64,000 nt of DNA from a bacterium. Its GTDB lineage: Bacteria > Joyebacterota > Joyebacteria > Joyebacterales > Joyebacteraceae. Shown one piece after another: positions 1-64,000 of this stretch (positions within the stretch are counted from its first letter, which is position 1; each line of letters begins with the position of its first letter). The DNA lies in contig JALGWI010000032.1 of assembly GCA_025774245.1 (NCBI GenBank), positions 226 through 64,225 on the forward strand. The letters are read 5' to 3'. Below the pieces are notes generated by a model. That model saw only the letters and a list, made by a program, of their open reading frames with translations, was not told where the DNA came from and did not search any database. A program made the translations under genes and the position numbers.

Positions 1-602
1 TGCTCTGAGTATTCTCTTTGTTGTGCCGGCCGCGTTCGGCGCCGTCATGACGTACGACTGGGAAGACGGTGGAGACCATCTCGGCCTGTACGGAACCGGC
101 GAGCCCCCGATCATCGTCACGAACGTGACCGCTCCCGATCCCGTCCACGGTGGTCTTTCTTCGCTCCTGCAGGCTCGAGGACAACTCGCCGAGCGGGACG
201 CCCAACATGTACGTCGCGTGGGTCAGGGGTCTGACCGATGGCGATGTCGTCACCGGTAGCTTCTGGCGCTACGACGACACGCCTAGTTCGTCGCCGTCCA
301 GCCGTATCTGGGGTAACTGGAATGACGACCCCGGCGACATCTTCAACTACAGCGGCAGCGCCAGCGGCAACAGCGACTACGGCCCCGGCCTGGGCTGGGA
401 CCAGACGTCGTTCGAGTGGACCGTGACCGACGGCCACACGGGTCTCGTGATCCACATCCGGACCTACTCGGTTCCGGGCGACACGGTCTGGGTCGACGAC
501 CTGGAGATCATCTATCCCGACACCGCCACGTGCCTCGTCCCGTCGGCCGCCTCGCCGGTCGAGGACGCGACCTGGGGCGGCATCAAGGCCCTGTATCGCT
601 AG
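1..602 (+). pseudogene. 5'-truncated (window edge), apparently frameshifted paralog of the secreted protein at 898..1515 (unknown family)
   Basis: Frame starting at nt 2 gives ...VPAAFGAVMTYDWEDGG...NVTAPDPVHGG, which aligns with the N-terminus of the 898..1515 protein. At about 150-165 (ggtggtctttcttcgc) the homology continues in the +1 frame (150..602: SPSGTPNMYVAWVRGLTDGDV...WGGIKALYR) down to TAG at 600-602. One indel relative to the paralog; could be a genuine pseudogene or a read error. Confidence 0.5.
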
Positions 603-667
603 TAGTTCGGACGCCCGCGCCGACGGCGGCGAGAGCCGGTGGCGGCCGCGGGTGTGAAACACAAGCG

Positions 668-699
668 GAGAGGCCCTGCCTTCCGAGGCGGGGCCTCTC
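668..699 (+). terminator. Hairpin terminator downstream of the first paralog
   Basis: gagaggccctgcc-ttccga-ggcggggcctctc: 13-bp stem with one G.U pair and a 6-nt loop, 66 nt after the stop. Confidence 0.55.
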
Positions 700-794
700 T
701 CTGTTCCGACGCGCCGCAGCGGAATCCGGGAGGGGAGGAGCGCTGGGGCGGGGGCCGCGCGGACGCCCGTCCGCCCCAGCAAACGAATCCCGGA

Positions 795-845
795 GATGGC
801 TTGACACTTCATCCTTGACATGTTAACATAATATAGTGAGTTTGG
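795..845 (+). promoter_or_regulatory. AT-rich promoter-like island upstream of the 898..1515 gene
   Basis: Two TTGACA hexamers (801-806, 815-820) followed by tgTTAACATAATATAGT in an otherwise 70% GC region. Candidate -10 TAACAT with an upstream TG, or TAATAT/TATAGT. Strong SD AAGGAGGGAGG lies 1 nt before ATG 898. Confidence 0.45.
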
Positions 846-897
846 ATCACCGTACCCGGCGGCGCACACGGGGTGCGCCTTACCCAAGGAGGGAGGC

Positions 898-1515
898 ATG
901 AAGAGGCTTCTTGCTACGACACTGGTTGTGCTCGTCTTCTCGGTCCCGACGCTCGCCACGACCGTCACCTACGGGTGGGAGGACGGCGGGACAATCCTGG
1001 GACAGTTCGGCGATCTCACGGCGACGAACGTCACGGCGCCCGACCCGGTCTACGCGGGGGAGCATTCGCTCCACGTCCTCGATGGGGCCGCGAGCGGGAC
1101 GCCCCAGGCGTTCGTGGCCTGGATCACCGGACTGACCGACGGAGACGTGATCGACGCCTGCTTCTGGCGGTACGACACGACGCCCGGCGCTTCGCCCTCG
1201 TGTCGCATCTGGGGGCACTATACGCCGGTCGGCGGCACGATCGACGACTACGCCGGCAGCGCAGGAGGCAACGACGACTACGGTCCCGGTGAGGGCTGGG
1301 ACGAGGTCTGCCACTCGTGGACGTTCGACTCCGACACCGGGGCCCGCGACGGGCTCATCGTCGAAGTTCGAACATACTCGAGTGCCGGCGACGAGGTCTG
1401 GCTCGACGATCTGACGGTCACCGCTCCGGACGGCACGACCATCACCGTGCCGCTCGTCACGCCGGTCGCCGAGTGCACGTGGTCGGCGATCAAGGCCCTC
1501 TACGCCAGCGAGTAG
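898..1515 (+). CDS. Secreted protein of unknown function (205 aa, signal peptide MKRLLATTLVVLVFSVPTLA); tandem paralog of the upstream gene
   Basis: ATG with strong SD; typical n-h-c signal peptide; conserved WEDGG...NVTAPDPV...W(R)YD...YGPG(E/L)GWD...KALY blocks shared with the upstream copy. No recognisable catalytic motif. Confidence 0.7.
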   Translation: MKRLLATTLVVLVFSVPTLATTVTYGWEDGGTILGQFGDLTATNVTAPDPVYAGEHSLHVLDGAASGTPQAFVAWITGLTDGDVIDACFWRYDTTPGASPSCRIWGHYTPVGGTIDDYAGSAGGNDDYGPGEGWDEVCHSWTFDSDTGARDGLIVEVRTYSSAGDEVWLDDLTVTAPDGTTITVPLVTPVAECTWSAIKALYASE

Positions 1516-1586
1516 CGGCGCCACGAGGCCAGGACCGCGGACGCGCGGCTCGACCGTGAGCCCGCGCCGACAGGTGTGTGTACGAA

Positions 1587-1613
1587 GGGGCCCCGCCCGA
1601 GCGGCGGGGCCCT
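1587..1613 (+). terminator. Hairpin terminator after the 898..1515 gene
   Basis: ggggccccgcc-cgagc-ggcggggccc: GC hairpin about 70 nt after the stop. Confidence 0.5.
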
Positions 1614-1823
1614 GACACGTCACGCCGGCCCCCCGGGGGTACCGCCGGGGTCCCTTCCGGCCCAGCCGAGTTGACACGGGTCCTCGGGCGTGCTAGCTTT
1701 GACTCATGAATCCACCGCCGGGGGAGGGCTCTTAGCTGAAGGCCTCCGGCGCGCCTCGGCAGCATCGACCGCGGTCAGGCTCCTCCACCCGAGCCGCCGC
1801 GGTCTCAGTCATCGGAGGAATCG

Positions 1824-2513
1824 GTGGGCAAGAGGAAGCGAATCACCAAGAAGGGACTCAAGCACGACGCCCTGCTCGAGACGGCCGCGAAGAGCACCAA
1901 GTTCGTCGAGCACCACATGAACAAGGTCCTGATCGCCGCGGTCGCCCTCATCGCCGTCGTGGCCATCGTCACGCTCGTCTCCCGTTCGAGACGCGCCACA
2001 GAGCTCGCTGCCAGCGCGGCCCTCATCACCGCCGGCCAGACGCTCAGCTCGGCCCAGATCGACATGGCCGCCCAGCAGTACCAGGACGTCATCGATCAGT
2101 ACCCGGGCACCAGGAGCGCGGGCGCCGCCGTCTGCTATCTCGGGACCATCAACTACCATCAGGAGAAGTACGAGGAAGCGCTCCAGCACTTCGACGAGTA
2201 CCTCGCGCGCTACGGCGGCTCCGGCAACCTCCGGCTCGTCGCGCTCGAGGGGAAGGCCGCCATCCTCGAACAGCGCCGCGACTTCGCCGCCGCCGCCGAG
2301 CTCTACGATCAGCTCGCCTCGGAGTCCTCCGACGTCGCGTCCGCCGCCGCCAGGAACCTCCTCAACGCCGCCCGGTGCTACCGCTCCGCCGGCGACTGGA
2401 CGGCCGTCCGCGACACCGCCGCCAGGATCCTCGACGAGCACGCCGGCACCAACCACGACGCCGACGCGCGTCTCTATCTCGCTGAGGCGGAGGCGCTCCT
2501 CGACGCGTCGTAG
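1824..2513 (+). CDS. Membrane-anchored TPR-like protein (YfgM-like architecture: N-terminal TM helix plus TPR-like helical repeats)
   Basis: GTG start; basic N-terminus then hydrophobic helix VLIAAVALIAVVAIVTLV; Ala/Leu-rich repeats with Y/W positions (YQDVIDQYPG, YEEALQHFDEYLARYGG, AAAAELYDQLA). Confidence 0.55.
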   Translation: MGKRKRITKKGLKHDALLETAAKSTKFVEHHMNKVLIAAVALIAVVAIVTLVSRSRRATELAASAALITAGQTLSSAQIDMAAQQYQDVIDQYPGTRSAGAAVCYLGTINYHQEKYEEALQHFDEYLARYGGSGNLRLVALEGKAAILEQRRDFAAAAELYDQLASESSDVASAAARNLLNAARCYRSAGDWTAVRDTAARILDEHAGTNHDADARLYLAEAEALLDAS

Positions 2514-2552
2514 CCGCGCGAACCGCCACCGACAGCAGGGAACACCAAGCGA

Positions 2553-2580
2553 GCCCGGGCGCAATGTCGCCCGGGCCGTT
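2553..2580 (+). terminator. Rho-independent-like terminator
   Basis: gcccgggcg-caatgt-cgcccgggc: perfect 9-bp stem followed by cgtttcgtttctc (T-rich for this genome), 40 nt after the TPR gene stop. Confidence 0.65.
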
Positions 2581-2774
2581 TCGTTTCTCGAGCGCGTTCC
2601 GTGCCGCCGCGCGATGCGTCCCGCGACGTCCCGCGACGCCACGCGCAGCGCCGCACGCAGCCCCGCGGGGGAGTCCGCGCCGTCGCTGCAAGCGCTGCGC
2701 TGCAACGCGGCCCGAAAAGGCGCCCGCGCGCGCCCGCCCACCGGGAATCGCCAGCCCTCTCGCGGCTCTCCCCG

Positions 2775-2812
2775 TATGTCGCATAATTGATATTATGTAA
2801 ACTAACACATGG
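2775..2812 (+). promoter_or_regulatory. AT-rich island with inverted repeat CATAAT-TGAT-ATTATG upstream of the MBL-fold gene
   Basis: gtcgCATAATtgatATTATGtaaactaacacatgg in GC-rich DNA; contains TTGATA and TAAACT hexamers. Candidate promoter/operator. Confidence 0.35.
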
Positions 2813-3075
2813 AGCGACTTCTGCCCCACTGGTCAGGATGAGTCCGGACGGCGTCCGACAAGGACAGAGAGCTGGTGAAGAACCTGCGACAACCGGGCGG
2901 GGCTCCCCCGGGATCACGGAGACGCTGGTTGCGGACGATCCTCGCAAAGACGTATGATTCGCGGCACAAGGACATTGAGATTGTGACCGAAGAAGGTGCG
3001 GGTCGCGGTGGTCCGCGGCGAAGGCGTGAAGCCGTCGGTGGAGCGCCAACCAGGATTGGATGGAGGCGGAAGAAG

Positions 3076-4395
3076 ATGCGGAACCGTTCATTGAGAAGAG
3101 CTCTGGTCGTGATCGGGCTTGTCGCGGCCGTCACAGGCGTATACTTCCTGGGCTACCGGGACGGCGACGTCGGCGAGGCGCCGCTGGCGGGACTGGTGCC
3201 TGCGGCCTGGGCGCAGGGCGGCAGGACGGAGGTCTCCCCCGTCAAGGCTCGGGAACGCGACTACTATGCGCCGGCCAGCGAGGACCTGGCGCCGGACGAG
3301 ATGCGCGTCGTGGCGCTCGGGACCGGGATGCCCACGCAACGCCCCTTCCAGGCTGCCGCCTGCTTCCTGGTCGAGCTCGGAAACGGCGACAAGTTCCTCT
3401 TCGACATAGGCTCAGGCTCTGCCGAGCGGATCGCCGCGATGCAGATCCCCTACGACTACCTCAACAAGATCTTCATCGGCCACCTTCACGGAGACCACTT
3501 CGGCGATCTCGGTGCGCTCTACGTGGGCGGCATGATCAGCGGGCGGCACCTCCCGTTGCGGATATGGGGACCCAGCGGACCGGTGCCCGAACTCGGGACG
3601 AAGTACGCGGTCGAGAAGATGAAGGAGATGTACACCTGGGACATCGCCGGGCGCGTAGGGATAACCGACACCCGCGGGTTCGGGCTCGAGGTGCACGAGT
3701 TCGACTATAAGGGCGTGAACCAGGTCGTCTATGAGGAGAACGGCGTAACGATCAGGTCGTTCCCCGCCATCCACGCGATCGACGGCCCCGTCAGCTTCAC
3801 CCTCGCGTGGAACGGCCTCAAGTTCGTCTACTCGAGCGACACCTACCCGAACACCTGGTTCGAGGAGTACGCGCGGGACGCCGACATCGTCATCCACGAG
3901 TGCTTCGTCGCGGTGCCCGATCTCGTGAAGAAGATGGGATTCTCTCCCGAGGCAGCGCTCATGGTGGGCACGCAGATCCACACCCCGCCGGAGGCATTCG
4001 GGAAGATGATGAGCACCATCAAGCCGCGCCACGCGATCGCGTACCACTTCTTCAAGGACTTCGACACAACCCTCGAGATCTACGAACGGATTCGCAGGAC
4101 CTACGACGGACCGCTCAGCCTGGCTGAAGACTACATGGTGTGGAACGTGACGAAGGACGCGATCCGCGCCCGCATGGCCGAGGTGGACGACCACGTGTGG
4201 GGGCCGCCGCTCGCCACTCCGGCGATCGTGCCTGACATGGCCGACCGCGCCGCAGTCAGCGAGGAGCTCGGCTGGGAGGTCGGCTACACCGAGTTCATCA
4301 TGAGTGGCCTGGCCGACTACCGCGACGTGATCGAGCCGATCTACAAGGAGGCGAGCGAGGTTCTCGGCCGGGAGTTCAAGTACCCGGAGAACTAG
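3076..4395 (+). CDS. Secreted/membrane-anchored metallo-beta-lactamase-fold hydrolase (RNase Z/ElaC-like family)
   Basis: ATG at 3076 preceded by GGAGGCGGAAGAAG (the upstream part of ORF 2875.. is unlikely to be coding); N-terminal signal/TM MRNRSLRRALVVIGLVAAVTGVYF; HxHxDH motif HLHGDHFGD; downstream His/Asp metal ligands. Confidence 0.75.
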   Translation: MRNRSLRRALVVIGLVAAVTGVYFLGYRDGDVGEAPLAGLVPAAWAQGGRTEVSPVKARERDYYAPASEDLAPDEMRVVALGTGMPTQRPFQAAACFLVELGNGDKFLFDIGSGSAERIAAMQIPYDYLNKIFIGHLHGDHFGDLGALYVGGMISGRHLPLRIWGPSGPVPELGTKYAVEKMKEMYTWDIAGRVGITDTRGFGLEVHEFDYKGVNQVVYEENGVTIRSFPAIHAIDGPVSFTLAWNGLKFVYSSDTYPNTWFEEYARDADIVIHECFVAVPDLVKKMGFSPEAALMVGTQIHTPPEAFGKMMSTIKPRHAIAYHFFKDFDTTLEIYERIRRTYDGPLSLAEDYMVWNVTKDAIRARMAEVDDHVWGPPLATPAIVPDMADRAAVSEELGWEVGYTEFIMSGLADYRDVIEPIYKEASEVLGREFKYPEN

Positions 4396-4471
4396 CCCGG
4401 CGACGGGAGATCGTCGCGGCGCCGAGCACGCAGGTCGAGCGCTCGAAACACGATCCCGCTGAACAAAGAAG

Positions 4472-4507
4472 CCCCAGGTGTGCCGCACTGCGCGGTGTCA
4501 CCTGGGG
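4472..4507. terminator. Bidirectional hairpin between convergent MBL gene (+) and leuS (-)
   Basis: ccccaggtg-(tgccgcactgcgcggtgt)-cacctgggg: 9-bp outer stem with inner GC pairing. Confidence 0.55.
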
Positions 4508-4543
4508 CTTCGGCATCGGCGTCTCTTGCCGTCGCGGCCGGCC

Positions 4544-7036
4544 CTATTTCACGATCAGATTGACGATCCTATCCGGAACGAAGATCACCCGCTTGAGTTC
4601 CTTGCCCTCGAGGTGCTTCGCCAGGCGCTCGTTCTGCTGCGCGAGCGCGACGACGGCCGCCTCCTCTGAGCCGCGGGGAACGTCGACGTCGCCCCGGAGC
4701 TTGCCGTTGATCTGGATCGCGATGGTGACGACGTCCTCTCGAGCCGCGTCCTCGTCGAAGCCGGGCCAAGCCGCGGCAAAGATCGAGCCGCTGCCGGCGG
4801 CGCGCTCCCAGAGCTCCTCGGCGAAGTGAGGGACCATCGGAGCGAGGAGGAGGACGATGTGGCGCGTCGCCTCGCGGACGGCGGCGCGCTCGCGGCCGGA
4901 CGGCTTCTTCTCACCCAGACCTTCTATGAACGAGCGGACCGCGTTCGTGAGCTCCATGACCGCCGCGACGGCCGTGTTGAAGTGAAAGCCGTCCATGTCG
5001 TGCGTGACCTTGCGGATCGTCTGGTGCGTCTTCCGGTGCAGGGCCTGCACGCTGTCAGGAAGATCGGGCGCCGTCAGGGGCTCTGGCGTCGCAGCACCGT
5101 TTGCGTCGAAGGGCCAGTCCATGACCAGATTCCACACTCTATTCAGGAACCGGTAAGCTCCCTCGACCGCCGTATCGCTCCACTCGGAGTCGCGGTCCGG
5201 GGGCCCGATGAAGAGCGTGTAGAGCCGCTCGGTGTCGGCCCCGTACCTCGCGATGAGTTCGTCCGGCGGCACGGCGTTGCCCTTCGACTTCGACATCTTC
5301 GTGCCGTCCTTGTTGATCATGCCCTGCGAAAAGAGTCGCTCGATCGGCTCGTCGAACCCGACGAGCCCGAGGTCGTGGAGCACCTTCGTCATGAACCGGA
5401 CGAAGATGAGGTGGCCGCACGCGTGTTCGATTCCGCCGATGTACTGATCGACCGGGAACCAGTGGTTCACGTCGGTCGTTACGAACGGAGCGCTCTCCTC
5501 CTTCGGGGAGATGTACCTCAACAGATACCAGCTCGAGTCGACGAAGGTGTCGAGCGTGTCGGTCTCCCTTCTCCCCTCTCCCCCGCACTTCGGGCACGGG
5601 GCTTCGAGGAAGCTCGCGGAGGTCGTGAGCGGCGACTCGCCCTTCCCGCTGAACGTCACGTCGGTCGGGAGCAGAACCGGGAGGTCCTCCTCGGGTACCG
5701 CCACCGGCCCGCACGCGGCGCAGTAGATCACCGGGATCGGCGTCCCCCAGTAGCGCTGCCTCGAGACGAGCCAGTCCCGGAGGCGGTAGCTCACGGCGCG
5801 GCGCCCGATCCCCTTCCCCTCCATCCAGTCGGCGATCCGCTCGATGCCCTCCCGGTTCGGGAGCCCGTCGAACTCGCCCGAGTTCGCCTGGACGCCGTCC
5901 TCGACGTAGGCCTCGGTCATGCCGTCGGCGGAGAGCGGGTCGTCCGGCCGGTCGATGACGACGCGGATCGGGAGTCCGTACTCACGCGCGAACTCGAAGT
6001 CGCGCTGGTCGTGCGCGGGCACCGCCATGACGGCACCCGTCCCGTACTCCATGAGAACGTAGTTGGCGATCCAGAGCTGGACCTTCTCGCCGTTCACGGG
6101 ATTGACGACGTGCCGGCCGGTCCAGACGCCGACCTTCTCGACGTCGGCGGCGCCGCGCTCGATCGCGGCCTGCGCCCTCACCTTGTCGGCGAAGGCCAGG
6201 ACCTCCGCCTCGCGATCGGTCCCGGCGACCAGGCCGCGGAGCAACGGGTGCTCGGCCGCCATGACCATGTAGGTGACGCCGAACGTGGTGTCGACGCGCG
6301 TCGTGAAGCAAGGGAGCGGGTCGCCCGTCTCGGCGACGGTGAAGTCGATCTCGACGCCCTCGCTCCGGCCGATCCAGTTCCTCTGCATGATGCGGACGCG
6401 CTCGGGCCACCCCTCGAGCCGATCGAGCCCCGTGAGGAGCCTGTCGGCGTAGTCGGTGATCTTGAAGAACCACTGCTCGAGATCGCGCGGGGCGACGACG
6501 CTGTCGCACCGCTCGCACTTCCCGTCGACGACCTGCTCGTTCGCGAGCACCGTCGCGCACGAGGGACACCAGTTGACCGACGCCGCCTTCCGGTACGCCA
6601 GCCCGTGCTGGAAGAGCTTCACGAAGATCCACTGCGTCCACCGGTAGAACGAGGGCTGGTGCGACGCGAACTCCCTCTCCCAGTCGTAGCCGATCCCCCA
6701 GGCCTCGAACTGCGCCTTCATCTTGATGATGTTCTGATCGGTCCAGACCGGCGGATGGATGCCGCGCTCGATCGCCGCGTTTTCCGCGGGGAGTCCGAAG
6801 GCGTCCCAGCCCATCGGGGTCAGAACGGACCTCCCCCGCATCATCTCGTAGCGGGCCACGGCGTCTCCGATGATGTAGTTCCTCCCGTGCCCGACGTGGA
6901 GGTCGCCGGAGGGATACGGATACATCACCAGGCAGTAGTACTTGTTCGGCGCGTCGGTCGGACAGCGGAAGAGCCCGCCCTCCTCCCAGCGACGCTGCCA
7001 CTTGGGCTCGATCTCGGCGAACGGATAGCGCTCCAT
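4544..7036 (-). CDS. leuS: Leucine--tRNA ligase
   Basis: 830 aa; HIGH motif (HVGHGRNY), KMSKS, editing domain; ATG with GAGGAA upstream. Confidence 0.95.
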   Translation of the reverse strand: MERYPFAEIEPKWQRRWEEGGLFRCPTDAPNKYYCLVMYPYPSGDLHVGHGRNYIIGDAVARYEMMRGRSVLTPMGWDAFGLPAENAAIERGIHPPVWTDQNIIKMKAQFEAWGIGYDWEREFASHQPSFYRWTQWIFVKLFQHGLAYRKAASVNWCPSCATVLANEQVVDGKCERCDSVVAPRDLEQWFFKITDYADRLLTGLDRLEGWPERVRIMQRNWIGRSEGVEIDFTVAETGDPLPCFTTRVDTTFGVTYMVMAAEHPLLRGLVAGTDREAEVLAFADKVRAQAAIERGAADVEKVGVWTGRHVVNPVNGEKVQLWIANYVLMEYGTGAVMAVPAHDQRDFEFAREYGLPIRVVIDRPDDPLSADGMTEAYVEDGVQANSGEFDGLPNREGIERIADWMEGKGIGRRAVSYRLRDWLVSRQRYWGTPIPVIYCAACGPVAVPEEDLPVLLPTDVTFSGKGESPLTTSASFLEAPCPKCGGEGRRETDTLDTFVDSSWYLLRYISPKEESAPFVTTDVNHWFPVDQYIGGIEHACGHLIFVRFMTKVLHDLGLVGFDEPIERLFSQGMINKDGTKMSKSKGNAVPPDELIARYGADTERLYTLFIGPPDRDSEWSDTAVEGAYRFLNRVWNLVMDWPFDANGAATPEPLTAPDLPDSVQALHRKTHQTIRKVTHDMDGFHFNTAVAAVMELTNAVRSFIEGLGEKKPSGRERAAVREATRHIVLLLAPMVPHFAEELWERAAGSGSIFAAAWPGFDEDAAREDVVTIAIQINGKLRGDVDVPRGSEEAAVVALAQQNERLAKHLEGKELKRVIFVPDRIVNLIVK

Positions 7037-7145
7037 GGTTCCTCAGGCCTCGCTCGGTCGGGGGCGTGCCACCCCCGCTCCCAGAGACAGAGAGGCCGGC
7101 ACGGGACAACGGTGCCGGCCTCGGTATTCGTGCTCGGCAGTCCCG

Positions 7146-8525
7146 CTAGAAACGATAGGTGAACGAGAGGCTCGGAATGATGATGTCCTCCAGGTGCTTG
7201 CCGGCCTGGTTGCCCGGGTCGCTGACGACCGCCGGATCGCGTATGCCGTCAATCGTCCTCACGTCGCTCAGCTGGTACGAGAGCGCGAAGTCGAGCGTCC
7301 AGACGTCCTGACGGTAGCCGACACCGAGACCGACCACGTTCTTGTCGGTCTCCGGCAGGATGAAGTTGTACGTGGCGTCGTCGGTGGCCGGCGTCGGTGA
7401 GTTCCTGTAACCGAGTCGCAGGGAGAGCGAGCGACTCACCCTGTAGTCGAAACCGATGGCGAACTCGTACGTATTCTCCCAGTTCATGGGCGTCGTGTTG
7501 CCGCCCGGCAGCTCGTTGTCGACCGTCCGGGCGAGCGAGTCGACGTCGGACCACTGCGTCCACTGGAGGTCGGCGGTGATCGTCAGCCCCTCGGCCAAGA
7601 AGTCGCGGTAGGCGAACCCGACCGCCGCCCACATCGGATACGTCAGGTCGAACGATTCGTTCTGCTTGGGCCTGGCCACGGGCTCCCAGCTCGAGACCAC
7701 CTCCACCCACCCCTCGTGCGTGACGGTCATGGGCGTCCTCAGGGACGCGCCGACGCTCAGGTAGTTTGTCGCGCGGTAGAGCACGCCGAACGTCGCGCCG
7801 TAGCTCCAGCCCGTCGCGTCCTCCGTCATCTGCGCCGGGTGGAGGTACGACGAGTCGGGCTCGGGGGCCTCGTTGTCGAAGATCTCCTGGATCCAGCCGC
7901 CGTTCTGGAAACGGACGTGGCTGTAGAGCGCGTGGCCCGTGACGCCGAGCGAAAGGCCCGGGATGATCTCCTTGGCCAGCGACGCCGAGACGACGTAGCC
8001 CTTGATGCTGCTCTCGTAGTTGGGCGGGATGCCCGTCGCGCGCGGCCCCACGTCGTCGGTCGTCGTGTAGTCGTCGATAAGATCGTCCCACACCTCGGTA
8101 CCGCTCCACTTCGCGCCGACCTCCGCGAGCGTGTACGCACCGAGGCCGACCTTCATGGTCGCAAGGTCGGCGTAGGCGAAGACGCCGGGCGCCCAGTGGT
8201 GCACGAGGCTGGACGTCGCCTGGATCGGCGAGGGCCGGTAGATGGGATTGCTGGGGGGACCCGAGAAGTAGACCGCTCCCTCGCGCGAGGCCAGCGGCAT
8301 TCCATCGGCCAGCGAGGCCGTTACCTCGATTCCCTTGATCTGGGTGATGCCGGCCGGGTTGTAGTGCATCGCGCTGTAGTCGTCCGAGAGCCCGACGAAG
8401 GCCGCCCCCAGCGAGGCAGCGCGGACGCCGATCTCGGGAACATAGAACCCGTTTGCAAGAGCCGCGACCGGCCCGAAGCAGAGGCTCACGAGACACACTA
8501 CGATGACGCTGGCGGATAGACGCAT
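7146..8525 (-). CDS. Outer-membrane long-chain fatty acid / hydrophobic compound transporter, FadL/OmpP1/TodX family
   Basis: Internal ATG (residue 28 of the ORF) with GGAGG 8 nt upstream; signal peptide MRLSASVIVVCLVSLCFGPVAALA; NPAG motif; beta-strand-rich; C-terminal ...FTYRF aromatic OMP terminus. Confidence 0.8.
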   Translation of the reverse strand: MRLSASVIVVCLVSLCFGPVAALANGFYVPEIGVRAASLGAAFVGLSDDYSAMHYNPAGITQIKGIEVTASLADGMPLASREGAVYFSGPPSNPIYRPSPIQATSSLVHHWAPGVFAYADLATMKVGLGAYTLAEVGAKWSGTEVWDDLIDDYTTTDDVGPRATGIPPNYESSIKGYVVSASLAKEIIPGLSLGVTGHALYSHVRFQNGGWIQEIFDNEAPEPDSSYLHPAQMTEDATGWSYGATFGVLYRATNYLSVGASLRTPMTVTHEGWVEVVSSWEPVARPKQNESFDLTYPMWAAVGFAYRDFLAEGLTITADLQWTQWSDVDSLARTVDNELPGGNTTPMNWENTYEFAIGFDYRVSRSLSLRLGYRNSPTPATDDATYNFILPETDKNVVGLGVGYRQDVWTLDFALSYQLSDVRTIDGIRDPAVVSDPGNQAGKHLEDIIIPSLSFTYRF

Positions 8526-8722
8526 TTTGGTACCTCCTCGCGGCACGCAGGGCACGCGTCGCGCGGTCCGGCCGCTATATCCAAAAGGAGCGCCCAAGAG
8601 GCGCACCGACAGGTGATTCGCTCCTAAGTTATTAGCACGACGAAAGAAGCGCCGTCAAGCCATTTCTAGGCGCCGGGGGGCTCGGAGGCCCCGGAGACCG
8701 GGGATCGGGGGGGGAGGCTACC

Positions 8723-9460
8723 TCACCGGCGGGCGCCGCCCTCGCGGGCATAGGCGCACCGCCGGACCAGCGGGCACTCGCCGCACCGCGGGAGCCGCGG
8801 GTGGCAGATCGCCCGCCCCAGCCGGATCAGGTTGACGTGGAGGGAGAGGGAACGACCCTGAGGCGCCACTGGCCGAAGCGCCTCGTAGGTCTCGTCCCGC
8901 GTCCTCGGCGCTCCGACGACACCGAGCCGCCCCACGATACGGTGGACGTGCGTGTCGACGGGCACCACCTCCCGGCCGAGGTCGAAGAGCGCGACGCAGG
9001 CCGCCGTCTTGGCGCCGACGCCCTTGAATCCCTGGAGATAGTCGATGACCTCGTCGGTCGGGGTCTCCCGCAGGAAGCCCAGATCGAGCGCCCCGGTCTC
9101 CTCACGGATCTCCCGAAGGACGTCCTTGATCCGCCGGGCCTTGATCCGGGCGAGTCCGCCCGAACGGATGGCGGCCTCGATAGACCGGACGTTCGCCCCC
9201 TCGGCGAGTTCCCACCGGGGGAACCTCTCCAGGAGCTGGTCGTACGCCCTGCCGGAGTTCACGTCGCTTGTGTTCTGGGAAAGGATGGTCTGGACGAGGC
9301 TTCCGACGAGGTCCGGGTCGGGACGCCTCTTCGGTCGCCCGAACTCCTCCTCGAGAAGATCGGTGATCGCGGCGAGCCTCTCGCGCGTGCGGGTGGGGGA
9401 AGCGCCGGGAGCGGAAGCGCGAGCGGTGGAGGCGCGGGCTCGGCCCGCCCCGCGCGTCAC
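8723..9460 (-). CDS. nth: Endonuclease III (HhH-GPD DNA glycosylase with C-terminal 4Fe-4S cluster)
   Basis: LVQTILSQNTSDVNS..., HhH (GFKGVGAKTAACV), catalytic D (VPVDTHV), CX6CX2CX5C (CHPRLPRCGECPLVRRC). Only in-frame start near the domain is a GTG 7 nt after the holA stop; the N-terminal Ala/Arg-rich part is uncertain. Confidence 0.8.
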   Translation of the reverse strand: MTRGAGRARASTARASAPGASPTRTRERLAAITDLLEEEFGRPKRRPDPDLVGSLVQTILSQNTSDVNSGRAYDQLLERFPRWELAEGANVRSIEAAIRSGGLARIKARRIKDVLREIREETGALDLGFLRETPTDEVIDYLQGFKGVGAKTAACVALFDLGREVVPVDTHVHRIVGRLGVVGAPRTRDETYEALRPVAPQGRSLSLHVNLIRLGRAICHPRLPRCGECPLVRRCAYAREGGARR

Positions 9461-9467
9461 AGCGCGC

Positions 9468-10469
9468 TTACGGCCGGACGGCGGCACGCCCGGCTCCTCT
9501 CGCGAGCTCGTAGACGAGGACGCCGACGGTCGGTCCCGGCGGCATGCCTCTGCGGATGTCGATGTCGGCGCGGTAGAACTTCTCGATGCCGGCGGCGTAC
9601 TCCCTCGAGCTCCGTGACCTCGCGAGCTCGCCGACGTCACCGAGCCCGGCCCAGATCCCGCCGTGACCGCCGAAGCCGCCTCCCCCCCCCCCGCCGCCCC
9701 GAGCGATCCACAGGCTGACCCAGAACCCGTGCAGCTGGGAGACCAGCTGCGCTTCGTCCACGCCACCGTCGACCAGCTCGTCGAGGAGCGAGAGCGCGTC
9801 CCCGGCCCTCTTCTCCGCGATCGCGAGCGCCAGGTCCTTGAGACTCGATGCCCTCGCGCCGACGACCTGATCCACGTCCGAGAGGCCGATCGCGGGCCGA
9901 TCCCCGACGAAGCAGGAGAGCTTGTCGAGCTCATTGGCGATGCGGTTGAGCTCCCCGTCGGTCCAGTCGACGAGCGCCGACAGCGCGTCCTCGTCGATGC
10001 CGTGCTCCCGCTCCTCGACCATCTTCCGAACGATCGAGAAGAGGGTCTCGCGCGCCGGCCGGCCGCACTCGACGACCGAAGCCATCCCGAGAATCTCCCG
10101 CTCGAACTTGTTCCGCCCGGAGAGCCGCCCGAAGCTCACGAGGGCCAGGCACGAGCTCGGCACGGGCGCCCGCACGTAGTCGAGGAGCTTCGTGCGCTGG
10201 GAGGGGTTCATGCCATCGAACTCGTAGACGACCGTGAGCCGCTTCGAGGAGAGCATCGGCGCGGTCGCCGCGTTCGCCGCCACCGCGTCGGCCGTCGCGT
10301 CCCGGCCGGCCAGGCTGGCGAAGTCGAAGGCCTCGCTTCCGGGGGTGAGGACGTGCTTCCTGAGAAGCTCGACCGCCAGGCGGGCCAGATAGGGCTCCTC
10401 GCCGTGGAAGACGAGGACCGGCGGCAGCGCGTCGCCCTTGAGGGCCTGCTGGAACTCGGAGAAGGTCAT
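9468..10469 (-). CDS. holA: DNA polymerase III delta subunit
   Basis: 333 aa from MTFSEFQQALKG...; HolA N-terminal and helical domains (LVFHGEEPYL, ...SALVDWTDGELNRIANELDKL). Contains a Gly-rich stretch GGGGGGGGFGGHGG encoded by a poly-C run (about 9673-9690). The 5' part of ORF 9468..11285 (Arg/Pro-rich) is non-coding overprinting of lptE. Confidence 0.8.
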   Translation of the reverse strand: MTFSEFQQALKGDALPPVLVFHGEEPYLARLAVELLRKHVLTPGSEAFDFASLAGRDATADAVAANAATAPMLSSKRLTVVYEFDGMNPSQRTKLLDYVRAPVPSSCLALVSFGRLSGRNKFEREILGMASVVECGRPARETLFSIVRKMVEEREHGIDEDALSALVDWTDGELNRIANELDKLSCFVGDRPAIGLSDVDQVVGARASSLKDLALAIAEKRAGDALSLLDELVDGGVDEAQLVSQLHGFWVSLWIARGGGGGGGGFGGHGGIWAGLGDVGELARSRSSREYAAGIEKFYRADIDIRRGMPPGPTVGVLVYELARGAGRAAVRP

Positions 10470-10531
10470 GGTCCGTCCCGGCGGCCGGGAACGCCGATCG
10501 GCGGCGGCGGCCGCGGTCTTGCGGAGAATCG

Positions 10532-11044
10532 TCACCAGCCCTGCACGGTCTTGCTCAAGACGTCCCGCGCCAGCAGCACGAAGGCCGCGGCCCGGGCTTC
10601 TTCCTCGGTTGCGAACTCGCTCGACACGCCGCCGACCGAGTACGCGGCCCATCCCTCGACGTCGCCCTCCCAGATGATCTCGTTCTTCCGGAGGTTCACG
10701 TAGGAGAGCCGGGCGATCGTGCGCACCTTGTACTCGTTCGGGTTCCCGGCGGCGTCGTACGACATCACCGGGCGCTGGTAGAGGATGACGGCCCCCCTCA
10801 GGATCGACTCGGCCTCGTCCTCTCCGAGGACCCGAAGCGTGTTGTCGTTCTGGAACTCGCGGATGATCGCGTCGGTCAGATCCTGCTCGGCGCCGAACTC
10901 GAGGGTCTCGTTGGCGAGAATGGGCACGGCGATCGACGACACGTCGCCCTTGACCGACTGGGAGAAGCCGTAGTGCGAGCAACCGGAGACGACCAGAGCG
11001 AGGAGGACGAACGGAAGGCCTCGCCGCCAGCTGGACACCATCAT
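10532..11044 (-). CDS. lptE: LPS-assembly lipoprotein LptE
   Basis: 170 aa; lipobox LLALVVSG-C; LptE-like fold signature. Conserved lptE-holA adjacency (as downstream of leuS in E. coli); ATG overlaps the upstream gene's TGA (ATGA). Confidence 0.7.
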   Translation of the reverse strand: MMVSSWRRGLPFVLLALVVSGCSHYGFSQSVKGDVSSIAVPILANETLEFGAEQDLTDAIIREFQNDNTLRVLGEDEAESILRGAVILYQRPVMSYDAAGNPNEYKVRTIARLSYVNLRKNEIIWEGDVEGWAAYSVGGVSSEFATEEEARAAAFVLLARDVLSKTVQGW

Positions 11045-12447
11045 CGCTCGCCTCCCGTGAGCCGCTTCCTGAGCGTGTTTCGACTGATTCCGAGGAGCTG
11101 CGCCGCGCGAACCTGGTTGCCCCCCACCCGGGCGAGCGCCTCCTCGGCGAGGAGCCGCTCCACCGCGGAGACGACGGCCCCGTCGATCGACGGCGTCCCG
11201 GCTTCGGCGAGCCGCTCGAACTCGGCGCGGACGGTCGCGGCCAGGTCGCCGGCCGCGCGGCCCTCGTCCGGCGTCGCGGGCGCACCCTCCCCCGCAGCTT
11301 CGAAGACGTCGAAGTCCTCGGGAGAGAGGACGCCGGTGCGGTTCAGGGCCACTGCCCGCTCGATCGCGTGCTCGAGCTCGCGGACGTTCCCGGGCCACGG
11401 GTAGCTCTCGAGGAGATCGACCACGTCGGGAGACATGCCCTCGATCTCCCGTTTCATCTCGGTCTTGGCTCGCTCGAGGAAGTGCTCCGCGAGGAACGGA
11501 ATGTCCGGGCGCCGGTCCCTCAGGGGCGGGATGAAGAGCGAGACCACCTTGAGCCGATAGAAGAGGTCGACGCGGAAGTGCCCCTCCTTCATGAGCCTGA
11601 CGAGGCTCCGGTCGGTCGCCGCGATCACGCGCACGTCGACCTTCGTCCTCGTTCTCGCGTGGGGCCTCTCGAAGTAGCCGCTCTCGAGCACGCTCAGGAT
11701 GCGCCCCTGGGTCGCGAGCCCCGCGCGGTCGATCTCGTCGAGGAAGACCGTCCCTCGGTTCGCCTGCTCGAAACGCCCGGCGCCGGCCTCGATGCCTCCG
11801 CCGTCGGTCCACCCGAAGAGCTCCGCGTCGAGCGAGTCCCCCGGAAGGGCCGCGCAGTTGAGCGCCACGAACGGGCGATCGCGCCGGTTGCTGTTGTAGT
11901 GGACGGCCCTGGCGACGAGCTCCTTACCGGTGCCCGCCTCGCCGTTGATGAGGACCGCGGCGCCGGTCATCGCCACCTGGCCGATGAGCTTGTGGATCTC
12001 GATCATCTCGGGCGTCTTGCCGACGATCGCTCCGAGGTCGGTGACGTCGCCCGGCCCGGGAGAACCGATCGTCCGGATCACGCGGCCGTCCGAGGAGAGC
12101 GCGCGGCGCGCGGCGTCCTCGAGGCCGCCGGGCAGCGTCTCGCGCGGCAGGTAGTCGTACGCGCCCTCGCGCATCGACTCGATGGCGCCCCGGGTGCTCG
12201 TCGTCTCGGCGACGACGACGATCGGGAGCCTGCGCTCTACCTCCTTGATCGCGCGGAGCACCTCGACGGGCGTCATGGACTCGATTCCGTGCTCGAGGAC
12301 GACGAGGTCGGGTCGGCGCTCGTCGAGCGCCGCCAGGAGTGCCCTGGGATCGGACCAGACGTGCACGCTGTAGGCGAGGCCGGGGAGAGCCCGAACGAGA
12401 TCGGCCGCCTCCCGCTCACTTCTGTCGAGGATCCATACGTCCTTCAT
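11041..12447 (-). CDS. NtrC-family AAA+ transcriptional regulator with atypical receiver domain and no GAFTGA motif
   Basis: Receiver-like N-terminus; central AAA+ domain (GEAGTGKE Walker A, FLDEID Walker B, R-finger region); C-terminal Fis-type HTH (AAQLLGISRNTLRKRL). Phospho-acceptor position is Glu (PDLVVLEHG); GAFTGA replaced by GGGIEAGAG. Confidence 0.85.
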   Translation of the reverse strand: MKDVWILDRSEREAADLVRALPGLAYSVHVWSDPRALLAALDERRPDLVVLEHGIESMTPVEVLRAIKEVERRLPIVVVAETTSTRGAIESMREGAYDYLPRETLPGGLEDAARRALSSDGRVIRTIGSPGPGDVTDLGAIVGKTPEMIEIHKLIGQVAMTGAAVLINGEAGTGKELVARAVHYNSNRRDRPFVALNCAALPGDSLDAELFGWTDGGGIEAGAGRFEQANRGTVFLDEIDRAGLATQGRILSVLESGYFERPHARTRTKVDVRVIAATDRSLVRLMKEGHFRVDLFYRLKVVSLFIPPLRDRRPDIPFLAEHFLERAKTEMKREIEGMSPDVVDLLESYPWPGNVRELEHAIERAVALNRTGVLSPEDFDVFEAAGEGAPATPDEGRAAGDLAATVRAEFERLAEAGTPSIDGAVVSAVERLLAEEALARVGGNQVRAAQLLGISRNTLRKRLTGGER

Positions 12448-12495
12448 GGGTCCACCCCCGCGGATGAACTCCCGCCGCCGCTCCCCCGCCGGGCG

Positions 12496-13440
12496 CTAGC
12501 TTCGGATGCCCATCGTCTTGCGGAACCAGGCGACCGTACGCTCGAGGCCGTCCTCGAACGAGACGTTCGGATCGAAGCCCAGCAGTTCCCGGGCCTTGCC
12601 GATGTCGGCGAAGGAGTGCATGACGTCGCCGCGGCGGGCCTCGTCGTACCGGGCGTCGATCGTCGCACCGATCAGGTCGCGGAGCCTCGCGAAGAGCTCG
12701 TTCACCGTAATCGTCGCGCCGCACGCGACGTTCATGACCTCCCCGATGCCGCGATCGGTCTCCGCGGCGAGGAGGTTGGCGTCGACCACGTTCGCCACGT
12801 ACGTGAAGTCACGCGACTGCTCGCCGTCCCCGTAGACGATCGGCGCCGTGCCCTTCAGGAGGGCCGCGACGAAGATCGGGACGACGGCGGCGTACTGGGA
12901 GGTCGGATCCTGCCTGGGGCCGAAGACGTTGAAGTACCTCAGGGGAACGCACGGCAGCCCGTAGAGCTTCGAGAAGACCTGGCAGTAGTACTCGCCCCCG
13001 AGCTTCCCGACGGCGTAGGGCGACCCGGGCGCCGGCGGCATGGTCTCGACCTTCGGAAGCACGGGCGTGTCGCCGTAGATCGAGGACGAGCTCGCGTAGA
13101 TCACGCGCCGCACGCCGGCGTCGCGGCTCGCCGCCAGCACGTTCAGGGTGCCGCCGACGTTGACCTCGTTGCTCGTCACGGGGTCATCGACCGACCTCGG
13201 GACCGAGGCGAGCGCCGCTTCGTGAAAGACGACCTCGACACCCTCGACCGCCGACCTGACGGCGTCCAGACTCCTGATGTCGGCCTCGTGGAGTTCGATC
13301 CGGCCGGCGAACGGCCCGACGTTCTCGCGACGTCCCGTCGAGAAGTTGTCGATGACGCGAACCTGGTGACCGAGCTCGAGCAGCCTCTCGACGAGGTGCG
13401 AGCCGATGAACCCGGCGCCACCGGTAACGAGTGCACGCAT
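12496..13440 (-). CDS. NAD-dependent nucleotide-sugar epimerase/dehydratase (WbpP/Gne-like UDP-HexNAc(A) 4-epimerase family)
   Basis: GGAGFIGSHLVERL Rossmann motif, VIDNFSTGRREN, YASSSSIYGD (catalytic S), YxxxK downstream. Confidence 0.85.
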   Translation of the reverse strand: MRALVTGGAGFIGSHLVERLLELGHQVRVIDNFSTGRRENVGPFAGRIELHEADIRSLDAVRSAVEGVEVVFHEAALASVPRSVDDPVTSNEVNVGGTLNVLAASRDAGVRRVIYASSSSIYGDTPVLPKVETMPPAPGSPYAVGKLGGEYYCQVFSKLYGLPCVPLRYFNVFGPRQDPTSQYAAVVPIFVAALLKGTAPIVYGDGEQSRDFTYVANVVDANLLAAETDRGIGEVMNVACGATITVNELFARLRDLIGATIDARYDEARRGDVMHSFADIGKARELLGFDPNVSFEDGLERTVAWFRKTMGIRS

Positions 13441-13458
13441 TGATTGCTCCCGCGGCCG

Positions 13459-14751
13459 TTAGATCTTCCTGATGTTGTCTCCGTTCATGCCCTTCAGAGC
13501 GTTCCTCGTGTCGACGATGGGAACGCCCGATCCGGCGAGCATCTCCCTGTCGAAGGCCGAGTGCGCCGTGGTGATCACCACGCAATCGACGCTCGAAAGG
13601 AGCTCGGGCGTCAGATCCTCGCTCCTCATCTCCATGCCCCCCACAGAGAGCTCCGGAACGTGAGGGTCAGAGTAGCACAGGTCGGCCCCCTTGTCCCTCA
13701 GGAGCTTGATCACGTCGAGCGCCGGGGCCTCCCGGACGTCGTTGATGTCCTCCTTGTAGGCCACCCCGAGGATGAGGACCTTCGAGCCCTTGACCGGCTT
13801 GCCGCCGTCGTTCAGGCAGTCGGAGATCTTGGAAACAACGTAGTACGGCATGCTGCCGTTGATCACGCCCGCCAGCTCGATGAACCTGGCCTCGAACCCA
13901 CTCTCTTTCGCCTTCCACGAGAGGTAGAACGGATCGATCGGAATGCAGTGCCCGCCGAGGCCCGGCCCCGGATAGAACGGCATGAACCCGAACGGCTTCG
14001 TCGCGGCGGCGTCGATCACCTCCCAGACGTCGATCCCCATGCGGTCGCTCATCAGCGCGAGTTCGTTGACGAGACCGATGTTGACGCTCCGGAACGTGTT
14101 CTCGAGGAGCTTCACCATCTCCGCGACCTTCGTTGAGGAGACCGGCACGACCGGTCCCAGCGTCTGCTCGTAGAGGATCACGGCGCGCTCGGTGCACGCG
14201 GGAGTCACGCCGCCGACCACCTTCGGGATGTTCTTCGTGTTCCAGTCGGGGTTCCCGGGGTCGACGCGCTCGGGCGAGAACGCGAGGTAGAAGTCCTCCC
14301 CCACCTTGAGGCCCGTGTCCTCGAGCCTCGCGAGGATGACCTCCTCGGTCGTGCCCGGGTAGGTCGTGCTGTCGAGGATGATCATCATGTCCTTGTGGAG
14401 GTACTTCACGATCTCCTGGACGGCCGACCTGACGTACGAGATGTCGGGGTCGCGCGTCTTCCTCAGAGGCGTGGGAACGCAGATGTCGACCGAGTCGACA
14501 TCCTTGAGGGCCGCGTAGTCGGTCGTGGCCGTGAAGATCCCCGAAGCCAGGCTCTCCCGCACCCACTCACTCGGCACGTCCTGGATGTACGACTCACCAG
14601 CGAGGAGCGTCCGCACCTTCTTCTCGTCGTTGTCGATCCCTGTCACTCGGAATCCCGCACGGGCGAACTCCATCGACAGCGGGAGTCCAACGTATCCCAG
14701 TCCGATGACGCCCAGATGCGCTTCTCTCGTTTGCAGTTTCTCCTTGAGCAA
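13459..14751 (-). CDS. UDP-N-acetyl-D-glucosamine / -mannosamine 6-dehydrogenase (WbpA/WecC/TviB family)
   Basis: GVIGLGYVGLP N-terminal NAD fold; catalytic Cys region GGHCIPID; UDP-binding C-terminal domain. TTG start with AAGGAGGAG 5 nt upstream (alternative GTG 27 nt further 5'); upstream ORF part is out of register with the overlapping gene 14811..16082. Confidence 0.8.
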   Translation of the reverse strand: MLKEKLQTREAHLGVIGLGYVGLPLSMEFARAGFRVTGIDNDEKKVRTLLAGESYIQDVPSEWVRESLASGIFTATTDYAALKDVDSVDICVPTPLRKTRDPDISYVRSAVQEIVKYLHKDMMIILDSTTYPGTTEEVILARLEDTGLKVGEDFYLAFSPERVDPGNPDWNTKNIPKVVGGVTPACTERAVILYEQTLGPVVPVSSTKVAEMVKLLENTFRSVNIGLVNELALMSDRMGIDVWEVIDAAATKPFGFMPFYPGPGLGGHCIPIDPFYLSWKAKESGFEARFIELAGVINGSMPYYVVSKISDCLNDGGKPVKGSKVLILGVAYKEDINDVREAPALDVIKLLRDKGADLCYSDPHVPELSVGGMEMRSEDLTPELLSSVDCVVITTAHSAFDREMLAGSGVPIVDTRNALKGMNGDNIRKI

Positions 14752-14810
14752 CGTCTCCTCCTTGCTACCCCTTCCCACCGCACGGAGAACGACGACCCCC
14801 GGCGGGGCGT

Positions 14811-16082
14811 CTAGCCCATTGACAGGGCCAGGGAGACCATCCCGGCCGTGGCAATCGGCAACAACAGATTGTCCGCTGGGCCCAGTGGCAGGGACTCCAG
14901 CACGCTCGCTACCGCTCCGACGGCCAGCGCCCACGGCAGCGAGACATAGAACATAGCAATAATCACGCCGACTCCGAAGAGAGCCATCGACCCGACGAGC
15001 GTCTTCCCGGGATTGTGCGGGAGCGCGGTGCTCCCGAAGGCCCTGCCGACGAGGCTCGCAGCACTGTCCCCTATGGCAAGAATCAGCACCCCGGCCGTCG
15101 CGGCCGGATGGCCGAAGAAAGCGACTGTGAACCATATACCGATCCCGAAGAGCAGCGGCCCCCACACGAGCCCCCTCGGCTCGGAGACGCGCATCGACCG
15201 CCACGTCAGGGCCGCGAAACCGGGCAGGGCCACGCCCTGGAGCCTGAGCGCCTCCGACATCATGTAGATGAGCGTGATGCCGCCGATGAGCCACAGGGCG
15301 AAGGTCTTCGACCAGGCCGCGATCAGCGGGACGAAGATGGCGCACGTGTGGATCGCCTTGCGGAGCATCTCGTGGCGAACGGCGATCCCCTGCAGCGTCA
15401 CGCCGAACCTGACGCCCTCCGGGAAGAACTCGAGGATCTCCCGGAGGTTCCGAGTATGAAGCACGAAGCTCGCCCTGCGGAGGATCGACCACTCGGGATT
15501 GAGACCGATGCTCCTCCACGCGGCCTCGACGATCTCGAGGTTGCTGCCGTCGTCGACGATGACGGTAGCGTCGGACCAGGAGAGCCCCTTCTCCCTCAGG
15601 ATCCCCTCGAGTCCGAGCCGCTTGCCGTGCGCCGAGTGGCGCTCGCCGAGCATGCGTCCGGTCAGGACCCCGTCGTTCTCCTCGAGGAGCACGCCGTACG
15701 CGCCGTCGGCTCCCACCTGCCTGGCGATCTTCTCGACGACCTGCTGCGGAACGCCCGCGCTCACGAGCACGACGCTGTAGCCGGCCTGCTTGAGCGACGC
15801 GCAGACCTCGCCCGCGCCGCGCGCCAGCCGGACGGACTCGGCCGCATGCAGGACGTGGTCGATGCCGGCGCCGCGCTGGTAGTAGTAGGCCCGTTCGACG
15901 GCCTCGCGGACCGTGATGAACCCGATCTTGAGCAGGAAGCCGAGCCAGAGATGGCGCACCCACACCCACGGGCTGGTCAGCCAGGCGAGCCGCGAGAGGA
16001 AGAGCCCCCGCAGGAGTACCCCGTCGACGTCGAAGGCGACCAGCCCTCTCGAGCCGGCCAAGGACCTACCCCCCCCGCTCAC
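14811..16082 (-). CDS. Fusion protein: N-terminal HAD-superfamily phosphatase domain plus C-terminal polytopic CTP-dependent polyprenol/dolichol kinase-like (CdsA/DolK/VTE5 family) domain
   Basis: GTG start; HAD motif I FDVDGVL at residue about 18, ...VIVDDGSN; C-terminal 6-7 TM helices with ...HPAATAGVLILAIGDSAASLVGRAFGSTALPHNPGKTLVGS (conserved kinase-family loop). Confidence 0.6.
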   Translation of the reverse strand: MSGGGRSLAGSRGLVAFDVDGVLLRGLFLSRLAWLTSPWVWVRHLWLGFLLKIGFITVREAVERAYYYQRGAGIDHVLHAAESVRLARGAGEVCASLKQAGYSVVLVSAGVPQQVVEKIARQVGADGAYGVLLEENDGVLTGRMLGERHSAHGKRLGLEGILREKGLSWSDATVIVDDGSNLEIVEAAWRSIGLNPEWSILRRASFVLHTRNLREILEFFPEGVRFGVTLQGIAVRHEMLRKAIHTCAIFVPLIAAWSKTFALWLIGGITLIYMMSEALRLQGVALPGFAALTWRSMRVSEPRGLVWGPLLFGIGIWFTVAFFGHPAATAGVLILAIGDSAASLVGRAFGSTALPHNPGKTLVGSMALFGVGVIIAMFYVSLPWALAVGAVASVLESLPLGPADNLLLPIATAGMVSLALSMG

Positions 16083-16305
16083 CTGACCTCCCGAAGAAGA
16101 CGACGACTCCGCGGAACGCGGCCCAGCACGCGATACCGGCCATGAGAATCGCCACGTAGGCGAAGCGGTGGCCGTAGCGCGGAACGATCAGCCCGAAGTA
16201 CCGCGACACTCCGTAGAACAGCATGGCGGCCAGGGCGATGTTCGCGCCGCCGACCGAGTACCTGTACAGCCTGGGTTGTCCGGAAGGACGCTGACCCGTC
16301 CGCAT
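16066..16305 (-). CDS. Possible small two-TM membrane protein (79 aa)
   Basis: Two clear hydrophobic helices (ANIALAAMLFYGVSRYFGLIV; AYVAILMAGIACWAAF); ORF ends overlapping the GTG start of the HAD-kinase gene. No homology recognised; could be an artefact. Confidence 0.3.
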   Translation of the reverse strand: MRTGQRPSGQPRLYRYSVGGANIALAAMLFYGVSRYFGLIVPRYGHRFAYVAILMAGIACWAAFRGVVVFFGRSGERGG

Positions 16306-16326
16306 CGGAGGCCTCCGCTCCGCGGC

Positions 16327-18462
16327 TCAACGGACCACGGCGAACTTCCCCGCCTCCAGCCACGACGGGTCCTTCCCCCCGCCGTCGTACACGCGGAGCT
16401 GGTAGACGTAGACGCCGCTCGCGAGATGAGTCGCGCTGCCGCTGAACTCGGTCCACGCGACCGAGTTCCATCCGCCGAGGGTCCCCATGTTCTCCTCGAT
16501 GGAGCCGATGGGGTTGTGGTACCTCAAGAAGCTCCCGAGGGTCTGCCCCGTGATGTCGAAGACGTCGATCTCGACGGAACCGGCGTCGCGAGAGAGATCG
16601 TAGCCGAAGGCCAGCTCCTCCGATTCCCCCGAGGGACCGGGGTACGGGTTCGGGTAGGGATAGTGGTCGGTCACGAAGAGGGCCGGCGCGTTGACCCTGA
16701 TTGCGACGGCCGCGATGTTGTCCTCGTCCGTGAGCTCGTCGACGCCCTCCGCGATGATCCGGGCCGTAACCTCGTGATTGCCGAGATCGTCGTCGTCGAA
16801 CTCCCAGTCGAACTCGTAGGTGATCACCTCTCCGCCGCCCATCGTACGTTCGGTCTGGAAGACCGAGAGGAGCTCACCCTCGTCCTCGGGGCCGTCCCAG
16901 ATCTCGAGCGTGAGGTCGACGAACTCCTCGGGCCCGAAGACGTGGACGTCCACGCGGACCGTCGTCGCCGAGTTCGTCCAGAACTCGTCCGGCGTGAATC
17001 GGAAGTCCTCCGAGAACACGGCGAGGTTGATCGCGGAGTCGGGATCGGCGAGACGCGCGATCGCGCCCGCGACCATCTTCGCCGTCGAGGCGAGCTGGTC
17101 AAGGGAGATGTGCGCGATCGTGTCGGCGACCGTGTGGTAGTTCGGGTTCCAGTAGTTGGGGTGCCAGTTTTCGAGGGCCGTGAGGGCGTCGTACCCCTCG
17201 ATCCAGAAGCTCATGTGGTCGCTGTAGGGGGGGATCCTGTCGATGCGGCGGGCGCCGAAGCCCGGGAAGTACTCCGCGTACTCGTCCTCCGCCGTGTCGA
17301 CGAGCCAGCTCGCGAGCCACTTCGTGCTCGGGTTCGTGAGCACGTGACAAGTGTCCTGAGCGGCGCCCGGCGGGTTGTACCCGACCATGTCGACGTTGAT
17401 GACGCCGTAGATCGTGTCGCCCTCGGCGGCGGCGGAGCCGGCGTAGACTTCGCTGCCGAAGAGGCCCGGTTCCTCGGCGTCGAAGAGGATGAACCGGATG
17501 TCGTACGGGAACGAGACGTCGGCCAGCACGCGTGCCGCTTCGAGCACGGTCGCGACGCCCGTCGCGTTGTCGTCCGCGCCGGGAGCCGGGGAGTCGCACC
17601 ACCAGTACCGGTCGCTCGGAGGATAGGATCTCTGCGCCGTTGCGTCGTAGTGCGCCGAGACGACGAAGTACCCCTGAAGCCTCCCCGTCCCCGGGAGGAC
17701 GCCTACGATGTTGTGCATCGCGTACGGCACGATCATCCCGGTCGTGTCGCCGCACACGAATCCGTTCAGCTCGAATCGTTGCGTGTCGACGAGCGCACCC
17801 GCCGGGAGACACGACTCGAGCGCGTCCATGATGTAGGGAATCGCCTCGGTGTTCTTCTCTTCCCGATAGGCGTAGCGCGTCCTCCACGCCCCCCCCGGGT
17901 ATCGGGTCAGTCGTTCGACGTGCGCGGCGAGCGAGTCGGCGGAGACCGCCTCCAGCACGTCCTGCACGAGCCCGCGCACGCTTCGCTCGTCACGCCCGGC
18001 GGCGAGGCTCGCGAGGAGCGGTGGAGTCTCGTCGAAGAGCGCCGCGACCGGAATCGACGCCGGGAGTGGGAGGGCCATGAAGGAAGCTCGGCGGATCTCG
18101 TGAAGCACGTCGGGCGACGCCCCCACGAGCACCGCGCCGTCCGGCTCGACCCACAGGATCTCTCCCGCCCGCTCGAGCTCTTCGAGGTCGGCGGCCGGAT
18201 AGCACAGATAGAGCTCCGCCCAGCGGCCGACGTCGATCACCTCCTCGACGATTCGACCGCGCCTCCGGAGGGCTGCCCCGAGTTGCGAGTCGCCTTCGAT
18301 GAGCGCCTCGGAAGTGCCGACGTGCCGCACCACGACTCCCTCCGCCTCGAGCGAGACGAGGCTTGCACCCTCTTCGTACGTGATTGAGTAGATCACCTGT
18401 CCGGCCGCCGGGGCCGCGGCGAGCGCGAGACACAGCACCGCCGTCACGATCGGGGTCTTCAT
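16327..18462 (-). CDS. Secreted M28-family zinc metallopeptidase with C-terminal T9SS/FlgD-Ig-like sorting domain
   Basis: ATG at residue 91 of the ORF with AGGAGG 6 nt upstream (the ORF's 5' extension translates the tRNA-Arg gene); signal peptide MKTPIVTAVLCLALAAAPAAG; M28 motifs (HYDAT, DDNATGVATVLEAARVL, DAEEPGLFGS, DHMSFW); C-terminal ...GVYVYQLRVYDGGGKDPSWLEAGKFAVVR. Confidence 0.8.
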   Translation of the reverse strand: MKTPIVTAVLCLALAAAPAAGQVIYSITYEEGASLVSLEAEGVVVRHVGTSEALIEGDSQLGAALRRRGRIVEEVIDVGRWAELYLCYPAADLEELERAGEILWVEPDGAVLVGASPDVLHEIRRASFMALPLPASIPVAALFDETPPLLASLAAGRDERSVRGLVQDVLEAVSADSLAAHVERLTRYPGGAWRTRYAYREEKNTEAIPYIMDALESCLPAGALVDTQRFELNGFVCGDTTGMIVPYAMHNIVGVLPGTGRLQGYFVVSAHYDATAQRSYPPSDRYWWCDSPAPGADDNATGVATVLEAARVLADVSFPYDIRFILFDAEEPGLFGSEVYAGSAAAEGDTIYGVINVDMVGYNPPGAAQDTCHVLTNPSTKWLASWLVDTAEDEYAEYFPGFGARRIDRIPPYSDHMSFWIEGYDALTALENWHPNYWNPNYHTVADTIAHISLDQLASTAKMVAGAIARLADPDSAINLAVFSEDFRFTPDEFWTNSATTVRVDVHVFGPEEFVDLTLEIWDGPEDEGELLSVFQTERTMGGGEVITYEFDWEFDDDDLGNHEVTARIIAEGVDELTDEDNIAAVAIRVNAPALFVTDHYPYPNPYPGPSGESEELAFGYDLSRDAGSVEIDVFDITGQTLGSFLRYHNPIGSIEENMGTLGGWNSVAWTEFSGSATHLASGVYVYQLRVYDGGGKDPSWLEAGKFAVVR

Positions 18463-18571
18463 GCCTGCCTCCTGAAGCGTTCCGGAACGCGCGCCTCCCG
18501 GGGCGCGGAGTCGCCGCGTCGGGACCCCACGGGTGCGGGCCGGCGACGAGTCGCCGCCGGCCCGCCCGATC

Positions 18572-18648
18572 TGGTACGCCCGAGAGGATTCGAACCTCCG
18601 ACAACTGGAACCGGAATCCAGTGCTCTATCCAGCTGAGCTACGGGCGC
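18572..18648 (-). tRNA. tRNA-Arg (anticodon CCG)
   Basis: GCGCCCGTAGCTCAGCTGGATAGAGCACTGGATTCCGGTTCCAGTTGTCGGAGGTTCGAATCCTCTCGGGCGTACCA; cloverleaf with anticodon loop TTCCGGT; CCA encoded. Confidence 0.9.
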
Positions 18649-19768
18649 TCTCTGCAATCTCGATGAGCTCGTAGTTCCTCGTTCCCACCCCGAGCTCCTC
18701 ACCATACCTGAGCTGAACGGTCGGGTCAACATCGGGGTGGAGGTCCCTGAACTTGTCCCCCCCGGCCCGGTAACCCTCGCTCAGGCTGCTGTTTCGCGCG
18801 GCGGGCGCCTCGTTCACCAGATCGTACGAGGCCTGGTCAATGGCGATCGGGTCGACCGAGGCGAGGACTCCGAGGTCCGGTACGATCGGGACCTTCGCCG
18901 TCCCGTAGCAGTCGCAGAGCGGGTGGACGTCGGTGATGAAGCTCAGGTACCCGATCCGGTCTCGCTTCAGCGAGGTGATGGCCTTCAGGTACTCTACCAT
19001 CTTCCTCTGGAACACGTCGGTGCTTTCGTTCCAGCGGATTCCCACGACCTTCTCAGGGCAGACAGCGATGCACTCCCCGCAGCCGATGCACGTCTGCTCG
19101 TCTATCTGGGCGACCTCGCCGACCCGGATCGCGTCGGCCGGGCACCAGGACGCGCAGATGCCGCAGGCGATGCAGCCCTGGCGGACGTACGGCTTCGTCG
19201 TGGAGTGCTGCTCCAGTTTCCCGGCCCGCGAGGCGCCACCCATGCCCAGGTTCTTGATCGCCCCGCCGAACCCGGACAGCTCGTGGCCCTTGAAGTGTGT
19301 GACGGCGAGGATGCTGTCGGCCTTCACGAGTTCGGATCCGACGGCGGCCTCCTTGAGGATCTGGCCGGCGACCGGCAGCCGGACCTCGCTCGTGCCCCTG
19401 AGCCCGTCCGCGATCACGACCGGCGCACCGACGGCGGAGTACGTGAAGCCGTGCTCCGCGGCCGTTCGCATGTGCAGGACGGTGTCGCTTCGGCTCCCGC
19501 GGTACAGCGTGTTCGTGTCGGTCAGGAACGGCCTCGCGCCCTCCTGGAGAAGCCACGAGACGACCCTCCGAACGAACAGGGGCTTCACGTGGCCGGTCTC
19601 GCTGCTCTCGCCGAAGTGGAGCTTGACGGCAACGATCTTGTCCTTCGCGGCGATCTTCCTGAGGTCGCTCTCCTGGAGCAACCGGTCGAGCCGGGCCAGG
19701 ATGTCGTCCGCGCCGCCGTCGTACACACGGAGCAGGTGGACCCTGCTTTTCGTAGGACCGTCCGGCAC
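18626..19768 (-). CDS. DUF362-family protein with embedded 2x[4Fe-4S] ferredoxin domain
   Basis: GTG start with GGAGGG upstream; CIACGICASWCP and CIGCGECIAVCP cluster motifs; DUF362-like flanks. The last 7 codons overlap the 5' end of tRNA-Arg. Confidence 0.7.
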   Translation of the reverse strand: MPDGPTKSRVHLLRVYDGGADDILARLDRLLQESDLRKIAAKDKIVAVKLHFGESSETGHVKPLFVRRVVSWLLQEGARPFLTDTNTLYRGSRSDTVLHMRTAAEHGFTYSAVGAPVVIADGLRGTSEVRLPVAGQILKEAAVGSELVKADSILAVTHFKGHELSGFGGAIKNLGMGGASRAGKLEQHSTTKPYVRQGCIACGICASWCPADAIRVGEVAQIDEQTCIGCGECIAVCPEKVVGIRWNESTDVFQRKMVEYLKAITSLKRDRIGYLSFITDVHPLCDCYGTAKVPIVPDLGVLASVDPIAIDQASYDLVNEAPAARNSSLSEGYRAGGDKFRDLHPDVDPTVQLRYGEELGVGTRNYELIEIAESARSSAG

Positions 19769-19800
19769 GCTTCCCTCCCCCGTTCGACGGACCGCCGCCG

Positions 19801-20364
19801 TCAGCTGCCGCCCCGCCGCCCCGCGGCAAGCGCGCGCCGCGCCTCGACGGCGTAGATGACTCCCGATACGACCGCGAGCCCCACGCCCGCGATCGCGAGC
19901 GGCAGCTCGAGCGGCTCGATGTTGAGCACGTAGGCCAGCACCATCGCGGACAGGACGACGAACCCGATCTTGCCGGGCCTGTTCGCCGCCGGAACCGACG
20001 CGGCCCTCCGCCCGACCACGACGACGCCCACGAGGCCCGCCACGTCCCTCGCGACGAGCACGACGAGCGCCGGCATCGGAAACTCCCCCCTGATCGCCAG
20101 GAACAGGAGGATCGAGTCGATCGCGATCTTGTCCGCGATCGGGTCGAGGATCTTCCCGATCTCGGTGACGCGCCCCGTCTTCCTCGCGATGTACCCGTCG
20201 ATGCCGTCAGACAGCATCATGGCCAGGATGACGACCACGGCGTCCCCGCGCCGTCCCGACGCCAGCAGGACCAGCACGACCGGCACGAGCACGATCCGCG
20301 CGAGGGTCACGAGGTTCGGCGGCGTCAGGAGATCACGGAGCTTGAATCGCTCGATCCGGCCCAT
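19801..20364 (-). CDS. pgsA: CDP-diacylglycerol--glycerol-3-phosphate 3-phosphatidyltransferase
   Basis: CDP-alcohol phosphatidyltransferase motif DGIDGYIARKTGRVTEIGKILDPIADK; 4-5 TM helices. Confidence 0.85.
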   Translation of the reverse strand: MGRIERFKLRDLLTPPNLVTLARIVLVPVVLVLLASGRRGDAVVVILAMMLSDGIDGYIARKTGRVTEIGKILDPIADKIAIDSILLFLAIRGEFPMPALVVLVARDVAGLVGVVVVGRRAASVPAANRPGKIGFVVLSAMVLAYVLNIEPLELPLAIAGVGLAVVSGVIYAVEARRALAAGRRGGS

Positions 20365-20368
20365 CCGG

Positions 20369-21235
20369 CTACCTCTCCCTCACGCGCCCCGCCCAGCGCA
20401 TCTTCCTGCGGAGGATCTCGTAGTACGAGTGCTCCGCCATCTCGACGAGCTGCGCCCTCGTCCTCGCCGTCCTCACGTGCACGACGTCTCCCTCGCCGAT
20501 GCCGAACGAGCGCTGGCCGTCGGTCGTCACGATCGTCTGATCGTCGCTCGAGAGCATCTCGACCTCGATCTCGACCGTCGGCGGGACGATGAGCGGCCGC
20601 ATGCTCAGCGTGTGCGGACAGATCGGCGTCAGGATGATCGCCTCGACGTTGGGAGCGAGGACCGGCCCCCCCGCGGAGAGCGAGTGCGCGGTCGATCCCG
20701 TCGGAGTCGACAGGATGAGGCCGTCGGCGGCGTAGCGCGTGACGAGCTGCCCGTCGACGCGCGCCTCGAACGAGAGCATCCTCGACTCAGCGTCCTTCGT
20801 GATGACGACGTCGTTCAGGGCGACGGCGACGCCGTCCTGCCCGGCGACCCCGGTCTCGAGCATCATCCGGCCGCTCACGGGAAGCTCCCCGGGGTCGAGG
20901 CACCCGAGGACGCCTCCGAGCTCGTCCCCGGCGACCTGCGTGAGGAACCCCAGGCTCCCCATGTTGACTCCGAAGATCGGAGTCTCCCTCCCGGCGATCG
21001 CGACCTCGCGCGCGGCGAAGAGGATCGCGCCGTCGCCACCGAACGCGAAGATCAAATCGGACCTGGCGACGACGTCCGCCGAAGGAACGCAGTCGACCGA
21101 CGCCGGCGCCTCGCTCCGGTTCCGGTCGTCGACGATGACATCGAGCCCGCGCTCAGCCGCCCACACGCGGACCCTCTCGATGGCCTCCCCGATCCCCTCC
21201 TTGAGGGGATTCGCCATGATGCCGACTGTCTTCAT
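20369..21235 (-). CDS. nadK: NAD kinase
   Basis: GGDGAIL motif, NMGSLGFL, conserved ATP-NAD kinase C-terminal domain. Confidence 0.9.
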   Translation of the reverse strand: MKTVGIMANPLKEGIGEAIERVRVWAAERGLDVIVDDRNRSEAPASVDCVPSADVVARSDLIFAFGGDGAILFAAREVAIAGRETPIFGVNMGSLGFLTQVAGDELGGVLGCLDPGELPVSGRMMLETGVAGQDGVAVALNDVVITKDAESRMLSFEARVDGQLVTRYAADGLILSTPTGSTAHSLSAGGPVLAPNVEAIILTPICPHTLSMRPLIVPPTVEIEVEMLSSDDQTIVTTDGQRSFGIGEGDVVHVRTARTRAQLVEMAEHSYYEILRRKMRWAGRVRER

Positions 21236-21239
21236 CGCG

Positions 21240-23141
21240 TCATGACCCTCCTCTGACGACCCGCGAGCGCGCCACGAGATCCGCCGCGCGCGCTGCGATC
21301 CGCTCGACGGTCAGTCCGCAGTCCTCGAGCAGACGACCGCGGGACCCGTGTGTGATGAACTCGTCGGGGAGCGCGACGATCCTCGTCCTGACGTCGTCGA
21401 TCCCCTCGGCCTGGAGAAGCTCCATGACCGCCGAGCCGAAGCCGCCCATGGCGACGTTCTCCTCGATCGTGACGACCGCCCCCGTCCTCGAAGCCTCCTC
21501 GACGATGAGGTCGCGGTCGAGCGGCTTCACGAAGCGCGCGTTCACGACCGACGCCTCGATCCCGTCGGCCGCGAGCTTCTCGGCGACCTCCTCGGCCACC
21601 TGCACCATCGAGCCGATCGCGATGAGGGAGACGTCGGTGCCCTCCCTCAGGCGCTCGCCCCGTCCGATCGGAACGACCGGCGGGTCGAAGTCCATCCGGA
21701 CGCCTCGCCCCGCGCCGCGGGGGTAGCGCACGGCGATCGGTCCCTCGTCGTGCGCGACCGCGGTCCGGACCATCGAGCCGAGTTCGTTCTCATCCTTCGG
21801 CGCCATGAGTACGAGGTTCGGCACGGCCCGGAGGAACGACAGGTCGAAGACACCGTGGTGCGTCGGCCCGTCGTCTCCAACGACGCCTCCGCGGTCGATC
21901 ATGAACCTGACCGGCAGGTTCTGGAGACAGACGTCGTGGATGATCTGATCGTAGGCGCGCTGGGCGAACGAAGAGTAGAGAGCGACGACGGGCTTCACCC
22001 CCTGAGCCGCGAGCCCGGCGCCGAACGTCACGGCGTGCTGCTCCGCGATGCCGACGTCGAAGAAGCGATCGGGGAAGTGCTTGGCGAAGTGCACGAGCCC
22101 GGTGCCGGCCGGCATCGCCGCCGTCACCGCCACGATCTTCTCGTCGTCCTCCGCGAGCGAAACGAGCGTGCGGCCGAAGACCTCAGTGTACGAGATCGCC
22201 GTCGGCTGCTTCGTGAGCGTCCCGGTCGTCTTGTCGAAGGCGCCGATCCCGTGAAACCGGGAGGCGTCCTCCTCCGCGGGCGCGAACCCCTTCCCCTTCG
22301 TGGTGATCACGTGAACGAGGAGCGGCCCCTCGGTGTGCTTGAGCCGCTCGAACGCGCGGATCAGGAGCTCGACGTCGTGACCGTCGATGGGGCCGAAGTA
22401 CTTGAAGCCGAGCTCCTCGAACAGGATCCCGGGCACGAAGATGCCGCGGAGCCCCTCGAGGGCGCGGCTCGTCAGCTCGCGCGTCCGCTCGCCGACGGCG
22501 GGGATCTTCCCCATGATGTCCCAGACCTCGGACTCGAGCCGCTGGTAGGTCGGCGCGGTCAGGAGCCTCGTCAGGTACTGCGAGAGCGCGCCGACGTTCT
22601 TCGAGATCGACATGCGGTTGTCGTTCACGACGACCATCAGGTTCTTCTTCAGGTGTCCCGCCTGGTTCAGCCCCTCGAACGCGAGGCCCGCCGTGAGCGA
22701 CCCATCGCCGATCACGGCGATCACCCGGAAGTCCTCCTCGAGGAGGTCCCGGGCGCAGGCCATGCCGAGCGCGGCGGAGATCGACGTGCTCGCGTGGCCC
22801 GTGTTGAAGGCGTCGTGCGGGCTCTCCTCGCGGCGCGGGAAGCCGGCGATGCCTCCGTACTGGCGGAGGGTCTCGAAGCTCTCCCGGCGCCCCGTCAGGA
22901 GCTTGTGGGCGTAGCTCTGGTGGCCGACGTCCCAGATGATCTTGTCCGTCGGCGAATCGAAGACGCGATGGAGCGCGAGCGTGAGCTCGATCACGCCCAG
23001 GCTCGGCGCCAGGTGGCCGCCGTACTTCGACACCACCCGGACGATCTCCTGGCGGAGCTCCTCTGCGAGCGGCTCGAGCTCGTCCTCGGGGAGCGCCTTG
23101 AGATCCGCAGGCTGGTCGATCCTGTCGAGAATGCGTCCCAT
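21240..23141 (-). CDS. dxs: 1-deoxy-D-xylulose-5-phosphate synthase
   Basis: 633 aa; TPP-binding GDG...N motif, transketolase-like pyrimidine and C-terminal domains; classic xseB-ispA-dxs neighbourhood. Confidence 0.95.
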
Positions 23142-23166
23142 CGTTCCCTCAGTTCCGCCGGTCCAC

Positions 23167-24051
23167 TCAGTTCCGCCGATTCACGATGAACCGGGCGATC
23201 TCGCGGAGCGGCCAGGCCTCGCCGCCGAACCGCTCGAGGGCGGCAAGCGCCTCGTCCGTGAGCCCGCGCGCCCGTTCCTCCGCCTTGTCCAGTCCGACGA
23301 CCGCCGGATACGTCTGCTTCCCGCGGCCCCGGTCCTTGCCGACGGCCTTCCCCATCTCGTCCTCGGTTCCCCGCTCGTCCAGGAGGTCGTCGGCGATCTG
23401 GAACGCCAGCCCGATCGCCCTTCCGTAGGTACGGAGGGCCGCGAGGGCGTCCTCGCCGGCGCCGGCCGAGAGCGCGCCGATCGCGACCGCGGCCTCGATC
23501 GGGAGCGCCGTCTTGTGCGTGTGGATGAACTCCACGCTTCCGAGCGTCGGCGCCGATCGCTCGCCCTCGAGGTCGGCCGCCTGGCCCCCGACCATTCCCG
23601 ACGGCCCGTTCGCGCTCGCGAGCTCTCGCAGGACGGCGTTCCGGCGCTCGTGCGACAGGGCGTCCTCGCCGAGGACGATGGCGAACGCGAGCGTCAGGAG
23701 CCCGTCGCCCGCGAGGATCGCGAGCCCCTCGCCGTACGCCTTGTGGCAGGTCGGACGGCCCCGCCTGAGGTCGTCGTCGTCCATCGCGGGAAGGTCGTCG
23801 TGGATGAGCGAGTAAGTGTGGACGATCTCGGACGCGCACGCCGGCGCCATGACCGCGTCGCCCTCCCCGCCCGCGAGCTCGTAGGCCGCGATGGCGAGGA
23901 TGGGGCGGAGCCGCTTCCCTCCCGAGAAGACGCTGTACCGCATCGCCTCGTGCAGCCTCTCGGGCGGCGTGTCGGCCGGGGGCAGGAGGCGGTCGAGCGC
24001 CCGCTCGACGGCCTCCCTCTTCCCGGCAAGGTACGACTCGAGCGACGCCAC
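23167..24051 (-). CDS. ispA: (2E,6E)-farnesyl / geranylgeranyl diphosphate synthase
   Basis: [38 protein letters not shown]. Start taken at GTG 5 nt after the xseB stop (the ORF's upstream ATG at 24090 would overlap xseB by 35 nt). Confidence 0.85.
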
Positions 24052-24055
24052 CCCG

Positions 24056-24298
24056 CTAGCTCTCCTCTCCGATGTCGTCGTCGAACTCATCGAAGGCGAT
24101 CTGTCCTTCCTCGTCGCGCGAGAGCTTGAGGACCCGCTCCTGCGCCTTGTCCAGGATCTTCGTGAGCTTCCTGATGAGCTTCACGCCCTCCTCGTATGCC
24201 TCGAGGGACTCCTCGAGACCGAGGTCGCTCTCCTCGAGCTTCCCCACGAGCTTCTCGAGCTGGGCCATGTCGCTCTCGAACGTCTGCTTCTTGGTCAC
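24056..24298 (-). CDS. xseB: Exodeoxyribonuclease VII small subunit
   Basis: 80 aa from GTG (GGAGGA 4 nt upstream); FESDMAQLEKLVGKLEESDLGLEESLEAYEEGVKLIRKL... matches XseB; GTG overlaps the xseA TGA (GTGA). Confidence 0.8.
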   Translation of the reverse strand: MTKKQTFESDMAQLEKLVGKLEESDLGLEESLEAYEEGVKLIRKLTKILDKAQERVLKLSRDEEGQIAFDEFDDDIGEES

Positions 24299-25524
24299 TT
24301 CTTCCTCCGCGATCCAGGGGAGATGCTGGTGACCGTTCCGTCGAACGAGCCGTCCGTCAGAGTCACCCTGATGCCGCCGCCCTCGGCCACGTCTCCGAGC
24401 GACCGCACGGGCGTGAGCCCGGGAAGCGAGGAGACCGCGGCGAAGCCGCGCGCCAGGATGTGCGAGGGGTTGGCGAGTTCTAGCTCCGACGCGAACCGTT
24501 CGAGCCGCGCCGTCTCCGTCGAGAGCCTCACCTTCACCGTTCCCGTGACCCTCCGCGAGAGGTCGTCGACCCGCTGCGCGAGGTTCTCGGCGAGCTCGCG
24601 GGGGCGTCGGAACGCGTAGGCTCCACTCGACCGCGTGAGGCGATCGGTGTGCCTCCTCAGGTTCGACCTCATCGCCGCGACGCGGCGCGCGTCGAGCGAC
24701 CGGACGGCCCTTGCGACCTCGGTCCTGTCGGGAACGACCCTCTCGGCCGCGTGCGAAGGGGTCGCGGCGCGCGCGTCGGCGACGAAGTCGGCGATCGTGT
24801 AGTCGACCTCGTGGCCGACCGCCGAGACGATGGGCGTCCTCGCGCCGAAGATCGCCCGCGCGACGGCCTCTTCGTTGAACGCCCACAGGTCCTCGAGCGA
24901 GCCGCCGCCCCTCCCGACGATCGCGACGTCGGCCTCGCCCCACTCATCGAGGAGCTCGATCGCCGCCACGATCCCGGGGACGGCACCTGCGCCCTGGACC
25001 GCCGTCGGTATCACGACGATGCGCGTCGCCGGCGAGCGCCTCCCGACAACCCGGATGACGTCCCGCACGGCCGCCCCGGTCGGCGACGTGATCACCGCCA
25101 CGGTGGCGGGCGACGCCGGGAGCTCCTTCTTCGCCTCCTCGGCGAAGAGCCCCTCCGCGGAGAGCCTCTTCTTGAGCGCCTCGAACGCCGCGGCGAGGGC
25201 CCCGAGCCCGGACGGCTTCATCCGCTCGACGTAGAGCTGGTACCTCCCGGCCTTCTCGTAGACCTTGACGCGTCCCCACACCAGGATCTTGTCGCCGTCC
25301 TTCGGACGGAACCCGAGCCTCGTGTTCTGGTGCCGGAACATGACGCAGCCGAGCGTGCTGGCGTCGTCCTTGAGGGTGAAGTACATGTGGCCCGACGAGG
25401 CGTGCTTGAAGTTCGAGATCTCCCCCTCCACCCAGAACAGCGGGAGCGACGACTCCAGGACAGCCTTCACCTGAGCCGTGACCTCGCTCACCGTGTAGAC
25501 GCGTTCCTCCGTTCCTCCTCCCAA
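24295..25524 (-). CDS. xseA: Exodeoxyribonuclease VII large subunit
   Basis: TTG start with GGGAGG 4 nt upstream; YTVSEVTAQVKAVLE...FWVEGEISNFK...SGHMYFTLKD OB-fold N-terminus; catalytic and coiled-coil C-terminus. Confidence 0.9.
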   Translation of the reverse strand: MGGGTEERVYTVSEVTAQVKAVLESSLPLFWVEGEISNFKHASSGHMYFTLKDDASTLGCVMFRHQNTRLGFRPKDGDKILVWGRVKVYEKAGRYQLYVERMKPSGLGALAAAFEALKKRLSAEGLFAEEAKKELPASPATVAVITSPTGAAVRDVIRVVGRRSPATRIVVIPTAVQGAGAVPGIVAAIELLDEWGEADVAIVGRGGGSLEDLWAFNEEAVARAIFGARTPIVSAVGHEVDYTIADFVADARAATPSHAAERVVPDRTEVARAVRSLDARRVAAMRSNLRRHTDRLTRSSGAYAFRRPRELAENLAQRVDDLSRRVTGTVKVRLSTETARLERFASELELANPSHILARGFAAVSSLPGLTPVRSLGDVAEGGGIRVTLTDGSFDGTVTSISPGSRRKK

Positions 25525-25580
25525 CGTTCCTCCCTTTCACGAGGGGTCCGCGGGGTCATCGGGGTCCCGGGCCTCCGCCG

Positions 25581-26480
25581 TCAGGAGCGACTCCGCTCCA
25601 CGGCCTCGACCGTGTTCCTGAGGAGGATCGCCGTCGTCAGCGATCCGACGCCTCCGGGAACCGGCGTCACCGCTGACGCCCGGCCGAGCATCTCCTCGAA
25701 CGCGACGTCCCCGACGGTCCTGCCGCCGCGCTCGCTCGAGGGGTCCTCGATCCAGTTCGTGCCGACGTCGACGACGACGGCACCTTCCGAGATCATGTCG
25801 GCGGTGATCGCCTCGGGGGCCCCCATCGCGGCGACGAGGATGTCGGCGTCGCGCGTGTGGGCGGTGAGGTCCGTGGTGCCGGTGTGACATACGGTGACGG
25901 TCGCGTTCCCTCGTTCCGTCTTCCGGAGGAGAAGGTTCGCGAGCGGCTTTCCGACGACGGTGCTCCGTCCGACGATGACGACGTGCCTGCCGGTCACGGG
26001 GACGTCGTACCCCGCGAGGATCTCGATCACGCCGAGCGCGGTCGCCGGCGCGAAGGCCTCGCTGCCCGACATGAGGAGCCCCATCGAGAGCGTGGTGGCG
26101 CCGTCGATGTCCTTACCGGATGCGATCTCCTCCACGACGGAGGCGGGGACGCCGGACGGGAGCGGCTGCTGCACGATGATGCCGCCGACCTCGGGGTTCT
26201 CCGACAGGCCGCGGATGGTCCGGGCGACCTCTTCGGCCCCGATCTCGGCCGGGAGGGTCGTCAGGACCGCTCTCACGCCGACCTTTGCGGCCGCCTTCTC
26301 GATGCTCCGCGAATACATCTTCGACCCGTGATCGTCGCCCACGAGAACGATCGAGAGGACGACCGGTACGCCGTCGCCCTCGAGCGCGCTCGCCCTCCGG
26401 GCGACGTCCTCCTTGATCCCCTGGGCGATGGGCTTGCCCTTCAAGATCCTCGTCTCCAAAGCGACGTCTCCCCGGCTCAT
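25581..26480 (-). CDS. folD: Bifunctional methylenetetrahydrofolate dehydrogenase / methenyl-THF cyclohydrolase
   Basis: 299 aa; FolD N- and C-terminal domains, GRSxxVGKP NAD(P) motif; ATG overlaps the ymdB TGA (ATGA). Confidence 0.9.
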   Translation of the reverse strand: MSRGDVALETRILKGKPIAQGIKEDVARRASALEGDGVPVVLSIVLVGDDHGSKMYSRSIEKAAAKVGVRAVLTTLPAEIGAEEVARTIRGLSENPEVGGIIVQQPLPSGVPASVVEEIASGKDIDGATTLSMGLLMSGSEAFAPATALGVIEILAGYDVPVTGRHVVIVGRSTVVGKPLANLLLRKTERGNATVTVCHTGTTDLTAHTRDADILVAAMGAPEAITADMISEGAVVVDVGTNWIEDPSSERGGRTVGDVAFEEMLGRASAVTPVPGGVGSLTTAILLRNTVEAVERSRS

Positions 26481-27283
26481 GCCTGGTCCCCCCTCTGCTC
26501 GTCCCCCTCGCAGACGACGATCCGCTCGATCCCCCGAGCGGCGCCGGTCTCGTCCGACACGTCGATCACAACTCCGTTCAGCATTCCCCTTCCGCTCGCC
26601 GCCTCGAAGCGCTGTGGCAGCTGCGTCACGAACCGCGCGATCGAGAGTTCCGTCCTGATGCCGATCACCGAGTCGATCGGACCCGTCATGCCGGCGTCCG
26701 TGATGTAGGCCGTGTGCCCCTCGAGGATCCGCTCGTCGGCCGTCTGGACGTGCGTGTGCGTCCCGACGACCGCGGAGACCCTGCCCGCGAGGTGCTGACC
26801 GAGCGCGATCTTCTCGGAGGTGGCCTCGGCGTGGATGTCGACGAACTGCACGACCGACCTGGTCCTCAGGGAATCGACGAGGTCGGTGCCGACGCGGAAC
26901 GGGCAGTCGATCTCCTGCATGAAGACGCGTCCCTGGAGGTTGATCACGGCGACCGGAACGCCGGTGCGGGTCTCCACGACAGTGGCTCCGCGCCCGACCG
27001 CGCCCGGCGGGTAGTTCGCGGGCCTGAGGATGCGGTCGCACTCATCGAGGAAGTCGACCGCGTCCCTCTTGTCCCAGATGTGGTTCCCGCTCGTCAGGAC
27101 GTCGATGCCGAGATCGAGGAGCTGCCGAGCGATCTTCGGCGTGACGCCGATTCCGCCCGCGGCGTTCTCGCAGTTCGCGATCGTGAGGTCCACGGCGTGC
27201 TTCTCCCTCAGCTCAGGGAGAAACGACGTCACCACCCGCCTCCCGACCTTCCCGACGATGTCGCCGATGAACAGGATCTTCAA
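26477..27283 (-). CDS. ymdB: YmdB-like metallophosphoesterase (TIGR00282 family, 2',3'-cNMP phosphodiesterase-like)
   Basis: Near-collinear match to YmdB: KILFIGDIVG, GNHIWDK, ILRPANYPPGAVGRG, DIHAEATSEK, VVGTHTHVQTADERIL. TTG start chosen to give MKILFIGD (ORF track GTG 54 nt upstream is the alternative). Confidence 0.8.
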   Translation of the reverse strand: MKILFIGDIVGKVGRRVVTSFLPELREKHAVDLTIANCENAAGGIGVTPKIARQLLDLGIDVLTSGNHIWDKRDAVDFLDECDRILRPANYPPGAVGRGATVVETRTGVPVAVINLQGRVFMQEIDCPFRVGTDLVDSLRTRSVVQFVDIHAEATSEKIALGQHLAGRVSAVVGTHTHVQTADERILEGHTAYITDAGMTGPIDSVIGIRTELSIARFVTQLPQRFEAASGRGMLNGVVIDVSDETGAARGIERIVVCEGDEQRGDQA

Positions 27284-27305
27284 TTTGTGCTCCCGCCCTC
27301 CCGGG

Positions 27306-28868
27306 CTACTTCGCGTAGTCGACGGCCCGCGTCTCACGGATCACCACGACCTTGATCTGGCCGGGGTACTTCAGCTCGGCCTCGATCTTCCTCGCGACGG
27401 CCGCGGCGAGGATCTCCGCCCTCGCGTCGTCGATCTTCCTGTGCTGGACCATGATCCGAATCTCGCGGCCCGCCTGGATCGCGTACGAGCGCTCGACGCC
27501 CTGGAAGGAGCTCGCGATCTCCTCGAGCTTCTCGAGGCGCTTGATGTAGGTCTCGAGGGTCTCGCGCCTGGCACCGGGCCTCGCGCCGGAGACCGCGTCG
27601 CCGGCCTGGACCAGGACGGCGATCATCGACGTCGGCTCGACGTCCTCGTGGTGCGATTCGATGGCGTTGACGATGAGGTCGTCTTCGCTGTAGCGGCGCG
27701 CCAGTTCGGCGCCGAGGCCGGCGTGTGTCCCCTCCATCGTGTGGTCGACTGACTTCCCGATGTCGTGCAAGAGCCCCGCCCGCTTGGCGACCGCGACGTC
27801 GAAGCCGAGCTCGCCGGCCATGAGGCCGCAGATGAAGGCCACCTCCTTGGAGTGCTGCAGCATGTTCTGCCCGTAGCTCGTCCTGTACTTCAAGCGCCCC
27901 AGGAGCCTGACCAGCTCGGGCTTCAGGTCGTGGATGCCTATGTCGAGACACGTCTCCTCGCCGATCTCCCGGATCTGCTCGTCGAGCTCCTTCGTGACCT
28001 TCTCGACGACCTCCTCGATCCGGCCCGGGTGGATCCGCCCGTCCGTGATGAGCCTCTCGAGCGCCAGCCTCGCGACCTCGCGACGCACGGGATCGAACCC
28101 CGAGAGTATGACGGCCTCGGGCGTGTCGTCGACGATGACGTCGATCCCGGTCGCCGTCTCGAACGCTCGGATGTTCCGACCCTCCCTGCCGATGATGCGG
28201 CCCTTCATCTCGTCGTTCGGGAGGTTCACGACCGACACGGTCGACTCCACGACGTGGTCGGCGGCGCACCGCTGGATCGCCAGGGTCAGGACCTTCTTCG
28301 CTTCCTTGTCGCCCTGCTTCCGCGCCTCATCCTTGATGTCCTTGACCATCCGCGCCGCCTCGAGCCGAGCGTCGCTCTCCATGTTCTTGATCAACAGCTT
28401 CTTCGCGTCGTCGCGGTTCATGCCGGCGATGCGCTCGAGACGCTCGTTCTGCTCGTCGATGAGGCGAGACAGCTTCTCGTTGCGCTCGACGACGGTCGCG
28501 TCCTTCTTCTTGAGCTCCACCTCGGACTGATCGAGCTCCTGCTCCTTCTTGTCGATGAACTCGACCTTGCGGTTGAGGTTCTCCTCCCTCTTCTCGACCT
28601 GCCTCTGCAGCTTCTCGACCTCCGACCTGGTCTGCTGCGTGTCTTCCTCGAATTTCGCTTTGGCACTGTACCACTCGTCCTTGGCCTCGAGCACGGCGGC
28701 CTTCTTCTGCGTCTCGGCCTCCCGCTGGGCCTCCCGCACGATCTTCTCGGCCAGCTCCTCGGCGCTCACGATCTTGCCGCGATCGACCAGCCGCCTCGCG
28801 AACCAGCCCGCGAGGAAGACCGCCACAGAAATCAGAAACACGATGACTACGGATGCCAGGTTCTGCAT
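27306..28868 (-). CDS. rny: Ribonuclease Y
   Basis: 520 aa; N-terminal TM helix, coiled coil, KH domain ([15 protein letters not shown]), HD domain (HSKEVAF...LLHDIGK). rny-ymdB pairing as in Bacillus. Confidence 0.95.
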
Positions 28869-28966
28869 TCAGTTCTCCCCTCCCATCTATCTAAATTGCG
28901 GTCCATACGAGCCCCGGCCGTCCGCCGTCGATGCGCAGCACCGCGCGAGAGGCGCGCCGCGTGCGA

Positions 28967-30304
28967 TCACTCTTCGTCCGACGGTGTGGCCGGAGGAACG
29001 CCGTCCCAGCGGGCCGTGCGCTCCCGGACCTCCCTCTCGTAACCACTCTCACCGGGTCTGTAGTAGACCCGCTCGCTCGGCAGATACTCCTGCGTGCGTC
29101 CGTGCGCCTCCGACTCGGGCATGTCGTAGCCCTCGCCGTGGCCGAGCCGCCCGGCGCCAGCGTAGCTCGCGTCCCGGAGGTGCTCCGGAACCTCGAACGC
29201 CGTCCCGCTCTCCACGTCCGCGACGGCCGCGCCGATCGCGTCGGCTGCCGTCCTGCTCTTCGGGGCCGTCGCCAGGTAGACCGCCGCCTCGGCGAGCGCG
29301 TACCTCGCCTCCGGCATCCCGAGCATCTCGGCGGCTCTCGCGGCTGCGACCGCGAGCGGAAGCGCGCGGGGATCCGCCAGCCCGATGTCCTCCGAGGCTG
29401 CGATCACGAGCCTCCTGGCGATGAACCTCGGATCCTCGCCCCCGACGATCATCCTCGCGAGCCAGTGGAGGGCGGCGTCGGGCGAGGAGCCGCGGATGCT
29501 CTTGATGAGCGCCGAGGCCACGTCGTAGTGCGAATCGCCGTCCCGGTCGTACCGCACGACCCGCCTCGTCAGGCACTCGCCGGCCGCCTCGATGCCGATT
29601 CTGATGAGCCCGTTCCTGTCGGGCGGCGTCGAGAGAACGGCCAGCTCGAGCGCCGCGAGGGCCTTCCTGGCGTCGCCGAGCGAGTTCGCCGCCAGGTAGT
29701 CGAGCGCGTCGTCCGAGATCTCGATCCGATACTCCGTGAGGCCCTTCTCCGGGTCGACGAGGGCGCGCTCGAGAATCGTCCGCACGCTCTCCTCGCTCAG
29801 GGGACCCAGCTCGAAGACCTGGACCCTCGAGAGGAGCGCGTTGTTCAGGTAGAAGAACGGGTTCTCGACCGTCGCCCCGATCATCGTCACCACGTCGTCC
29901 TCGAGGGGCGCCAGGAGTACGTCCTGCTGCGCCTTGTTGAACCGGTGCACCTCGTCGATGAAGAGGATCGTCCGTCTGGGCATCCTCAGCTTCGCCTGCT
30001 GGACGGCCCGCCTGAGGTCGGGGACTCCGGCCTCGACGGCGTTCATCATGACGAGGACCGACGTCGTCGCTCCCGCGACGACGTGGCCGAGCGAGGTCTT
30101 GCCGGTTCCCGGCGGCCCGTAGAGGATCATCGAGAAGAGGCGGTCGGTCTCGATCGCGCGCCGGAGGAGCCTCCCGGGAGCCAGGATGTGCTCCTGACCG
30201 ACGTACTCCTCGAGGCGCGTCGGCCGGAGCCTCCGCGCCAGCGGCACGAGGACCCGCTCCTCCTGCGGGAACAGGCTTCCGGTCTCCTCCGACAGGATCT
30301 GCAA
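28967..30304 (-). CDS. rarA: Replication-associated recombination protein A (AAA+ ATPase)
   Basis: Walker A GPPGTGKTS, Walker B ILFIDEVH, RarA-specific C-terminal domains. TTG start with GGAGGGG 6 nt upstream gives an N-terminus matching the E. coli RarA length (the ORF's GTG at 30343 is the alternative). Confidence 0.85.
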   Translation of the reverse strand: MQILSEETGSLFPQEERVLVPLARRLRPTRLEEYVGQEHILAPGRLLRRAIETDRLFSMILYGPPGTGKTSLGHVVAGATTSVLVMMNAVEAGVPDLRRAVQQAKLRMPRRTILFIDEVHRFNKAQQDVLLAPLEDDVVTMIGATVENPFFYLNNALLSRVQVFELGPLSEESVRTILERALVDPEKGLTEYRIEISDDALDYLAANSLGDARKALAALELAVLSTPPDRNGLIRIGIEAAGECLTRRVVRYDRDGDSHYDVASALIKSIRGSSPDAALHWLARMIVGGEDPRFIARRLVIAASEDIGLADPRALPLAVAAARAAEMLGMPEARYALAEAAVYLATAPKSRTAADAIGAAVADVESGTAFEVPEHLRDASYAGAGRLGHGEGYDMPESEAHGRTQEYLPSERVYYRPGESGYEREVRERTARWDGVPPATPSDEE

Positions 30305-30404
30305 TGAATGCCCCTCCGCGCGATCCACGGGGAGCGCCCTCACGGGCGCGTGACCGCGAGGTCGCGCGTCGTCCGTAACAAGTGTGATGCGGATAGCCGG
30401 ATCT

Positions 30405-30426
30405 CCTTCCCCCGATTGGGGGAAGG
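30405..30426 (-). terminator. Perfect 9-bp hairpin (CCTTCCCCC-GATT-GGGGGAAGG) between zapA and rarA
   Basis: Followed by a second 8-bp inverted repeat AGGCGCTC/GAGCGCCT; likely terminator/attenuator. Confidence 0.4.
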
Positions 30427-30499
30427 CGTGTCGGGGTCGTTCGTCGGGAAGGGGCAGGCGCTCCCTGCGAGCGCCTCCTGGCCGGGTGCGCGGTTCGTC

Positions 30500-30862
30500 C
30501 TACTCGCCCAGCTCCGTGTCGATGGCCTGCGTCAGCTCTTCCGCGCGCTCCTGCACCTGTGCGAGGAGTCTGTTCCTGTCGTCGCGCTCTCCGAAGAGCT
30601 CGCCGGCGATGTTCAGTGCCGCGAGGATGGCCACCTTGAGCGACGACCCGAGGGCCGTCTCGTGGGTCACCTCGCGCATCTTGCTGTCTACGTAGTGGGC
30701 GATCTCCTGGATACGCTCGGGATCGGCCTCCCCGCGTATCCGGTACTCCGAACCGTATATCTCAACCTTGACACTCGTCATACCGTCGAAGTCCGTAAGT
30801 TCAGGTTCGGTCTCCGGTAGACTTCCAAGGTCGGTTTCCTGGCGCTTCCGTCCCATGATCAT
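30500..30862 (-). CDS. zapA: Cell division protein ZapA
   Basis: VKVEIYGSEYRIRGE...AHYVDSKMREV...LKVAILAALNIAGEL. Start ambiguous: ATG at 30862 (120 aa) or internal ATG at 30781 (94 aa, typical ZapA length). Confidence 0.75.
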   Translation of the reverse strand: MIMGRKRQETDLGSLPETEPELTDFDGMTSVKVEIYGSEYRIRGEADPERIQEIAHYVDSKMREVTHETALGSSLKVAILAALNIAGELFGERDDRNRLLAQVQERAEELTQAIDTELGE

Positions 30863-30904
30863 CCCGCGGTCCCTGCCGTTCCCCGATCAACAGACTCGAT
30901 AGGC

Positions 30905-31138
30905 CTAGGTCATCTTGCCGACGATCGACTCGAGCCTGGCCTCTATCCGCTTCCTCGTCCTGGAATCCACCTTCTCGCCCGACACGACCTTCCTGATCTG
31001 GCCGGCGAGATCGTCCAGCTCCTTTCCGAAAGCCCGGAGACGTTCCGAGAGCTCCACGTTCTCGGTCTTGAGCCTGCTGAGTTCATCCACGGCCCTGCCG
31101 ACCGATTCCTCGAGCTCGTCCAGTCCGGGCAGTTGCAT
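30905..31138 (-). CDS. Small coiled-coil protein (ZapB-like) immediately upstream of zapA
   Basis: 77 aa, heptad-rich (LDELEESVGRAVDELSRLKTENVELSERLRAFGKELDDLAGQIRK); position between pheT and zapA. Confidence 0.45.
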   Translation of the reverse strand: MQLPGLDELEESVGRAVDELSRLKTENVELSERLRAFGKELDDLAGQIRKVVSGEKVDSRTRKRIEARLESIVGKMT

Positions 31139-31176
31139 CAGCCAGTCTTCCAGTCCAGCAATGCCCCCGAAGGAGG

Positions 31177-33564
31177 CTACTCACGGAGCGACGCGCCGAA
31201 CTTCTCGACGAGGCGGGCCACGATCCGCGCCTGAGCCTCGTCCACCTCCGCGTCCGTCAGCGTGCGCTCCCGCGACATGTACGTCAGTGTGAAACCAATG
31301 CTCTTCTTCCCGCCGGGAACCTGCTTCCCCCGGTAGACGTCGAACACGTCGACGCCGGTGAGGAGCGGTTCCTCTGACGAGTCGATCTCCCCCAGGATGT
31401 TCCCGGCGCTCGTCCGCTCGTCGACCACGAGCGCGACGTCCCGCCGCGCCTTCGGATAGCGCGGCAGGTCGGCGAACGTCCCCGTCGCGGCGAGGAGCCC
31501 TACCAGCGGGTCGAGCTCGATGTCGAAGACGAAGACGGACGGCGGCAGATCGCGCGCCTCGATGACCTTCGGCGACAACATGCCGAACGCCCCGACGTCG
31601 CGACCCCCGGCGAGAAGCCGCGCGGCGGCGGTCCCGTCGAGCGCCGAGCCATCGTAGCAGGCGGTCCCGAGGCTGTCAACACTGAGGGCTTCCCCGAGCG
31701 CCCAGAGAACCCCCTTGCCGTCGTAGAAATCGACCGGCCGGGCCTGGCGGTCCCACGCGGGCGGCTCGGCCGCTCCGGCCAGGGCCCCCGCGAGCATCCA
31801 TCGCTCGTCTGCGCCTTCGCCTGCCCTCCGGAAGACCTTCCCGATCTCGAAGATCCTGATGTCGCCCTCGCCGACGTTGGCGTTCCGACGGACGACGTCC
31901 AGGAGCGACGGGAGGATCGACGTCCGGAGAAGCGGCATCTCCTTGTTCATGGGGTTCGCCAGCTCGATCGCCTCGTCCCCGGTCGACTCGCCCAGTTTCT
32001 CGAGCGCGTCCCGTTCCATGAATGACGACGTCAGGATCTCGTGGAACCCGAGGCCCACGACGGCCTCGCGCACGGCGTCCCTCGCCGCCCTCGCCGGATC
32101 GGTCGTGACCGCGATCGAGTGGAACGGCACCTCCGGCCGGATCTTGTCGTAGCCGTCGACCCTCGCGACCTCCTCGATCAGGTCGGCCTCGAGCCGGACG
32201 TCGTGCCGGAACGAGGGAACCTCCACGCGGAGCGAGTCGTCGGGGCCGTCGGACACGCCGAATCCAAGGCTCGCAAGCTCGGCCGCGGCCTTCTCCTTCG
32301 GGGGCCCCGGGGCGAGCATCGACTCGAGCTTCTCCATGTGAAGCTCGATCGTCGTCGCCGGCGCCTTCCACGACCCGGCGTCGACGATCCCCCTGGCGAC
32401 CTTCCCTTGCGCCAGCTCGTTCATGAGCGCGCACGCGCGCGCGGCGACGAGCTCCATCGCGAGCGGATCGACGCCACGCTCGAAGCGCTGGCTCGCGTCG
32501 GTCCGAATCCCGAGGTCCTGCGCGCCGCGCCGGACCACCACGGGATCGAACCACGCGCATTCGAGGAGGACGTTCTTCGTGCTGTCTCCGACCTCGGTCC
32601 CGCCTCCGCCCATCACGCCGGCGGCGGCGACGGGTCCCCGCCCGTCGCAGATCAGCAGATGCTTCGGGGAGAGCTCGCGCTCGACGCCGTCGAGCGTCGT
32701 GAGGCGCTCCCCCGCCGTCGCCCGGCGGACGACGATCCGGTGCTCCCTCACGGTGTCGTAGTCGAACGCGTGGATCGGGTGGCCGAACTCGAGCATCACG
32801 AAGTTCGTGACGTCGACGACGTTGCTGATGCTCCGGAGGCCGACGCTCTCGAGCCTGGTTCGGAGCCAGGCCGGCGACGGTCCGATCTCGACGTCGGAGA
32901 TGACCCGGGCGATGTAGCGCGGGCAGTCCTGAACGTCCTCGATCTCGACCGCCGCGAGCTCGGGCGCCCCGGGATCGACCTCGGTGAGGTCGACCTCGGG
33001 AATCCTGAGCTTCGATCCGACGGCGGCGGCCACCTCGCGCGCGATCCCGATGATCCCGAGGCAGTCGGGCCGGTTCGGCTGGACGTCGACGTCGATCACC
33101 TCGTCGTCGAGTCCGAGGATCCCGCGCACGTCGGTCCCCACCTCGACCGCGGCCTCGAACTCGAGGATGCCGTCCGAGTGCTCCTCGAGACCGAGTTCCC
33201 TCGCCGAGACGAGCATCCCGTGGGACCTCCGCCCCCGGAGCGTGACCTCCTCGACCTTCCTGCCGCCGGCGATCACGGCGCCTGGGACCGCCAGGGCCGA
33301 CATCATGCCGGGCTTGACGTTCGGGGCGCCGCACACGACCGTCGACGAACCCGCTCCCCAGTCGACGACACAGACGGAGAGCCTGTCGGCGTCCGGGTGC
33401 CGGTCGACGGTGATCACCTTCGCCGCCACGACGCCCGTGATGTCGCTCCCCGCGGACTCGACCACCTCGGTCTCGGTAAGCTGCTCGGTGAGCCGTCTGG
33501 CGAGGTCGGCCGCCGAGAGGTCGAAGTCGACGTAGTCCCTCAGCCACCTGAGACTGACCTTCAT
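31177..33564 (-). CDS. pheT: Phenylalanine--tRNA ligase beta subunit
   Basis: 795 aa from ATG at ORF residue 115 with GGAAGGG upstream; MKVSLRWLRDYVD start; tRNA-binding, B3/B4, B5, FDX-ACB domains. Confidence 0.93.
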   Translation of the reverse strand: MKVSLRWLRDYVDFDLSAADLARRLTEQLTETEVVESAGSDITGVVAAKVITVDRHPDADRLSVCVVDWGAGSSTVVCGAPNVKPGMMSALAVPGAVIAGGRKVEEVTLRGRRSHGMLVSARELGLEEHSDGILEFEAAVEVGTDVRGILGLDDEVIDVDVQPNRPDCLGIIGIAREVAAAVGSKLRIPEVDLTEVDPGAPELAAVEIEDVQDCPRYIARVISDVEIGPSPAWLRTRLESVGLRSISNVVDVTNFVMLEFGHPIHAFDYDTVREHRIVVRRATAGERLTTLDGVERELSPKHLLICDGRGPVAAAGVMGGGGTEVGDSTKNVLLECAWFDPVVVRRGAQDLGIRTDASQRFERGVDPLAMELVAARACALMNELAQGKVARGIVDAGSWKAPATTIELHMEKLESMLAPGPPKEKAAAELASLGFGVSDGPDDSLRVEVPSFRHDVRLEADLIEEVARVDGYDKIRPEVPFHSIAVTTDPARAARDAVREAVVGLGFHEILTSSFMERDALEKLGESTGDEAIELANPMNKEMPLLRTSILPSLLDVVRRNANVGEGDIRIFEIGKVFRRAGEGADERWMLAGALAGAAEPPAWDRQARPVDFYDGKGVLWALGEALSVDSLGTACYDGSALDGTAAARLLAGGRDVGAFGMLSPKVIEARDLPPSVFVFDIELDPLVGLLAATGTFADLPRYPKARRDVALVVDERTSAGNILGEIDSSEEPLLTGVDVFDVYRGKQVPGGKKSIGFTLTYMSRERTLTDAEVDEAQARIVARLVEKFGASLRE

Positions 33565-33671
33565 GCGTCGCCCTTCCGTGAATCGCGTTCCCTGGATCGC
33601 CTTCCGCGAATCGTCCCGCCCGAACCGCCGCGGCCGAGCCGCTGAAGAGGCCCGCGGTCGGTCGCTTCCGA

Positions 33672-34682
33672 CTAGACCTGCCGGAGGAACCTGAGGTCGT
33701 TCTCGTGGTAGAGCCTGATGTCGTTCACCCCGCACATCATCATGTGGATGCGGTCGACGCCGAGGCCGAAGGCGTAGCCGGTGTAGACGTCGGGATCGTA
33801 CCCGACGGCCTCGAAGACCCGGGGGTCGACCATGCCGGCGCCCAGGAGCTCGACCCAGCCGGTGTTCTTGCAGACGGGGCAGCCCCGGCCATGGCAGATG
33901 CGGCACTCGATGTCGACCTCGGTCGAGGGCTCGGTGAACGGGAAGAAGCCGGGGCGGAACCTCACGGCGATCGCTTCGCCGTAGAGCTCGCCCAGGAACT
34001 TCGTCAGGACCCCCATGAGCTCACCGAATCGGACGCCCCGGTCCACGTAGAGGCCCTCGAGCTGGTAGAACTCGGAGCCGTGCGAGGCGTCGGGCGTCTC
34101 GTTCCTGTAGACCCTGCCCGGGGCGATGATCCTGACAGGAGGCTTCCGCGACTTCATCGTGCGGATCTGGACCGGCGACGTGTGGGTCCTCAAGAGCCTG
34201 TCGCCGTCGATGTAGAAGGTGTCGTGCATGTCCCGCGCGGGATGGTCGGGGGGGATGTTCAGCGCCTCGAAGTTGTGGAAGTCGTCCTCGATGTGCGGCC
34301 CCGTGGCCACCTCGAACCCGAGGCCCGCGAAGATCGATTCGAGCCGCTCGAGCGTGCGCGTGATCGGGTGCTTTCCCCCGACCCACGGGCGCCTGCCCGG
34401 GAGCGTGAGATCGACTGACGACGCGGCGCCTCCTGCGGCGGCCTCGAGACGGTCGGTCGCGGCCGTCAGATGCGCCGCGAGCTCGTTCTTGATCTCGTTG
34501 ACCGCGCGCCCGACGGCGCGCCGCTCGTCCTCCGGAAGGTCCTTGAGGCCTCGCGAAGCCTGGTTGAGCTCGCTCTTTCTCCCGAGGTAGCGGACCCTCG
34601 CCTCCTCGAGCTCCTGCGGAGACGCGGCCCCGTCGAAGGCCGCGACCGCCTCGCCCCTGAGTTCCTTCAGCCGCTCGATCAC
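33672..34682 (-). CDS. pheS: Phenylalanine--tRNA ligase alpha subunit
   Basis: 336 aa; class II motifs (..FRPGFFPFTEPS.., GLGVDR). GTG start with GGAGGA upstream; the upstream 135 aa of the ORF are non-coding overprint. Confidence 0.92.
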   Translation of the reverse strand: MIERLKELRGEAVAAFDGAASPQELEEARVRYLGRKSELNQASRGLKDLPEDERRAVGRAVNEIKNELAAHLTAATDRLEAAAGGAASSVDLTLPGRRPWVGGKHPITRTLERLESIFAGLGFEVATGPHIEDDFHNFEALNIPPDHPARDMHDTFYIDGDRLLRTHTSPVQIRTMKSRKPPVRIIAPGRVYRNETPDASHGSEFYQLEGLYVDRGVRFGELMGVLTKFLGELYGEAIAVRFRPGFFPFTEPSTEVDIECRICHGRGCPVCKNTGWVELLGAGMVDPRVFEAVGYDPDVYTGYAFGLGVDRIHMMMCGVNDIRLYHENDLRFLRQV

Positions 34683-34699
34683 TGGTCCTCCGCTCGGAG

Positions 34700-35056
34700 C
34701 TACTCGACGTCCCCCTTCGCGACCGACACGAGCTTCGCAAAGCCGTCGGCGTCGCTCAGCGCCATCTCGGCGAGCATCTTCCGGTCGATCTCGACGTTGG
34801 CTTCCCTCAGGCCGTGCATGAACCGGCTGTACGACATCCCGTGCAGCCTCGTGCCGGCGTTGATCCGCACGATCCACAACCGCCGCATGTCCCCCTTGCG
34901 CGCCCGCCGGTCCCTGTATGCGAACTGCCCCGCGCGATGCACGCTCTCGGTCGCCGACCTGATGAGGTTCTTGCGCCCACCGCGGTAGCCCTTCGCGGCC
35001 TTCAGTATCTTCTTGCGTCTCCGCTTCGATGCCGGAGCGCATCTGACCCTGGCCAT
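34700..35056 (-). CDS. rplT: 50S ribosomal protein L20
   Basis: [19 protein letters not shown]...; 118 aa. Confidence 0.95.
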
Positions 35057-35089
35057 TCCTCTCGTCTCCCTTTCGTTCTCGGTCCACGC

Positions 35090-35284
35090 CTACTTCGGCA
35101 ACATCCTCTCGATGCGCGGCTGGTCCGCCTTGTGGACGTAGGCGGATTTCCGGAGGTTCCGCTTCTGGCGCCCGCTCTTGCGGACGAAGAAGTGGCTCGT
35201 GTAGGCCTTGAAGCGTCTGATCTTCCCGCTACTCGTGCGCTTGAACCTCTTTGCTGCTCCCCTGTGCGTCTTGATCTTTGGCAT
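35090..35284 (-). CDS. rpmI: 50S ribosomal protein L35
   Basis: [17 protein letters not shown]...; ATG at the 6th codon of the ORF (the GTG-initiated MGAKR extension is unlikely). Confidence 0.9.
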
Positions 35285-35828
35285 CCTCTTCGCCCCCACG
35301 CTCCTTGATCTTGTGGCCCGGCTTCGGAGAGAGGACCATTGTCATGCTCCTCCCCTCGCTTCTGATCGCCACCTCGACGTTCGCGATGTCGTCGAGATCC
35401 ACGACCATCCTGTCGAGAAGGCGCCTTCCGAGCTCCTTGTGGGCCAGCTCACGTCCCCTGAAGATGACGGTCGCCTTGACCTTGTCACCCTCGTCGAGGA
35501 ACTCGCGAGCGTGGCGAGTCTTGAAATCGTAGTCGTGCGGTTCGATCTTCGGGCGCATCTTGATCTCCTTCAGATGCGTCACGTGCTGCCGCTTCCTCGC
35601 CTCCTTCGCCCGCTTGTTGAGCTGGTACATGTACTTCCCGTAGTCCATGATCTTGCAGACTGGCGGTCTCGCCTTCGGGGACACCTCGACGAGATCGAGG
35701 CCCCTCTCCTCCGCCAACGCCATTGCCTCGGCCGTCGGCAGAACCCCCACCTGAGTGCCGTCCGCGTCGATCACCCGCACCTGGGGAATTCGAATCCGCC
35801 TGTTGATGCGCGGGCTCTGTATTGCCAC
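35229..35828 (-). CDS. infC: Translation initiation factor IF-3
   Basis: [19 protein letters not shown]...[14 protein letters not shown]...MTMVLSPK. Start uncertain: GTG at 35828 with AAGGAGGT 4 nt upstream, or the adjacent ATA (IF-3 genes often use atypical starts). The C-terminus runs 27 aa past the usual end and overlaps rpmI by 56 nt. Confidence 0.85.
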
Positions 35829-36077
35829 CTTACCTCCTTCCCGCGTGCCGGCTCGAGGGCCGGCGGCCGCGAACGAAGAACGGGATGCACCAGACGTGCA
35901 TCCCGTTCCCCGAACCGTCAGGAGACGAATCTCCTGCACCTGACAGTAGAACCTCTTCGGGTCTCGTATGAGCCCTCAAGGTGAGAAGCGGGATGCTTCT
36001 GCTTCGCAATGGCTCGTCTGACTCCACCGCCGTTCGCGCTGTCGCGACGGGTGTGTCTATCGCCTACGCTCCTGTTC

Positions 36078-36155
<78 letters not shown>

Positions 36156-36210
36156 ACGTACTGGACGGGGCCCTCCCCAAATGGAGGTCCCTATTCCTTC
36201 GATCCATCAG

Positions 36211-36239
36211 AATATACGAAACCCCGGAGGGCTGTCAAG
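36211..36239 (-). promoter_or_regulatory. Sigma70-type promoter for tRNA-Val (and possibly infC-rpmI-rplT-pheST)
   Basis: Minus strand TTGACA-N17-TATATT, about 50 nt upstream of the tRNA 5' end. Confidence 0.6.
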
Positions 36240-36352
36240 CGGGAACATCCGCCCCCCCCTGCGGCCCACTCTCCGACGGACCCCGACCCGTCCGAGAGGC
36301 CACGCCGCACGTTTGGCCCCGGAGGAGATGATCAAGACCCGCACGTGGATTC

Positions 36353-37597
36353 TCAGGTCCGCAGTTGCCAGATGAAGTATGCCAGGCCGACGGAGACGAG
36401 ATAAGCGTACTGCAGCCGGATGGCCTTGCGCGATCGCTCCGAGCCCTCCATTGCGAGGATGCCAGCGAGAATCGTCACCGGAACCACAGCCGACCAGTAT
36501 CTCTCCCACACCTGCGGCACGAGCAGAAGCTCGAGCGTCAGACCCGCCAGGCACAGCATCATGAACGCGATCGCCCGATTCCGGGTCGCCGCCCGGATCA
36601 GTCTCAGGATCGCCAGTGCTCCAAGGGCGACCAGCAGCACGCACACTGCAGCCGCGGGCAGGTGCCCGATCTTGGAAGCGACCAAGTTGAGAATGCTCTG
36701 CAGCGTCCCCTGCGGATTGGCCAGCGTCTGACCGGCCAGGTACAACCGGACCATGCTTTCGGCTGGAATCGCGACCAGCACCGTCGTAACTGCGGCTCCG
36801 GCAATCGTCAAGAGAGTTACGCGCCAGGAGAGCGCCACGACCGGGAGGTAGAACCCAATCAAGGCCAGGCCGAACAGCGGCTGGCCGAGGTTGAGGGCAA
36901 GCTCGTGGGACGAAGCGTAGTCTCTTGGAGGAGAGACGCCGCTCCACATGGCAAACAGAGCGCCGGCGGCCAGGAGAGCGATGACTCCTGCGAGCGTCAT
37001 CGGGTCACCGAGACGACCTCGAAGAGAGGACCTCGTTCGCCACGCCGCTATCAGGAACACTACGGGGAGAAACACCCACGTCTGCCGTGTCCACACTGCA
37101 GCCATCATGCAGGTTCCGGCCCCCAATCCGGCCAACCAGGGGGGCCGCAGTGCGCACAGGGCAACGACCGCCAGGACCGCCCAACACAACGACGGTACTT
37201 CAGTCATGGCCATCGTGCAGTACCAGAGGATCGCGGGGTGCAGGGCGATGACGATCGTGACCCACAGCGCTTGGGTCGATCGCAACCTCCTGCTGGCCAG
37301 CCAGTAGAGCCCCCACAGCGCGCCCACGCCCATGCTTGCGGTCAGGATCCTGGCCGCAGCGAGATCGGCTTTCGTCAACCCGGCGATTCCTGCCACCATG
37401 AAGTGATAGAGCGGGGGCGTTGCCGCCGGGGTCTTGTTCAACTCGAAGGCGGGGAACTGCTCACGAATCTGCTCGATCGTGTCGAGGTGGTAGTGCTCGT
37501 CGAAGTCAAGCGGAGCATCAAGACCCCGAAGTAACAGAGCAAGAAGCACGATCGCGGGCAGGAATGCGGCAGCGGCCAGGTCGTTTCTTCTAGTCAT
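36353..37597 (-). CDS. Polytopic GT-C-fold glycosyltransferase (ArnT/PMT/GT39-GT83-like)
   Basis: 414 aa from internal ATG; about 10-11 TM helices, Arg/aromatic-rich loops. No soluble catalytic motif recognised; family call by architecture only. Confidence 0.5.
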   Translation of the reverse strand: MTRRNDLAAAAFLPAIVLLALLLRGLDAPLDFDEHYHLDTIEQIREQFPAFELNKTPAATPPLYHFMVAGIAGLTKADLAAARILTASMGVGALWGLYWLASRRLRSTQALWVTIVIALHPAILWYCTMAMTEVPSLCWAVLAVVALCALRPPWLAGLGAGTCMMAAVWTRQTWVFLPVVFLIAAWRTRSSLRGRLGDPMTLAGVIALLAAGALFAMWSGVSPPRDYASSHELALNLGQPLFGLALIGFYLPVVALSWRVTLLTIAGAAVTTVLVAIPAESMVRLYLAGQTLANPQGTLQSILNLVASKIGHLPAAAVCVLLVALGALAILRLIRAATRNRAIAFMMLCLAGLTLELLLVPQVWERYWSAVVPVTILAGILAMEGSERSRKAIRLQYAYLVSVGLAYFIWQLRT

Positions 37598-37856
37598 GAC
37601 GAGCCTCACCGCGTCGATGACCCGAGTGCACAAACCGCAATGAGCACGGCGGCTCAGTAGCAGATGGTGCCGTCTCCATCGGATCCTGCCGTTCCCATCA
37701 AGGACCGAGTCGGAGGCCTCGTCGGTGGAGTCTGGGGACGTCTTCTGCTGGGAGTGCCCCGGGAGACACCAGGGCTCAGGAGGCTTGCCGCTTCCGCGGC
37801 TCCGTCGCCGGGCCACCCGGCGATCCGAGGCTGCCCCCGGGGGAGGCACTGGAGAG

Positions 37857-39272
37857 CTACCTGCCTCCCGAACGTATCCCCACCACCCGGATCTCGGTCA
37901 TCTCCTCGATGGCGTACTTCGGGCCCTCCCGGCCGAGGCCGCTGTCCTTCTCCCCGCCGTAGGGCATGAGATCGACCCGGAAGGTCGGGACGTCGTTCAC
38001 CATGACCCCGCCGCACCGGATCTCCCGGGCCGCCCGGAGGGCGTCGTCGAGCCGGTCGGTGTAGATCCCGGCCTGGAGGCCGTACCGCGAGGCGTTGACG
38101 GCCCCGATCGCCTCGTCGAGGGTCCCGAACGGTCGGACGGCGATCACGGGCGCGAACGCCTCGTCCTTCCAGACGCGGGCCTCGTCGGGGACCCCGGTCA
38201 GGATCGTCGGCTCGACGAGGGCGCCCTCGCGCCCGCCGCCGACGGCGAGCCCTGCGCCCATCGCCCGCGCCTCCTCGATCCAGCTCTCGGCGCGCTCGGC
38301 CTCGTTCTCCTCGATCATGGGACCGACGTCGGTCTCCTGGAGGAGCTGGTCGCCGAGACGGAGCGACCGGGTGACCTCCACGGCGCGCTCGAGGAAGCGG
38401 CCCAGCACGCTCTCCTCCACGAGCACCCGCTGGACCGAGATGCAGACCTGCCCCGCGACCGCGAAGCCCCCCCTCACGCAGCGCTCCGCCGCCGTCTCGA
38501 CGTCGCAGCGGTCCGTGACGATGACCGCGGAGTTCGCCCCCAGCTCCATCGCGGTCTTCTTGAGCCCGGCGCGCGACATGATCGCCTTCCCGACCTCGAC
38601 GCTTCCGGTGAACGTCACCATCCGCGGGACCGGGCTTCCGACGAGCCTGTCGCCCACCGTCCTCCCTGAGCCCGTGATCACCGAGAGCGCCTCGGGCGGC
38701 AGCCCCGCCTCGTAGAGGATCTTCCCGAAAGCGATGTCGGTGAGGGGGGTGACGGTGGCGGGCTTCAGGATCACCGCGTTCCCCGCGGCGAACGCGGGCG
38801 CGATCTTGTGGGCGGCGAGGTTGACGGGGAAGTTGAACGGCGTGATGGCGACGACCACCCCGACGGGGACGCGCAGGAAGAACCCGAAACGGCCCTTGCC
38901 GGTCGGGGCGCCGTCGAAGGGCACGATCTCCCCCGCGAGCCGCCGCGCCTCCTCGGCCGAGACGGCGAGCGTCTGCACCGTGCGCGAGATCTCGCCACGG
39001 GCCTCCCGGATCGTCTTCCCCACCTCGGACGCCATCGTCCGGGCCAGGTCCTCGATGCGGTCGCCGACGAGCCGCGACGCCCGGGACAGGATCTCCGCCC
39101 GGTCGAACCGGCTCATGCGCTCCATAATGCGCGCGCCCTCGACCGCGATCGAGAGCGCCTCGTCTACCTGGCTCTCTGTGGCCGACGGGACCGTTCCGAC
39201 CTCGGAACCGTCGAACGGATTGAGGACGGGGATCTCCTGCTCGCCCGCGACCTCCCGCCCGCCGATCAGCAT
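37857..39272 (-). CDS. NAD(P)-dependent aldehyde dehydrogenase
   Basis: 471 aa; ALDH Glu (MELGANS) and catalytic Cys region (GQVCIS), G-x-x-x-G NAD motif (FTGSVEVG); start 2 nt after the upstream gene's stop. Confidence 0.85.
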   Translation of the reverse strand: MLIGGREVAGEQEIPVLNPFDGSEVGTVPSATESQVDEALSIAVEGARIMERMSRFDRAEILSRASRLVGDRIEDLARTMASEVGKTIREARGEISRTVQTLAVSAEEARRLAGEIVPFDGAPTGKGRFGFFLRVPVGVVVAITPFNFPVNLAAHKIAPAFAAGNAVILKPATVTPLTDIAFGKILYEAGLPPEALSVITGSGRTVGDRLVGSPVPRMVTFTGSVEVGKAIMSRAGLKKTAMELGANSAVIVTDRCDVETAAERCVRGGFAVAGQVCISVQRVLVEESVLGRFLERAVEVTRSLRLGDQLLQETDVGPMIEENEAERAESWIEEARAMGAGLAVGGGREGALVEPTILTGVPDEARVWKDEAFAPVIAVRPFGTLDEAIGAVNASRYGLQAGIYTDRLDDALRAAREIRCGGVMVNDVPTFRVDLMPYGGEKDSGLGREGPKYAIEEMTEIRVVGIRSGGR

Positions 39273-39274
39273 CT

Positions 39275-41299
39275 TCACTTCTTCTCTCCCGGGGGTTCGT
39301 CGTCGGTGTAGGCGGGGAACATCGCCGAGCTGCCCCTCCCCTCGATGACCTCGACGTCGCCCTCGACGGTCCGGACCGTGACCTCGCTCACGGAGGGGTT
39401 CGCGATGAGGAACCTCGCGAGCGGCTTGAGCACGAGACCCTCGACGGTCCTCCCGAGGTTCCGCGCCCCGTACTCGCGGCTGTGCCCCTTTTCCACGAGG
39501 ACGGTGACCGCGCCCTCGGTGACGTTGAGGGCGATCTCGCGGAGGGCGAGCCGCGCCCTGACATCGTCGAGGTGGATCTGCACGATCTGCCGGAGCGCCT
39601 CGTCGCCGAGCGGGTCGAAGAGCAGGACCTCGTCGATCCCGTCCATGAACTCGGCCGGGAAGAACTCCTCGATCGCCTCCCGTGCCTCCTGCACGTGTCG
39701 CTCGCGCCTCCCGTGATCGACCTGCCCGAAGCCGACGGCGCCGTTCTCGCCCGCGGCCGGCACGATGTTCTCCGAGTTCGACGTCATGACGACGGTCGCG
39801 TTCGAGAAGAAGACCTTCGAGCCGTGCCCGTCGACGATGTAGCCCTCGCGGAAGATCTGCATCATCATCACGGCGACGTCGCGGTGCGCGCGCTCGATGT
39901 GCTCGAAGACGACGACGGAGTGCGGATGCCGGAGGACGGTGCTCGAGAGATCGCCCGGAAAATCGGCGTCGCCGAGCTTGAGGCCGATCAGGCGCGCGAG
40001 GCCGTCCTCGTCGCTGTAGCGCGCCATGTTGAACTCGAAGAGGAGCTCGTCGCTCCCGTAGACCTCGTGGGCCAACCCGTGCACGAGCTCGGTCTTCCCG
40101 ACGCCCGGCGGCCCGACGAAGAGGAAGACGCCGTTGGGGCGCGTCGGGCGGGCGTCGAGACCGAGCATGGTCACGCGGATCGTGTCCGCGAGCTTCCTGA
40201 TGCAGTGGTCCTGCCCCTTGACGCGTTTCGCGAGGTTCTCCTCGAGCGAGAGGAGCTCGCGCCCTCCCGCCGAGGTGAGCTTCGACGTCGGAATCCCGAT
40301 CCAGTCCGAGAGCGCTTCGGCGACGTGTTCCGCGCCGAGCGGCGGGGCGTCGGGACTGCCGTTCGCGGCGGTCGCGAGCTTCGACGCCGCGCGGTCCAGG
40401 AGCTCGAGCGCCTTCCCCGGGAGGACCCTCTCCCGGATGTGCGACCCGGAGAGATCGACCGACGCCTCGATGGCCTCCTCGCCGATCGAGATGCCGTGGA
40501 ACTCGGCCAGATCCCCGGCCCGCTCGTGGAGGATGCCGAGGGTGGCGTTGCGGGACGGCTCGGGCACCTCGACGCGCACCAGGAGCCGGCCGCACCACGG
40601 GAGCGTGCGGATCGCCTCACGGTAGAGCTGCGGCGTACCGCTCCCCAGGAGATAGAGCCCCGGTTGGCGGCAACCCAGCTCGATGGCGTGGGCGGCGTTG
40701 AAGAAGGCCCGCTGCTCGCCGACGATCCCCATGAAGCTCGTGATCTGGCTCAGGAAGAGGATGACGTCTTCGCGCGCGGCGGCCTCACGGATGGCGGCGA
40801 AGACGATCTTCTCGAAGTCGCCCGGCTGGCGGACGCTCGAGAGGACACGGTAGAAGGGAAGCTCGATCACCCGGCGGCCGAGGAGCCGGGGTGGCACGCG
40901 GCCCTCGGCGATGTGCCTGGCGAGGACCACGGCGAGCGCCTGCTTGCCCACGCCGTCCGGTCCGATCAGGACGGCGGCGTGGCCCTGGCGCCGCTGGAGG
41001 ATCTCCTTGACGCGGGTGAGCTCGGTCTCCCAGAGGTCGCCGTCGGCGACCGGCACGCGGTCGGCGGCCACGGCGGAGAGATCGACGCCGAGCCCGGTGA
41101 GAACGCTCACCGCGTCCTCCTCGGACTCGCCCCCGGTGATGAGCGGGCCTCCCTCGCCGGCGGGGTCCTCCGTCGACCCCGGGCCGGGCTCGAGCCCCTC
41201 CTCAACGCCGCCGGGCACGGGAACCGGATCGGTCTCGCGGCCTTCGTCCGCGGCCCCGGGGACCGCCTCCGGATCCATGGCGTCCGCTTCGCGCGTCAT
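39275..41299 (-). CDS. Clp/Hsp100-like double-AAA+ protein with degenerate ATPase motifs (ClpA/ClpC-like, no M-domain), acidic N-terminal tail
   Basis: 674 aa. NBD1 has Walker A GPDGVGKQA and Walker-B position ILFLSQITSF (no DE). NBD2 has Walker A GPPGVGKTE, Walker-B VVVFEHIERAH (catalytic Glu replaced by His), sensor-1 TSN, GARNLGR arginine finger/sensor-2 and a VGFG tripeptide resembling the ClpP-docking loop. Confidence 0.7.
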   Translation of the reverse strand: MTREADAMDPEAVPGAADEGRETDPVPVPGGVEEGLEPGPGSTEDPAGEGGPLITGGESEEDAVSVLTGLGVDLSAVAADRVPVADGDLWETELTRVKEILQRRQGHAAVLIGPDGVGKQALAVVLARHIAEGRVPPRLLGRRVIELPFYRVLSSVRQPGDFEKIVFAAIREAAAREDVILFLSQITSFMGIVGEQRAFFNAAHAIELGCRQPGLYLLGSGTPQLYREAIRTLPWCGRLLVRVEVPEPSRNATLGILHERAGDLAEFHGISIGEEAIEASVDLSGSHIRERVLPGKALELLDRAASKLATAANGSPDAPPLGAEHVAEALSDWIGIPTSKLTSAGGRELLSLEENLAKRVKGQDHCIRKLADTIRVTMLGLDARPTRPNGVFLFVGPPGVGKTELVHGLAHEVYGSDELLFEFNMARYSDEDGLARLIGLKLGDADFPGDLSSTVLRHPHSVVVFEHIERAHRDVAVMMMQIFREGYIVDGHGSKVFFSNATVVMTSNSENIVPAAGENGAVGFGQVDHGRRERHVQEAREAIEEFFPAEFMDGIDEVLLFDPLGDEALRQIVQIHLDDVRARLALREIALNVTEGAVTVLVEKGHSREYGARNLGRTVEGLVLKPLARFLIANPSVSEVTVRTVEGDVEVIEGRGSSAMFPAYTDDEPPGEKK

Positions 41300-41374
41300 G
41301 CGGTTCCCCCCTGCCCGTCCCCGCGGAGCGGCCGCGGCGTCACCGCGGAGCGCCCGCGATTCCCGGGCTCGTCC

Positions 41375-41974
41375 CTACACGCCCTCGCCCGTCGCTCCCT
41401 CGTCGTGCGCTTCCTCGTCCGTCCGCCGCTCGCTCGGACGTCGCCGCTTGGCCGCGCGGTCCCACTCGGTCCTGAGCTCCTCGTACTGCTCCTCGATCAC
41501 CTGGCGCGTGTCGTCGGGAAGCAGACCAACGATCGCGTCGGTCCCCCCGAGCACCTTCGGGGCGAGACGCGACTCGATCAGGAAGCCCTCCTCCTGCAGA
41601 CCCGCCATGACGGCAAGCAGGAGCAGCACCCCGGAGACGATCACGGCGATCGCAAGCCCGAGGAGACCGCCCAGGAGCCCGTCGAACCAGCCGAGAGAGG
41701 ACAGCTTCAAGGCCTTGGCGATGAGGCGGGCGATGAACCCCACGAGGATGACGATCGCGAGGAAGATGACGACGAACGCGACGATTCTGGACGCCGCCTC
41801 GCCCGGCACGAACGTGAAGACGGTCTCGGCGACCTGCTCGTGGAAGCTGGCGGCGAGGACGACGCCGAGGCCGAGGCCGGCGAGTCCGAGGAGACCGCGC
41901 ACGAAGCCCCGGGAGAGCCCGATCAGAAACCCGGCCAGGAGCACGATGGCGATGACGAGATCGGCAGCGTTCAT
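41375..41974 (-). CDS. cvpA: CvpA-family membrane protein (colicin V production protein homolog)
   Basis: 199 aa; 4 TM helices with Gly-rich CvpA pattern (GLLGLAGLGLGVVLA...GLLGGLLGLAIAV); charged C-terminal tail. Confidence 0.7.
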   Translation of the reverse strand: MNAADLVIAIVLLAGFLIGLSRGFVRGLLGLAGLGLGVVLAASFHEQVAETVFTFVPGEAASRIVAFVVIFLAIVILVGFIARLIAKALKLSSLGWFDGLLGGLLGLAIAVIVSGVLLLLAVMAGLQEEGFLIESRLAPKVLGGTDAIVGLLPDDTRQVIEEQYEELRTEWDRAAKRRRPSERRTDEEAHDEGATGEGV

Positions 41975-42055
41975 GATCCCTCCCGCGAGCTATGCAGGCC
42001 ATCGACGAAATCGCGTCACGAGACGCTATCACCGGCCGCAGCCGGTGTCAAGCGG

Positions 42056-42087
42056 GGTGTCGCGACGGGGTCGGTGTCGCGACGGGG
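42056..42087 (-). promoter_or_regulatory. Tandem direct repeat carrying two 8-bp palindromes (GTCGCGAC) upstream of the cvpA/clp-like/ALDH operon
   Basis: gGTGTCGCGACGGGGtcgGTGTCGCGACGGGGcc with 17-bp period, preceded by hairpin CACCGGC-cgcag-GCCGGTG (likely terminator of the upstream gene). Confidence 0.35.
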
Positions 42088-42110
42088 CCCGTATTGCGGC
42101 GCGGTCCAGG

Positions 42111-44123
42111 CTAGTTGAGAACCAGGAGCTTGGCGGTGTGGGTCTCGTCGCCCACGCGAAGGGCGCAGAAGTAGCAGCCCGACGCCACCCTCGCTCCCCC
42201 GTCGGCCGCGCCGTTCCACTCGACCTGGTGACGGCCGGACGGGAGGATCCCGTCGACGAGGCGGCGCACGACGCGTCCCGCCACGTCGTAGACGGTGATC
42301 GACACGGGCGAGCCGCTGGCCCATCGCTCGTCGTCGGCGATGCCGAACGAGATCGTCGTCGTGTCGCGCACGGGGTGCGGCGCGAAGCTCGTGATACCGG
42401 TCACCGCCGACTCGGCGGAGCCGCCTTGCGAGATCCACGTGAGGTCCTGCCGCCCGTCAAGCCCATCGACCTTGGACTCCAGAGTACGGTCGCTCCCCGG
42501 GACCACCGACACTTCTATCGGACGTGACGGCAGGCCCTCACACTGGTTGGCGTCGATCGGTGCGATCTGGTAGTGGTGCGTTCCTCTTCCGATCGTCCTC
42601 ACGTCGTGGAAGACCGGATCGTCGACCACGTCGAGGAGGGTTCTGGGCGAGACGGACCCGGCGCGCTCCAGCCAGTAATAGACGGAGTACCGGGACGCGT
42701 CCGGGATCGTCGTCCACTCGAGCAAGACTCCCGATTCGTCGATCGTGGCCTCGCCGATACTGTCGGTCACCTCGAGGATCCGGCCGTTCCCGATGAGCAC
42801 CGTCCCCGAGAAGGGCACGAGCTCGACCGTCGTCGTGGCGCCGGCGAGCGGGTAGAACTCCCCGTTCCAGGACGAGAGATCGTAGTACTTGAGCCCGAGC
42901 TCGATCGTCTGGGTGTACGACGACGGGTTGACGACCGCTACACCGTTGCTGAACCGGCGGAGCCGCACCATGTCGCCGAGCTCGACCCAGGGCACGTCCC
43001 CGGGCTCGGCGACGACCGACTCGGCGCGATCGAGCGGCTGGCCGAGCTCGACGTCGTAGAGGTCGTGCCACCAGGCCTGGGAGTGCGCCGGGAGCCCGTC
43101 ACCGCCGTCGAACGAGAAGTAGCCGTTCCCGTACACGAGGACGCTCGTCAGCCAGAACGCGAACTTCCGCTCGAACTCGTCGTCCCTCAGGGGGCCGTTC
43201 GGTCCCACCGGTCCCCGCCAGATCGAGTTCACGATGTTGATCGTCTCGCTGCGGTAGCGCTGCTGAATGGCGACGTACCCGTACCCGGGGTTCATGATGT
43301 TCTGGTACCACCCGCCGTGCATGCGCGGGAAGTCCTCGCGGGTCGAACCGTTGACGAGGCCCCAGAAGGTGTTGTTCCCGTTCGACGCGATGATGTAGTC
43401 CTCCCCGACCTTCTCGCGGAGCCTGGAGACGATCACGTGCTGCCCGCCGCGCCAGGCGGCGTCGAGCGCCTCGTCGCTGTCGGCAAGGCCGTCGAGGTTC
43501 GAGTCGATCGGGTCGGCGACGTAAGCGTTCGCCCAGGAGATGTGGTCCATGCAGAAATCGAGATAGACGCCGTCCCAGCATCCTCCCGGGCCCAGGTTGT
43601 CGGCGATGAACGTCGGCAGCCAGTCGCAGAGACGCTGCCCCTGCGCGTTGTCCGGGCAGAAGAGCGTGCAGTTCACGAGCCACGACCCGAACGGCATGAG
43701 GACGCGCTGGCCCTCCGTGTCGCGCATCCACCAGCCGTTGTCGTTGAGCGCTTCCACGAGATCGCCGTTGATCTCGGGCGACGTCCAGTCGCCGCAGTAC
43801 CCGATCGGCATGTGGACGAGGAACCTGATGTCGGGATTGAGGGCGCGGATCGTCGCCATCTCCTCCTGGTACCACGCCTGCGACCGCTTCGGAAGAACGA
43901 GCACGTCCCAGCGGGAGAAGAGCTCGAGGTCGGCCCCGATGAGCGTGCCGAAGTAGATGTTGGCGAGTCGCGGGTACGACTCGTCGTCTCCGGAGGCTCT
44001 GCCGGGTGAGGCGAGGATCAAGATCCCCGAGAGCGCGATGAGAAGAAAGGGAAGAAACCAGTGTGTGCAGCCTGCGCCGCGCGCGGCCGTTCGTCCGCAA
44101 TGATGCATGTATGCGACTCCCAT
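42111..44123 (-). CDS. Secreted putative glycoside-hydrolase-like (GHL-type TIM-barrel) protein with C-terminal T9SS/FlgD-Ig-like sorting domain
   Basis: Internal ATG (ORF residue 78; alternative ATG 15 nt downstream); signal peptide ...WFLPFLLIALSGILILASPGRASG; W/Y/D-rich catalytic-like core; C-terminal ...GCYFCALRVGDETHTAKLLVLN resembles the tail of the M28 peptidase. Confidence 0.55.
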   Translation of the reverse strand: MGVAYMHHCGRTAARGAGCTHWFLPFLLIALSGILILASPGRASGDDESYPRLANIYFGTLIGADLELFSRWDVLVLPKRSQAWYQEEMATIRALNPDIRFLVHMPIGYCGDWTSPEINGDLVEALNDNGWWMRDTEGQRVLMPFGSWLVNCTLFCPDNAQGQRLCDWLPTFIADNLGPGGCWDGVYLDFCMDHISWANAYVADPIDSNLDGLADSDEALDAAWRGGQHVIVSRLREKVGEDYIIASNGNNTFWGLVNGSTREDFPRMHGGWYQNIMNPGYGYVAIQQRYRSETINIVNSIWRGPVGPNGPLRDDEFERKFAFWLTSVLVYGNGYFSFDGGDGLPAHSQAWWHDLYDVELGQPLDRAESVVAEPGDVPWVELGDMVRLRRFSNGVAVVNPSSYTQTIELGLKYYDLSSWNGEFYPLAGATTTVELVPFSGTVLIGNGRILEVTDSIGEATIDESGVLLEWTTIPDASRYSVYYWLERAGSVSPRTLLDVVDDPVFHDVRTIGRGTHHYQIAPIDANQCEGLPSRPIEVSVVPGSDRTLESKVDGLDGRQDLTWISQGGSAESAVTGITSFAPHPVRDTTTISFGIADDERWASGSPVSITVYDVAGRVVRRLVDGILPSGRHQVEWNGAADGGARVASGCYFCALRVGDETHTAKLLVLN

Positions 44124-44400
44124 CCCCACGGTCCGGGTGTAACAATGCGGCTTCGGCCACGCCGCAATGCGTGCCAGACTGCAAAGACTGTGCCACGTGA
44201 CAGGGAGTGCCGCGCCCGGCGCGGGGCCCGTGGGCCCGTCAGGAGGAATCGGGAGAGGCTCCGAGGATCGAGGGATTCGGACCGCCGGGCGGGGCTCGCG
44301 GATGACGCGCCCGGTGTCAGCGCTCGGGAACGGGGGCGGCGTGAAGAACGCCACGTTGTCGGCCCCGATGACGAGGGGCCGGTCAGACGGTCGTGTCTTC

Positions 44401-44490
44401 TGGTGCCGGGGGCCGGACTCGAACCGGCATGAGGCACGTGGCCCCGACGGATTTTAAGTCCGATGCGTCTACCAGTTGCGCCACCCCGGC
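44401..44490 (-). tRNA. tRNA-Leu (anticodon TAA), type II with long variable arm
   Basis: GCCGGGGTGGCGCAACTGGTAGACGCATCGGACTTAAAATCCGTCGGGGCCACGTGCCTCATGCCGGTTCGAGTCCGGCCCCGGCACCA. Confidence 0.85.
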
Positions 44491-44569
44491 GGCAACGCGG
44501 CCGGCCGGCGGCCCAGGCCTGCGTTCGGGACGTTCTCCACGCAGGGGTCGGCTGCCGGCCGGATCGGTC

Positions 44570-44644
44570 TGGAGGCGGCGCCCGGATTCGAACCGGGGAT
44601 CAAGGATTTGCAGTCCTCTGCCTTAGCCACTTGGCTACGCCGCC
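44570..44644 (-). tRNA. tRNA-Cys (anticodon GCA)
   Basis: GGCGGCGTAGCCAAGTGGCTAAGGCAGAGGACTGCAAATCCTTGATCCCCGGTTCGAATCCGGGCGCCGCCTCCA; U73 discriminator. Confidence 0.9.
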
Positions 44645-44699
44645 TCGCGATATAAGGAAGGCAGGGGCAGTCTACAAGATCGCCCCTGCCCAGCAAGGC

Positions 44700-44774
44700 T
44701 GGAGCGGGAAACGGGGCTCGAACCCGCGACATCCACCTTGGCAAGGTGGCGCTCTACCACTGAGCTATTCCCGC
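44700..44774 (-). tRNA. tRNA-Gly (anticodon GCC)
   Basis: GCGGGAATAGCTCAGTGGTAGAGCGCCACCTTGCCAAGGTGGATGTCGCGGGTTCGAGCCCCGTTTCCCGCTCCA. Confidence 0.9.
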
Positions 44775-44794
44775 TCGGGATGCTGCACGGAAAG

Positions 44795-44823
44795 AGTATA
44801 TGCAGTCCTCTTGTCTCTGTCAA
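44795..44823 (-). promoter_or_regulatory. Sigma70-type promoter of the tRNA-Gly/Cys/Leu operon
   Basis: Minus strand TTGACA-N17-TATACT, 20 nt upstream of tRNA-Gly; the -35 hexamer overlaps the glgA stop codon. Confidence 0.6.
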
Positions 44824-46331
44824 GATGTAAGCCTCCGCGAGCGCCGGCTCGGGGCCGCTTCGCGCGCCCGCTCGTACAGACCGGCGTACTTCGCCGCCGA
44901 GGCCCTCCAGCTGTAGTCGAGTGCCATCCCCCGTGCCATGAGCCCGGCCCAGGCCCGGGCCTCGCCGTGCGCCTTGACCGCGCGGGCGACGGCCGAGAGC
45001 ATCGCCACGGCCGTGTAGTCCTGGAAGACGAAGCCGGTCCCCGTGTCCGACGCGGGCTCGTAGTCCTCCACGGTGTCGGCGAGCCCTCCCGTCGAGCGGA
45101 CGATGGGCACGGTGCCGTACCTGAGGCTGTACATCTGGTTCAGGCCGCACGGCTCATACCGGGACGGCATGAGGAACATGTCCGAGCCCGCCTCGATCCA
45201 GTGCGCGAGCTGGTTGTCGAACGTCAGGTGGGCCGCGACGCGCTTCGGGTGCCGCTCCGACATGCCCTGCAGGAACTCGTGGTACTCCTGCTGTCCGGTT
45301 CCGAGGATCACGAAGTTCGCACCGAGCTCGAGGACCGAGCCGGCGGCCTCCCGCAGGAGGTCGAACCCCTTCTGGTCGGCGAGCCTCGAAACGATGCCGA
45401 TCAGAGGCGTCGACGGGTCCCCGTCGAGCCCCGACCGCTCCAGGAGCGCCTGTTTGCACGTCGTCTTCCCCATGAGGTCGCCGGGCGCGTAGTTCTCGGG
45501 GATGAGCTCGTCGACGCGCGGATCCCACACCGAGTAGTCGACGCCGTTCAGGATGCCCACGAGCCTGCCGTCGGCCCGCCGCTCCGCGAGCACCTCCTCG
45601 AGACCGAGGCCGTACTCGGGCGTGCTCGAGATCTCGACGGCGTAGCGCTCGCTCACGGTGTTGACGAAGTCGGCGAGCTCGATTCCGACCTTGAGCGAGC
45701 TCACGCTCCCGTGGAACTCGAACGGACTCCCCGGGATGCCGAGTTCCTCCGAGAGCCCGATCTCGGGAAGGAGTTTCCTGTCGAAGAGCCCCTGGTAGCC
45801 GAGGTTGTGGATGCTGAAGATGATCCCCGGCTTGCCGATGCGGGCGTCCTCGTCGTGGAGCTCCTGGAGGTAGGCCGCCACCATGGCGGTGTGGTGGTCG
45901 TTCAGATGGACGGCGTCGGGCCGGGGCGCGACCTCTCGCATCGCGAGAATGAGCGCCCGCGAGAAGAGCGCGTACCTGAGCGGCTCGTCGGGATAACCCT
46001 CCCCCGTCGCCGGATCGACGTAGATCCCCTCTCGTCCGAAGTACCCCTCGTGTCCGATGAAGTAGACGGCCACGCTCTCGGCTCCGGGCATTCGCCCCTC
46101 GTAGAGCGTGACCTCCTCGTCGTGGTCGCCCATCGGCACGGAGAGCGGGCCAAGTCCCTCGACCTCGCGGATGCCGTAGGCCTCGCCGTCGATCGATGCG
46201 TACCTCGGGAGAAAGACGGCCACTTCGTGTCCCATTCCGGCCAGTTCTTTTGCGAGCGCCCCCACGACGTCGGAGAGACCTCCGACGCGGGCGAACGGTG
46301 CAACCTCCGCAGATGCCATCACTATTCTCAC
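44820..46331 (-). CDS. glgA: Glycogen synthase (GT5, ADP-glucose type)
   Basis: GTG start (MRIVMASAEVAPFARVGGL) with AGGAGGAG upstream; KTGGL-type motif, ...SRLADQKG..., ...MPSRYEPCGL... signature. The ORF's 107-aa 5' extension is non-coding. Confidence 0.9.
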   Translation of the reverse strand: MRIVMASAEVAPFARVGGLSDVVGALAKELAGMGHEVAVFLPRYASIDGEAYGIREVEGLGPLSVPMGDHDEEVTLYEGRMPGAESVAVYFIGHEGYFGREGIYVDPATGEGYPDEPLRYALFSRALILAMREVAPRPDAVHLNDHHTAMVAAYLQELHDEDARIGKPGIIFSIHNLGYQGLFDRKLLPEIGLSEELGIPGSPFEFHGSVSSLKVGIELADFVNTVSERYAVEISSTPEYGLGLEEVLAERRADGRLVGILNGVDYSVWDPRVDELIPENYAPGDLMGKTTCKQALLERSGLDGDPSTPLIGIVSRLADQKGFDLLREAAGSVLELGANFVILGTGQQEYHEFLQGMSERHPKRVAAHLTFDNQLAHWIEAGSDMFLMPSRYEPCGLNQMYSLRYGTVPIVRSTGGLADTVEDYEPASDTGTGFVFQDYTAVAMLSAVARAVKAHGEARAWAGLMARGMALDYSWRASAAKYAGLYERAREAAPSRRSRRLTS

Positions 46332-47347
46332 GAGACCGTCTCCTCCTGCCTGATCTCCACCTCTCTCAGGTAGTTCGCGGCTTCCTCGGGCGGCGTCGGG
46401 TTGATGTAGAAACCCGAACCCCACTCGAAGCCCGCCACCTTCGTCAGCTTGGGCATGATCTCCATGTGCCAGTGGTAGTACTTCAGGTCGCGCTCTCCGG
46501 CGGGGCTCGTGTGGACGATGAAGTTGTAGGGCGGGTCCCCGAGCGCGACGTTGATTCTCGTCAACGACTCCTTCAGGATGAGCGCCAGGTCGTGCCTGGC
46601 CTCCTCGTCCATGACCTCGAACGAGGGGTGGTGGCGGATCGGGAGGATCCACGTCTCGAACGGGAACCGCGCCGCGAACGGCTCGATCGTCACGAACCGG
46701 TCGTTCTCGCAGACCACCCTCGTCCTGGTCCGCTGTTCCTGAGCGACGATGTCACAGAAGACGCAACGCTCCTTGTAGCCGTAGTACTTCTTGCTGCCGC
46801 CGAGCTCCTCGATGAGCCGTTTCGGCAGGATCGGAAGGGCGATGAGCTGCGAGTGAGGGTGCTCGAGCGAGGCGCCGGCGGCGTTCCCGCGGTTTCTGAA
46901 GAGCTGGATGTACCGGAACCGCGTGTCTCCCTGCAGGTCGATCATGCGCTGCTGGGCGGCCTCGAGCACGAGCTCGATGTGCGGAAGCGGAAGGTCGGCG
47001 AAGTCGGCGTCGTGGTCCGGCGTCTCGATGATCACCTCGTGGGCGCCGACGCCGTTCATCTTGTCGTACATCCCCTCGCCGGCGCGGTCGACGTCGCCCT
47101 CGATCGCGAGCGCGGGGAACTTGTTCGGAACGACCCTCACCTGCCAGCCGGGGCTGTCCGGCGGGCTCCCGTCCTCCCGGTAAGCCAGAACCTCGGGCGG
47201 GGTCTTGTCCTCGTTCCCGTAGTCGAACGGGCAGAAGCCGCCCTTCTTCGTCTCCGCTTCGTGCGCGAAGTCGGTCGGGCGTTTTCCCCGTTCGGTGGAG
47301 ATGATGACCCAACGTCCTAGGATGGGGTCCTTCCTGAGCTGCGGCAT
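46328..47347 (-). CDS. GalT-family hexose-1-phosphate nucleotidyltransferase (HIT-like; galactose-1-P uridylyltransferase / ADP-glucose phosphorylase-like)
   Basis: 339 aa from ATG (GAGGAG upstream); active-site HPHSQ (H-x-H-x-Q), Cys/His zinc ligands (CPFD...CVFCD); stop overlaps the glgA GTG (GTGA). Confidence 0.75.
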   Translation of the reverse strand: MPQLRKDPILGRWVIISTERGKRPTDFAHEAETKKGGFCPFDYGNEDKTPPEVLAYREDGSPPDSPGWQVRVVPNKFPALAIEGDVDRAGEGMYDKMNGVGAHEVIIETPDHDADFADLPLPHIELVLEAAQQRMIDLQGDTRFRYIQLFRNRGNAAGASLEHPHSQLIALPILPKRLIEELGGSKKYYGYKERCVFCDIVAQEQRTRTRVVCENDRFVTIEPFAARFPFETWILPIRHHPSFEVMDEEARHDLALILKESLTRINVALGDPPYNFIVHTSPAGERDLKYYHWHMEIMPKLTKVAGFEWGSGFYINPTPPEEAANYLREVEIRQEETVS

Positions 47348-47531
47348 GCCTTCTCCTCGGTTTCCTCCCCCGGGACCCTTCACGAGGCCGGCGGGGTCAC
47401 AAAACGTCAACGACTAGCAGAATCGCGCGGCCGAGTCAAGCCGCCTCCTCGGGGTCCCGAAAGGGGTCCCCGGGGCCCCCGTCGCCTGGTGAGCCGGGTC
47501 CACCAGCGCGGGGTCCGGCCAACGCGCCGGC

Positions 47532-48596
47532 CTACCCTCCGCCGATGAGCCCCTTCTTCCTGAGCTCGGCCACGACGGTCCTGACGTCGCGCGCCCGGTC
47601 CTTCGGACAGACGAGGGTGACCCCGTCCGTGCGCGCCACGACCACGTCCCGCATCCCGATGACGGCCACGACGCCCTCCTCGGAGTAGACCACGCAGCCC
47701 TCCGAGTCGACGATCACCGAGCGGCCCTCGGCCACGTTCCCGTCCCCGTCCTCCTCCCAGATCCGCGCGAGCGCCGGCCAGGCTCCGACGTCGTCCCAGC
47801 CGATCTCGCACGGCACGACCGTCACGTGATCCGCCTTCTCCATCACGGCGTAGTCGACCGAGATGTCAGGGACTGTCTCGTAGTACTCCTCGATCTCCGC
47901 CTCGAAGCCGACCGTGCCGGGCACCTCCGTGACGCCGGCGAGCGCTTCCGCGACCGGAGCGAGGTGGCGGCCGATCTCCTCGAGGAACCGGTCGGCGCGC
48001 CAGATGAAGATCCCGCTGTTCCAGTAGTAGCCCCCGTCCAGGACGTAGCGCGCGGCCGTCTCCCGGTCGGGTTTCTCGACGAACCTGTCGACCTGCCGGA
48101 CGCCGTCGACGCCGGCCGGCCCGCCTGCCTTGATGTAGCCGTACTCGGTCTCCGGCCTCGTGGGACGTATCCCGAGCGTCACGAGCGCCCCCTCGGACTC
48201 GGCCTCCTCGAACGCGAGCGAGATCGCCCGCCGGAAGGCGTCGGCGTCGAGGATGACGTGGTCGGCCGGCAGAACGACCATGGCGGCGTCCGGGTCCGCC
48301 GCGAGCAGCACGCTGGCCGCCAGCGCGATCGCCGGCGCTGTGCTCTTCCCGACGGGCTCACCGATGATCCGCTCGGTCGGAACCGGCTCGAGCTCCTCGA
48401 GGATCTTCTCCCGGAGGGAAGCGCCGGTGAGGACGAGCGTGTCGTCGACCGAGACGAGCGGGGCGATCCGCGTGAGCGTCTCGGAGACGAGCGACGAGCG
48501 GCCGATGAGCTTCAACAGCTGTTTCGGCCGCTCCCGGGTGCTCATCGGCCAGAGCCTCTCGCCCCAGCCCCCGGCCAGAATTACAGCGTACCTCAT
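47532..48596 (-). CDS. Mannose-1-phosphate guanylyltransferase (nucleotidyltransferase domain only, no PMI cupin)
   Basis: 354 aa; AVILAGGWGERLWP (G-x-G-x-R-L), ...EKPD...GGYYWNSGIFIW.... Confidence 0.8.
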   Translation of the reverse strand: MRYAVILAGGWGERLWPMSTRERPKQLLKLIGRSSLVSETLTRIAPLVSVDDTLVLTGASLREKILEELEPVPTERIIGEPVGKSTAPAIALAASVLLAADPDAAMVVLPADHVILDADAFRRAISLAFEEAESEGALVTLGIRPTRPETEYGYIKAGGPAGVDGVRQVDRFVEKPDRETAARYVLDGGYYWNSGIFIWRADRFLEEIGRHLAPVAEALAGVTEVPGTVGFEAEIEEYYETVPDISVDYAVMEKADHVTVVPCEIGWDDVGAWPALARIWEEDGDGNVAEGRSVIVDSEGCVVYSEEGVVAVIGMRDVVVARTDGVTLVCPKDRARDVRTVVAELRKKGLIGGG

Positions 48597-48675
48597 GGGT
48601 CGGAAGCTCCTCTTGCGACCTCGCGCATCGCGCCCTACCCCGTCGTGCGTCGCCGAGCGGCGCGTCCCGGAGCGG

Positions 48676-49563
48676 TCAGTGCGACCGCGAGAGACAGAAG
48701 TCAGCGATCTCCCGCAGCATCCGGGTCTCGCCGTCCAGCCGGTCGAGCGCCTCGTGCGCCGTCCGGACGAATCCGGCGGCCGCGTCCTTCGCCGTCGCAC
48801 TTCCGTGAACCGTCACGAACGTGATCCTGCCGGCGTCCTTCCCCGTCTCCTTGCCGACGGTCTCGGGATCCCCCTCCGCGTCGAGGAGATCGTCGACGAT
48901 CTGGTAGGCGAGCCCGAGACATCGCGCGTAGTCCGAGAGCGGCTCGAGCCGGGCCTCGTCGGCGCCCAGGAGGATTGCACCGCCCCTCGCCGCGGCCACG
49001 AAGAGCGACGCGGTCTTCCTGCTCTGGATGTACTCCAGCGTCTCGGGATCGACGGCCGAGTCTCCGGCGACCTCGAGATCGACGTGCTGGCCGCCCACCA
49101 TGCCGCCGGCCCCGACGGCCGCGGAGAGTTCCCTGATCGCCTTCGCCAGCGCCCTCTGCCCGGACGCGACGTCGATGCCGTTCTCGACGACGAGCCCCAC
49201 GGCGTGCATCAGAAGATCGTGCGCCGCGAGAATCGCCGTCGCGACGTCGAACTGGCGGTGCGTCGAGGGCCGTCCCCGTCGGGTGGGTGCGTCGTCCATC
49301 GACGGGAGGTCGTCGAGGACGAGCGAGGAACAGTGCACGCACTCGACGGCGCAGGCGGCCTTCGTGACGAGATCCGGGTCGTGCCCGAGCGCCCCGGCGG
49401 CCGCGCGGACGATGATCGGCCGGAGCCTCTTGCCGCCCCCGAGGGTCGCGTACCTGATCGCCTCGTGGATGCGCCTGGGATGCACGTCGCTCGCGGGGAG
49501 GCAGCGGGCAAGCGCCTGCTCGACGATCGCCTTCTCCTCCTCGAGCACGTAGAGAACGTCCAA
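48676..49563 (-). CDS. Second trans-polyprenyl diphosphate synthase (IspA/GGPPS family) embedded in the polysaccharide locus
   Basis: FARM LVLDDLPSMDDAPTRRGRPSTH, SARM YQIVDDLLD; TTG start with AAGGAG upstream (start uncertain). Confidence 0.75.
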   Translation of the reverse strand: MDVLYVLEEEKAIVEQALARCLPASDVHPRRIHEAIRYATLGGGKRLRPIIVRAAAGALGHDPDLVTKAACAVECVHCSSLVLDDLPSMDDAPTRRGRPSTHRQFDVATAILAAHDLLMHAVGLVVENGIDVASGQRALAKAIRELSAAVGAGGMVGGQHVDLEVAGDSAVDPETLEYIQSRKTASLFVAAARGGAILLGADEARLEPLSDYARCLGLAYQIVDDLLDAEGDPETVGKETGKDAGRITFVTVHGSATAKDAAAGFVRTAHEALDRLDGETRMLREIADFCLSRSH

Positions 49564-49625
49564 GGACCCACGCTCCTTCTTCGACCTCGGGGCCGTCGTC
49601 AGCCCGCCGGGATTCGCCGGCGCCG

Positions 49626-50723
49626 CTAGAAGCCTCTCAGCAACGTGTAGTATATCGCCTCGGTGTGGAGCGTCACACCGTCCCAGTCGTAGGTCTCGAG
49701 GACGTGCCGCCTGGCGCGGTCGCCCATGGCGAGGCACCTGTCGGGCTCCGCGAGGAGCTTCCCGAGCTTCCCTGCGAGATCGTCGGGATCGCTCTGACGG
49801 AAGGTCATCCCGCAGTCGCCGATCACCTCGAGGTTCTCCGCGATGTCGCTCGTCAGGCAGCAGTTGCCGAAGCTCATGGCCTCGAGGAGCGCGATCGGAA
49901 GGCCCTCGATGTCGGAGGGCAGGACGAATATGCGGGCGTTCGAATAGAGCTCGTCGAGGAGGTCGCCGTAGACGTATCCGGTGAAGCGCACCTTGTCACC
50001 GCCCATGGCGTGCAGACTGTCGACGTATTCGCTCGAGAAGCTCGTCCCGCCGGCGATGATCAGCTCCGCGTCCGTGTCGAGCTTCTTGTACGCATCGAGG
50101 AGGTAGTGAGCGCCCTTCTCTGGCACGAGACGGCCCACGAAGAGTATGTAGCTCCCGGGCTCGATGCCCATCTCCCGGATCTTCTGCGCGTCCCGCACGT
50201 GCGGCAGGACCGTGCCGTTCGGGATGTAGGTGACGGTGACGTCGCGGCTCCTCTGGAAGTACTCGCGGAGCGCCTTCGAGACGGCGATCGTCCGGTTCGG
50301 GTAGTGCACGGCCGTGTACTCGCACCGCCTCAGGATCCAGGTCGCCACCGTCCCCCACTTCTCCCGCTGCCAGTCGAGACCGTGCACGGTCGCGACCGCC
50401 TTCATCCCCCTGAAGCGCGGGAGACTCGCGAAGAGAGACGGGCCGAGCGCGTGGAAGTGGACGATGTCGTAGTCGCGGGCCAGGATGTGCGGGATCGCGA
50501 AGCCGCAGTGCGTCGCCGTGTCGAGGTGCTTGGTCCGGACGCTCGGAACGTGAGCCAGCTTCACCCCCCGGTACTCCCCCCGCATCTTCGTGTAGTAGGG
50601 CCGGCAGTAGACCGTGACCTCGTGCCCCCGTTCGACGAGACGCGTCGCGAGCTCCTCGACGTGGCGCTCGATGCCGCCGTACGTGGCCGGGATCCCCTTC
50701 TGGCCGAGCATCGCTATCTTCAA
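49626..50723 (-). CDS. GT4-family glycosyltransferase
   Basis: 365 aa; TTG start overlapping the upstream TGA (TTGA) giving MKIAMLGQKG; C-terminal E-x7-E motif region (...VLPSDIEGLPIALLEAMSFG...). Confidence 0.8.
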   Translation of the reverse strand: MKIAMLGQKGIPATYGGIERHVEELATRLVERGHEVTVYCRPYYTKMRGEYRGVKLAHVPSVRTKHLDTATHCGFAIPHILARDYDIVHFHALGPSLFASLPRFRGMKAVATVHGLDWQREKWGTVATWILRRCEYTAVHYPNRTIAVSKALREYFQRSRDVTVTYIPNGTVLPHVRDAQKIREMGIEPGSYILFVGRLVPEKGAHYLLDAYKKLDTDAELIIAGGTSFSSEYVDSLHAMGGDKVRFTGYVYGDLLDELYSNARIFVLPSDIEGLPIALLEAMSFGNCCLTSDIAENLEVIGDCGMTFRQSDPDDLAGKLGKLLAEPDRCLAMGDRARRHVLETYDWDGVTLHTEAIYYTLLRGF

Positions 50724-51940
50724 TGGGTGACCCTCTCGTAAATGGCCATGATCTGCTCGAAGTGGCGGTCGGGTCCGTACTCCCGCTCGACACGAGCCCT
50801 CGCGGCCTTCCCCATGTCGACCGCGCGAGCGCGGTCGCCCCACAGCTCCTCGAGCCTTCCCGCGAGCGCGCCGTCGTCGCCCGGCGGGAAGAGCAGACCC
50901 GTCTCGCCGTCGACGACGAGCTCCGGGATGCCGCCGATCGAGGAACCCACGACGGGCTTGCCCATCGCGCATGCCTCGTAGACCGTCAGGGGCGAGTTCT
51001 CGTAGCACTCCGACGGCACGACGACGCACGTGGAGCCCGCGACTATCGACTTGAGCTCGTTGCCGTTCAGGTACCCGACGAACTCGACGTCCGCGAGACC
51101 CTGCTCCGCCGCGACCCTCGCGAGCTCGTCGGCGAGCGGTCCGTCACCGACGACCTTGAATGGGATCCCCCTGGCCCGCGCCAGCGCCTTCATGAGCGTC
51201 TCGAGTCCCTTCCCCGTGGAGAGGCGGCCGACGTAGACGGCGTACCCGTTGGAGACGTACGTCGGTTCGTACTCGTCGAGAGCGATCGAGTACGGAAGGT
51301 GGACGATCTGCTTCCTGTCGATGCCGTGTGCCACCATCCGTTCGAGTAGCTGCTGGCTCGGCGCTATGAAGAGATCGACGTTCCTGACGTACGTTCCCAT
51401 CACCTTGTGCAGGTAGGCCTCCAGGCAGACGAGCGCGCTGGGGGCCAGCGAGTCCCTCATGCAGCGGTGCACGCAGGCCCGGTAGTACCGCCAGTGCCCG
51501 CACCGCTCGCAGGTCTTCCCGTCGAGGAACATCTGATAGTTCGGACAGACGAGCTTGTAGTCGTGGAGCGTCTGAACGACCGGGACGCCCTTCGCCCGGA
51601 GTCCGGCGATGATCGACGGCGACAGCTGATGCGCAATGTTGTGAAGGTGCGCGACGTCGGGTCGCGTGCGGTCGACGAGCGCTTCGACCTTCTTCCTCGC
51701 CTCGACCGAGTAGAGCAGGCGCGCGGCGGCCCGGATCGCGTCGAGGGGCCCGCCGGCGCCGTCGAACGACTCGTGCGAGACGAAGAGGTCGGAGTGCTCC
51801 GACGGCTCGTTCTCCTCGTGCTCCATCGCGAACGGGACGGTCGCAACGCCACGCTCCTCGAGGATGCGACCCAGCTCGAAGAGGTAGCGCTCGGCTCCGC
51901 CCTTGACGAAGTAGTACTTGTTCGCGACGAGCACCTTCAT
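50720..51940 (-). CDS. GT4-family glycosyltransferase
   Basis: 406 aa; MKVLVANKYYFVKGGAERY..., C-terminal ...VVPSECYENSPLTVYEACAMGKPVV... (E-x7-E). Confidence 0.8.
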   Translation of the reverse strand: MKVLVANKYYFVKGGAERYLFELGRILEERGVATVPFAMEHEENEPSEHSDLFVSHESFDGAGGPLDAIRAAARLLYSVEARKKVEALVDRTRPDVAHLHNIAHQLSPSIIAGLRAKGVPVVQTLHDYKLVCPNYQMFLDGKTCERCGHWRYYRACVHRCMRDSLAPSALVCLEAYLHKVMGTYVRNVDLFIAPSQQLLERMVAHGIDRKQIVHLPYSIALDEYEPTYVSNGYAVYVGRLSTGKGLETLMKALARARGIPFKVVGDGPLADELARVAAEQGLADVEFVGYLNGNELKSIVAGSTCVVVPSECYENSPLTVYEACAMGKPVVGSSIGGIPELVVDGETGLLFPPGDDGALAGRLEELWGDRARAVDMGKAARARVEREYGPDRHFEQIMAIYERVTH

Positions 51941-51974
51941 CGATGGCTCCGCCCGTCCGTGGCCCAGGAGCTTG

Positions 51975-52955
51975 TCATCGGCTCACCTTTGTGTCAAGCC
52001 CGAGGAGCTTCGCGCCGGCGATCCAGGCGAACGGCCTGAGCGGCCTCCGCCGCATCGGCGGGGAGACCGTGCAGATCATCCAGCACTGATGCTGGCAGCT
52101 CGCGACCGCCTCGCGGACATCCGTCCGCGTTCGGCGCTGGATCTCCTCGAAACTCCCGTCCTTCACGTTCCCCATCTTCGTCCCCGAGATGTTGCAGGGG
52201 TGGACGCCGCCCCACGGATCGAGGAAGAAGAAGTCGGTCCCTGCCCTGCACGCCAGCCGGCGCGGCTTTCCGCGCACGTAGTCGGCGAGTCCCCTCATGT
52301 AGTAGGCCTTCGCCCAGTCGCGCGGGCGCTTCGACGCGAGCAGGTCGTCCATGACCCGGCCGATCTCGCCAACGGCCTCATCCGACTGCGGCCGCTCGGC
52401 GTCGTGCGCCCCGAAGAAGATCGGCGAGCTGTGCGCCGCGCTCGCGGCGAACTCGAGCCCGAGATCGCTCGCGAGGTCCCTCACGGCTTCGAGCTGCCCG
52501 GGGTTGCCCTCGGTCGACGTCGCGGCGAGCCCGAGGTCGGCAACGCCGGCCGCCTTGAGCCTCCGGGCCGTCTCGATGGCCTTCTCGTACGCTCCCGGCA
52601 CGCCGCGGATCTCGTCGTGGAGCGGCCCGGCCGCGTCGACCGAGATCCGCACCGCCACGTCGTCCATGCGGGAGATCATCTCCTCGATCCTGGACGGCAT
52701 GAACCCGTTCGTCGAGATCACGATCCGCGCGTCGGGACAGGCCTCCCGCATCACCGCGACGATCTCCACGAGATCGTCGCGCAGGAACGGCTCGCCCCCG
52801 CTGACGTTGATCGAGCGGAGCGAACGCGGGAGCCAGCGGTAGTCGGAAGGCGTCAGCTCCCTCTCCGTCTCCGCGTCCTTCCGCCAGATGTCGCACATGG
52901 CGCATCTGGCGTTGCAGCGGTACGTGACGGCAGCGACGCACCCGACCGGTCCCAT
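51975..52955 (-). CDS. Radical SAM enzyme (with Cys-rich C-terminal SPASM/twitch-like region) inside the glycosyltransferase operon
   Basis: 326 aa; CNARCAMC (CxxxCxxC) at residues 14-21, GGEP SAM-binding motif, C-terminal ...CRAG...HPCNISG...CQHQCWMIC; ATG overlaps the upstream GT4 TGA (ATGA). Confidence 0.75.
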   Translation of the reverse strand: MGPVGCVAAVTYRCNARCAMCDIWRKDAETERELTPSDYRWLPRSLRSINVSGGEPFLRDDLVEIVAVMREACPDARIVISTNGFMPSRIEEMISRMDDVAVRISVDAAGPLHDEIRGVPGAYEKAIETARRLKAAGVADLGLAATSTEGNPGQLEAVRDLASDLGLEFAASAAHSSPIFFGAHDAERPQSDEAVGEIGRVMDDLLASKRPRDWAKAYYMRGLADYVRGKPRRLACRAGTDFFFLDPWGGVHPCNISGTKMGNVKDGSFEEIQRRTRTDVREAVASCQHQCWMICTVSPPMRRRPLRPFAWIAGAKLLGLDTKVSR

Positions 52956-54175
52956 CAGGACCGGTCCTCGGGCGCCCGACCGTTGAACAGAGCGTTGTAG
53001 GCCTTGATGAGCTCCCTGCCCGTGTGCTCCCAGGAGAGCTCGCTCTCGATCCTCTCCCGGTTCCTCTTGCCCATCTCCTCCCGCAGCTCCTCGTCGTCGA
53101 GGAGCTGGACGATCCTCTCGCCGAACTCGATCTCGTCGTTCGGATTGGCGTAGAGCGCGCCGTCCTGCGCCGAGTAGCGGCTCTCCTTGAGGTCGAACGA
53201 GACCATCGCCTTTCCGAACGTCATGTACTCGAGGACCTTGTTCATCGTGGAGACGTCGTTCAGCGGATTCCTCGGATCGGGGCAGACGCAGAGGTCGGCC
53301 GTCGACAGGTAGCGCTCGACGTCCTCGTCGGAGATGCGCCCGGTCATCTCGACGTGATCCTTGAGGCCGAGGTCGTCCCTCAGAGCCTTGACCGCCTCGA
53401 ACGAATCGCCGCCGCCGATGAGCACGAAGTGGACGTTCTTCCTCTTCACGACGTCGATGACGTGTCGGGCGGCGCGCAGGAGGTAGTCGAGTCCGTCCTG
53501 GGGCGCCATGACCCCGAGGTAGCAGATGAGCGACTTCCTCCCTCGCTTGAGCTCCGGGACCGGCTCGACGGGACTGAGCCCGGAGAGCCTCGGCCCGCTC
53601 CGCACGACGAAGACCTTGTCGGCCGGGAACTTCCCGACCTCGATCGCGTGCTCCCTGTACGAGTTGTTCGTGGAGATGACCATGTCGGCCGACCGGTAGG
53701 TCGCCCACTCGAGGAGCCTCAGGAGCCAGAAGTTCCCCGCGGGTCGGCCGCCGAACCGCGACAGGTAGAGCTCGGGACAGAGATCGTGCTGGTCGTACAC
53801 GAACCTCGAGCGCCTGAGCACCTTGAAGATGAGGCCGATGAGGAAGAACGTGTCGGGCGGATTGCAGGCGTGGATCGCGTCGAAGCCCGTCTCCCTGCCC
53901 ACGCGGAACGCCAGGCCGAGGCTCTTGAACCAGCAGTACGGGAATTCCCAGGCGTACGACAGCTTCGTCGTGGTCGGCGGAGGCGGCTTGTACCGGTAGA
54001 TCCTGATCCCGTCGATCTCCTCGTACGGCTCCTGGTACGTGGTCGCGCCCTGCGGGCAGATCACGCTGACCTCGTACCCCGAGGCCTTGAGCGTCGTCGA
54101 CTCCAGCCAGACGCGCCTGTCGAACGGCACCGGCAGGTTCTCGACGATGATCAGGATTCTCTTCTTGTCTTCCAC
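52955..54175 (-). CDS. GT4-family glycosyltransferase
   Basis: 406 aa; MEDKKRILIIVENLPVP...; C-terminal ...VCPDPRNPLNDVSTMNKVLEYMTFGKAMV... retaining-GT motif. Confidence 0.8.
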   Translation of the reverse strand: MEDKKRILIIVENLPVPFDRRVWLESTTLKASGYEVSVICPQGATTYQEPYEEIDGIRIYRYKPPPPTTTKLSYAWEFPYCWFKSLGLAFRVGRETGFDAIHACNPPDTFFLIGLIFKVLRRSRFVYDQHDLCPELYLSRFGGRPAGNFWLLRLLEWATYRSADMVISTNNSYREHAIEVGKFPADKVFVVRSGPRLSGLSPVEPVPELKRGRKSLICYLGVMAPQDGLDYLLRAARHVIDVVKRKNVHFVLIGGGDSFEAVKALRDDLGLKDHVEMTGRISDEDVERYLSTADLCVCPDPRNPLNDVSTMNKVLEYMTFGKAMVSFDLKESRYSAQDGALYANPNDEIEFGERIVQLLDDEELREEMGKRNRERIESELSWEHTGRELIKAYNALFNGRAPEDRS

Positions 54176-54227
54176 GTGAGCCTCCTGCCGGCGACCGGGC
54201 GAGTCCCTCCGGCCGACGAAAGCCCCA

Positions 54228-55553
54228 CTACCACGAAAGCCCGACGTACTGGCCGTTCACGGCCGCGGGATCGTCCACGATGCGGACGAGGTCGATCAGG
54301 ATCTGGTCCGGGCGCATCTTGCCCGGCACGCCCTTGAATTCGTCGGCGGCGTTGGCAACGACCAGGACGTCGGACCGCTCGAGGACCTCGTCGATCGTGT
54401 CGGCCTTCAGCCGCTCCGCGTAGGGAAGCTCGTGCTCGAGGAACCCGAGATTGGACCCCAGGAGCGCCTCCCACGAGATGTTCCTGTCGTAGATCGAGAG
54501 TTCGTAGCCCTTCCCGATGAGCGTGCTCACCACCTGGATGATCGGGCTCTCGCGAAGGTCGTCGGTGCCGGCCTTGAAGCTCATCCCGAGCACCCCGACC
54601 TTCCTCTTCCCGGTCCGCCTGATGAGCTCGATCGCGCGATCGATCTGCAAGCGGTTCGACGGCATCGCCGCCCTCAAGACCGGCGTCTCGACGCCGGTCT
54701 CGTGGCTCATCCGCACGATCGCCCTCAGGTCCTTCGGGAGGCACGACCCGCCGAACGCGAACCCCGGCTTCAGGTAGTACGGCGACAGGTTGAGCTGCGT
54801 GTCGAGGCAGAAGATCCGCATGACCTCGTGGCTGTCCGGGACGCCGAGCGCCTGGCAGAGGTTGCCGATCTCGTTGGCGAAACACACCTTGATCGCGTGG
54901 AAGCAGTTGTCGGCGTACTTCACCATCTCCGCCGCCTTCATGTCGGTCCGCACGAGCGGCGCGTCGATCGGCTCGTAGAGAGCCGCGAGCACGTCGCCGG
55001 CCCTGCTGCCGCTCGCGAGCTCTCCGATGACGATCTTCGGCGGATGGTAGAAGTCCTGCACGGCCGAGGCCTCGCGAAGAAACTCCGGGTTGAAGCAGAC
55101 GCCGAACCTCTCGCCCGCCTTCTTCCCGGACTCCCGCTCGAGAATGGGCACGAGCTCCGTCTCGACCGTTCCGGGAGGTATCGTGCTCCGGAAGACGACC
55201 GTGTGGAACTCGTCCTTGCCCTTGATGACCTCGGCAATCTGCTTGCAGACGCGCCGCGTGTAGTCGAGGTTCGGGCGCCCGTCCTTCTGCGAGGGCGTTC
55301 CCACGCAGACGAGCGAAACCTCGGTCCGCATCACCGCGTCCTCGTAGTCCTCGGTCGCCGTGAGCCTCCCCTCCTCCACACTCCTCTTGATCAGCTCGTC
55401 GAGCCCGGGTTCCACGATCGGGCTCTCGCCCTTCCGGATGGGTTCGAGCTTCTTCGGGTTGACGTCGAGCCCGACGACACTGTGCCCCATCTCTGCGAGA
55501 CACGCCGAGGACACGCAACCGACATATCCGAGACCCAGTACGCTCACTCTCAT
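54228..55553 (-). CDS. GDP-mannose 6-dehydrogenase-like nucleotide-sugar dehydrogenase (AlgD/UGDH family)
   Basis: 441 aa; MRVSVLGLGYVGCVSSACLAEMGH (AlgD-like N-terminus), catalytic Cys FAFGGSCLPKD. The 5' 500 aa of the ORF is overprint of the neighbouring gene. Confidence 0.8.
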   Translation of the reverse strand: MRVSVLGLGYVGCVSSACLAEMGHSVVGLDVNPKKLEPIRKGESPIVEPGLDELIKRSVEEGRLTATEDYEDAVMRTEVSLVCVGTPSQKDGRPNLDYTRRVCKQIAEVIKGKDEFHTVVFRSTIPPGTVETELVPILERESGKKAGERFGVCFNPEFLREASAVQDFYHPPKIVIGELASGSRAGDVLAALYEPIDAPLVRTDMKAAEMVKYADNCFHAIKVCFANEIGNLCQALGVPDSHEVMRIFCLDTQLNLSPYYLKPGFAFGGSCLPKDLRAIVRMSHETGVETPVLRAAMPSNRLQIDRAIELIRRTGKRKVGVLGMSFKAGTDDLRESPIIQVVSTLIGKGYELSIYDRNISWEALLGSNLGFLEHELPYAERLKADTIDEVLERSDVLVVANAADEFKGVPGKMRPDQILIDLVRIVDDPAAVNGQYVGLSW

Positions 55554-55573
55554 GGCCGGAATCCAAGCTCCTC

Positions 55574-57916
55574 TCATTCGAAGTCGTTCGCCAGTCGATT
55601 CGGGACGGACTCGAACTCGACCGTCCGCTCTCTCTCGGTCCAGTTCTTCACATCCACACCGTACGCCTCGCGCCGTCCGTTCCGTTCGACGACGAGGCCG
55701 AGTGCTCCCTCGAAGAGGCCCGCATCCGGATCCTGCGGCGGCGCTCCGAGGAGACAGAGATCCCTCCGCTGCCCCGCGACGGCCTCGACGACCGCGCCTC
55801 GACGCCACCCGCCCGTCCGGCAGTCGACCGCGACGCGGTCCGCGCCGGCGCCGTCCGCTCCCGAAAACGGGACGATCGCCGTGACGATCGTCGCCGGGAG
55901 CGTGACGCTCCCGCCGATCGCGACCGCCGGAGCCGGGACCTTTGTCCCGAAGACGGGCGAGACCCACCCGGCGGGCGGATCCTCCCGGCCGCTCTCGATC
56001 TCGATCGCGAGCCCGGGAGGAAGCCACGTCCGAAACGCGATCCCGCTCCCGTCGCCCCCCGCGAACGTGAGGGGCTCGCCGTCGACGGCCTCGTAGCCGG
56101 CCGGCAGCTGCAGCGTCGCACCGACCTCGTGTGAGCCTTTGCCCTCGAGGACGTCCACGACGATCCAGTAGCCCAGCTTCCCGAAGACGACCGTCCGCCT
56201 GTGGCGGACGCCGAGACGCCGGACGTAGCCGTCGTGCGCACCCTCGAAGAGGTCGAAGTGCCGTCCGGTCGCCCACCTCACCTGCTCCGGCCGCGCCCGG
56301 CGCCCCCAGATGAAGGGGCCGAGCATCTCGGACTGGTCGGTCCGGTCGACCGTCACCGTGTTGTGCGCGCGCGTGCTGCGGAAGTGGTCGCGCCAGAGCC
56401 GGTCGCGGTGATAACAGAACGTCCCGGGGTCCACGAGAACCCACTCGCCCTCCACCGCGATCGAGAGCGAGAGGCAGTCCGCGTGACCGTGGGCGGCGAT
56501 CGACGGGTACCCGAGGGGACCGCAATCGATCACGCCGTGCTGAGTCGCGGAGGCCGGGACGAAATAGCCCCCCTCGGGAAACGCCGCCGAGGCCGTACCC
56601 TCGTCGCGCTCCCCGCGAGACGATTCGCGCGTATCGAGCCACGCCAGGACCGCTTCGGGTCCGAAGAGCCAGAGCGCCGGCTCGAGGTCCGGCTCCCTGA
56701 GGAGCCGGGGCACGGGTCGTCCCGCCGCGAGGGCGGCGCACGCTGCCGCGCGCGCGCACTGCCTGCCGCGGACGTCGGAGAGATCGTAGGCCCGGCCGCC
56801 GTCCTCGTCGCCGATCGCCGGCGGAGTCCAGCCCGGACCGCCCGTTCTCTCGAGAAAGACCCCCATCCTGCCGGCCAGTTCCTCGAGCGCCGGCGACAGG
56901 GGCTCGCCGGAGGCCCGTCCGACCGCGAGTACGGTCAGACAGAACTCCAGCACGAATGCCTGATAGTGCAATGTCTGTTCCCGGCAGACGCCGTCGGAGG
57001 TCACCTGCACGGGAACGTCGCGCTCCAGAAGCGCCCTGCCCTTCCGGGCCCATCGGGAGGCTCCCGAGAGGAACGGAAGCGCCGTGCCTATCGCGAAGAG
57101 CCCCGCCGCTTCGCCGATCAGGTGGTTGTTCTTCGACGAGGCATAGATTGATAAATTATCACAGATGTGATTGGCCTGCAACGACACACTGACGAGGAGC
57201 TTCCCGGCATCGCCCTCCCGCACCCCGGCGAGTCCGACGAGGTCGAGCGCCATCCCCCATGAAATGAGGCGGATCCCCAGTTCAAGCGCGCTCGTCCAAT
57301 TGACTCCGTGATAGGGCGGGTTCGCATCGATCCACGAGCGGATGTGATTCCACACCGCCGTCGCGTATCGCGAGTCGCGCGTCAGGCGGTACGCGCGACC
57401 GAGCGTCACGAGGTGGTGGTGCCGGTTGAGCTCCCAGACGTGCCGCGGATCGCCGAGACCTTCCGCGAAGCGGTAGTCGACGTCCGTCCAGAACGACATC
57501 GGCCACTGCCGGCCCGTTTCGGGATCGCGGTTCCAGTCGGGTGCGTTGCCGACCTCGAGGGCCGAGAAGCCGTAGGCCGGGATCGAGCCCGCGAGGATCC
57601 GGTCGGCGGCCACCGTGATCTCCCCGGCCGTCACGCCGATCGCAGCGAGCGAGCGAGCCATCTCCTCGTCGTTCGCAGGGAGCGCGAGGATGCGCTCGCG
57701 CCGCGTCTCCAGGAGCTCCTCCGCAGACGGGCCTCCGCCCGCCAGCACGGCGCGCGGCAGGACGGAGGAGAGCGGAGGCGCGATCTTGCGTCCTCTCCCG
57801 CGCGTCAGGCGGTGCACCGAGTTTCTGACCTCCCGCGCGGCGCGCAGACCGATCTCGGCGGGCGTCATCGCCCGGCTCCTCATGAGAAGCCAGAGGATCT
57901 TCGAACGCTTCCTCAT
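55574..57916 (-). CDS. Heparinase II/III-family protein (polysaccharide lyase/epimerase-like)
   Basis: 780 aa from ATG (GGAGG 4 nt upstream); alpha/alpha-toroid plus beta-sandwich family signature (WNHIRSWIDANPP...VNWTSALELGIRLISW..., ...NHLIGEAAGL...HGHAD...). ATG overlaps the upstream GT4 stop (ATGA). Confidence 0.7.
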   Translation of the reverse strand: MRKRSKILWLLMRSRAMTPAEIGLRAAREVRNSVHRLTRGRGRKIAPPLSSVLPRAVLAGGGPSAEELLETRRERILALPANDEEMARSLAAIGVTAGEITVAADRILAGSIPAYGFSALEVGNAPDWNRDPETGRQWPMSFWTDVDYRFAEGLGDPRHVWELNRHHHLVTLGRAYRLTRDSRYATAVWNHIRSWIDANPPYHGVNWTSALELGIRLISWGMALDLVGLAGVREGDAGKLLVSVSLQANHICDNLSIYASSKNNHLIGEAAGLFAIGTALPFLSGASRWARKGRALLERDVPVQVTSDGVCREQTLHYQAFVLEFCLTVLAVGRASGEPLSPALEELAGRMGVFLERTGGPGWTPPAIGDEDGGRAYDLSDVRGRQCARAAACAALAAGRPVPRLLREPDLEPALWLFGPEAVLAWLDTRESSRGERDEGTASAAFPEGGYFVPASATQHGVIDCGPLGYPSIAAHGHADCLSLSIAVEGEWVLVDPGTFCYHRDRLWRDHFRSTRAHNTVTVDRTDQSEMLGPFIWGRRARPEQVRWATGRHFDLFEGAHDGYVRRLGVRHRRTVVFGKLGYWIVVDVLEGKGSHEVGATLQLPAGYEAVDGEPLTFAGGDGSGIAFRTWLPPGLAIEIESGREDPPAGWVSPVFGTKVPAPAVAIGGSVTLPATIVTAIVPFSGADGAGADRVAVDCRTGGWRRGAVVEAVAGQRRDLCLLGAPPQDPDAGLFEGALGLVVERNGRREAYGVDVKNWTERERTVEFESVPNRLANDFE

Positions 57917-59154
57917 GGCGCCTCCGCACGTCCGACGAGATCCGAGAAGAGACGCTCCAGCGAGTCGACCGCGCGGTCCCAGCCGTACGTCGCCCCCGCG
58001 TACTCGCGACACCGCCTCCTGAGCTCCTCCTTCGCCGCCGCGTCGGAGTTCCACTCGAGCATGACCTGGATGCCGCGCCGGATCGCCGGCGGTTCGGTCC
58101 CGCCGAGGAGAAGCTGCGGAGCGAGCGGCCGAAGGATCTCCGGGGTCGCCCCGATGGGTGTCCCGACCGCCGGCGTCCCGCACGCGAGCGCCTCGAGCGT
58201 CACGAGCCCGAAGCCCTCGAAGGCGAGCGACGGAAGGACGAAGAGGTCGGCTGCCTGGTGGTACTTCACGAGATCGTCGTCGCTTACGAACCCGGCGAAA
58301 CGCACGAGCTCGGACAGGCCGAGCGACGCGACGAGCCCCTGGAGCTCGTCCGCCAGCCGCCCGGCGCCGGCGACGACGAGGAGCACGTCCGGGTAGGCGT
58401 GCCTGACCTCGGCCAGGGCGTGGATCAGGTTCTCGAGTCCCATCCGGGGAACGAGGCGGCGCACCGTGAAGAGGATCGAGCGGTCCGCGGGCAGCCCGAG
58501 CTCCCGACGGACGGCCTCCCTGTCGGCCGCCGGACGGAACCGCTCAAGGTCGACCCCTCCCGGGATCTTGGCGACCTTCTCCGACGCGAACGGGTAGTAG
58601 CTCGCGAGCTGCTCCCTCGAGAACTCGCTCAGGACCACGATCCGGTCGGCCCTCCGGAGCCCCGCCGTCTCCGAGCGGCGGGCGAGCCGCCCGAAGAAGA
58701 GCGACTCGAGCGGCTTCCCGATGTTGCGGTCCGCGCCCTCCAGCCTGAGCTCCTGCCAGAAGGAGGCGTGGAAGGTGATCACCTCCGGAACGACCTTTCG
58801 CCGGGCGACGCCCAGGTAGGCGTAGTACGGGAAGTGATGGTGGGCGAGCACGAGATCGTACGCCTTCTCCGCGAGGAGCCTCGCGACGACGGGCCGCGAA
58901 CGACGGAGCGCGTCGACGGTCCGCCCGCCGAATCGCCGCCGTCCGCCGGCCGAGCCGTAGCGGTGGGCGGTCACGCCGTACATCTCCTCAACGTCGGGCG
59001 TGCCCTCCCGCGTGCGCTGGCCGACGAGGTCGATCGTGTGTCCCCGGGCGGCCAGCCTCCGAACCGTCTCGTAGGCCACCCGCTCGACGCCGCCGTAGCT
59101 GTCGGGGAAGAAGAACTGGTTGATGCAGAGGATCCTGAGATTCCGGTCCATCAT
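57913..59154 (-). CDS. GT4-family glycosyltransferase
   Basis: 413 aa; ...FVLPSLAFEGFGLVTLEALACGTPAV... (E-x7-E). Confidence 0.8.
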   Translation of the reverse strand: MMDRNLRILCINQFFFPDSYGGVERVAYETVRRLAARGHTIDLVGQRTREGTPDVEEMYGVTAHRYGSAGGRRRFGGRTVDALRRSRPVVARLLAEKAYDLVLAHHHFPYYAYLGVARRKVVPEVITFHASFWQELRLEGADRNIGKPLESLFFGRLARRSETAGLRRADRIVVLSEFSREQLASYYPFASEKVAKIPGGVDLERFRPAADREAVRRELGLPADRSILFTVRRLVPRMGLENLIHALAEVRHAYPDVLLVVAGAGRLADELQGLVASLGLSELVRFAGFVSDDDLVKYHQAADLFVLPSLAFEGFGLVTLEALACGTPAVGTPIGATPEILRPLAPQLLLGGTEPPAIRRGIQVMLEWNSDAAAKEELRRRCREYAGATYGWDRAVDSLERLFSDLVGRAEAP

Positions 59155-60332
59155 GAGGCCCGTCTCTTCTCGCGGTAGAGCTGCTCGTAGAGCCGAACGA
59201 CTGATCCGATGCAGGCCTCGATGCTGAACTCGGACTCCACCTTGCGCCTTCCCGCCTCACCCATCTTCGCTCCCCTGTCGGGGGAGCGGAGCACCCTGAT
59301 CATCGCCTCCGCGAGCGCGTCCGTGTCGTGAGGAGGAATGAGGTAGCCGGTCACGCCGTCCTCGACCTCCTCGCTCACGCCCCCGACGTCGGTGGCGACG
59401 ACGGGCAATCCCGTCGCCATGGCCTCGAGGATCGTCAGGGGGAGGCACTCGTTGTCCGACGGGAGTATGAGGAGATCCGAGCTCGCCAGGAGATCGGGGA
59501 TGTCGCGGCGGAAGCCGGCGAAGACGACGAAGTCGGACACGTCGAGCGCCTCGGCCTCGGCGCGAAGCTCGCTTTCGAGCTCTCCCTTCCCAACGAAGAG
59601 GAGCCGCGCATCGGGGACGGCGTCGCGGACCGCGGGCGCGGCCTTCAAGGCGTGCGTGTGTCCCTTGCGCTCCTGAAGCCGCCCGACGAGGGTCGCGACC
59701 GGCGCCCCCTCCGGGATACCCAGCTCTTCCCGAACGCGCGTCGTGTCGAACTCACCCCCGAAGCGCGAGACGTCGACCCCGTTCCTGATCGCAACGATCC
59801 GATCCGGCGGGACCCCGTAGTTGTCGATGTGCATCTGGCGCGAGAGCTCCGACACCGCGATCGTCCGGTCGACGAGCCGGTTGGTGAGCCGGACGAGGGC
59901 CGTGATGATCCTGCTTCCGAACGGGAAGTGCGACTCGACCGAGCGCGCCAGGTGCTCGGTCGTGACGACGACACGCGCGCCGGCCGGGCGAGCCGCCGCG
60001 ACCGCCGGGAGTATCGTGCGAGGGTCGGTCTTGTTGAAGTGGACCAGCTCGTAGCCGCGGAGGTGCTTCCAGCCGACGAAGAGCCCGACGGGATTGTACT
60101 CCTTGGTCGGGAGGAACCGCGTCACGCGGATCCCGCGCTCCTCCAGGTCCTCGACGTAGGGATCCATCACGCGGCGGTCGGAGCAGAAGACGTGCGGCTC
60201 GAATCCGACCCCGCGGAGTCCCTCGACGAGCTGTGAGAGGTAGATCTCGGCCCCCCCCCACTCGGTGGGGTCGGTCAGGAGGGCCAGCCTCGTGGGCAGC
60301 CCCTCGGGCATTGTGCGGCCGTCCCCCATCAT
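59151..60332 (-). CDS. GT4-family glycosyltransferase
   Basis: 393 aa; ...LILPSDNECLPLTILEAMATGLPVVATDVGG...; start/stop overlaps of ATGA type on both sides. Confidence 0.8.
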   Translation of the reverse strand: MMGDGRTMPEGLPTRLALLTDPTEWGGAEIYLSQLVEGLRGVGFEPHVFCSDRRVMDPYVEDLEERGIRVTRFLPTKEYNPVGLFVGWKHLRGYELVHFNKTDPRTILPAVAAARPAGARVVVTTEHLARSVESHFPFGSRIITALVRLTNRLVDRTIAVSELSRQMHIDNYGVPPDRIVAIRNGVDVSRFGGEFDTTRVREELGIPEGAPVATLVGRLQERKGHTHALKAAPAVRDAVPDARLLFVGKGELESELRAEAEALDVSDFVVFAGFRRDIPDLLASSDLLILPSDNECLPLTILEAMATGLPVVATDVGGVSEEVEDGVTGYLIPPHDTDALAEAMIRVLRSPDRGAKMGEAGRRKVESEFSIEACIGSVVRLYEQLYREKRRAS

Positions 60333-61894
60333 TCCACCCAGACCTTTTCGGTCGGGACGGCGACACCGCGGTCGGTCACTTTCTCCTTCGACGGCGGGAT
60401 CCGGCCCTCGCGGACCAGCCGGTTCAGGATCACGATCATCGCCACGAGCGCGTAGTAGGCGTACCCGACGTTACGGTCGTTGAAGATGTGGACGAAGAAG
60501 GTCTGCACGGTGATCGCGAAGATCGACACGAACATCCCCTGCGCCAGGAACCCGTATCCCGGCACGCGCGCGACCGCCCTCAGGTTCGCGATCGACATGG
60601 CGAAGATCCGGATCAGGAGGATGACCCAGATGATCAGAGCGGGGAGACCCATCTCGGCGCCGAACGTCAGGAACACGTTGTGCGCCTGTGAGAGGAAGCC
60701 GTACGGGCGCCACGACGTGTCGGCGTGCCAGGGGAACGCGCCCGGTCCCACGCCGGTGAGCGGGTGGGCCTTGATGAGGTCGATGGCGCTCTTGAAGATC
60801 ATCGGCCGCTCGGAGAACCCGCTTCGGTTGAGCTGGTCGAACCGCGCGCTGATGAGCTCCTGGAGTCCCATGCCCGAGAAGGCGAGCGACATGCCCTGGG
60901 CGACGATGAGGAAGAGCATGAAGAAGAACAGAATCCGGACGAGCGCCCTCTTGTCCGCGATCCCGATCATGACGAAGCCGGTGGTCATCGAGATCCACGC
61001 GCTTCGCGAGTACGTGAAGAGGAGCGCGACGAACCCGATCAGAATCGCGACGTTCGCGTTGAGCCGTCGCGCGAAGCCCTTCAGGTGGTCGACCCCGAAG
61101 AACCAGATCGGCATCGACATGATGAGGAACGCGCCGAAGAAGTTCGGGTGCCCCAGTCCGAGGAACCCGGCGCCGGTCGAGCGCGCGGTACTGACACCGG
61201 CCTCGAGCTGCGTCTCGGTCACCACGACCGCCTCGATGGTCCCGGTGAACCGCGTGTAGATGCCGACGGCCGCGACCAGGAGCCCCGACGACGCGAAGAT
61301 GACGGCGAAACGTCTGAGGTCCTGCGGCGTCCGCACCAGCGTCACGATGAGGAAGTACCACACGAAGTAGAGCAGCTGTTCCTTGTAGTAGAGCAGAACG
61401 CGCCACTGCGCGTCCGCGTCCATCGGCACGCCGGCCGACCGGAACGGATCGATGTTCTTGTTGAGCCCCAGGAGCATCGAGATCGTCACGAACAGGAGGA
61501 AGAGAGCGATGTTCGTGTCGAGCGCCGTTCGTCGGACGAGTGGCCCCCTCTCCGCCAGCTCCTTGTCGACCGAGTAGCGCACCAGGTAGACGAGCCACAC
61601 GGCGATGACGGCGAGATTGAAGCCGCTCACGTGGAAGGTGTCCATGGGACCGAGGCTCGCGCCGGGCCTCGAGAACGCGATCATCGCCGCGAGCCCCAGG
61701 AGCGCCCACTCGATCCGGACGACGGTGAGGACGATGATGGCGGCCGCCATCGTGTAGACGAGAAGGTGCATCGGACCCGGCAGCCTGATCCGCGTGAGGA
61801 GCACGAAGACGCACGCCGCGTAGAACAGGATGGCCGTGCCCCAGAGCGGCCAACGCCGTCCGAACGCGTCCTCGAATCGTGCTATCCCGTACAT
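60329..61894 (-). CDS. O-antigen ligase / Wzy-type polysaccharide polymerase family membrane protein
   Basis: 521 aa, about 12 TM helices, Wzy_C signature ...LLFTYSRSAWISMTTGF... and large periplasmic loop. Confidence 0.7.
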   Translation of the reverse strand: MYGIARFEDAFGRRWPLWGTAILFYAACVFVLLTRIRLPGPMHLLVYTMAAAIIVLTVVRIEWALLGLAAMIAFSRPGASLGPMDTFHVSGFNLAVIAVWLVYLVRYSVDKELAERGPLVRRTALDTNIALFLLFVTISMLLGLNKNIDPFRSAGVPMDADAQWRVLLYYKEQLLYFVWYFLIVTLVRTPQDLRRFAVIFASSGLLVAAVGIYTRFTGTIEAVVVTETQLEAGVSTARSTGAGFLGLGHPNFFGAFLIMSMPIWFFGVDHLKGFARRLNANVAILIGFVALLFTYSRSAWISMTTGFVMIGIADKRALVRILFFFMLFLIVAQGMSLAFSGMGLQELISARFDQLNRSGFSERPMIFKSAIDLIKAHPLTGVGPGAFPWHADTSWRPYGFLSQAHNVFLTFGAEMGLPALIIWVILLIRIFAMSIANLRAVARVPGYGFLAQGMFVSIFAITVQTFFVHIFNDRNVGYAYYALVAMIVILNRLVREGRIPPSKEKVTDRGVAVPTEKVWVE

Positions 61895-62055
61895 GCTGTC
61901 GCTCCGCGATACGTGTCAGGCCAATGTCCTTGCGCGTCTCTGCTCCAAGTACTTCCCGGCCTCGTGCACGACCGCGACACCGGGGCGCTCGTCGCAGACT
62001 CCCCCGCCGGGAGAGCGCTCCCGCGGGCGGTGGCGCCGGGAGGCCGCTCCGGGAA

Positions 62056-62805
62056 CTAGAGCCGCTCGTAGAAAAACCGGGGGATGTAGAACCGCCGGCG
62101 GTTCAGGACCGAGCCGAGGACCCTGGCTCCCGCTCCGTCGAGAAGATCGAGGGCGTGCTGAACGAGCTCCCGCTTTGTGCGGCCGGAGCGGATCACCACG
62201 ACGACACCGTCGACCCTGCGGGAGAGCTGGATCCCGTCGGAGAACGACAGGAGCGAGGGAACGTCGAGCACGACGCACCCGAACCTCCTGCGCAGCTCGG
62301 CCAGCATCCCCTCCATCCGCGAGTGCGCGAGCACCCGCGGCGAGGACACGACCGGCCGTCCCGCCGTCATCAGGGTGAGCCTGGGCACGCTGGTCGGTCT
62401 GAGGCATTCCGACAGCGGCGCATCGGCGAGGATGTGGTCGGAGAGCCCGGGGTCGCGCGCCGTTCTGAAGATCTCGTGGACCGAGGGCCTCCTCATGTTG
62501 GCGTCCACGAGGAGCGTCTCTACCTCGCCCTGTGCCGCCAGCGACGCGGCGAATTCACGGGCGACGAGGCTCGTGCCTTCTCCCGAGACGGACGCGGCGA
62601 ACATCACCGTTCGGCACTCGGACTGTGGCAGCGCGAGGAAGATCTCGGACGCCAGGGTCTGGTACTCCTCGGTGTCGTGGAACGTGAACCGGCCCGATCC
62701 CGGCGACGGCATGGATCGTCGCCCCTGCCGCTCCGGGAGATCCTGGCCGGAACGCCTCGCGCGCTCCTGCCTGGCTCTGTCCATCGCCTTCGAGATCCGG
62801 CTCAT
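62056..62805 (-). CDS. BY-kinase-like (CpsD/Wzc C-terminal ATPase-like) P-loop protein with degenerate Walker A
   Basis: 249 aa from ATG (GGGAG upstream); ...VMFAASVSGEGTSLVAREFAASLA... (Walker A with T in place of the canonical K), Walker A' ...TLLVDANMRRP..., Walker B-like ...VVLDVPSL. No TM domain and no Tyr cluster. Confidence 0.55.
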   Translation of the reverse strand: MSRISKAMDRARQERARRSGQDLPERQGRRSMPSPGSGRFTFHDTEEYQTLASEIFLALPQSECRTVMFAASVSGEGTSLVAREFAASLAAQGEVETLLVDANMRRPSVHEIFRTARDPGLSDHILADAPLSECLRPTSVPRLTLMTAGRPVVSSPRVLAHSRMEGMLAELRRRFGCVVLDVPSLLSFSDGIQLSRRVDGVVVVIRSGRTKRELVQHALDLLDGAGARVLGSVLNRRRFYIPRFFYERL

Positions 62806-62839
62806 GACGCTCCCGCCGGTCCGGACGACCACGCCCCCG

Positions 62840-63964
62840 TCAGCCGTCCGTTCCGCTCCTCGAAACCCAGGCCCCGTCGAAGCCGGAGCCCGTCAGCAGG
62901 GAGACCACCTCCCGAGCCTTCTCGAGCGTCGGGAAACCTCCCTCCACGAACACCCTGTACCACACGCCCTTCTCACCGAGGTCGGCACGCTCGACGCCGA
63001 CGGAGTATCCCGCCTCGAGGAGCTCGGCCGCCTCTCCCCAGGCACCATCCTCCGTCGTCACCGATCTCACGACGACCCGGAACGGTCCGCCGGTGCCGAC
63101 GACCGGCCCGCCTCCGGCGCCGAGCTCGTCGCTCGGGGCGCCGGGAGACTCGGCCATCGTGTCCGAGCCGTTCGGCCCGCCGTCGTCCTGCGCGGCCGGC
63201 CCGTCCGTCTCCTCAGCCGCGGGCGCGCCCGTCTCGGGCGGCGCGTCGATCTCGTGCGCCGCCACACCGGGCTCGCGGATGGCGGCGAACATGCTCGACT
63301 CCCCGCTCGCCGGATTGGTCTCGCTCTCGTTCCCGCCGCTCACAACCGTGGTCTTCCGCACCCAGTCGGGCCACTTCCACGGTCCGGGGTGGCGGACGAG
63401 CAGTGTGAACACGACGGCGGCCGCCGCGATGATGACGATCGTGCTCACGGCCGCCGGGACCCGTGACCGGGCCCGAGGCCTCGCCCATCTCAGATCCGCG
63501 CCCTCGGAGTGCTCCTCTTCTTCCGCGTCGGCGGGCTCATCGTTGCCGTCGGGAGCGTCCTCCTCGGGTTCCTCCTCGGACGTGGGCTCCGCGCAGACGG
63601 GCTCGCGCCCCGGGGTCGACGGCGCCGGCGTCGCGATCACGGCTTCCGGCTCCGGTGCGGGAGCTTCGTGTGCCGGCTCGGGGACCTCGCGTTCGGCCTT
63701 CGCCTCGGGAGCCTCGTAGGCCGGCTCGGGGACCTCGTGTTCGGCCTTCGCCTCGGGAGCCTCGTGGGCCGGCTCGGGGGCTTCGTGTTTGGCGTCTCCC
63801 GGCTCAGGTCCCTGGTTCCCCGCTGTCGGACCGGGGTTCGCGGCCGCCTTCGCCCGCGCCCTCCGTCCCCACCTCCGGCGGGTAGCCTCCTCGGGCTGCT
63901 CTTCCGGCTCGCGCCCGCCCTCGCCGGGCGGGTACCCTTCCATCGACGTGATGGTCTCGCGCAT
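62840..63964 (-). CDS. Membrane protein with cytoplasmic Pro/Glu/Ala-rich tandem repeats, one TM helix and C-terminal SPOR (peptidoglycan-binding) domain
   Basis: 374 aa; 16-aa repeats (PEPAHEAPEAKAEHEV x3), TM AAVSTIVIIAAAAVVFTLLV, SPOR-like ...FRVVVRSVTTEDGAWGEAAELLEAGYSVGVERADLGEKGVWYRVFVEGGFPTLEKAREVVSLL... Confidence 0.6.
   Translation of the reverse strand: MRETITSMEGYPPGEGGREPEEQPEEATRRRWGRRARAKAAANPGPTAGNQGPEPGDAKHEAPEPAHEAPEAKAEHEVPEPAYEAPEAKAEREVPEPAHEAPAPEPEAVIATPAPSTPGREPVCAEPTSEEEPEEDAPDGNDEPADAEEEEHSEGADLRWARPRARSRVPAAVSTIVIIAAAAVVFTLLVRHPGPWKWPDWVRKTTVVSGGNESETNPASGESSMFAAIREPGVAAHEIDAPPETGAPAAEETDGPAAQDDGGPNGSDTMAESPGAPSDELGAGGGPVVGTGGPFRVVVRSVTTEDGAWGEAAELLEAGYSVGVERADLGEKGVWYRVFVEGGFPTLEKAREVVSLLTGSGFDGAWVSRSGTDG
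63673..63800 (-). repeat. Tandem 48-bp coding repeat (about 2.7 copies) inside the SPOR protein gene
   Basis: ccggctcggggacctcg(c/t)gttcggccttcgcctcgggagcctcgt(a/g)gg repeated head-to-tail. Confidence 0.8.
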
Positions 63965-64000
63965 GAGCTTCCTGCTGATGCGGCGCCGGCCCTCCGCATA

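Follow-up and report, generated by a model that had tools for sequence, protein, structure and literature searches.

The synthesis of peptidoglycan, O-antigen and capsule, like protein glycosylation, depends on polyprenyl phosphate as its limiting carrier. The bacterial C55-PP phosphatases known so far all act at the outer face of the membrane, and the polyprenyl-(di)phosphate phosphatases of E. coli have periplasm-facing active sites (PMC4641660). Manat et al. referred to the activity that dephosphorylates de novo C55-PP as "missing" (PMC4641660). A review of the SEC59/DGK1/VTE5 family lists plant and Synechocystis enzymes only (PMC9782597), and prokaryotic members of the family are almost entirely uncharacterised. 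A CTP-binding motif, DxxAxxxGxxxGx8KKTxEG, has been published for DOLK (PMC13586052). In archaea, comparative genomics identified COG0170-COG1836 (Sec59-like + DUF92) fusions, such as Mbar_A3310 (PMC5898192). These proteins also join a Sec59-like domain to a second prenyl phosphate enzyme; however, their partner is a second CTP-transferase-type domain and not a phosphatase.

The window, by which we mean the whole 64,000-nucleotide stretch of bacterial DNA that was analysed, encodes a protein in which a HAD domain and a membrane domain resembling CTP-type lipid-alcohol kinases are very probably joined. The gene (14811..16082, minus strand; stop codon at 14811-14813) is a single ORF with a GTG start and a GGGAGG Shine-Dalgarno-like sequence in front; it has a GC3 of 0.90 and encodes 423 aa. 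Residues 12-222 (15417..16049, minus strand) were assigned to a HAD-IB (SerB-like) phosphatase domain by PF12710, Foldseek and phmmer, and residues 230-423 (14814..15395, minus strand) to a 7-TM domain resembling SEC59/DGK1/VTE5-type CTP-dependent lipid-alcohol kinases by hhalign and profile search. The AF2 model of the protein has a pLDDT of 88.8 and a pTM of 0.79. A sequence-only reading of this DNA had described a single polypeptide with HAD and CdsA/DolK/phytol-kinase-superfamily modules, and this description was borne out: the ORF is real and both domains could be identified. That reading had named two findings that would overturn it, a HAD part lacking its catalytic residues and a C-terminal part that was an unrelated transporter; the residues are invariant, and the C-terminal part gives profile matches to the kinase superfamily. 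It had also suggested looking for the same fusion in related genomes, and public data hold about 88 full-length homologues, at 33-100% identity, and an identical protein.

The C-terminal membrane domain

No Pfam match, PF01148 included, was obtained for the isolated C-terminal domain of the window protein even at E<=10, and PF01148 was matched only weakly by 18/49 long homologues (best 9e-6). Because the domain lacks a Pfam match of its own, its family assignment required profile methods. In an hhalign comparison with plant VTE5 phytol kinases, which were represented by C-terminal fragments only, the domain alignment had a Prob of 99.25 and an E of 5.8e-20; its 121 columns were 32% identical and spanned both conserved motifs (GD..A...GR.FG...LP.NP.K...GS and ESLP...DN...P). 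It is the C-terminal half of the window protein's membrane domain that aligns profile-to-profile with plant VTE5. VTE5 phytol kinase and FOLK farnesol kinase (plants; Synechocystis slr1652) are among the closest known systems, and VTE5 itself has no HAD domain. The sole PDB sequence match was TmCdsA (4q2e), a member of the same superfamily, with a marginal E of 0.017 confined to the CTP loop and flanking helices (chain residues 148-209); no C-terminal region of CdsA was aligned, and the D219/D249 metal-dyad region of TmCdsA was not reached. The TmCdsA residues D144 and K167 are essential (PMC4083444), and they align to D339 and K360 of the window protein, both invariant. Since the VTE5 profile match is strong, the CdsA match is limited to the loop and the residues essential in TmCdsA fall on invariant positions, the C-terminal domain is placed by sequence in the SEC59/DGK1/VTE5 kinase branch. 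This sharpens the superfamily placement of the sequence-only reading, and a CdsA-type cytidylyltransferase was rejected as the likelier function (loop-only E 0.017 vs E 5.8e-20 for VTE5).

A profile search of the whole library with the C-terminal domain returned 7915 representatives at E<=1e-3; a word-indexed search with the same profile reached close relatives only. Close stand-alone relatives carry the NCBI names SEC59/DGK1/VTE5 or diacylglycerol/polyprenol kinase family. A Foldseek search of the domain model against the PDB gave nothing at E<1 and recovered neither CdsA nor CarS, which is put down to the method's limits with all-helical membrane folds and is not counted against homology.

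The loop that the sequence-only reading had quoted was found at residues 338-365 (GDSAASLVGRAFGSTALPHNPGKTLVGS). It contains a CTP-binding-type element, D339-SA-A342-SLV-G346-RAF-G350-x8-G-K360-T361-LV-G364 (14991..15068, minus strand), which was recognised from the DOLK motif and the TmCdsA alignment and is predicted to be cytoplasmic. Comparison with SEC59/DOLK, made through the published motif, showed a match in register: seven of the nine fixed positions agree with exact spacing (D339, A342, G346, G350, K360, T361 and G364), the mismatches being G359 for the first Lys and V363 for the Glu of KKTxEG. The Glu position is V, L or I in 74/84 Eisenbacteria-clade proteins and A in 25/32 plant VTE5 sequences, so that VTE5 and the window protein share a non-acidic residue there. 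Because plant VTE5 has Ala at this position, the missing Glu does not disqualify the window protein as a kinase. A second kinase-branch motif, E396-S-L-P-x4-D404-N405-x3-P409 (14856..14897, minus strand), aligns to VESLP...DDN..VP of plant VTE5. E396 and P409 never vary among 49 homologues, in which D404 and N405 are at least 90% conserved, and the motif was found in 84/88, 115/146 and 58/65 sequences of three sets.

The polytopic nature claimed for the C-terminal part agrees with topology prediction, which gave seven TM helices and placed the HAD domain in the cytoplasm, with no signal or TM segment ahead of it. DOLK, by contrast, is reported to have about 15 TM segments and has no phosphatase domain. 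The K/R residues, K259 excepted, are found within or beside the loops bearing conserved motifs, and the three predicted outer loops are uncharged save for K259 at one helix boundary, which fits the positive-inside rule. The predicted orientation of the CTP loop agrees with the cytoplasmic location of the DOLK loop (PMC13586052, citing Shridas and Waechter 2006). The active sites of the HAD and kinase-like domains are thus both predicted, from the modelled topology, to lie on the cytoplasmic face.

Identifying the lipid alcohol is harder. Characterised members of the SEC59/DGK1/VTE5 family use phytol, farnesol, dolichol or DAG, and the chain length of the substrate therefore cannot be read from sequence. 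Phytol is an unlikely substrate, since the carriers of the fusion identified here are Eisenbacteria, Planctomycetota, Scalindua and an archaeon, which belong to groups not known to be phototrophic. Diacylglycerol would be the substrate if the protein were a DAG kinase/phosphatidate phosphatase pair controlling the PA/DAG balance, the counterpart in prokaryotes of two yeast enzymes: Dgk1, which is a DAG kinase dependent on CTP, and Pah1, which is a PA phosphatase of the HAD type with a DxDxT motif. This alternative, which we consider unlikely, draws on the diacylglycerol/polyprenol kinase name of the stand-alone relatives, on a PgsA-like CDP-alcohol phosphatidyltransferase gene that lies about 4 kb upstream of the fusion and is syntenic in the clade, and on a DAGK_cat gene near a distant fusion, at locus L007. 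In addition, Dgk1 is a member of the same CTP-transferase-type family (PMC2459266). However, the profile similarity measured comes from a comparison with VTE5 prenol kinases, and the HAD domain resembles SerB, being of class IB with a C1 cap. Moreover, opposed activities on one phosphate need regulation, of which the sequence bears no sign.

The HAD domain and its possible substrates

A domain scan of the kind proposed by the sequence-only reading placed the N-terminal part above the Pfam HAD thresholds (PF12710, 45.7 bits vs a cutoff of 27; PF00702, 30.1 vs 26.4), and narrowly below that of the NCBIfam HAD-SF-IB model TIGR01488 (42.5 vs 45). Foldseek aligned the AF2 model with M. jannaschii PSP (1l7o) over 208 columns with a TMt of 0.91 and an rmsd of 1.7 A, and phmmer matched the domain to 1f5s with an E of 3.7e-12. 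By this comparison the model has a Rossmannoid core and, following motif I, an inserted helical C1 cap. Motif I, F17-D18-V-D20-G21 (16020..16034, minus strand), supplies the nucleophile Asp18 and the Asp at +2, which confirms the DxDGV motif noticed earlier in the form FDVDGV (residues 17-22). The other motifs are S108 (II), K154 (III) and D177-D178-x-x-N181 (IV), and all four are invariant in a 25-sequence homologue alignment. Among wider fusions covering the position, D18 is present in 44/44, whereas position 20 is occupied by D in 26 of the 44 and by E in the other 18; S108, K154, D177-D178 and N181 are conserved in at least 43/49 sequences of the wider alignment.

The domain shares with SerB (M. 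jannaschii PSP, M. avium SerB2) the HAD-IB fold, the C1 cap and motifs I-III that are alike in kind. In contrast, motif IV is DDxxN where SerB has GDGxND, and the cap (approximately residues 24-85) is hydrophobic and Trp-rich. The cap stretch 24-55 contains seven aromatic residues in the window protein and 3-12 in homologues, while the aligned stretch of M. avium SerB2 contains none. The phosphoserine-binding Glu and Arg of M. jannaschii PSP (E20 and R56; 1F5S/1L7P structures) align to L27 and A65 of the window protein. Family-wide, Q, H, Y, I, R or L occurs at position 27 and V, I, S, T or A at position 65, with no conserved acid or base. The SerB equivalog model TIGR00338 scored 61.4 bits, far under its cutoff of 144.15. 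Phosphoserine phosphatase was rejected as the function of the HAD domain on these three grounds: the replaced Glu/Arg pair, the TIGR00338 score and the hydrophobic, Trp-rich cap.

A broader possibility is that the HAD domain acts on some soluble metabolite (phosphoserine, a sugar phosphate such as KDO-8-P or a HexNAc phosphate, CDP/CMP) and that its link to the kinase is no more than a tether. Among solved and curated proteins, the closest relatives of the domain are all phosphatases of soluble metabolites, which counts against a lipid-phosphate reading; phosphoserine phosphatases give the best matches in both sequence and structure, with pyrimidine 5'-nucleotidase III and KDO-8-P phosphatases at lower ranks of the Foldseek list. 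Two neighbourhoods also speak for a soluble substrate: at L007 the distant fusion gene is preceded, at a distance of 13 nt, by a KdsA-like gene, and in Eisenbacteria UDP-sugar genes follow the fusion. However, the phosphoserine Glu/Arg pair is not conserved, the equivalog models all score far under their cutoffs, the cap is hydrophobic family-wide and the gene neighbours vary by lineage. An archaeal relative with PAP2 in place of HAD, described below, also points to a lipid phosphate. Taken with this evidence, a soluble substrate seems rather doubtful. A PgpC/YfhB model was absent from the eight NCBIfam matches at E<=1, in a library that may not hold such a model.

Distribution and gene neighbourhood

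Of the 150 best clusters at 50% identity, about 45 contain the fusion, which occurs in Eisenbacteria, Planctomycetota, Scalindua and an archaeon. In an alignment of 49 sequences from several phyla, made up of the window protein with 48 long homologues, 48 keep the HAD and kinase-like domains together. An Aenigmarchaeota relative has a PAP2 lipid-phosphate phosphatase where the HAD domain would be, before the same kinase-like domain. A neighbour-joining tree of 137 domains implied at least 11 changes between fused and stand-alone forms, though the tree is rough and cannot decide whether the fusion had a single origin. A locus search with the 25-sequence alignment returned Eisenbacteria/Effluviviaceae MAGs only. 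The sequence-only reading had not recognised the architecture; it is not rare but widespread in metagenomes and has already been named automatically, by JGI as "dolichol kinase/phosphoserine phosphatase" or "phytol kinase" and by NCBI as "HAD-IB family phosphatase". Literature searches for a HAD and kinase-like fusion found no paper. The architecture is thus common in uncultured bacteria and archaea and already auto-named, and it is uncharacterised in the literature.

The gene downstream of the fusion encodes an NDP-sugar dehydrogenase (13459..14751, minus strand; 430 aa, TTG start after AAGGAGG) that scores 427.9 bits against TIGR03026 (cutoff 189.8), the closest equivalog models, WecC/TviB, remaining under their cutoffs. 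It starts 59 bp downstream of the fusion gene, and a scan of the gap found no terminator-like site. The following gene encodes an SDR-type nucleotide-sugar epimerase (12496..13440, minus strand) that is closest to the TviC model (UDP-GlcNAcA 4-epimerase; NF011728, 250.8 bits, under the cutoff of 760). The earlier description of these neighbours as a WbpA-like dehydrogenase and a WbpP-like epimerase therefore holds at the family level, with WecC/TviB and TviC as the nearest models. Upstream, a small ORF of 79 aa with two predicted TM helices (16066..16305, minus strand) overlaps the start of the fusion by 17 nt. It had no family match, genes of 78-79 aa with 39-45% identity occupy the same position at L001, L003 and L004, and no such small gene was called upstream of the distant fusions examined; its product is possibly a clade-specific partner of the fusion.

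The proximity of the sugar genes had led to the proposal that the fusion is a lipid-carrier module dedicated to the UDP-HexNAc(A) polysaccharide pathway whose genes lie just downstream. The short same-strand gap with no terminator-like site found in it is consistent with this proposal, as is the order fusion-dehydrogenase-epimerase, which is kept in Eisenbacteria whose fusion proteins are 57-61% identical. However, a 17-kb block around the fusion is collinear across Eisenbacteria and otherwise contains housekeeping genes (ispA, dxs, NAD kinase, lptE, holA, nth). Because this entire neighbourhood is collinear, unrelated housekeeping genes included, the adjacency of fusion and sugar genes carries little functional signal. 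UDP-HexNAc(A)-type neighbours are absent at five distant fusions (L005, L007, L035, L036 and L039), where the neighbours are unrelated. Neither a recurring neighbour nor a split HAD-plus-kinase pair was found at these five loci, the archaeal fusion, the PAP2 fusion or two stand-alone relatives. The window does encode consumers of polyprenyl-P, in a Wzy-type polysaccharide/glycosyltransferase cluster at 47.5-62 kb, but this cluster lies more than 30 kb from the fusion. The adjacency was seen only within the syntenic Eisenbacteria block, attachment to sugar-nucleotide synthesis is not supported, and a dedicated role in that pathway is improbable. No canonical cdsA, uppS, bacA or PAP2 gene was present among the scanned ORFs of the 64-kb window, a result that says nothing about the rest of the genome.

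Proposed function in carrier-lipid homeostasis

We tentatively propose that the fusion is a bifunctional (poly)prenyl-phosphate homeostasis enzyme, with substrates, direction of flux and regulation all inferred. It would be a single inner-membrane polypeptide with two catalytic sites, both at the predicted cytoplasmic face. The C-terminal kinase would use cytoplasmic CTP to phosphorylate, with its gamma-phosphate, the hydroxyl group of an isoprenoid alcohol in the membrane, most likely a polyprenol such as undecaprenol, with a shorter prenol or diacylglycerol also possible. The HAD-IB domain, tethered within about 12 residues of TM1, would be a Mg-dependent phosphatase working through a phospho-Asp18 intermediate and would dephosphorylate the matching lipid phosphate, its likeliest reaction being removal of the terminal phosphate from polyprenyl diphosphate. 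Both activities would then lead to the pool of polyprenyl monophosphate carrier and determine how large it is. Functional coupling of kinase and phosphatase is suggested because the HAD domain is kept in 48/49 sequences and because PAP2 stands in its place in one Aenigmarchaeota relative. The consumers of polyprenyl-P encoded in the window also favour this model. What counts against it is that phosphorylation and dephosphorylation at one and the same phosphate would make a futile cycle. A lipid-carrier phosphorylation/dephosphorylation module, as the sequence-only reading put it, is still the most economical interpretation, to which the independent PAP2-kinase fusion adds some support; it is the link to sugar-nucleotide synthesis that was not supported.

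A very different arrangement, with a CdsA/CarS-like cytidylyltransferase making CDP-lipid and a HAD domain dephosphorylating a later product (e.g., PGP to PG, like PgpC), would accommodate the conserved D144/K167 of TmCdsA, the sole PDB sequence match, the PF01148 "Cytidylyltransferase family" hits in 18/49 homologues and the nearby PgsA-like gene, but is highly improbable given that the VTE5 match is approximately 18 orders of magnitude better and runs through the C-terminal ES...DN...P motif, that the CdsA match ends at the loop, short of the D219/D249 region, and that no cdsA, CarS or PgpC-type model appeared in the NCBIfam output.

For the homeostasis model, the proposed functional analogues on polyprenyl (di)phosphate are BacA/UppP and the PAP2 enzymes (PgpB, YbjG, DOLPP1), whose folds are unrelated to HAD. 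Unlike the E. coli BacA/PAP2 enzymes, the HAD domain of the fusion is predicted to be cytoplasmic. In the most specific form of the model, which has only a small chance of being correct, the HAD domain would remove phosphate from polyprenyl diphosphate on the cytoplasmic side, supplying the activity that Manat et al. called "missing" (PMC4641660), and would be physically coupled to a polyprenol kinase that uses CTP. If this is correct, one polypeptide would provide the polyprenyl-P carrier from new Pren-PP or from free polyprenol without membrane flipping, and archaeal members could supply the Pren-PP dephosphorylation step ahead of dolichol phosphorylation. Should the substrate of the HAD domain prove to be a soluble metabolite instead, the protein would be an ordinary domain fusion. 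A phosphatase that looks catalytically intact, tethered to a kinase and recurring across phyla, together with the PAP2 variant, offers a testable candidate pair for carrier-lipid homeostasis on the cytoplasmic side.

Two domains in one reading frame

The fusion gene (14811-16082, minus strand) has 423 codons, a GTG start with GGGAGG four bases ahead of it, and a GC3 of 0.90, typical of coding frames in the window. Both motifs quoted for this ORF in the sequence-only reading were confirmed, FDVDGV at residues 17-22 and GDSAASLVGRAFGSTALPHNPGKTLVGS at residues 338-365, and the two-domain architecture is very probably correct. Public metagenomes hold one identical protein and ~88 full-length homologues (33-100% identity), and all close homologues with a named source come from Candidatus Eisenbacteria or related MAGs. 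One further match, P0089 (330 aa), contains a UDPG_MGDP_dh_N domain and is 78% identical over 15% of the query; a merged or frameshifted gene call in another MAG, running from the end of the fusion into the dehydrogenase, is the probable explanation.

The N-terminal domain passes the Pfam HAD threshold (PF12710, 45.7 bits versus 27, residues 15-174); its nearest NCBIfam models are SerB and HAD-IB, every score being under its cutoff. An AlphaFold2 model built from 25 homologues (mean pLDDT 88.8, pTM 0.79) gave phosphoserine phosphatases as its best PDB matches, including Methanocaldococcus jannaschii PSP (1l7o; TMt 0.91, rmsd 1.7 Å). Residues D18 and D20 (motif I), S108 (II), K154 (III) and D177-D178-x-x-N181 (IV) are invariant in the 25-sequence alignment and, position 20 excepted, are still conserved in an alignment of 49 long sequences that includes the window protein. 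Because motifs I-IV are conserved across this wider set, the domain is, as judged from sequence, a HAD-IB phosphatase with intact catalytic residues. Position 20 is the Asp+2 of motif I, the general acid/base of HAD enzymes; the Eisenbacteria clade has Asp there, 18 of 44 distant fusion proteins have Glu, and DxE in this motif is, to our knowledge, unusual among HAD phosphatases. Phosphoserine phosphatase activity was rejected as the function of the domain. Residue-level alignments to 1f5s and Mycobacterium avium SerB2 place L27 and A65 at E20 and R56 (M. jannaschii numbering), the phosphoserine-binding residues, and the family has no conserved acid or base at positions 27 and 65. There are seven aromatic residues, four of them Trp, in cap helices one and two (residues 24-55); homologues have 3-12, and the aligned stretch of M. 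avium SerB2 has none.

The isolated C-terminal domain had no Pfam match, even at E<=10, and PF01148 was weakly matched by 18 of the 49 long sequences. A profile of the domain from 15 homologues had a sole PDB match, the CDP-diacylglycerol synthase TmCdsA (E 0.017, over the loop and flanking helices). Invariant D339 and K360 pair with TmCdsA D144 and K167 (chain numbering offset 20), and mutation of either TmCdsA residue removes 98-99% of activity (PMC4083444). When 1.84 billion representatives were searched exhaustively with the profile, 7915 relatives were recovered at E<=1e-3. To tell the kinase branch from the cytidylyltransferase branch, 16 sequences of the plant phytol kinase VTE5 were aligned, from a set retrieved with a fragment 99% identical to a database entry. 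The match of the domain profile to this alignment (hhalign Prob 99.25, E 5.8e-20, 32% identity, 121 columns) spans both GD..A...GR.FG...LP.NP.K...GS and ESLP...DN...P. The CTP-binding motif of dolichol kinase (DOLK), DxxAxxxGxxxGx8KKTxEG (PMC13586052), is in register in the window protein at seven of nine fixed positions. The Glu of KKTxEG is replaced by V363 (14994-14996). Of 84 Eisenbacteria-clade proteins, 74 have V, L or I there; 87 of 108 wider relatives keep the Glu, and 25 of 32 plant VTE5 proteins carry Ala. Since plant VTE5 mostly has Ala there, the missing Glu would be compatible with kinase activity. JGI auto-annotation labels these proteins dolichol kinase or phytol kinase, and close stand-alone Treponema relatives are named "SEC59/DGK1/VTE5 family" or "diacylglycerol/polyprenol kinase family" by NCBI. 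At the level of these alignments, the C-terminal domain was shown to be a kinase-branch, CTP-transferase-type membrane domain with intact catalytic residues.

Neither a signal nor a TM segment is predicted ahead of the HAD domain, which closes with a conserved LREILEFFPEG; the first of seven predicted membrane helices (AF2 and DSSP helices with hydropathy) lies ~12 residues further on. Except for K259, Lys and Arg fall in or beside the conserved-motif loops (282-306, 346-361 and 397-405), and the three short opposite loops are uncharged apart from K259 at one helix boundary. On the basis of this N-terminus, helix count and charge distribution, both active sites are predicted to lie on the cytoplasmic face, near each other. 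This orientation agrees with the TmCdsA funnel (PMC4083444) and with that reported for the DOLK CTP site (PMC13586052).

Distribution and genomic context

The pairing of HAD and kinase-like domains is conserved across phyla. Of the top 150 cluster representatives, ~45 have lengths of 405-445 aa and a kinase-like domain that begins at residue 220-256, and ~78 others are stand-alone and complete, at 190-230 aa; HAD is present in 48 of the 49 long sequences. Named carriers are Planctomycetota, Candidatus Scalindua and one Candidatus Ranarchaeia archaeon. A Candidatus Aenigmarchaeota relative of 339 aa (L038:6001-7020, P0248; representative P0214) is an independent phosphatase-kinase fusion, with a PAP2 lipid-phosphate phosphatase (47-149) rather than HAD before the same kinase-like domain (151-335). 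A literature search found no paper describing the HAD fusion architecture; the closest published description, a comparative-genomics note, concerns archaeal Sec59-like/DUF92 fusions (PMC5898192). The fusion is not categorically new, because both domain families are known and databases auto-label it; the pairing is uncharacterised and widespread.

On the minus strand, the fusion gene comes after an M28 peptidase gene and a 79-aa ORF and is followed by the genes for an NDP-sugar dehydrogenase (WecC/TviB-like, passing TIGR03026) and a TviC-like epimerase, and no terminator-like sites were found between these five genes. The sequence-only reading had suggested that the fusion is attached to UDP-HexNAc(A) synthesis. 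Eisenbacteria with 57-61% identical fusion proteins share this gene order, as part of a 17-kb block collinear in window:12000-24100 and two related loci (ispA, dxs, NAD kinase, PgsA-like, DUF362, M28, small ORF, fusion, dehydrogenase, epimerase, sigma-54 regulator, lptE, holA, nth). The synteny of the block is unusually stable given that identity. Five distant fusions have neighbours unrelated to sugar nucleotides and to one another, and the archaeal, PAP2 and stand-alone relatives examined have no recurring neighbour theme. Since the whole block is collinear and the distant fusions differ, the proposed coupling is not supported beyond lineage synteny.

The 79-aa ORF (16066-16305, minus strand) encodes two hydrophobic helices and shares 17 nt with the start of the fusion gene. 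Other Eisenbacteria have 78-79-aa genes called in this position (39-45% identity); the ORF had no family match and no counterpart upstream of the distant fusions examined, and its product may be a clade-specific membrane partner. The dehydrogenase frame (13459-15969, minus strand) remains open for 1.2 kb upstream of the gene, crossing the fusion gene out of frame, as an artefact of high GC. The true start is the TTG at 14751, preceded by AAGGAGG, and yields a 430-aa protein like its homologues. A tRNA-Arg(CCG) gene (18572-18648, minus strand) lies inside mechanical ORF 16327-18732, so the true start of the M28 gene has to lie downstream of the tRNA gene; MKTPIVTAV... is the probable N-terminus. 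Three ORFs (204-258 aa, coding-like GC3) at 38095-39348 (plus strand) and 62056-62832 (minus strand), had no Pfam match at E<=1e-5.

Candidate functions

We tentatively favour, at somewhat below even odds, a model in which one protein combines an isoprenoid-alcohol kinase with a matching lipid-phosphate phosphatase. The kinase domain would phosphorylate a membrane isoprenoid alcohol using CTP, and the HAD domain would dephosphorylate the matching lipid phosphate; a futile cycle would be avoided if a diphosphate phosphatase and an alcohol kinase both yielded the monophosphate carrier. The strongest indirect argument is that HAD and PAP2, unrelated folds, are joined to one kinase-like domain, which suggests a related lipid phosphate as the substrate of the phosphatase.

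A Dgk1/Pah1-like pair acting on DAG and PA is unlikely. Equally doubtful is a HAD domain working on a soluble metabolite. A lead for this came from a distant locus (L007:7182-9188), where 13 nt separate the end of a KdsA-like gene (DAHP_synth_1) from the fusion gene that follows it, P0088 (33% identical), and KDO-8-P phosphatase is also a HAD enzyme; however, PAP2 in place of HAD in the Aenigmarchaeota relative points to a lipid phosphate. Other genes near P0088 encode a DAGK_cat lipid kinase and glycosyltransferases of the GT2 and PMT_2 types. A role reserved for the neighbouring sugar pathway is less probable still, given the unrelated neighbours of the distant fusions. The most improbable of these readings is a CdsA-like cytidylyltransferase paired with a HAD domain resembling a PGP phosphatase.

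For the isoprenoid kinase-phosphatase model, the window also holds a Wzy-type polysaccharide cluster (47532-61894, minus strand), encoding a second trans-polyprenyl synthase (48676-49737), a heparinase II/III-like protein (55574-58183) and a Wzy_C protein (60329-61894), with an NTP-transferase and at least five GT4 glycosyltransferases. From this cluster and synthase it follows that the organism uses polyprenyl-P carriers. In E. coli, every known C55-PP phosphatase is on the periplasmic side, and the activity that would dephosphorylate de novo made C55-PP, if such an enzyme exists, has been called "missing" (PMC4641660). That the HAD domain is this enzyme is an improbable, circumstantial suggestion; the HAD-kinase pairing bears on how de novo made C55-PP is dephosphorylated.

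Follow-up and report, generated by a model that had tools for sequence, protein, structure and literature searches.

A conserved Clp/Hsp100-type protein of Candidatus Eisenbacteria with predicted hydrolysis-dead AAA+ modules and a ClpP-type docking loop

What can a Clp-type protein do when residues for ATP hydrolysis are missing from both of its AAA+ modules? The question is raised by a gene on the minus strand of the window, the 64,000-nucleotide stretch of DNA analyzed here, which encodes a degenerate class-I Clp/Hsp100 protein of 674 amino acids (39275..41299; Pfam domains AAA_lid_9, AAA_2, and ClpB_D2-small). The gene is the second in a cluster of three on the same strand. It is preceded by cvpA (41375..41974, minus strand), whose 199-amino-acid product is an inner-membrane protein of the CvpA/colicin V production family (PF02674, E=2.9e-27, above cutoff) with a charged, basic C-terminal tail, and it is followed by a gene for a canonical NAD(P)-dependent aldehyde dehydrogenase (ALDH) of 471 amino acids (37857..39272, minus strand; PF00171, E=2e-154). 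The gap between cvpA and the clp-like gene is 75 nucleotides, and the junction from the clp-like stop codon to the ALDH start codon reads TGA-ag-ATG. The map agrees in its coordinates with the preliminary description of the locus, which had placed ALDH 2 nt downstream of the clp-like gene and cvpA upstream of it. The ALDH has the catalytic motifs ELGAN and GQVCIS, aligned with solved structures, the nearest of which are 5j6b, ALDH21, and the lactaldehyde dehydrogenase of M. jannaschii. Its best NCBIfam model is lactaldehyde dehydrogenase, with a score below the cutoff of that model. Spurious long open reading frames are common in the window, which has a GC content of 67–70%; an example is an antisense frame of 878 amino acids at 39482..42118.

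The 674-amino-acid protein has the full two-ring fold of the ClpA/ClpC type, composed of two AAA+ modules and a D2-small domain, as indicated by both its sequence and its predicted structure. Its proposed identity as a Clp/Hsp100 protein with two AAA+ modules is supported by alignments to ClpB, ClpC, and ClpA. Residue-level HMMER alignments used ClpB of T. thermophilus (1qvr) and ClpC of S. aureus (6em8) as references, and motif columns were taken from a MAFFT alignment against canonical ClpC and ClpB. The scores against the NCBIfam equivalog models are far below all cutoffs, reaching about one third of those for ClpA (323 vs 993) and ClpB (343 vs 1232). The AlphaFold (AF2) model has a pLDDT of 87.8 and a pTM of 0.81, and Foldseek ranks ClpC chains, solved in complex with ClpP, highest among its structural matches, with E-values of about 1e-50.

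The protein lacks two of the accessory domains of its relatives. It has no Pfam match to Clp_N (PF02861), and in place of this domain it begins, as had been proposed, with an acidic, low-complexity, disordered tail of approximately 60–64 residues (41108..41299, minus strand), of which residues 1–59 are modeled with pLDDT <50. The tail has a net charge of −16; the median tail of the family has 46 residues and a charge of −7, and its sequence is not conserved across the family. The M-domain is also missing, in line with the preliminary description: in the HMMER alignments, residues 403–522 of ClpB and approximately 412–452/470 of ClpC have no counterpart, and ClpA aligns to the protein in one stretch.

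Homologs of the protein fall into about 96 sequence clusters, which form a monophyletic clade with neighbor-joining bootstrap support of 100/100, although long-branch attraction between rapidly evolving sequences may have inflated this result. All members with a named source are labeled Candidatus Eisenbacteria. The degenerate signature was found in only four 50%-identity clusters among 1.84 billion representatives, and no earlier description of this family was found in the literature. The nearest canonical Clp ATPases are about 30% identical, at a Kimura distance of about 1.5, compared with 0.89 among canonical sequences. Residues at motif positions were counted in 80 core and 16 outer members of the clade (96 in total) and in 113 canonical sequences.

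In the first AAA+ module (NBD1), the Walker A motif reads GPDGVGKQ (40940..40963, minus strand), with the lysine kept and the Mg-ligand threonine replaced by glutamine. The lysine is present in 96/96 clade members and the threonine in none of them (R91, Q4, K1). The Walker B motif reads VILFLSQ (40745..40765, minus strand), with the acidic DE pair replaced by SQ. Both substitutions had been noted before and are reproduced by the HMMER and MAFFT alignments. Across the family, the Walker B acid positions are occupied by NG, SQ, GG, and other pairs; they vary and are therefore not selected for catalysis. The pore loop of NBD1 reads VRQPG (40820..40834, minus strand) instead of the canonical (A/T)KYRG, so that KYR is replaced by RQP and the aromatic residue is lost; tyrosine or phenylalanine occurs here in 0/96 clade members, compared with Y77/F17 of 113 canonical sequences. 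At the arginine-finger position, GRLL (40580..40591, minus strand) stands in place of ERRF, with RR changed to RL. The first arginine of the pair is found in 24/96 clade members and the second in 1/96.

The second module (NBD2) has an intact Walker A motif, GPPGVGKT (40091..40114, minus strand), whose lysine is present in 96/96 clade members and whose serine or threonine in 80/80 core members. In its Walker B motif, VVVFEH (39899..39916, minus strand), the aspartate is replaced by glutamate, and the alignments corroborate the previously reported replacement of the catalytic glutamate by histidine (His467). None of the 80 core members has glutamate at this position (H53, Q20, N5, A1, S1), compared with 113/113 canonical sequences. 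The tyrosine of the pore loop is replaced by an acidic residue (GDAD instead of GYVG; 39962..39973, minus strand); the core contains D56/E24 at this position, and tyrosine occurs in 0/96 clade members but in 109 of 113 canonical sequences. The sensor-1 motif TSN (39776..39784, minus strand) is kept, as first described, and its asparagine is found in 65/80 core members. The GAR tripeptide at residues 611–613 (39461..39469, minus strand), which the preliminary description took for an arginine finger, aligns with GARPL of ClpB and ClpC and is the retained sensor-2 motif; its arginine is shared by 80/80 members of the core, whereas just 2/16 of the outer ones have it. The true arginine-finger position carries glycine: MDGID (39632..39646, minus strand) replaces LNRID, and the canonical F[IL]NR[IL]D reads FMDGID. 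Arginine is found here in 0/96 clade members (core G79/A1), compared with 113/113 canonical sequences.

At the sequence level, the case for a Clp/Hsp100 paralog with predicted hydrolysis-dead modules and a retained ClpP-docking loop is thus stronger than originally claimed: the lesions are family-wide, the losses extend to both pore-loop tyrosines and the arginine finger of NBD2, and 96/96 members have the Gly-Phe of the loop. Chance is not at issue, since the same lesions recur over approximately 96 homologous clusters. As read from the alignments, the NBD2 pocket of the core retains its nucleotide-binding residues (Walker A lysine and serine/threonine, Walker B acid, sensor-1 asparagine, and sensor-2 arginine) but has neither the catalytic glutamate nor the arginine finger that acts in trans; missing from NBD1 are the Mg ligand, both acidic residues of Walker B, and the arginine fingers. 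Nucleotide binding is perhaps not general in the clade, because outer members lose the sensor-2 arginine and the Walker A threonine of NBD2. The protein is therefore best described as a predicted pseudo-unfoldase, a conserved and catalytically degenerate class-I member of the Clp/Hsp100 family.

Only one canonical functional motif, the hydrophobic-Gly-Phe tripeptide with which Clp ATPases dock on ClpP, is kept without exception in the clade. In the protein studied here, it is formed by VGF at residues 522–524 (39728..39736, minus strand), the equivalent of the IGF/LGF loop; the surrounding loop, residues 511–530, is modeled with lower confidence. The earlier suggestion of a ClpP loop holds, as the tripeptide aligns with the Gly-Phe of the ClpP-binding loop of S. 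aureus ClpC, and G523 and F524 are found in every member (96/96), between flanking residues that vary. Outer lineages carry other NBD2 lesions (GKN, GAH, and loss of the arginine finger) yet all retain the Gly-Phe, a pattern which argues that the family can do without hydrolysis but not without the loop. ClpP is near-universal in bacteria, and on this general ground its presence in these genomes is assumed; tblastn found neither ClpP nor a canonical Clp ATPase within the window or the fetched Eisenbacteria loci. Loops of the IGF type dock into hydrophobic sites of ClpP, and ADEP bound in the same sites opens its gate (PMC9035409).

With a retained loop but without the residues that serve ATP hydrolysis and the pulling of substrates, the protein probably acts passively on ClpP, as a cap or a regulator. 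Its specific form may be, as a tentative proposal, a nucleotide-stabilized, non-translocating ring that docks on ClpP. The static ring would assemble, probably stabilized by nucleotide, like a natural double Walker-B "trap" mutant, with its VGF loops seated in the hydrophobic pockets of ClpP. Such a cap would not translocate substrates. It could keep the gate of ClpP open, so that peptides or unfolded chains would enter without ATP; alternatively, it could compete with active Clp ATPases for ClpP. With both arginine fingers lost, hexamers might assemble less readily, and the Gly-Phe loop could have a partner other than ClpP.

It is conceivable, though unlikely, that the protein is a regulatory or "poison" subunit, which mixes into the hexamers of a canonical Clp ATPase of the same cell (ClpC or ClpA). 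Since it has no arginine fingers and no pore tyrosines, such a subunit would silence neighboring ATP sites and slow or re-tune unfolding, while its own VGF loop would preserve the contact of the mixed ring with ClpP. The retained docking loop fits this reading, as does the ring-forming fold, which is fully retained and confidently modeled. Arginine fingers act in trans, and their loss (0/96 members) would affect neighboring subunits; mixed rings of active and inactive ClpA subunits are known to function (PMC7568338). However, an identity of about 30% to canonical Clp ATPases and the faster divergence make conserved heteromeric interfaces less likely, and the protein has neither an N- nor an M-domain for matching a partner.

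The genomic neighborhood raises another, rather doubtful, reading: a ClpP-independent nucleotide-binding scaffold or holdase that serves its operon neighbors, for example by tethering or chaperoning ALDH at the membrane via CvpA in an envelope or aldehyde-stress module. The order cvpA-clp-ALDH is present in 7/7 loci of the core subfamily, with clp-to-ALDH gaps of 1–31 nt where readable. Because the clp-like gene runs in the same direction as cvpA and lies very close to ALDH, the three genes are likely co-transcribed in core Eisenbacteria. The Clp-like protein also has an acidic N-terminal tail and an acidic pore; the C-terminal tail of CvpA is basic. However, the trio is embedded in a far longer syntenic block, from GHL15 to infC-rpmI-rplT-pheST, so that shared ancestry would suffice to account for the linkage. 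In four divergent clade members (L085, L086, L087, and L089), neither cvpA nor ALDH lies beside the clp-like gene, which looks monocistronic in three of them. The partnership stressed in the preliminary description is thus real and tight in the core and absent from these members; it is lineage-specific, does not define the family, and is weak evidence for a functional module. A scaffold would also leave the invariant ClpP-type loop unexplained.

The conservation of the core NBD2 Walker A, acidic Walker B residue, sensor-1, and sensor-2 speaks for an ATPase or unfoldase that is still active through non-canonical residues, with the NBD2 histidine or glutamine as general base, a compensating arginine elsewhere, and substrate gripped by non-aromatic pore loops. 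The catalytic position is occupied by His467, which is polar and conserved. Such activity is nevertheless improbable: glutamine and asparagine alternate with histidine (H53, Q20, N5), and a glutamate-to-glutamine change in Walker B is the classical way to make a hydrolysis-dead trap. Glycine stands at the arginine-finger position in 79/80 core members, both pore aromatics are missing in 96/96, and outer lineages have lost further NBD2 residues.

A decaying pseudogene or annotation artifact of a GC-rich genome, which the many lost catalytic residues and the frequent spurious frames of the window might suggest, is effectively refuted by the intact reading frame with a GC3 of 0.93, typical for real genes in the window, the approximately 96 clusters, 68 invariant columns among 79 sequences of 53–69% identity, a dN/dS of 0.22 against a 99%-identical relative (with similar or higher values for neighboring genes), and the confident AF2 model. 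These observations point to a functional protein under selection.

Among known systems, ClpC is the best sequence match class (about 30–33% identity) and the best fold match. ClpC and ClpA share with the protein a hydrophobic-Gly-Phe loop in the corresponding place behind the sensor-1 strand. ClpA likewise has no M-domain, whereas ClpC has one. Unlike both, the protein is without Clp_N and, in both rings, without the catalytic Walker B glutamate, arginine fingers, and pore tyrosines. ClpB/Hsp104 gives the highest single HMM and PDB scores (TIGR03346, 343 bits; 1qvr, E=1e-91), which are driven by NBD2; however, ClpB has a long M-domain and no ClpP loop, the reverse of the arrangement found here.

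The proposed ring resembles the engineered double Walker-B (E→Q/A) traps of ClpC, ClpB, and ClpA. In these mutants, both rings carry a substitution of the catalytic glutamate, ATP is still bound, and the hexamers are stable. The trap-like glutamine at the NBD2 catalytic position is natural in 20/80 core members. Engineered double Walker-B ClpC and ClpB are still hexameric (PDB 7abr, 6qs6). Pore tyrosines and arginine fingers, both lost from the natural protein, are still present in the traps, whose pore holds on to substrate. ClpM of the Plasmodium apicoplast is described as degenerate in D1 only and as having no ClpP-binding motif (bioRxiv 10.64898/2026.05.20.726455). It is a natural ClpC paralog with a degenerate AAA+ module, like the protein studied here, but its pattern is the opposite of that in the Eisenbacteria protein, which combines degeneration of both rings with an invariant ClpP motif.

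The concepts of a non-hydrolyzing assembly ring and of an ATP-free opener of a protease gate have precedents. NSF D2 and Pex1/Pex6 D1 are structural, non-hydrolyzing AAA+ rings, with one of two rings inactive, and PA26/PA28 and Bpa/PafE are ATP-independent proteasome activators that are not AAA+ proteins. The chloroplast co-chaperonin Cpn11/20/23 caps ClpP via mobile loops and represses proteolysis (bioRxiv 10.1101/2021.07.26.453741). ADEP antibiotics and Cpn11/20/23, which are not ATPases, may share with the Eisenbacteria protein the occupation of the ClpP docking pockets at no ATP cost. They are unrelated to it in sequence and fold; the ligand here would be a fossil unfoldase ring.

The clp-like gene (window positions 39275..41299, 674 aa) lies between cvpA (41375..41974, 199 aa; Pfam Colicin_V, E=2.9e-27) and a gene for an aldehyde dehydrogenase (ALDH; 37857..39272, 471 aa; Pfam Aldedh, E=2e-154). 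The gene map places all three on the minus strand at the coordinates of the preliminary description, and the two-nucleotide gap that it had noted between the clp-like stop and the ALDH start reads TGA-ag-ATG. The end of cvpA is separated from the downstream clp-like start by 75 nt. The clp-like frame has a GC3 of 0.93, in line with real genes of this 67–70% GC genome. The long antisense open reading frame at 39482..42118 is a GC artefact. The catalytic glutamate (MELGAN) and cysteine (GQVCIS) motifs of the ALDH align, and its nearest solved structures are 5j6b, ALDH21, and the lactaldehyde dehydrogenase of M. jannaschii; the enzyme is an ordinary member of its family.

A scan of positions 35900-42400 for promoters and terminators found no convincing site within the three-gene cluster. 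The sole strong sigma-70-like promoter of the scanned region (TTGACA, 16 nt, TATATT; 11/12 matches) belongs to tRNA-Val(GAC); the tRNA and its promoter occupy 36078..36155 and 36211..36238 on the minus strand, and the promoter sequence is identical in L088, the corresponding locus of a 99%-identical relative (GCA_030610575.1). Inside the spacer between cvpA and the clp-like gene, at about 41305..41345 on the minus strand, a GC-rich near-palindrome (CGCTCCGCGGTGACGCCGCGGCCGCTCCGCGG) directly precedes a G-rich stretch resembling a ribosome-binding site. The near-palindrome could form a hairpin that tunes read-through or translation.

Pfam domains scoring above cutoff in the clp-like protein are AAA_lid_9 (residues 250-317), AAA_2 (387-557), and ClpB_D2-small (564-639), and its HMMER alignment with ClpA is collinear in one stretch over residues 91-637. 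Foldseek returned a probability of 1.00 to ClpC, ClpB, and ClpA, with ClpC chains taken from ClpC:ClpP complexes as the top matches. The AlphaFold2 model calculated with the family alignment has a pLDDT of 87.8 and a pTM of 0.81. By its predicted structure, the protein is a class-I Clp/Hsp100 with two tandem AAA+ modules and a D2-small domain. As had been described, it lacks a Clp N-domain (no PF02861 match; the ClpC alignment starts only at ClpC residue 159) and an M-domain (no PF02151 (UVR) match; residues 403-522 of ClpB and ~412-452/470 of ClpC are without counterpart). Its first ~60 residues form an acidic low-complexity tail with a net charge of -16, in which residues 1-59 are disordered (pLDDT <50). 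The ClpP partners ClpC, ClpA, and ClpX dock through a surface loop bearing a hydrophobic-Gly-Phe/Leu tripeptide. The loop 511-530, which bears the candidate ClpP-docking tripeptide VGF, is of lower confidence in the model, as expected because a docking loop is flexible.

The protein falls outside all named subfamilies, since its scores are only 323.5 bits for the ClpA equivalog (TIGR02639; cutoff 993) and 343 bits for that of ClpB (TIGR03346; cutoff 1232). The ClpA-type N-domain is also missing; relative to ClpB, the M-domain is missing and a ClpP loop is present. Membership in ClpA, ClpB, ClpV, ClpK, or ClpG was rejected, every score being far under the respective cutoff. ClpC is the closest relative in sequence and fold, but its N-domain (a double Clp_N repeat) and M-domain have no equivalent here. 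ClpA is the closest in architecture, although the score is far under the ClpA cutoff.

Clp/Hsp100 proteins are ATP-driven unfoldases. Residue-by-residue HMMER alignments with T. thermophilus ClpB (1qvr) and S. aureus ClpC (6em8) bore out the motif substitutions reported from the sequence alone. In the first nucleotide-binding domain (NBD1), the Walker A threonine is replaced by glutamine (GPDGVGKQ vs canonical GEPGVGKT) and the Walker B DE by SQ (ILFLSQ vs ILFIDE), and in NBD2 the catalytic Walker B glutamate is histidine (VVFEHIE vs ILFDEIE). The NBD2 Walker A motif is intact (GPPGVGKT), the sensor-1 TSN is retained, and the VGF-like loop AVGFGQ aligns with FAGFGG of the ClpP-binding loop of ClpC, with V522-G523-F524 on the ClpC GF. 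One assignment had to be corrected: the GAR triplet taken for an arginine finger aligns with the sensor-2 motif, which reads GARPL in ClpB and ClpC. The NBD2 arginine finger is itself lost (FMDGID vs canonical F[IL]NR[IL]D). This loss had escaped the preliminary description, as had those of the NBD1 pore loop (KYR to RQP), the NBD2 pore loop (GYVG to GDAD), and the NBD1 arginine pair (RR to RL). Judged by these alignments, the protein lacks each sequence attribute of an active unfoldase, namely the catalytic glutamate, the trans arginine finger, and the aromatic pore residue.

The same columns were counted in the degenerate clade, which comprises 80 core sequences of close homologues and 16 divergent outer ones, and in 113 canonical sequences. 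The Walker A lysine of both rings is present in 96/96 clade members (canonical K111 in NBD1 and K113 in NBD2). The NBD1 Walker A threonine occurs in none of the 96, where it is mostly arginine (canonical T100, S11), and the NBD1 Walker B positions (canonical D110 and E105) vary in the core (N/S/D/G and G/Q/N/D) and are mostly N-Q in the outer sequences; glutamate occupies the catalytic position of NBD1 in 2/80 core members. Neither pore aromatic is found in any clade member: tyrosine or phenylalanine in NBD1 (canonical Y77, F17), and tyrosine in NBD2 (canonical Y109), where the core has Asp/Glu. The first acid of the NBD2 Walker B is retained (core E72/D8; canonical D113), but the catalytic glutamate, present in all 113 canonical sequences, is absent from all 80 core members (H53, Q20, N5). 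The NBD2 arginine finger is likewise invariant in canonical proteins (R113) and absent from the clade (0/96; G79 in the core). The NBD1 arginine pair is variable across the family. Sensor-2 arginine is found in 80/80 core and 2/16 outer sequences (canonical R113), and the core keeps the NBD2 Walker A Ser/Thr (80/80) and sensor-1 asparagine (65/80). The Gly-Phe of the docking loop is present in all 96 (canonical G104, F89), preceded by V/L/M/A and with variable flanks.

The core NBD2 pocket looks fit for Mg-ATP, with the P-loop lysine and sensors retained and the general base and trans arginine gone. These motifs are those of a nucleotide-binding pseudo-ATPase, nucleotide binding itself being predicted. 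In the outer group of protein P0121, the Walker B DE is retained, but the motifs GKN and GAH are present and the arginine finger is missing. Because the outer lineages are differently broken, different lineages have lost different catalytic parts and none the docking tripeptide.

A homology search of 5.8 billion proteins yielded ~80 clusters (53-72% identity, 606-680 aa), whose named-source members are labelled Candidatus Eisenbacteria. Below them lies an identity gap: the next relative is 35% identical, followed by canonical ClpC at ~30%. When 1.84 billion 50%-identity representatives were searched with a profile, the degenerate signature was present in only four clusters, those of P0008 (the core), P0121, P0122, and P0124, after which canonical Clp proteins followed. 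A homology search seeded with P0121 added two further divergent subgroups, some members of which are labelled Eisenbacteria. A neighbor-joining tree of 142 sequences recovers both the degenerate clade and, within it, the core subfamily as monophyletic groups (100/100 bootstraps each), a result open to long-branch attraction. The branches are accelerated, with Kimura distances of ~1.5 to canonical Clp vs 0.89 among canonical sequences. An alignment of 79 members has 68 invariant columns. Relative to L088, the clp-like gene carries 15 synonymous and 10 non-synonymous changes (dN/dS 0.22), and the neighboring cvpA and ALDH genes have dN/dS of 0.37 and 0.44. The clp-like family is conserved, not decayed.

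Among the nearest canonical relatives, P0125 and P0126 have a degenerate NBD1 without the pore tyrosine and a fully intact NBD2. The NBD1 motifs are GLGRR / FVDG in one of the two and FADI / ARG in the other. Since NBD1 is degenerate in both while NBD2 is intact, the sequences suggest a graded series in which NBD1 decayed ahead of NBD2.

The gene order GHL15 – cvpA – clp-like – ALDH – (tRNA-Val) – infC-rpmI-rplT-pheS-pheT is preserved in 7/7 core contexts (the window and the loci L001, L002, L003/L004, L088, L092, and L093), with clp-to-ALDH gaps of 1-31 nt. This spacing within a conserved order makes it plausible that the clp-like and ALDH genes are co-transcribed, and possibly translationally coupled, in the core subfamily. 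The partnership with ALDH and CvpA remarked on at the outset holds in all seven core contexts examined. However, neither gene is near the clp-like gene in the four divergent members examined (L085, L086, L087, and L089), and ALDH and CvpA were rejected as defining partners of the family. Because the trio sits within a far longer syntenic block and is absent from these four loci, the partnership is a trait of the lineage. Opposite-strand genes flank the clp-like gene in L085, L086, and L087, and in L089 the stop of the P0124 gene overlaps the start of the next gene, which lies on the same strand and encodes 194 aa. In L087 (P0279, GCA_016930695.1), a convergent serpin gene (9897..11192) lies directly downstream of the degenerate clp gene, and ExbB/ExbD-type genes are found upstream in two divergent loci (L087 6439..7706 and L086 1..304). 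The vicinity of the serpin and ExbB/ExbD genes may be a coincidence.

Between ALDH and the tRNA-Val/infC operon, a 1.63-kb segment (36246..37875) holds a 498-aa multi-pass membrane open reading frame (36353..37849, minus strand) with weak GT-C-type matches (PMT_2, ALG10). The segment is missing from every other syntenic locus, including L088, in which its flanks meet to within ~22 nt. It looks like a recent insertion because its composition (GC 0.65, GC3 0.77) departs from that of its neighbors (~0.9); the last few ALDH codons are altered by it. The upstream neighbor of cvpA encodes a GHL15-family putative glycoside hydrolase (42111..44354, minus strand, 747 aa) with a C-terminal FlgD_ig-like domain, and some relatives (L003, L092) have it as a tandem duplicate. 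Clustered genes for tRNA-Leu(TAA), tRNA-Cys(GCA), and tRNA-Gly(GCC) (44401..44774, minus strand) separate it from a glycogen-synthase-like gene. A polysaccharide-biosynthesis region (47532..62000, minus strand) encodes several GT4 glycosyltransferases and Wzy_C O-antigen-ligase-like, heparinase II/III-like, and mannose-1-P guanylyltransferase-like proteins. Housekeeping genes fill the remainder of the window: leuS and those for a FadL-like outer-membrane protein, a sigma-54 response regulator, an M28 peptidase, and NAD kinase. A Clp-related partner gene is found nowhere in the 64 kb.

Sequence and model show a complete two-ring Clp fold with conserved P-loops, in which NBD1 has neither a magnesium ligand nor Walker B acids and the pore loops are non-aromatic, that of NBD2 acidic. 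Such a protein may form a static ring, probably stabilised by nucleotide, and dock on ClpP with no translocation of substrate, either as a cap that opens the gate or in competition with active unfoldases. We put this reading at slightly less than an even chance. It is based on the docking of IGF/LGF-type loops into the ClpP hydrophobic sites, the activation of ClpP by ADEP through occupancy of these same sites (PMC9035409), and the assembly of engineered double Walker-B ClpC and ClpB (PDB 7abr, 6qs6). More tentatively, and with the balance clearly tilted against it, the protein could be a natural ligand of the ClpP docking pockets in Eisenbacteria, an ATP-independent fossil ClpC/ClpA ring that would neither hydrolyse ATP nor thread substrate but would still insert its VGF loops into ClpP, serving as gate-opener or, by blocking active unfoldases, as anti-Clp cap. 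With E. coli queries, tblastn against the window and all retrieved loci, those of Eisenbacteria included, gave no match for ClpP, and ClpX gave only weak matches, to Clp genes of Firmicutes loci. The matches listed for the pattern FVGP[SPT]GVGK in genome contigs include Firmicutes ClpC/ClpE/ClpL and no family member.

The clp-like protein might instead join a canonical Clp ATPase in mixed hexamers and there act as a regulatory or poison subunit, which we consider unlikely. A ClpP-independent scaffold acting with CvpA and ALDH is less likely still: the three genes are together throughout the core and apart in the divergent loci, and the docking tripeptide is kept in both. That the protein remains an active enzyme through non-canonical catalysis, with histidine at the catalytic position, is improbable, because Gln/Asn alternate with that histidine and the arginine finger and pore aromatics are lost. 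A GC-rich artefact or pseudogene was rejected on the GC3, homologue clusters, invariant columns, dN/dS, and AlphaFold2 model, and for a pseudogene the chance is close to nil.

A whole bacterial lineage has long kept a Clp ring while discarding every residue for hydrolysis and gripping and never losing the ClpP-docking tripeptide, whereby docking on ClpP is separated from unfolding for it. The family illustrates how pseudo-enzymes originate in AAA+ machines; some of its nearest canonical relatives are already degenerate in NBD1. If ClpP is bound, the family offers a direct test of whether docking of the loop is by itself enough to regulate ClpP in vivo. Since ADEPs act at the ClpP gate, control of this gate by Clp proteins is a drug-target question.

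A Clp protein that is degenerate in both modules yet keeps the ClpP loop is not described in the literature searched, and the precedents are partial. The rings NSF-D2 and Pex1/6-D1 have a structural role, and the activators PA26 and Bpa act on the proteasome independently of ATP. A gate-opening clp-like ring would be a functional analogue of these activators and a protein counterpart of ADEP. Laboratory double Walker-B traps retain pore tyrosines and arginine fingers, whereas the clp-like protein has neither. Plasmodium ClpM, as described, has a degenerate D1 and no ClpP motif (bioRxiv 10.64898/2026.05.20.726455). In chloroplasts, ClpP is capped by Cpn11/20/23, a non-ATPase whose mobile loops are inserted and which represses proteolysis (bioRxiv 10.1101/2021.07.26.453741). 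Provided that it binds ClpP, the clp-like protein would be the first ATP-independent ClpP cap in nature that derives from an AAA+ protein.

Follow-up and report, generated by a model that had tools for sequence, protein, structure and literature searches.

A predicted twitch-type radical SAM enzyme, probably coupled to a pair of GT4 glycosyltransferases, in Wzx/Wzy-type surface-glycan loci

To our knowledge, and in the literature searched, radical SAM chemistry on sugars is documented in antibiotic pathways, in enzymes such as BtrN, NeoN, HygY, and BlsE, but no case from cell-surface polysaccharide assembly is documented. A radical SAM enzyme and a glycosyltransferase (GT) also occur together in hopanoid head-group synthesis, which involves the GT HpnI, the radical SAM enzyme HpnJ, and the UPF0104 protein HpnL. 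In the SPASM domain, a seven-cysteine pattern supports the auxiliary clusters AuxI and AuxII. SPASM domains typically bind two auxiliary clusters and twitch domains one (PMC9012708). NeoN uses Cys249 as the hydrogen donor in sugar C-5 epimerization, and mutation of one cysteine turns the twitch epimerase HygY into a dehydrogenase (PMC10991966 and works cited there). The substrate of BlsE comes from UDP-GlcA, its GGEP motif is essential, and its cluster motif is the CxxxCxMC variant (PMC3715490). Here, we compare these systems with a radical SAM gene from a polysaccharide operon; a literature search found no paper that deals with this family or with a radical SAM reaction in loci of the Wzy type.

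The window, the whole stretch of bacterial DNA analyzed, is 64,000 nucleotides (nt) long. A sequence-only reading had singled out a 326-amino-acid (aa) protein with a CxxxCxxC motif encoded within a polysaccharide operon, and this description is confirmed by the open reading frame, GC3, Pfam, and homologues. The gene (rSAM; Table 1) runs from an ATG at 52955 to 52953 to a TGA at 51977 to 51975, with GAGGA about 10 nt 5′ of the ATG. GC3 in its frame is 0.86 to 0.96, versus a genome GC of 0.68, and Pfam Radical_SAM (PF04055) matches with an E value of 5.7e-18 (66 bits versus a cutoff of 29.5). Homologues align over full coverage at 60 to 98% identity, and those of 326 to 327 aa (100% coverage) have a matching N terminus.

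The surrounding operon is long and tightly packed and contains five GT4 genes, a Wzy_C-type gene, and a nucleotide-sugar dehydrogenase with the N, central, and C domains of UDPG_MGDP_dh (Pfam; TIGR03026, 416 bits). The count of five GT4 genes in the earlier reading was recovered by Pfam, and the 34-nt gap from rSAM to the next GT4 (ATG at 51940) had been read correctly. The ATGA overlap claimed with the upstream GT4 was an error: the junction is TCC TGATG GGA, in which the GT4 stop codon (TGA, 52957 to 52955) has one base in common with the rSAM ATG. Homologous loci do carry a 4-nt overlap at this junction, and either arrangement, 1 nt or 4 nt, would be compatible with translational coupling of GT4_c and rSAM. 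The NCBIfam Cps2T model scores 85.8 bits on GT4_e, below its cutoff.

Table 1. Features of the rSAM gene and its operon (positions in the window)
Feature	Position	Strand	Evidence or remark
rSAM, radical SAM/twitch-type enzyme gene	51975..52955	-	ORF, translation, GC3 frame, Pfam, homologues, AF2
rSAM cluster motif C14-x3-C18-x-M-C21 (CNARCAMCD)	52893..52916	-	Read from sequence
GGEP SAM-binding motif, residues 53-56	52788..52799	-	Alignments: invariant or near-invariant
Twitch-like segment, Cys quartet C236/C254/C287/C291	52083..52250	-	Pfam SPASM 236-291, covariation, model
Cys295, fifth conserved Cys, candidate H-atom donor	52071..52073	-	Varies independently of quartet
Wzy_C-type polymerase/ligase	60329..61894	-	Pfam PF04932, 3.6e-22
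GT4_a (59151-60332) and GT4_b (57913-59154), 4-nt overlap	57913..60332	-	Pfam
Heparinase II/III-like protein, start uncertain	55574..57883	-	Pfam Hepar_II_III_N and _C
Nucleotide-sugar 6-dehydrogenase (UDP-Glc/UDP-HexNAc dehydrogenase family)	54228..55553	-	Pfam, NCBIfam
GT4_c, upstream GT4, stop overlaps rSAM start by 1 nt	52955..54175	-	Pfam
GT4_d, downstream GT4, most conserved partner of rSAM	50720..51940	-	Pfam GT4 domains
GT4_e, DUF1972-type GT4 (Cps2T/WchF-like), second conserved partner	49626..50711	-	Pfam GT4 + DUF1972; start inferred from 361-aa homologue in L001
Operon tail	44820..49566	-	Pfam, NCBIfam; relatives keep order
Polyprenyl-diphosphate synthase	48676 to about 49566	-	Pfam, NCBIfam
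ManC	47532 to about 48596	-	Pfam, NCBIfam
GalT	46328-47410	-	Pfam, NCBIfam
GlgA	44820-46331	-	Pfam, NCBIfam
GHL15 glycoside-hydrolase-like protein, FlgD_ig C-terminal domain	42111..44354	-	Pfam

The protein has the marks of the radical SAM superfamily: a cluster motif whose C14, C18, and C21 (C14-N-A-R-C18-A-M-C21) are invariant in 59 of 59 family members, GGEP, and a partial TIM-barrel core. In the AF2 model (pLDDT 85.7), alternating beta and alpha elements match radical SAM structures at a probability of 1.0, and the core plus the twitch segment account for all 326 aa. The Pfam SPASM match is marginal (23.0 bits versus a cutoff of 21.5; residues 236 to 291) and falls in a C-terminal segment with five cysteines (236, 254, 287, 291, and 295), all invariant in close relatives. 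The first four form a beta-hairpin cysteine pair followed, past a helix, by CX3C (model elements E242-245, E250-252, and H269-285). The two-cluster SPASM pattern was not found, the protein having only CX17C...CX3CX3C and no distal cysteines. The Cys-rich, SPASM- or twitch-like C terminus proposed from the sequence is supported as a truncated SPASM by the Pfam match, the five cysteines, and the model topology. The C-terminal helix was also considered as an amphipathic membrane anchor, which is unsupported; its muH of 0.17 gives no sequence sign of membrane docking.

Across the family, the quartet is kept or lost as one unit and Cys295 varies independently of it, which gives the patterns CCCC/C, CCCC/G, and xxxx/C (quartet/Cys295). 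Among the members examined, 14 have both, 11 the quartet only, 23 Cys295 only, and none neither (Fisher p = 2.6e-4, phylogeny not corrected for). Cys295 is replaced by Gly in gut and planctomycete forms, and the quartet is absent from CPR and gammaproteobacterial forms; about half of the distant orthologues lack all four quartet cysteines, with the GT4 context unchanged. Given this covariation and the model, the four cysteines fit a single predicted twitch-type auxiliary-cluster site. Since Cys295-to-Gly forms and quartet-less forms both exist, neither device is indispensable throughout the family, and different subfamilies may carry out different chemistry.

No cutoff of a curated housekeeping or peptide-maturase family in NCBIfam was reached. 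The best match is AhbD (74 bits versus a cutoff of 500), and the scores are similarly low for the housekeeping models NirJ (67 versus 515) and MoaA (41 to 47 versus 284 to 325) and for the RiPP maturase models MftC (67 versus 265), PqqE (59 versus 381), and SkfB (45 versus 300). An assignment to a housekeeping family (AhbD/NirJ, MoaA, QueE, or PflA), the kind of result that the sequence-only reading, with QueE and PflA as its examples, had named as telling against a sugar role, was thus not obtained, and the neighbors are glycosyltransferases in all lineages examined. The HMM classification that it had called for returned no anSME, B12-binding, or HemN class: neither Pfam nor NCBIfam matches in rSAM an N-terminal cobalamin-binding domain or a HemN-like C-terminal domain, the marks of class B and class C radical SAM methylases. 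Maturation of the anSME type had been judged less likely at the outset, and this judgment is borne out by the five cysteines, by the absence of anSME from the top NCBIfam matches (all far below cutoff), by a PDB anSME profile that reaches only 5.6e-7, and by the lack of a sulfatase among the conserved neighbors. The features of RiPP SPASM maturases are likewise missing, with a cluster motif that begins at residue 14 and gene junctions of 1 nt and 34 nt.

By sequence comparison, rSAM is instead a member of a large unnamed family, whose homologues in cultured organisms carry just the PGAP name "radical SAM protein." The family comprises 1,424 clusters at 50% identity (E ≤ 1e-30), has at least 553 encoded relatives among GTDB species genomes, and spans more than 10 phyla, including abundant gut bacteria; one gut cluster at 90% identity has more than 10,000 member sequences. 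The expectation that exopolysaccharide loci seldom carry radical SAM enzymes is not borne out by this family, which is large and typically found in Wzx/Wzy loci.

BlsE gives the best TM-score with the rSAM model (PDB 7VOB; 0.68/0.67), followed by SkfB, CteB, anSME, MoaA, and PqqE. The closest solved relatives by E value are the peptide maturases SkfB, CteB, and PqqE, and BlsE is the second-best profile match (1.2e-13), aligned over residues 12 to 165 only and 18% identical. BlsE and rSAM are similar in size and share CxxxCxMC, GGEP, and a hairpin cysteine pair in the C-terminal segment, and BlsE acts on a carbohydrate, cytosylglucuronic acid, derived from a UDP-uronic acid. Unlike rSAM, BlsE belongs to a nucleoside-antibiotic pathway (blasticidin S) rather than a surface-glycan locus and has no GT4 partners, and the distal motif proposed for it, C317xC319xxC322 (PMC3715490), differs from the C-terminal cysteines of rSAM. 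SkfB, CteB, PqqE, and anSME have the best E values (sequence and Foldseek) and, like rSAM, consist of a core and a C-terminal Fe-S domain; however, an RRE, an N-terminal extension, or a peptide or sulfatase partner sets them apart, and all but SkfB have two auxiliary clusters on at least seven cysteines, none of which is seen in rSAM. BtrN and SpeY have a truncated SPASM fold with one four-cysteine auxiliary cluster and carbohydrate-like substrates, but they catalyze a net oxidation, their alignment with rSAM stops after the first ~100 residues (E values of about 1e-8 to 1e-5), and their TM-scores are lower (0.33 to 0.42).

The whole operon is syntenic in 15 of 15 close genomes, so that no orthologous locus examined at this distance lacks rSAM and the absence that would have spoken against a linked role was not observed. 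We also compared 65 distant genomes with rSAM at 34 to 49% identity, including CPR, Omnitrophota, Planctomycetota, Lachnospiraceae, Segatella copri, and Methanosarcinales. A GT4_d or GT4_e orthologue (≥150 bits) lies in the rSAM flank in 56 of the 65, in loci of the Wzx/Wzy type, and both do in 36. GT4_d at this threshold occurs in 48 loci (adjacent to rSAM in 24) and GT4_e in 44; five of the nine loci with neither have at least one flank shorter than 7 kb. GT4_d is also present in Segatella copri and in Pseudobutyrivibrio xylanivorans, whose rSAM in strain MA3014 is WP_151625889 on pNP95. De novo clustering of neighboring ORFs returned GT4_d in 46 and GT4_e in 39 of 67 loci, followed by another GT4, GHL15, Wzy, and Bac_transf, and GHL15 co-occurs with rSAM in 19 distant loci. 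In complete loci the order is priming phosphoglycosyl transferase (PGT), DUF1972-type GT4 (GT4_e), GT4_d, rSAM. The triad GT4_d-rSAM-GT4_e is found in Segatella copri DSM 18205, where rSAM is WP_050758626 and lies between WP_006848200 and WP_006848198, and the gene order in Faecalicoccus pleomorphus is PGT - DUF1972 GT4 - acyltransferase - GT4 - rSAM - GT2 - GT2 - Wzy ... Wzx.

The overlapping upstream gene GT4_c is kept in 14 of 15 close loci and in 2 of 65 distant ones, in Eisenbacteria-like genomes only; the tight cross-phylum partners of rSAM are the two downstream GT4s, not GT4_c. Only 2 of 65 distant loci have the nucleotide-sugar dehydrogenase (UGDH) within ±10 kb, and the count is 2 again for ManC and for the heparinase-like gene. 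These three, with GalT and GlgA, were rejected as universal partners, being linked only in Eisenbacteria- and Latescibacteria-like lineages. A plasmid-borne gene block tied to virulence in Brachyspira hyodysenteriae, with radical SAM and GT genes (PMC4267127), was considered as a relative and set aside as a different family (a single match of 47 bits and 25% identity, no GT4_d or GT4_e orthologues).

On these sequence comparisons, rSAM probably carries out a twitch-type carbohydrate-modifying step coupled to the GT4_e/GT4_d pair in Wzx/Wzy-dependent repeat-unit assembly. The reduced [4Fe-4S] cluster would cleave SAM, the 5′-deoxyadenosyl radical would take a ring hydrogen, and the substrate radical would be resolved in one of two ways, with Cys295 giving back an H atom or the auxiliary cluster accepting an electron. 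The substrate would be either a polyprenyl-PP-linked oligosaccharide from the two GT4s or an NDP-sugar used by one of them, both of which the gene linkage fits alike, and it would be modified in the cytoplasm while the surface-glycan repeat unit is assembled. For the enzyme of the window, in which both devices are present just as in NeoN and HygY, we tentatively favor redox-neutral inversion of one stereocenter, i.e., epimerization after glycosylation. Those two enzymes, from secondary metabolism (aminoglycosides) and likened to rSAM here by their described features, act on an already glycosylated intermediate and combine a twitch cluster with a separate H-returning cysteine that decides between an epimerase and a dehydrogenase outcome, which parallels the modularity of the quartet and Cys295.

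The resemblance to BlsE would point instead to uronic-acid chemistry: the nucleotide-sugar 6-dehydrogenase of the operon would provide a glucuronosyl (or HexNAc-uronosyl) residue, and rSAM would dehydrate its 1,2-diol by a radical route or decarboxylate it oxidatively. The dehydrogenase gene lies two genes upstream and stays near in Latescibacteria-like loci, and BlsE, the best structural and second-best profile match, has in common with rSAM the unusual CxxxCxMC(D) motif and draws its own substrate from UDP-GlcA (PMC3715490). We nevertheless regard such a reaction as unlikely, given the low identity, a confident alignment restricted to the N-terminal core, the different C-terminal cysteines, and the scarcity of the dehydrogenase in distant loci. 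A two-electron oxidation of a sugar CH-OH to a ketone, as in BtrN and SpeY, would use the auxiliary cluster as electron acceptor. Characterized twitch/SPASM enzymes, BtrN, PqqE, and SuiB among them, mostly carry out two-electron oxidations in which this cluster is the likely acceptor (PMC9012708), and such a reaction would suit the cluster-only form (form B, Cys295 to Gly, as in Segatella). It too seems rather unlikely: the quartet is missing from about half of the distant orthologues in the same GT4 context, BtrN and SpeY match little beyond the start of the protein, and no aminotransferase or reductase for a keto sugar is conserved with the GT4_d-rSAM-GT4_e triad.

A substrate other than a carbohydrate appears improbable, whether a peptide or protein matured in RiPP or anSME fashion or the polyprenyl carrier lipid. 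SkfB, CteB, PqqE, and anSME are among the top sequence and structure matches, peptide systems with a GT4 and a radical SAM enzyme exist (as the name of NCBIfam TIGR04157 indicates), and a polyprenyl-diphosphate synthase gene lies three genes downstream in Eisenbacteria. However, the position of the cluster motif at residue 14 leaves no space for an RRE or PqqD-like leader-binding domain, the 1-nt overlap and 34-nt gap at the flanks mean that no precursor gene fits, the conserved neighbors include no small ORF and no sulfatase, the peptide-maturase and anSME models stay far below their cutoffs, and the polyprenyl synthase occurs in Eisenbacteria only. Radical C-methylation to a branched-chain sugar, one of the roles proposed from the sequence, finds an echo in a single fusion with a methyltransferase domain of class I; because rSAM has no cobalamin-binding or HemN-like domain, nor any RlmN-type feature, and its length is fully taken up by core and twitch segment, we consider it highly improbable. 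Of the radical role in a sugar locus first suggested, what stands is a radical SAM enzyme with a twitch-like C terminus coinherited with a polysaccharide operon; C-methylation is not supported.

Extending the epimerization reading beyond the window, it is conceivable, if doubtful, that a cassette of PGT, DUF1972-type GT4, second GT4, and twitch radical SAM enzyme builds a core sugar altered by radical chemistry, such as a C-epimerized rare hexose or uronate, across bacteria and archaea, CPR and human gut members included, with Cys295 and the quartet as interchangeable radical-resolving devices that set the outcome (epimerization versus oxidation) by lineage. This cassette would then be the prototype of a radical SAM reaction built into Wzx/Wzy-dependent glycan assembly. 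A coupled carbohydrate-modifying step would in itself be a new enzymatic step for capsule, O-antigen, and exopolysaccharide biosynthesis, in carriers that include Segatella copri, Lachnospiraceae, CPR bacteria, and methanogen relatives. The natural either/or of Cys295 and quartet offers a ready-made experiment on H-atom return versus oxidation in twitch enzymes.

Domain fusions to rSAM involve GT2 (three clusters), GT4 (two), LPG_synthase_TM (two), GHL15, and a methyltransferase. One seeming rSAM-GT4 fusion (P0110, 475 aa) was rejected as an artifact, its contig neighbors being fragmented as in a frameshifted long-read assembly. The fused GT4 domains are GT4_a-like and not GT4_d- or GT4_e-like, and the fusions are therefore no proof of a physical rSAM-GT4_d complex. 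Those with LPG_synthase_TM echo the HpnJ system, in which a GT, a radical SAM enzyme, and a flippase-like UPF0104 protein remodel a lipid-linked sugar; HpnJ itself belongs to a different radical SAM family, of the B12-domain type, and the likeness is one of analogy only. The GT2, GT4, and LPG_synthase_TM fusions were retained because each recurs in at least two independent clusters, and the GHL15 (P0163) and class I methyltransferase (P0193) fusions are single examples.

The sequence-only reading had described a radical SAM gene coupled to glycosyltransferase genes within a polysaccharide operon; that finding holds up and stands on firmer ground than the reading could have known. The window has a GC content of 68%, and from 44.8 kb to its end (64.0 kb) it consists of a single dense minus-strand gene array. 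The gene (here, rSAM) encodes the 326-aa protein as claimed: its frame has a GC3 of 0.86 to 0.96, GAGGA lies ~10 nt 5' of the ATG, the N terminus matches that of homologues of 326 to 327 aa, and Pfam detects a Radical_SAM domain (5.7e-18). The supposed ATGA overlap with the upstream GT4 gene is actually a 1-nt overlap, TGATG, in which the GT4 stop (52957-52955) shares one base with the rSAM start; the 4-nt form is present in homologous loci. Pfam confirmed five GT4 genes in the operon, the next of which starts, as described, 34 nt past the rSAM stop. Other window genes assigned with Pfam encode a Wzy_C protein, a nucleotide-sugar 6-dehydrogenase, a heparinase II/III-like protein, a polyprenyl-diphosphate synthase, ManC, GalT, GlgA, and a GHL15 protein; elsewhere, the window carries housekeeping genes (LeuRS, Dxs, PheT, and RNase Y). 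The closest named rSAM homologues are from Candidatus Eisenbacteria (66 to 69% identity), so this phylum is the probable origin of the window.

Coordinates of the radical SAM gene, its neighbors, and features of homologous or compared loci
Feature	Locus	Coordinates	Strand	Detail
rSAM	window	51975-52955 (ATG 52955-52953; TGA 51977-51975)	-	326 aa
GT4_a	window	59151-60332	-	
GT4_b	window	57913-59154	-	
GT4_c	window	52955-54175	-	upstream of rSAM
GT4_d	window	50720-51940	-	downstream of rSAM
GT4_e	window	49626-50711	-	DUF1972 type
Heparinase II/III-like	window	55574-57883	-	lyase fold
Nucleotide-sugar 6-dehydrogenase	window	54228-55553	-	
GalT and GlgA	window	44820-47410	-	GTGA-type overlap
GHL15 protein	window	42111-44354	-	FlgD_ig C-terminal domain
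ORF without Pfam match	window	62056-62832	-	258 aa
Second radical SAM	L048	13475-14893	+	
Second radical SAM	L005	17387-18538	-	
Second radical SAM	L061			
Second radical SAM	L078			
Nucleotidyltransferase, PF14907 type	L062 (Kuenenia)	13029-14090	+	
Nucleotidyltransferase family protein	L088 (Segatella copri)	14444-15595	+	
Radical SAM/SPASM block	L090 (pBHWA1, NC_012226.1)	7270-20028		seven genes

HMM classification, proposed earlier as a check, reached no housekeeping radical SAM family. The protein matches 44 NCBIfam families, all far under their cut-offs (best, AhbD, 74 versus 500 bits; MftC, NirJ, PqqE, MoaA, and SkfB likewise), and it is therefore not in any curated housekeeping or peptide-maturase family. 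The Pfam SPASM match is marginal (residues 236 to 291, 23.0 bits versus a cut-off of 21.5), no cobalamin-binding or HemN-like domain was found with Pfam or NCBIfam, and the protein failed when tested as SPASM proper, anSME, a RiPP maturase, a housekeeping radical SAM enzyme, or a radical SAM methylase. The cluster motif, CNARCAMCD, begins at residue 14, too early for the protein to accommodate the N-terminal peptide-recognition domain that SPASM peptide maturases typically have. Against solved structures, a profile of 23 homologues matched SkfB (4.7e-22) and BlsE (1.2e-13), as well as CteB, PqqE, BtrN, MoaA, and anSME. An AlphaFold model from the same alignment (mean pLDDT, 85.7), compared with the PDB using Foldseek, retrieved SkfB first by E value and BlsE first by TM-score (0.68/0.67; rmsd, 5.5 Å; 18% identity), with BtrN and SpeY ranking lower. 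The cluster motif has an unusual CxxxCxMC form in common with BlsE, where this variant was noted and mutated and where a GGEP motif is also essential (PMC3715490).

Five C-terminal cysteines (236, 254, 287, 291, and 295), invariant in close relatives, split into two units across the family: Cys236/254/287/291 are retained jointly or substituted jointly, and Cys295 varies independently of them. The quartet behaves as would be expected of the four ligands of a single auxiliary cluster on a putative twitch domain, a truncated SPASM with one such cluster (PMC9012708). Among 48 orthologues from distant loci, 14 carry the quartet plus Cys295, as in the window (form A); 11 carry the quartet with Gly at 295 (form B; Omnitrophota, Kuenenia, Planctomycetia, Lachnospiraceae, and Segatella); and 23 have lost all four quartet cysteines and keep Cys295 (form C; CPR, Saccharibacteria, and uncultured Gammaproteobacteria, mainly in GHL15-type loci). 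None of the 48 lacks both (Fisher's exact test, P = 2.6e-4, with independence overstated for phylogenetically related sequences), and a 59-sequence alignment (A2) has the same two-unit pattern. This either/or pattern suggests that quartet and Cys295 are alternative ways to complete the reaction, and the family's active-site anatomy appears modular and informative.

Conservation in homologous loci, also proposed as a check, was upheld: all 15 close genomes from the GTDB species set (60 to 75% identity) have rSAM in the same operon, directly flanked by GT4_c and GT4_d. For homologues at 45 to 49% identity, in Latescibacteria-like and further Eisenbacteria genomes, gene order is preserved as dehydrogenase-GT4-rSAM-GT4_d-GT4_e-ManC...GalT-GlgA. 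We also compared 65 distant genomes (34 to 49% identity) spanning CPR/Patescibacteria, Saccharibacteria, Omnitrophota, Planctomycetota including Kuenenia, uncultured Gamma- and Deltaproteobacteria, Actinomycetes, Dehalococcoidia, a cyanobacterium, Lachnospiraceae, Methanosarcinales, and another archaeon. Counting as orthologues flanking genes with at least 150 bits and the best score among window glycosyltransferases for that region, GT4_d or GT4_e was found in 56 of 65, both in 36, and GT4_d immediately adjoining rSAM in 24; just 2 genomes each had the dehydrogenase, ManC, the heparinase-like gene, or GT4_c. Of the nine loci lacking both partners, five have <7 kb of flank on at least one side. 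Unsupervised clustering of all neighboring ORFs in 67 distant loci agreed with this count and ranked GT4_d (46), GT4_e (39), a third GT4 (20), GHL15 (19), Wzy-like proteins (17), and Bac_transf priming transferases (11) as the most widespread families after rSAM. The loci also contain Wzx flippases, Wzz, asparagine-synthase homologues, and sulfo-, acyl-, and pyruvyl-transferases. Judged by gene content, the distant loci are Wzx/Wzy-type surface-glycan loci.

Rather than a single-operon oddity, rSAM is a member of a glycosyltransferase-coupled radical SAM family that is large and has no name. When 1.84 billion cluster representatives were searched with a profile, 1,424 proteins scored E ≤ 1e-30, and nearly all of the top 150 match full-length. 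The representatives include fusions of rSAM to GT2 (P0167, P0179, and P0171), GT4 (P0170 and P0187), GHL15 (P0163), a methyltransferase (P0193), or an LPG_synthase_TM/UPF0104 membrane domain (P0221 and P0227); the fused GT4 domains are nearer to GT4_a than to GT4_d or GT4_e. With the conserved linkage, these fusions link rSAM functionally to glycosyl transfer. A further apparent rSAM-GT4 fusion (P0110; L007, ERZ25039527 contig_75672), on a contig whose neighboring genes are fragmented, was set aside as most likely a frameshift artifact of long-read assembly.

Cultured bacteria also carry the cassette. Segatella copri DSM 18205 has GT4_d (33%), rSAM (35%), and GT4_e (38%) consecutively, and in Pseudobutyrivibrio xylanivorans MA3014 rSAM lies in an EPS locus on pNP95; cultured bacteria of gut and rumen therefore allow the reaction to be tested directly. 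The Faecalicoccus pleomorphus order (priming transferase-DUF1972 GT4-acyltransferase-GT4-rSAM-GT2-GT2-Wzy...pyruvyl transferase-Wzx) puts the cassette at the start of repeat-unit assembly. The gut form (~390 aa), whose C terminus is extended by ~70 residues that include extra Cys and are absent from the window protein, is extremely abundant and conserved: 7,656 of 8,000 scored candidates reached E ≤ 1e-20, the 90%-identity clusters listed (P0270 to P0389; Clostridia, Eubacterium, and Faecalicoccus per their sources) are 82 to 94% identical to the query, and one cluster holds 10,053 sequences. Such conservation points to very strong constraint or else to the capsule cassette having recently spread horizontally among gut Firmicutes.

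The radical SAM core is intact, a single auxiliary-cluster site is probable, a separate Cys is conserved, and rSAM is co-inherited with two GT4s that come after the priming transferase. In the reaction that we envisage, a 5'-deoxyadenosyl radical would abstract hydrogen from a sugar carbon of a lipid-linked intermediate or donor NDP-sugar, and the substrate radical would be resolved in one of two ways, with Cys295 returning the hydrogen or the auxiliary cluster accepting an electron. The either/or pattern recalls NeoN, in which Cys249 gives hydrogen in C-5 sugar epimerization, and HygY, a twitch epimerase that becomes a dehydrogenase on mutation of one Cys (PMC10991966 and its reference 3). 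Since the window enzyme carries both devices, we tentatively favor sugar epimerization following glycosyl transfer.

BlsE-like dehydration or decarboxylation of a uronate draws support from the motif and fold and from the dehydrogenase close by; the latter, however, is lineage-restricted, and we consider this reading rather unlikely. BtrN-like oxidation is unlikely too, given that form C has no cluster and that there is no conserved downstream keto-sugar enzyme. A noncarbohydrate substrate seems improbable, and C-methylation by a protein failing the radical SAM methylase tests is highly improbable. Epimerization remains the preferred reading, and rSAM probably works like the twitch sugar-tailoring enzymes of antibiotic pathways, although membership of any of their families is not demonstrable. 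Full-text literature searches yielded no account of the rSAM family, nor of Wzy-type glycan assembly that includes a radical SAM step. Radical SAM genes of the Brachyspira hyodysenteriae plasmid pBHWA1 (36 kb), whose block with glycosyltransferases reportedly correlates with virulence (PMC4267127), were considered as the same family and rejected as a different one; seven genes with radical SAM or SPASM annotations sit amid rhamnose and glycosyltransferase genes, another instance of radical SAM genes within a glycan locus.

Several neighbors merit separate mention. The heparinase-like gene lies directly upstream of the dehydrogenase, a pair seen again in Latescibacteria-like loci, and in this biosynthetic setting its product might be a uronate C5-epimerase or trimming enzyme instead of a degradative lyase. 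GalT and glycogen synthase GlgA at the operon end (window; L001 to L006), an attachment kept in Eisenbacteria and Latescibacteria-like genomes alike, are a conserved, unusual tie between storage-glucan and surface-glycan genes. The GHL15 glycoside-hydrolase-like gene lies downstream of the operon, and GHL15 proteins accompany rSAM in CPR and gammaproteobacterial loci. A second radical SAM gene, unrelated or weakly related, occurs near the cassette in some loci, one of 472 aa in archaeon LFW-280_3_1. After GT4_e, Kuenenia has an "uncharacterised nucleotidyltransferase" and S. copri, in the same slot, a gene annotated as a "nucleotidyltransferase family protein"; this may be a further cassette accessory. 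Homologues of the 258-aa ORF (29 to 37% identity) adjoin the cassette in distant MAGs (L023, L026, L034, L036, L037, L041, and L045), and the ORF is a conserved, unannotated component of these loci.
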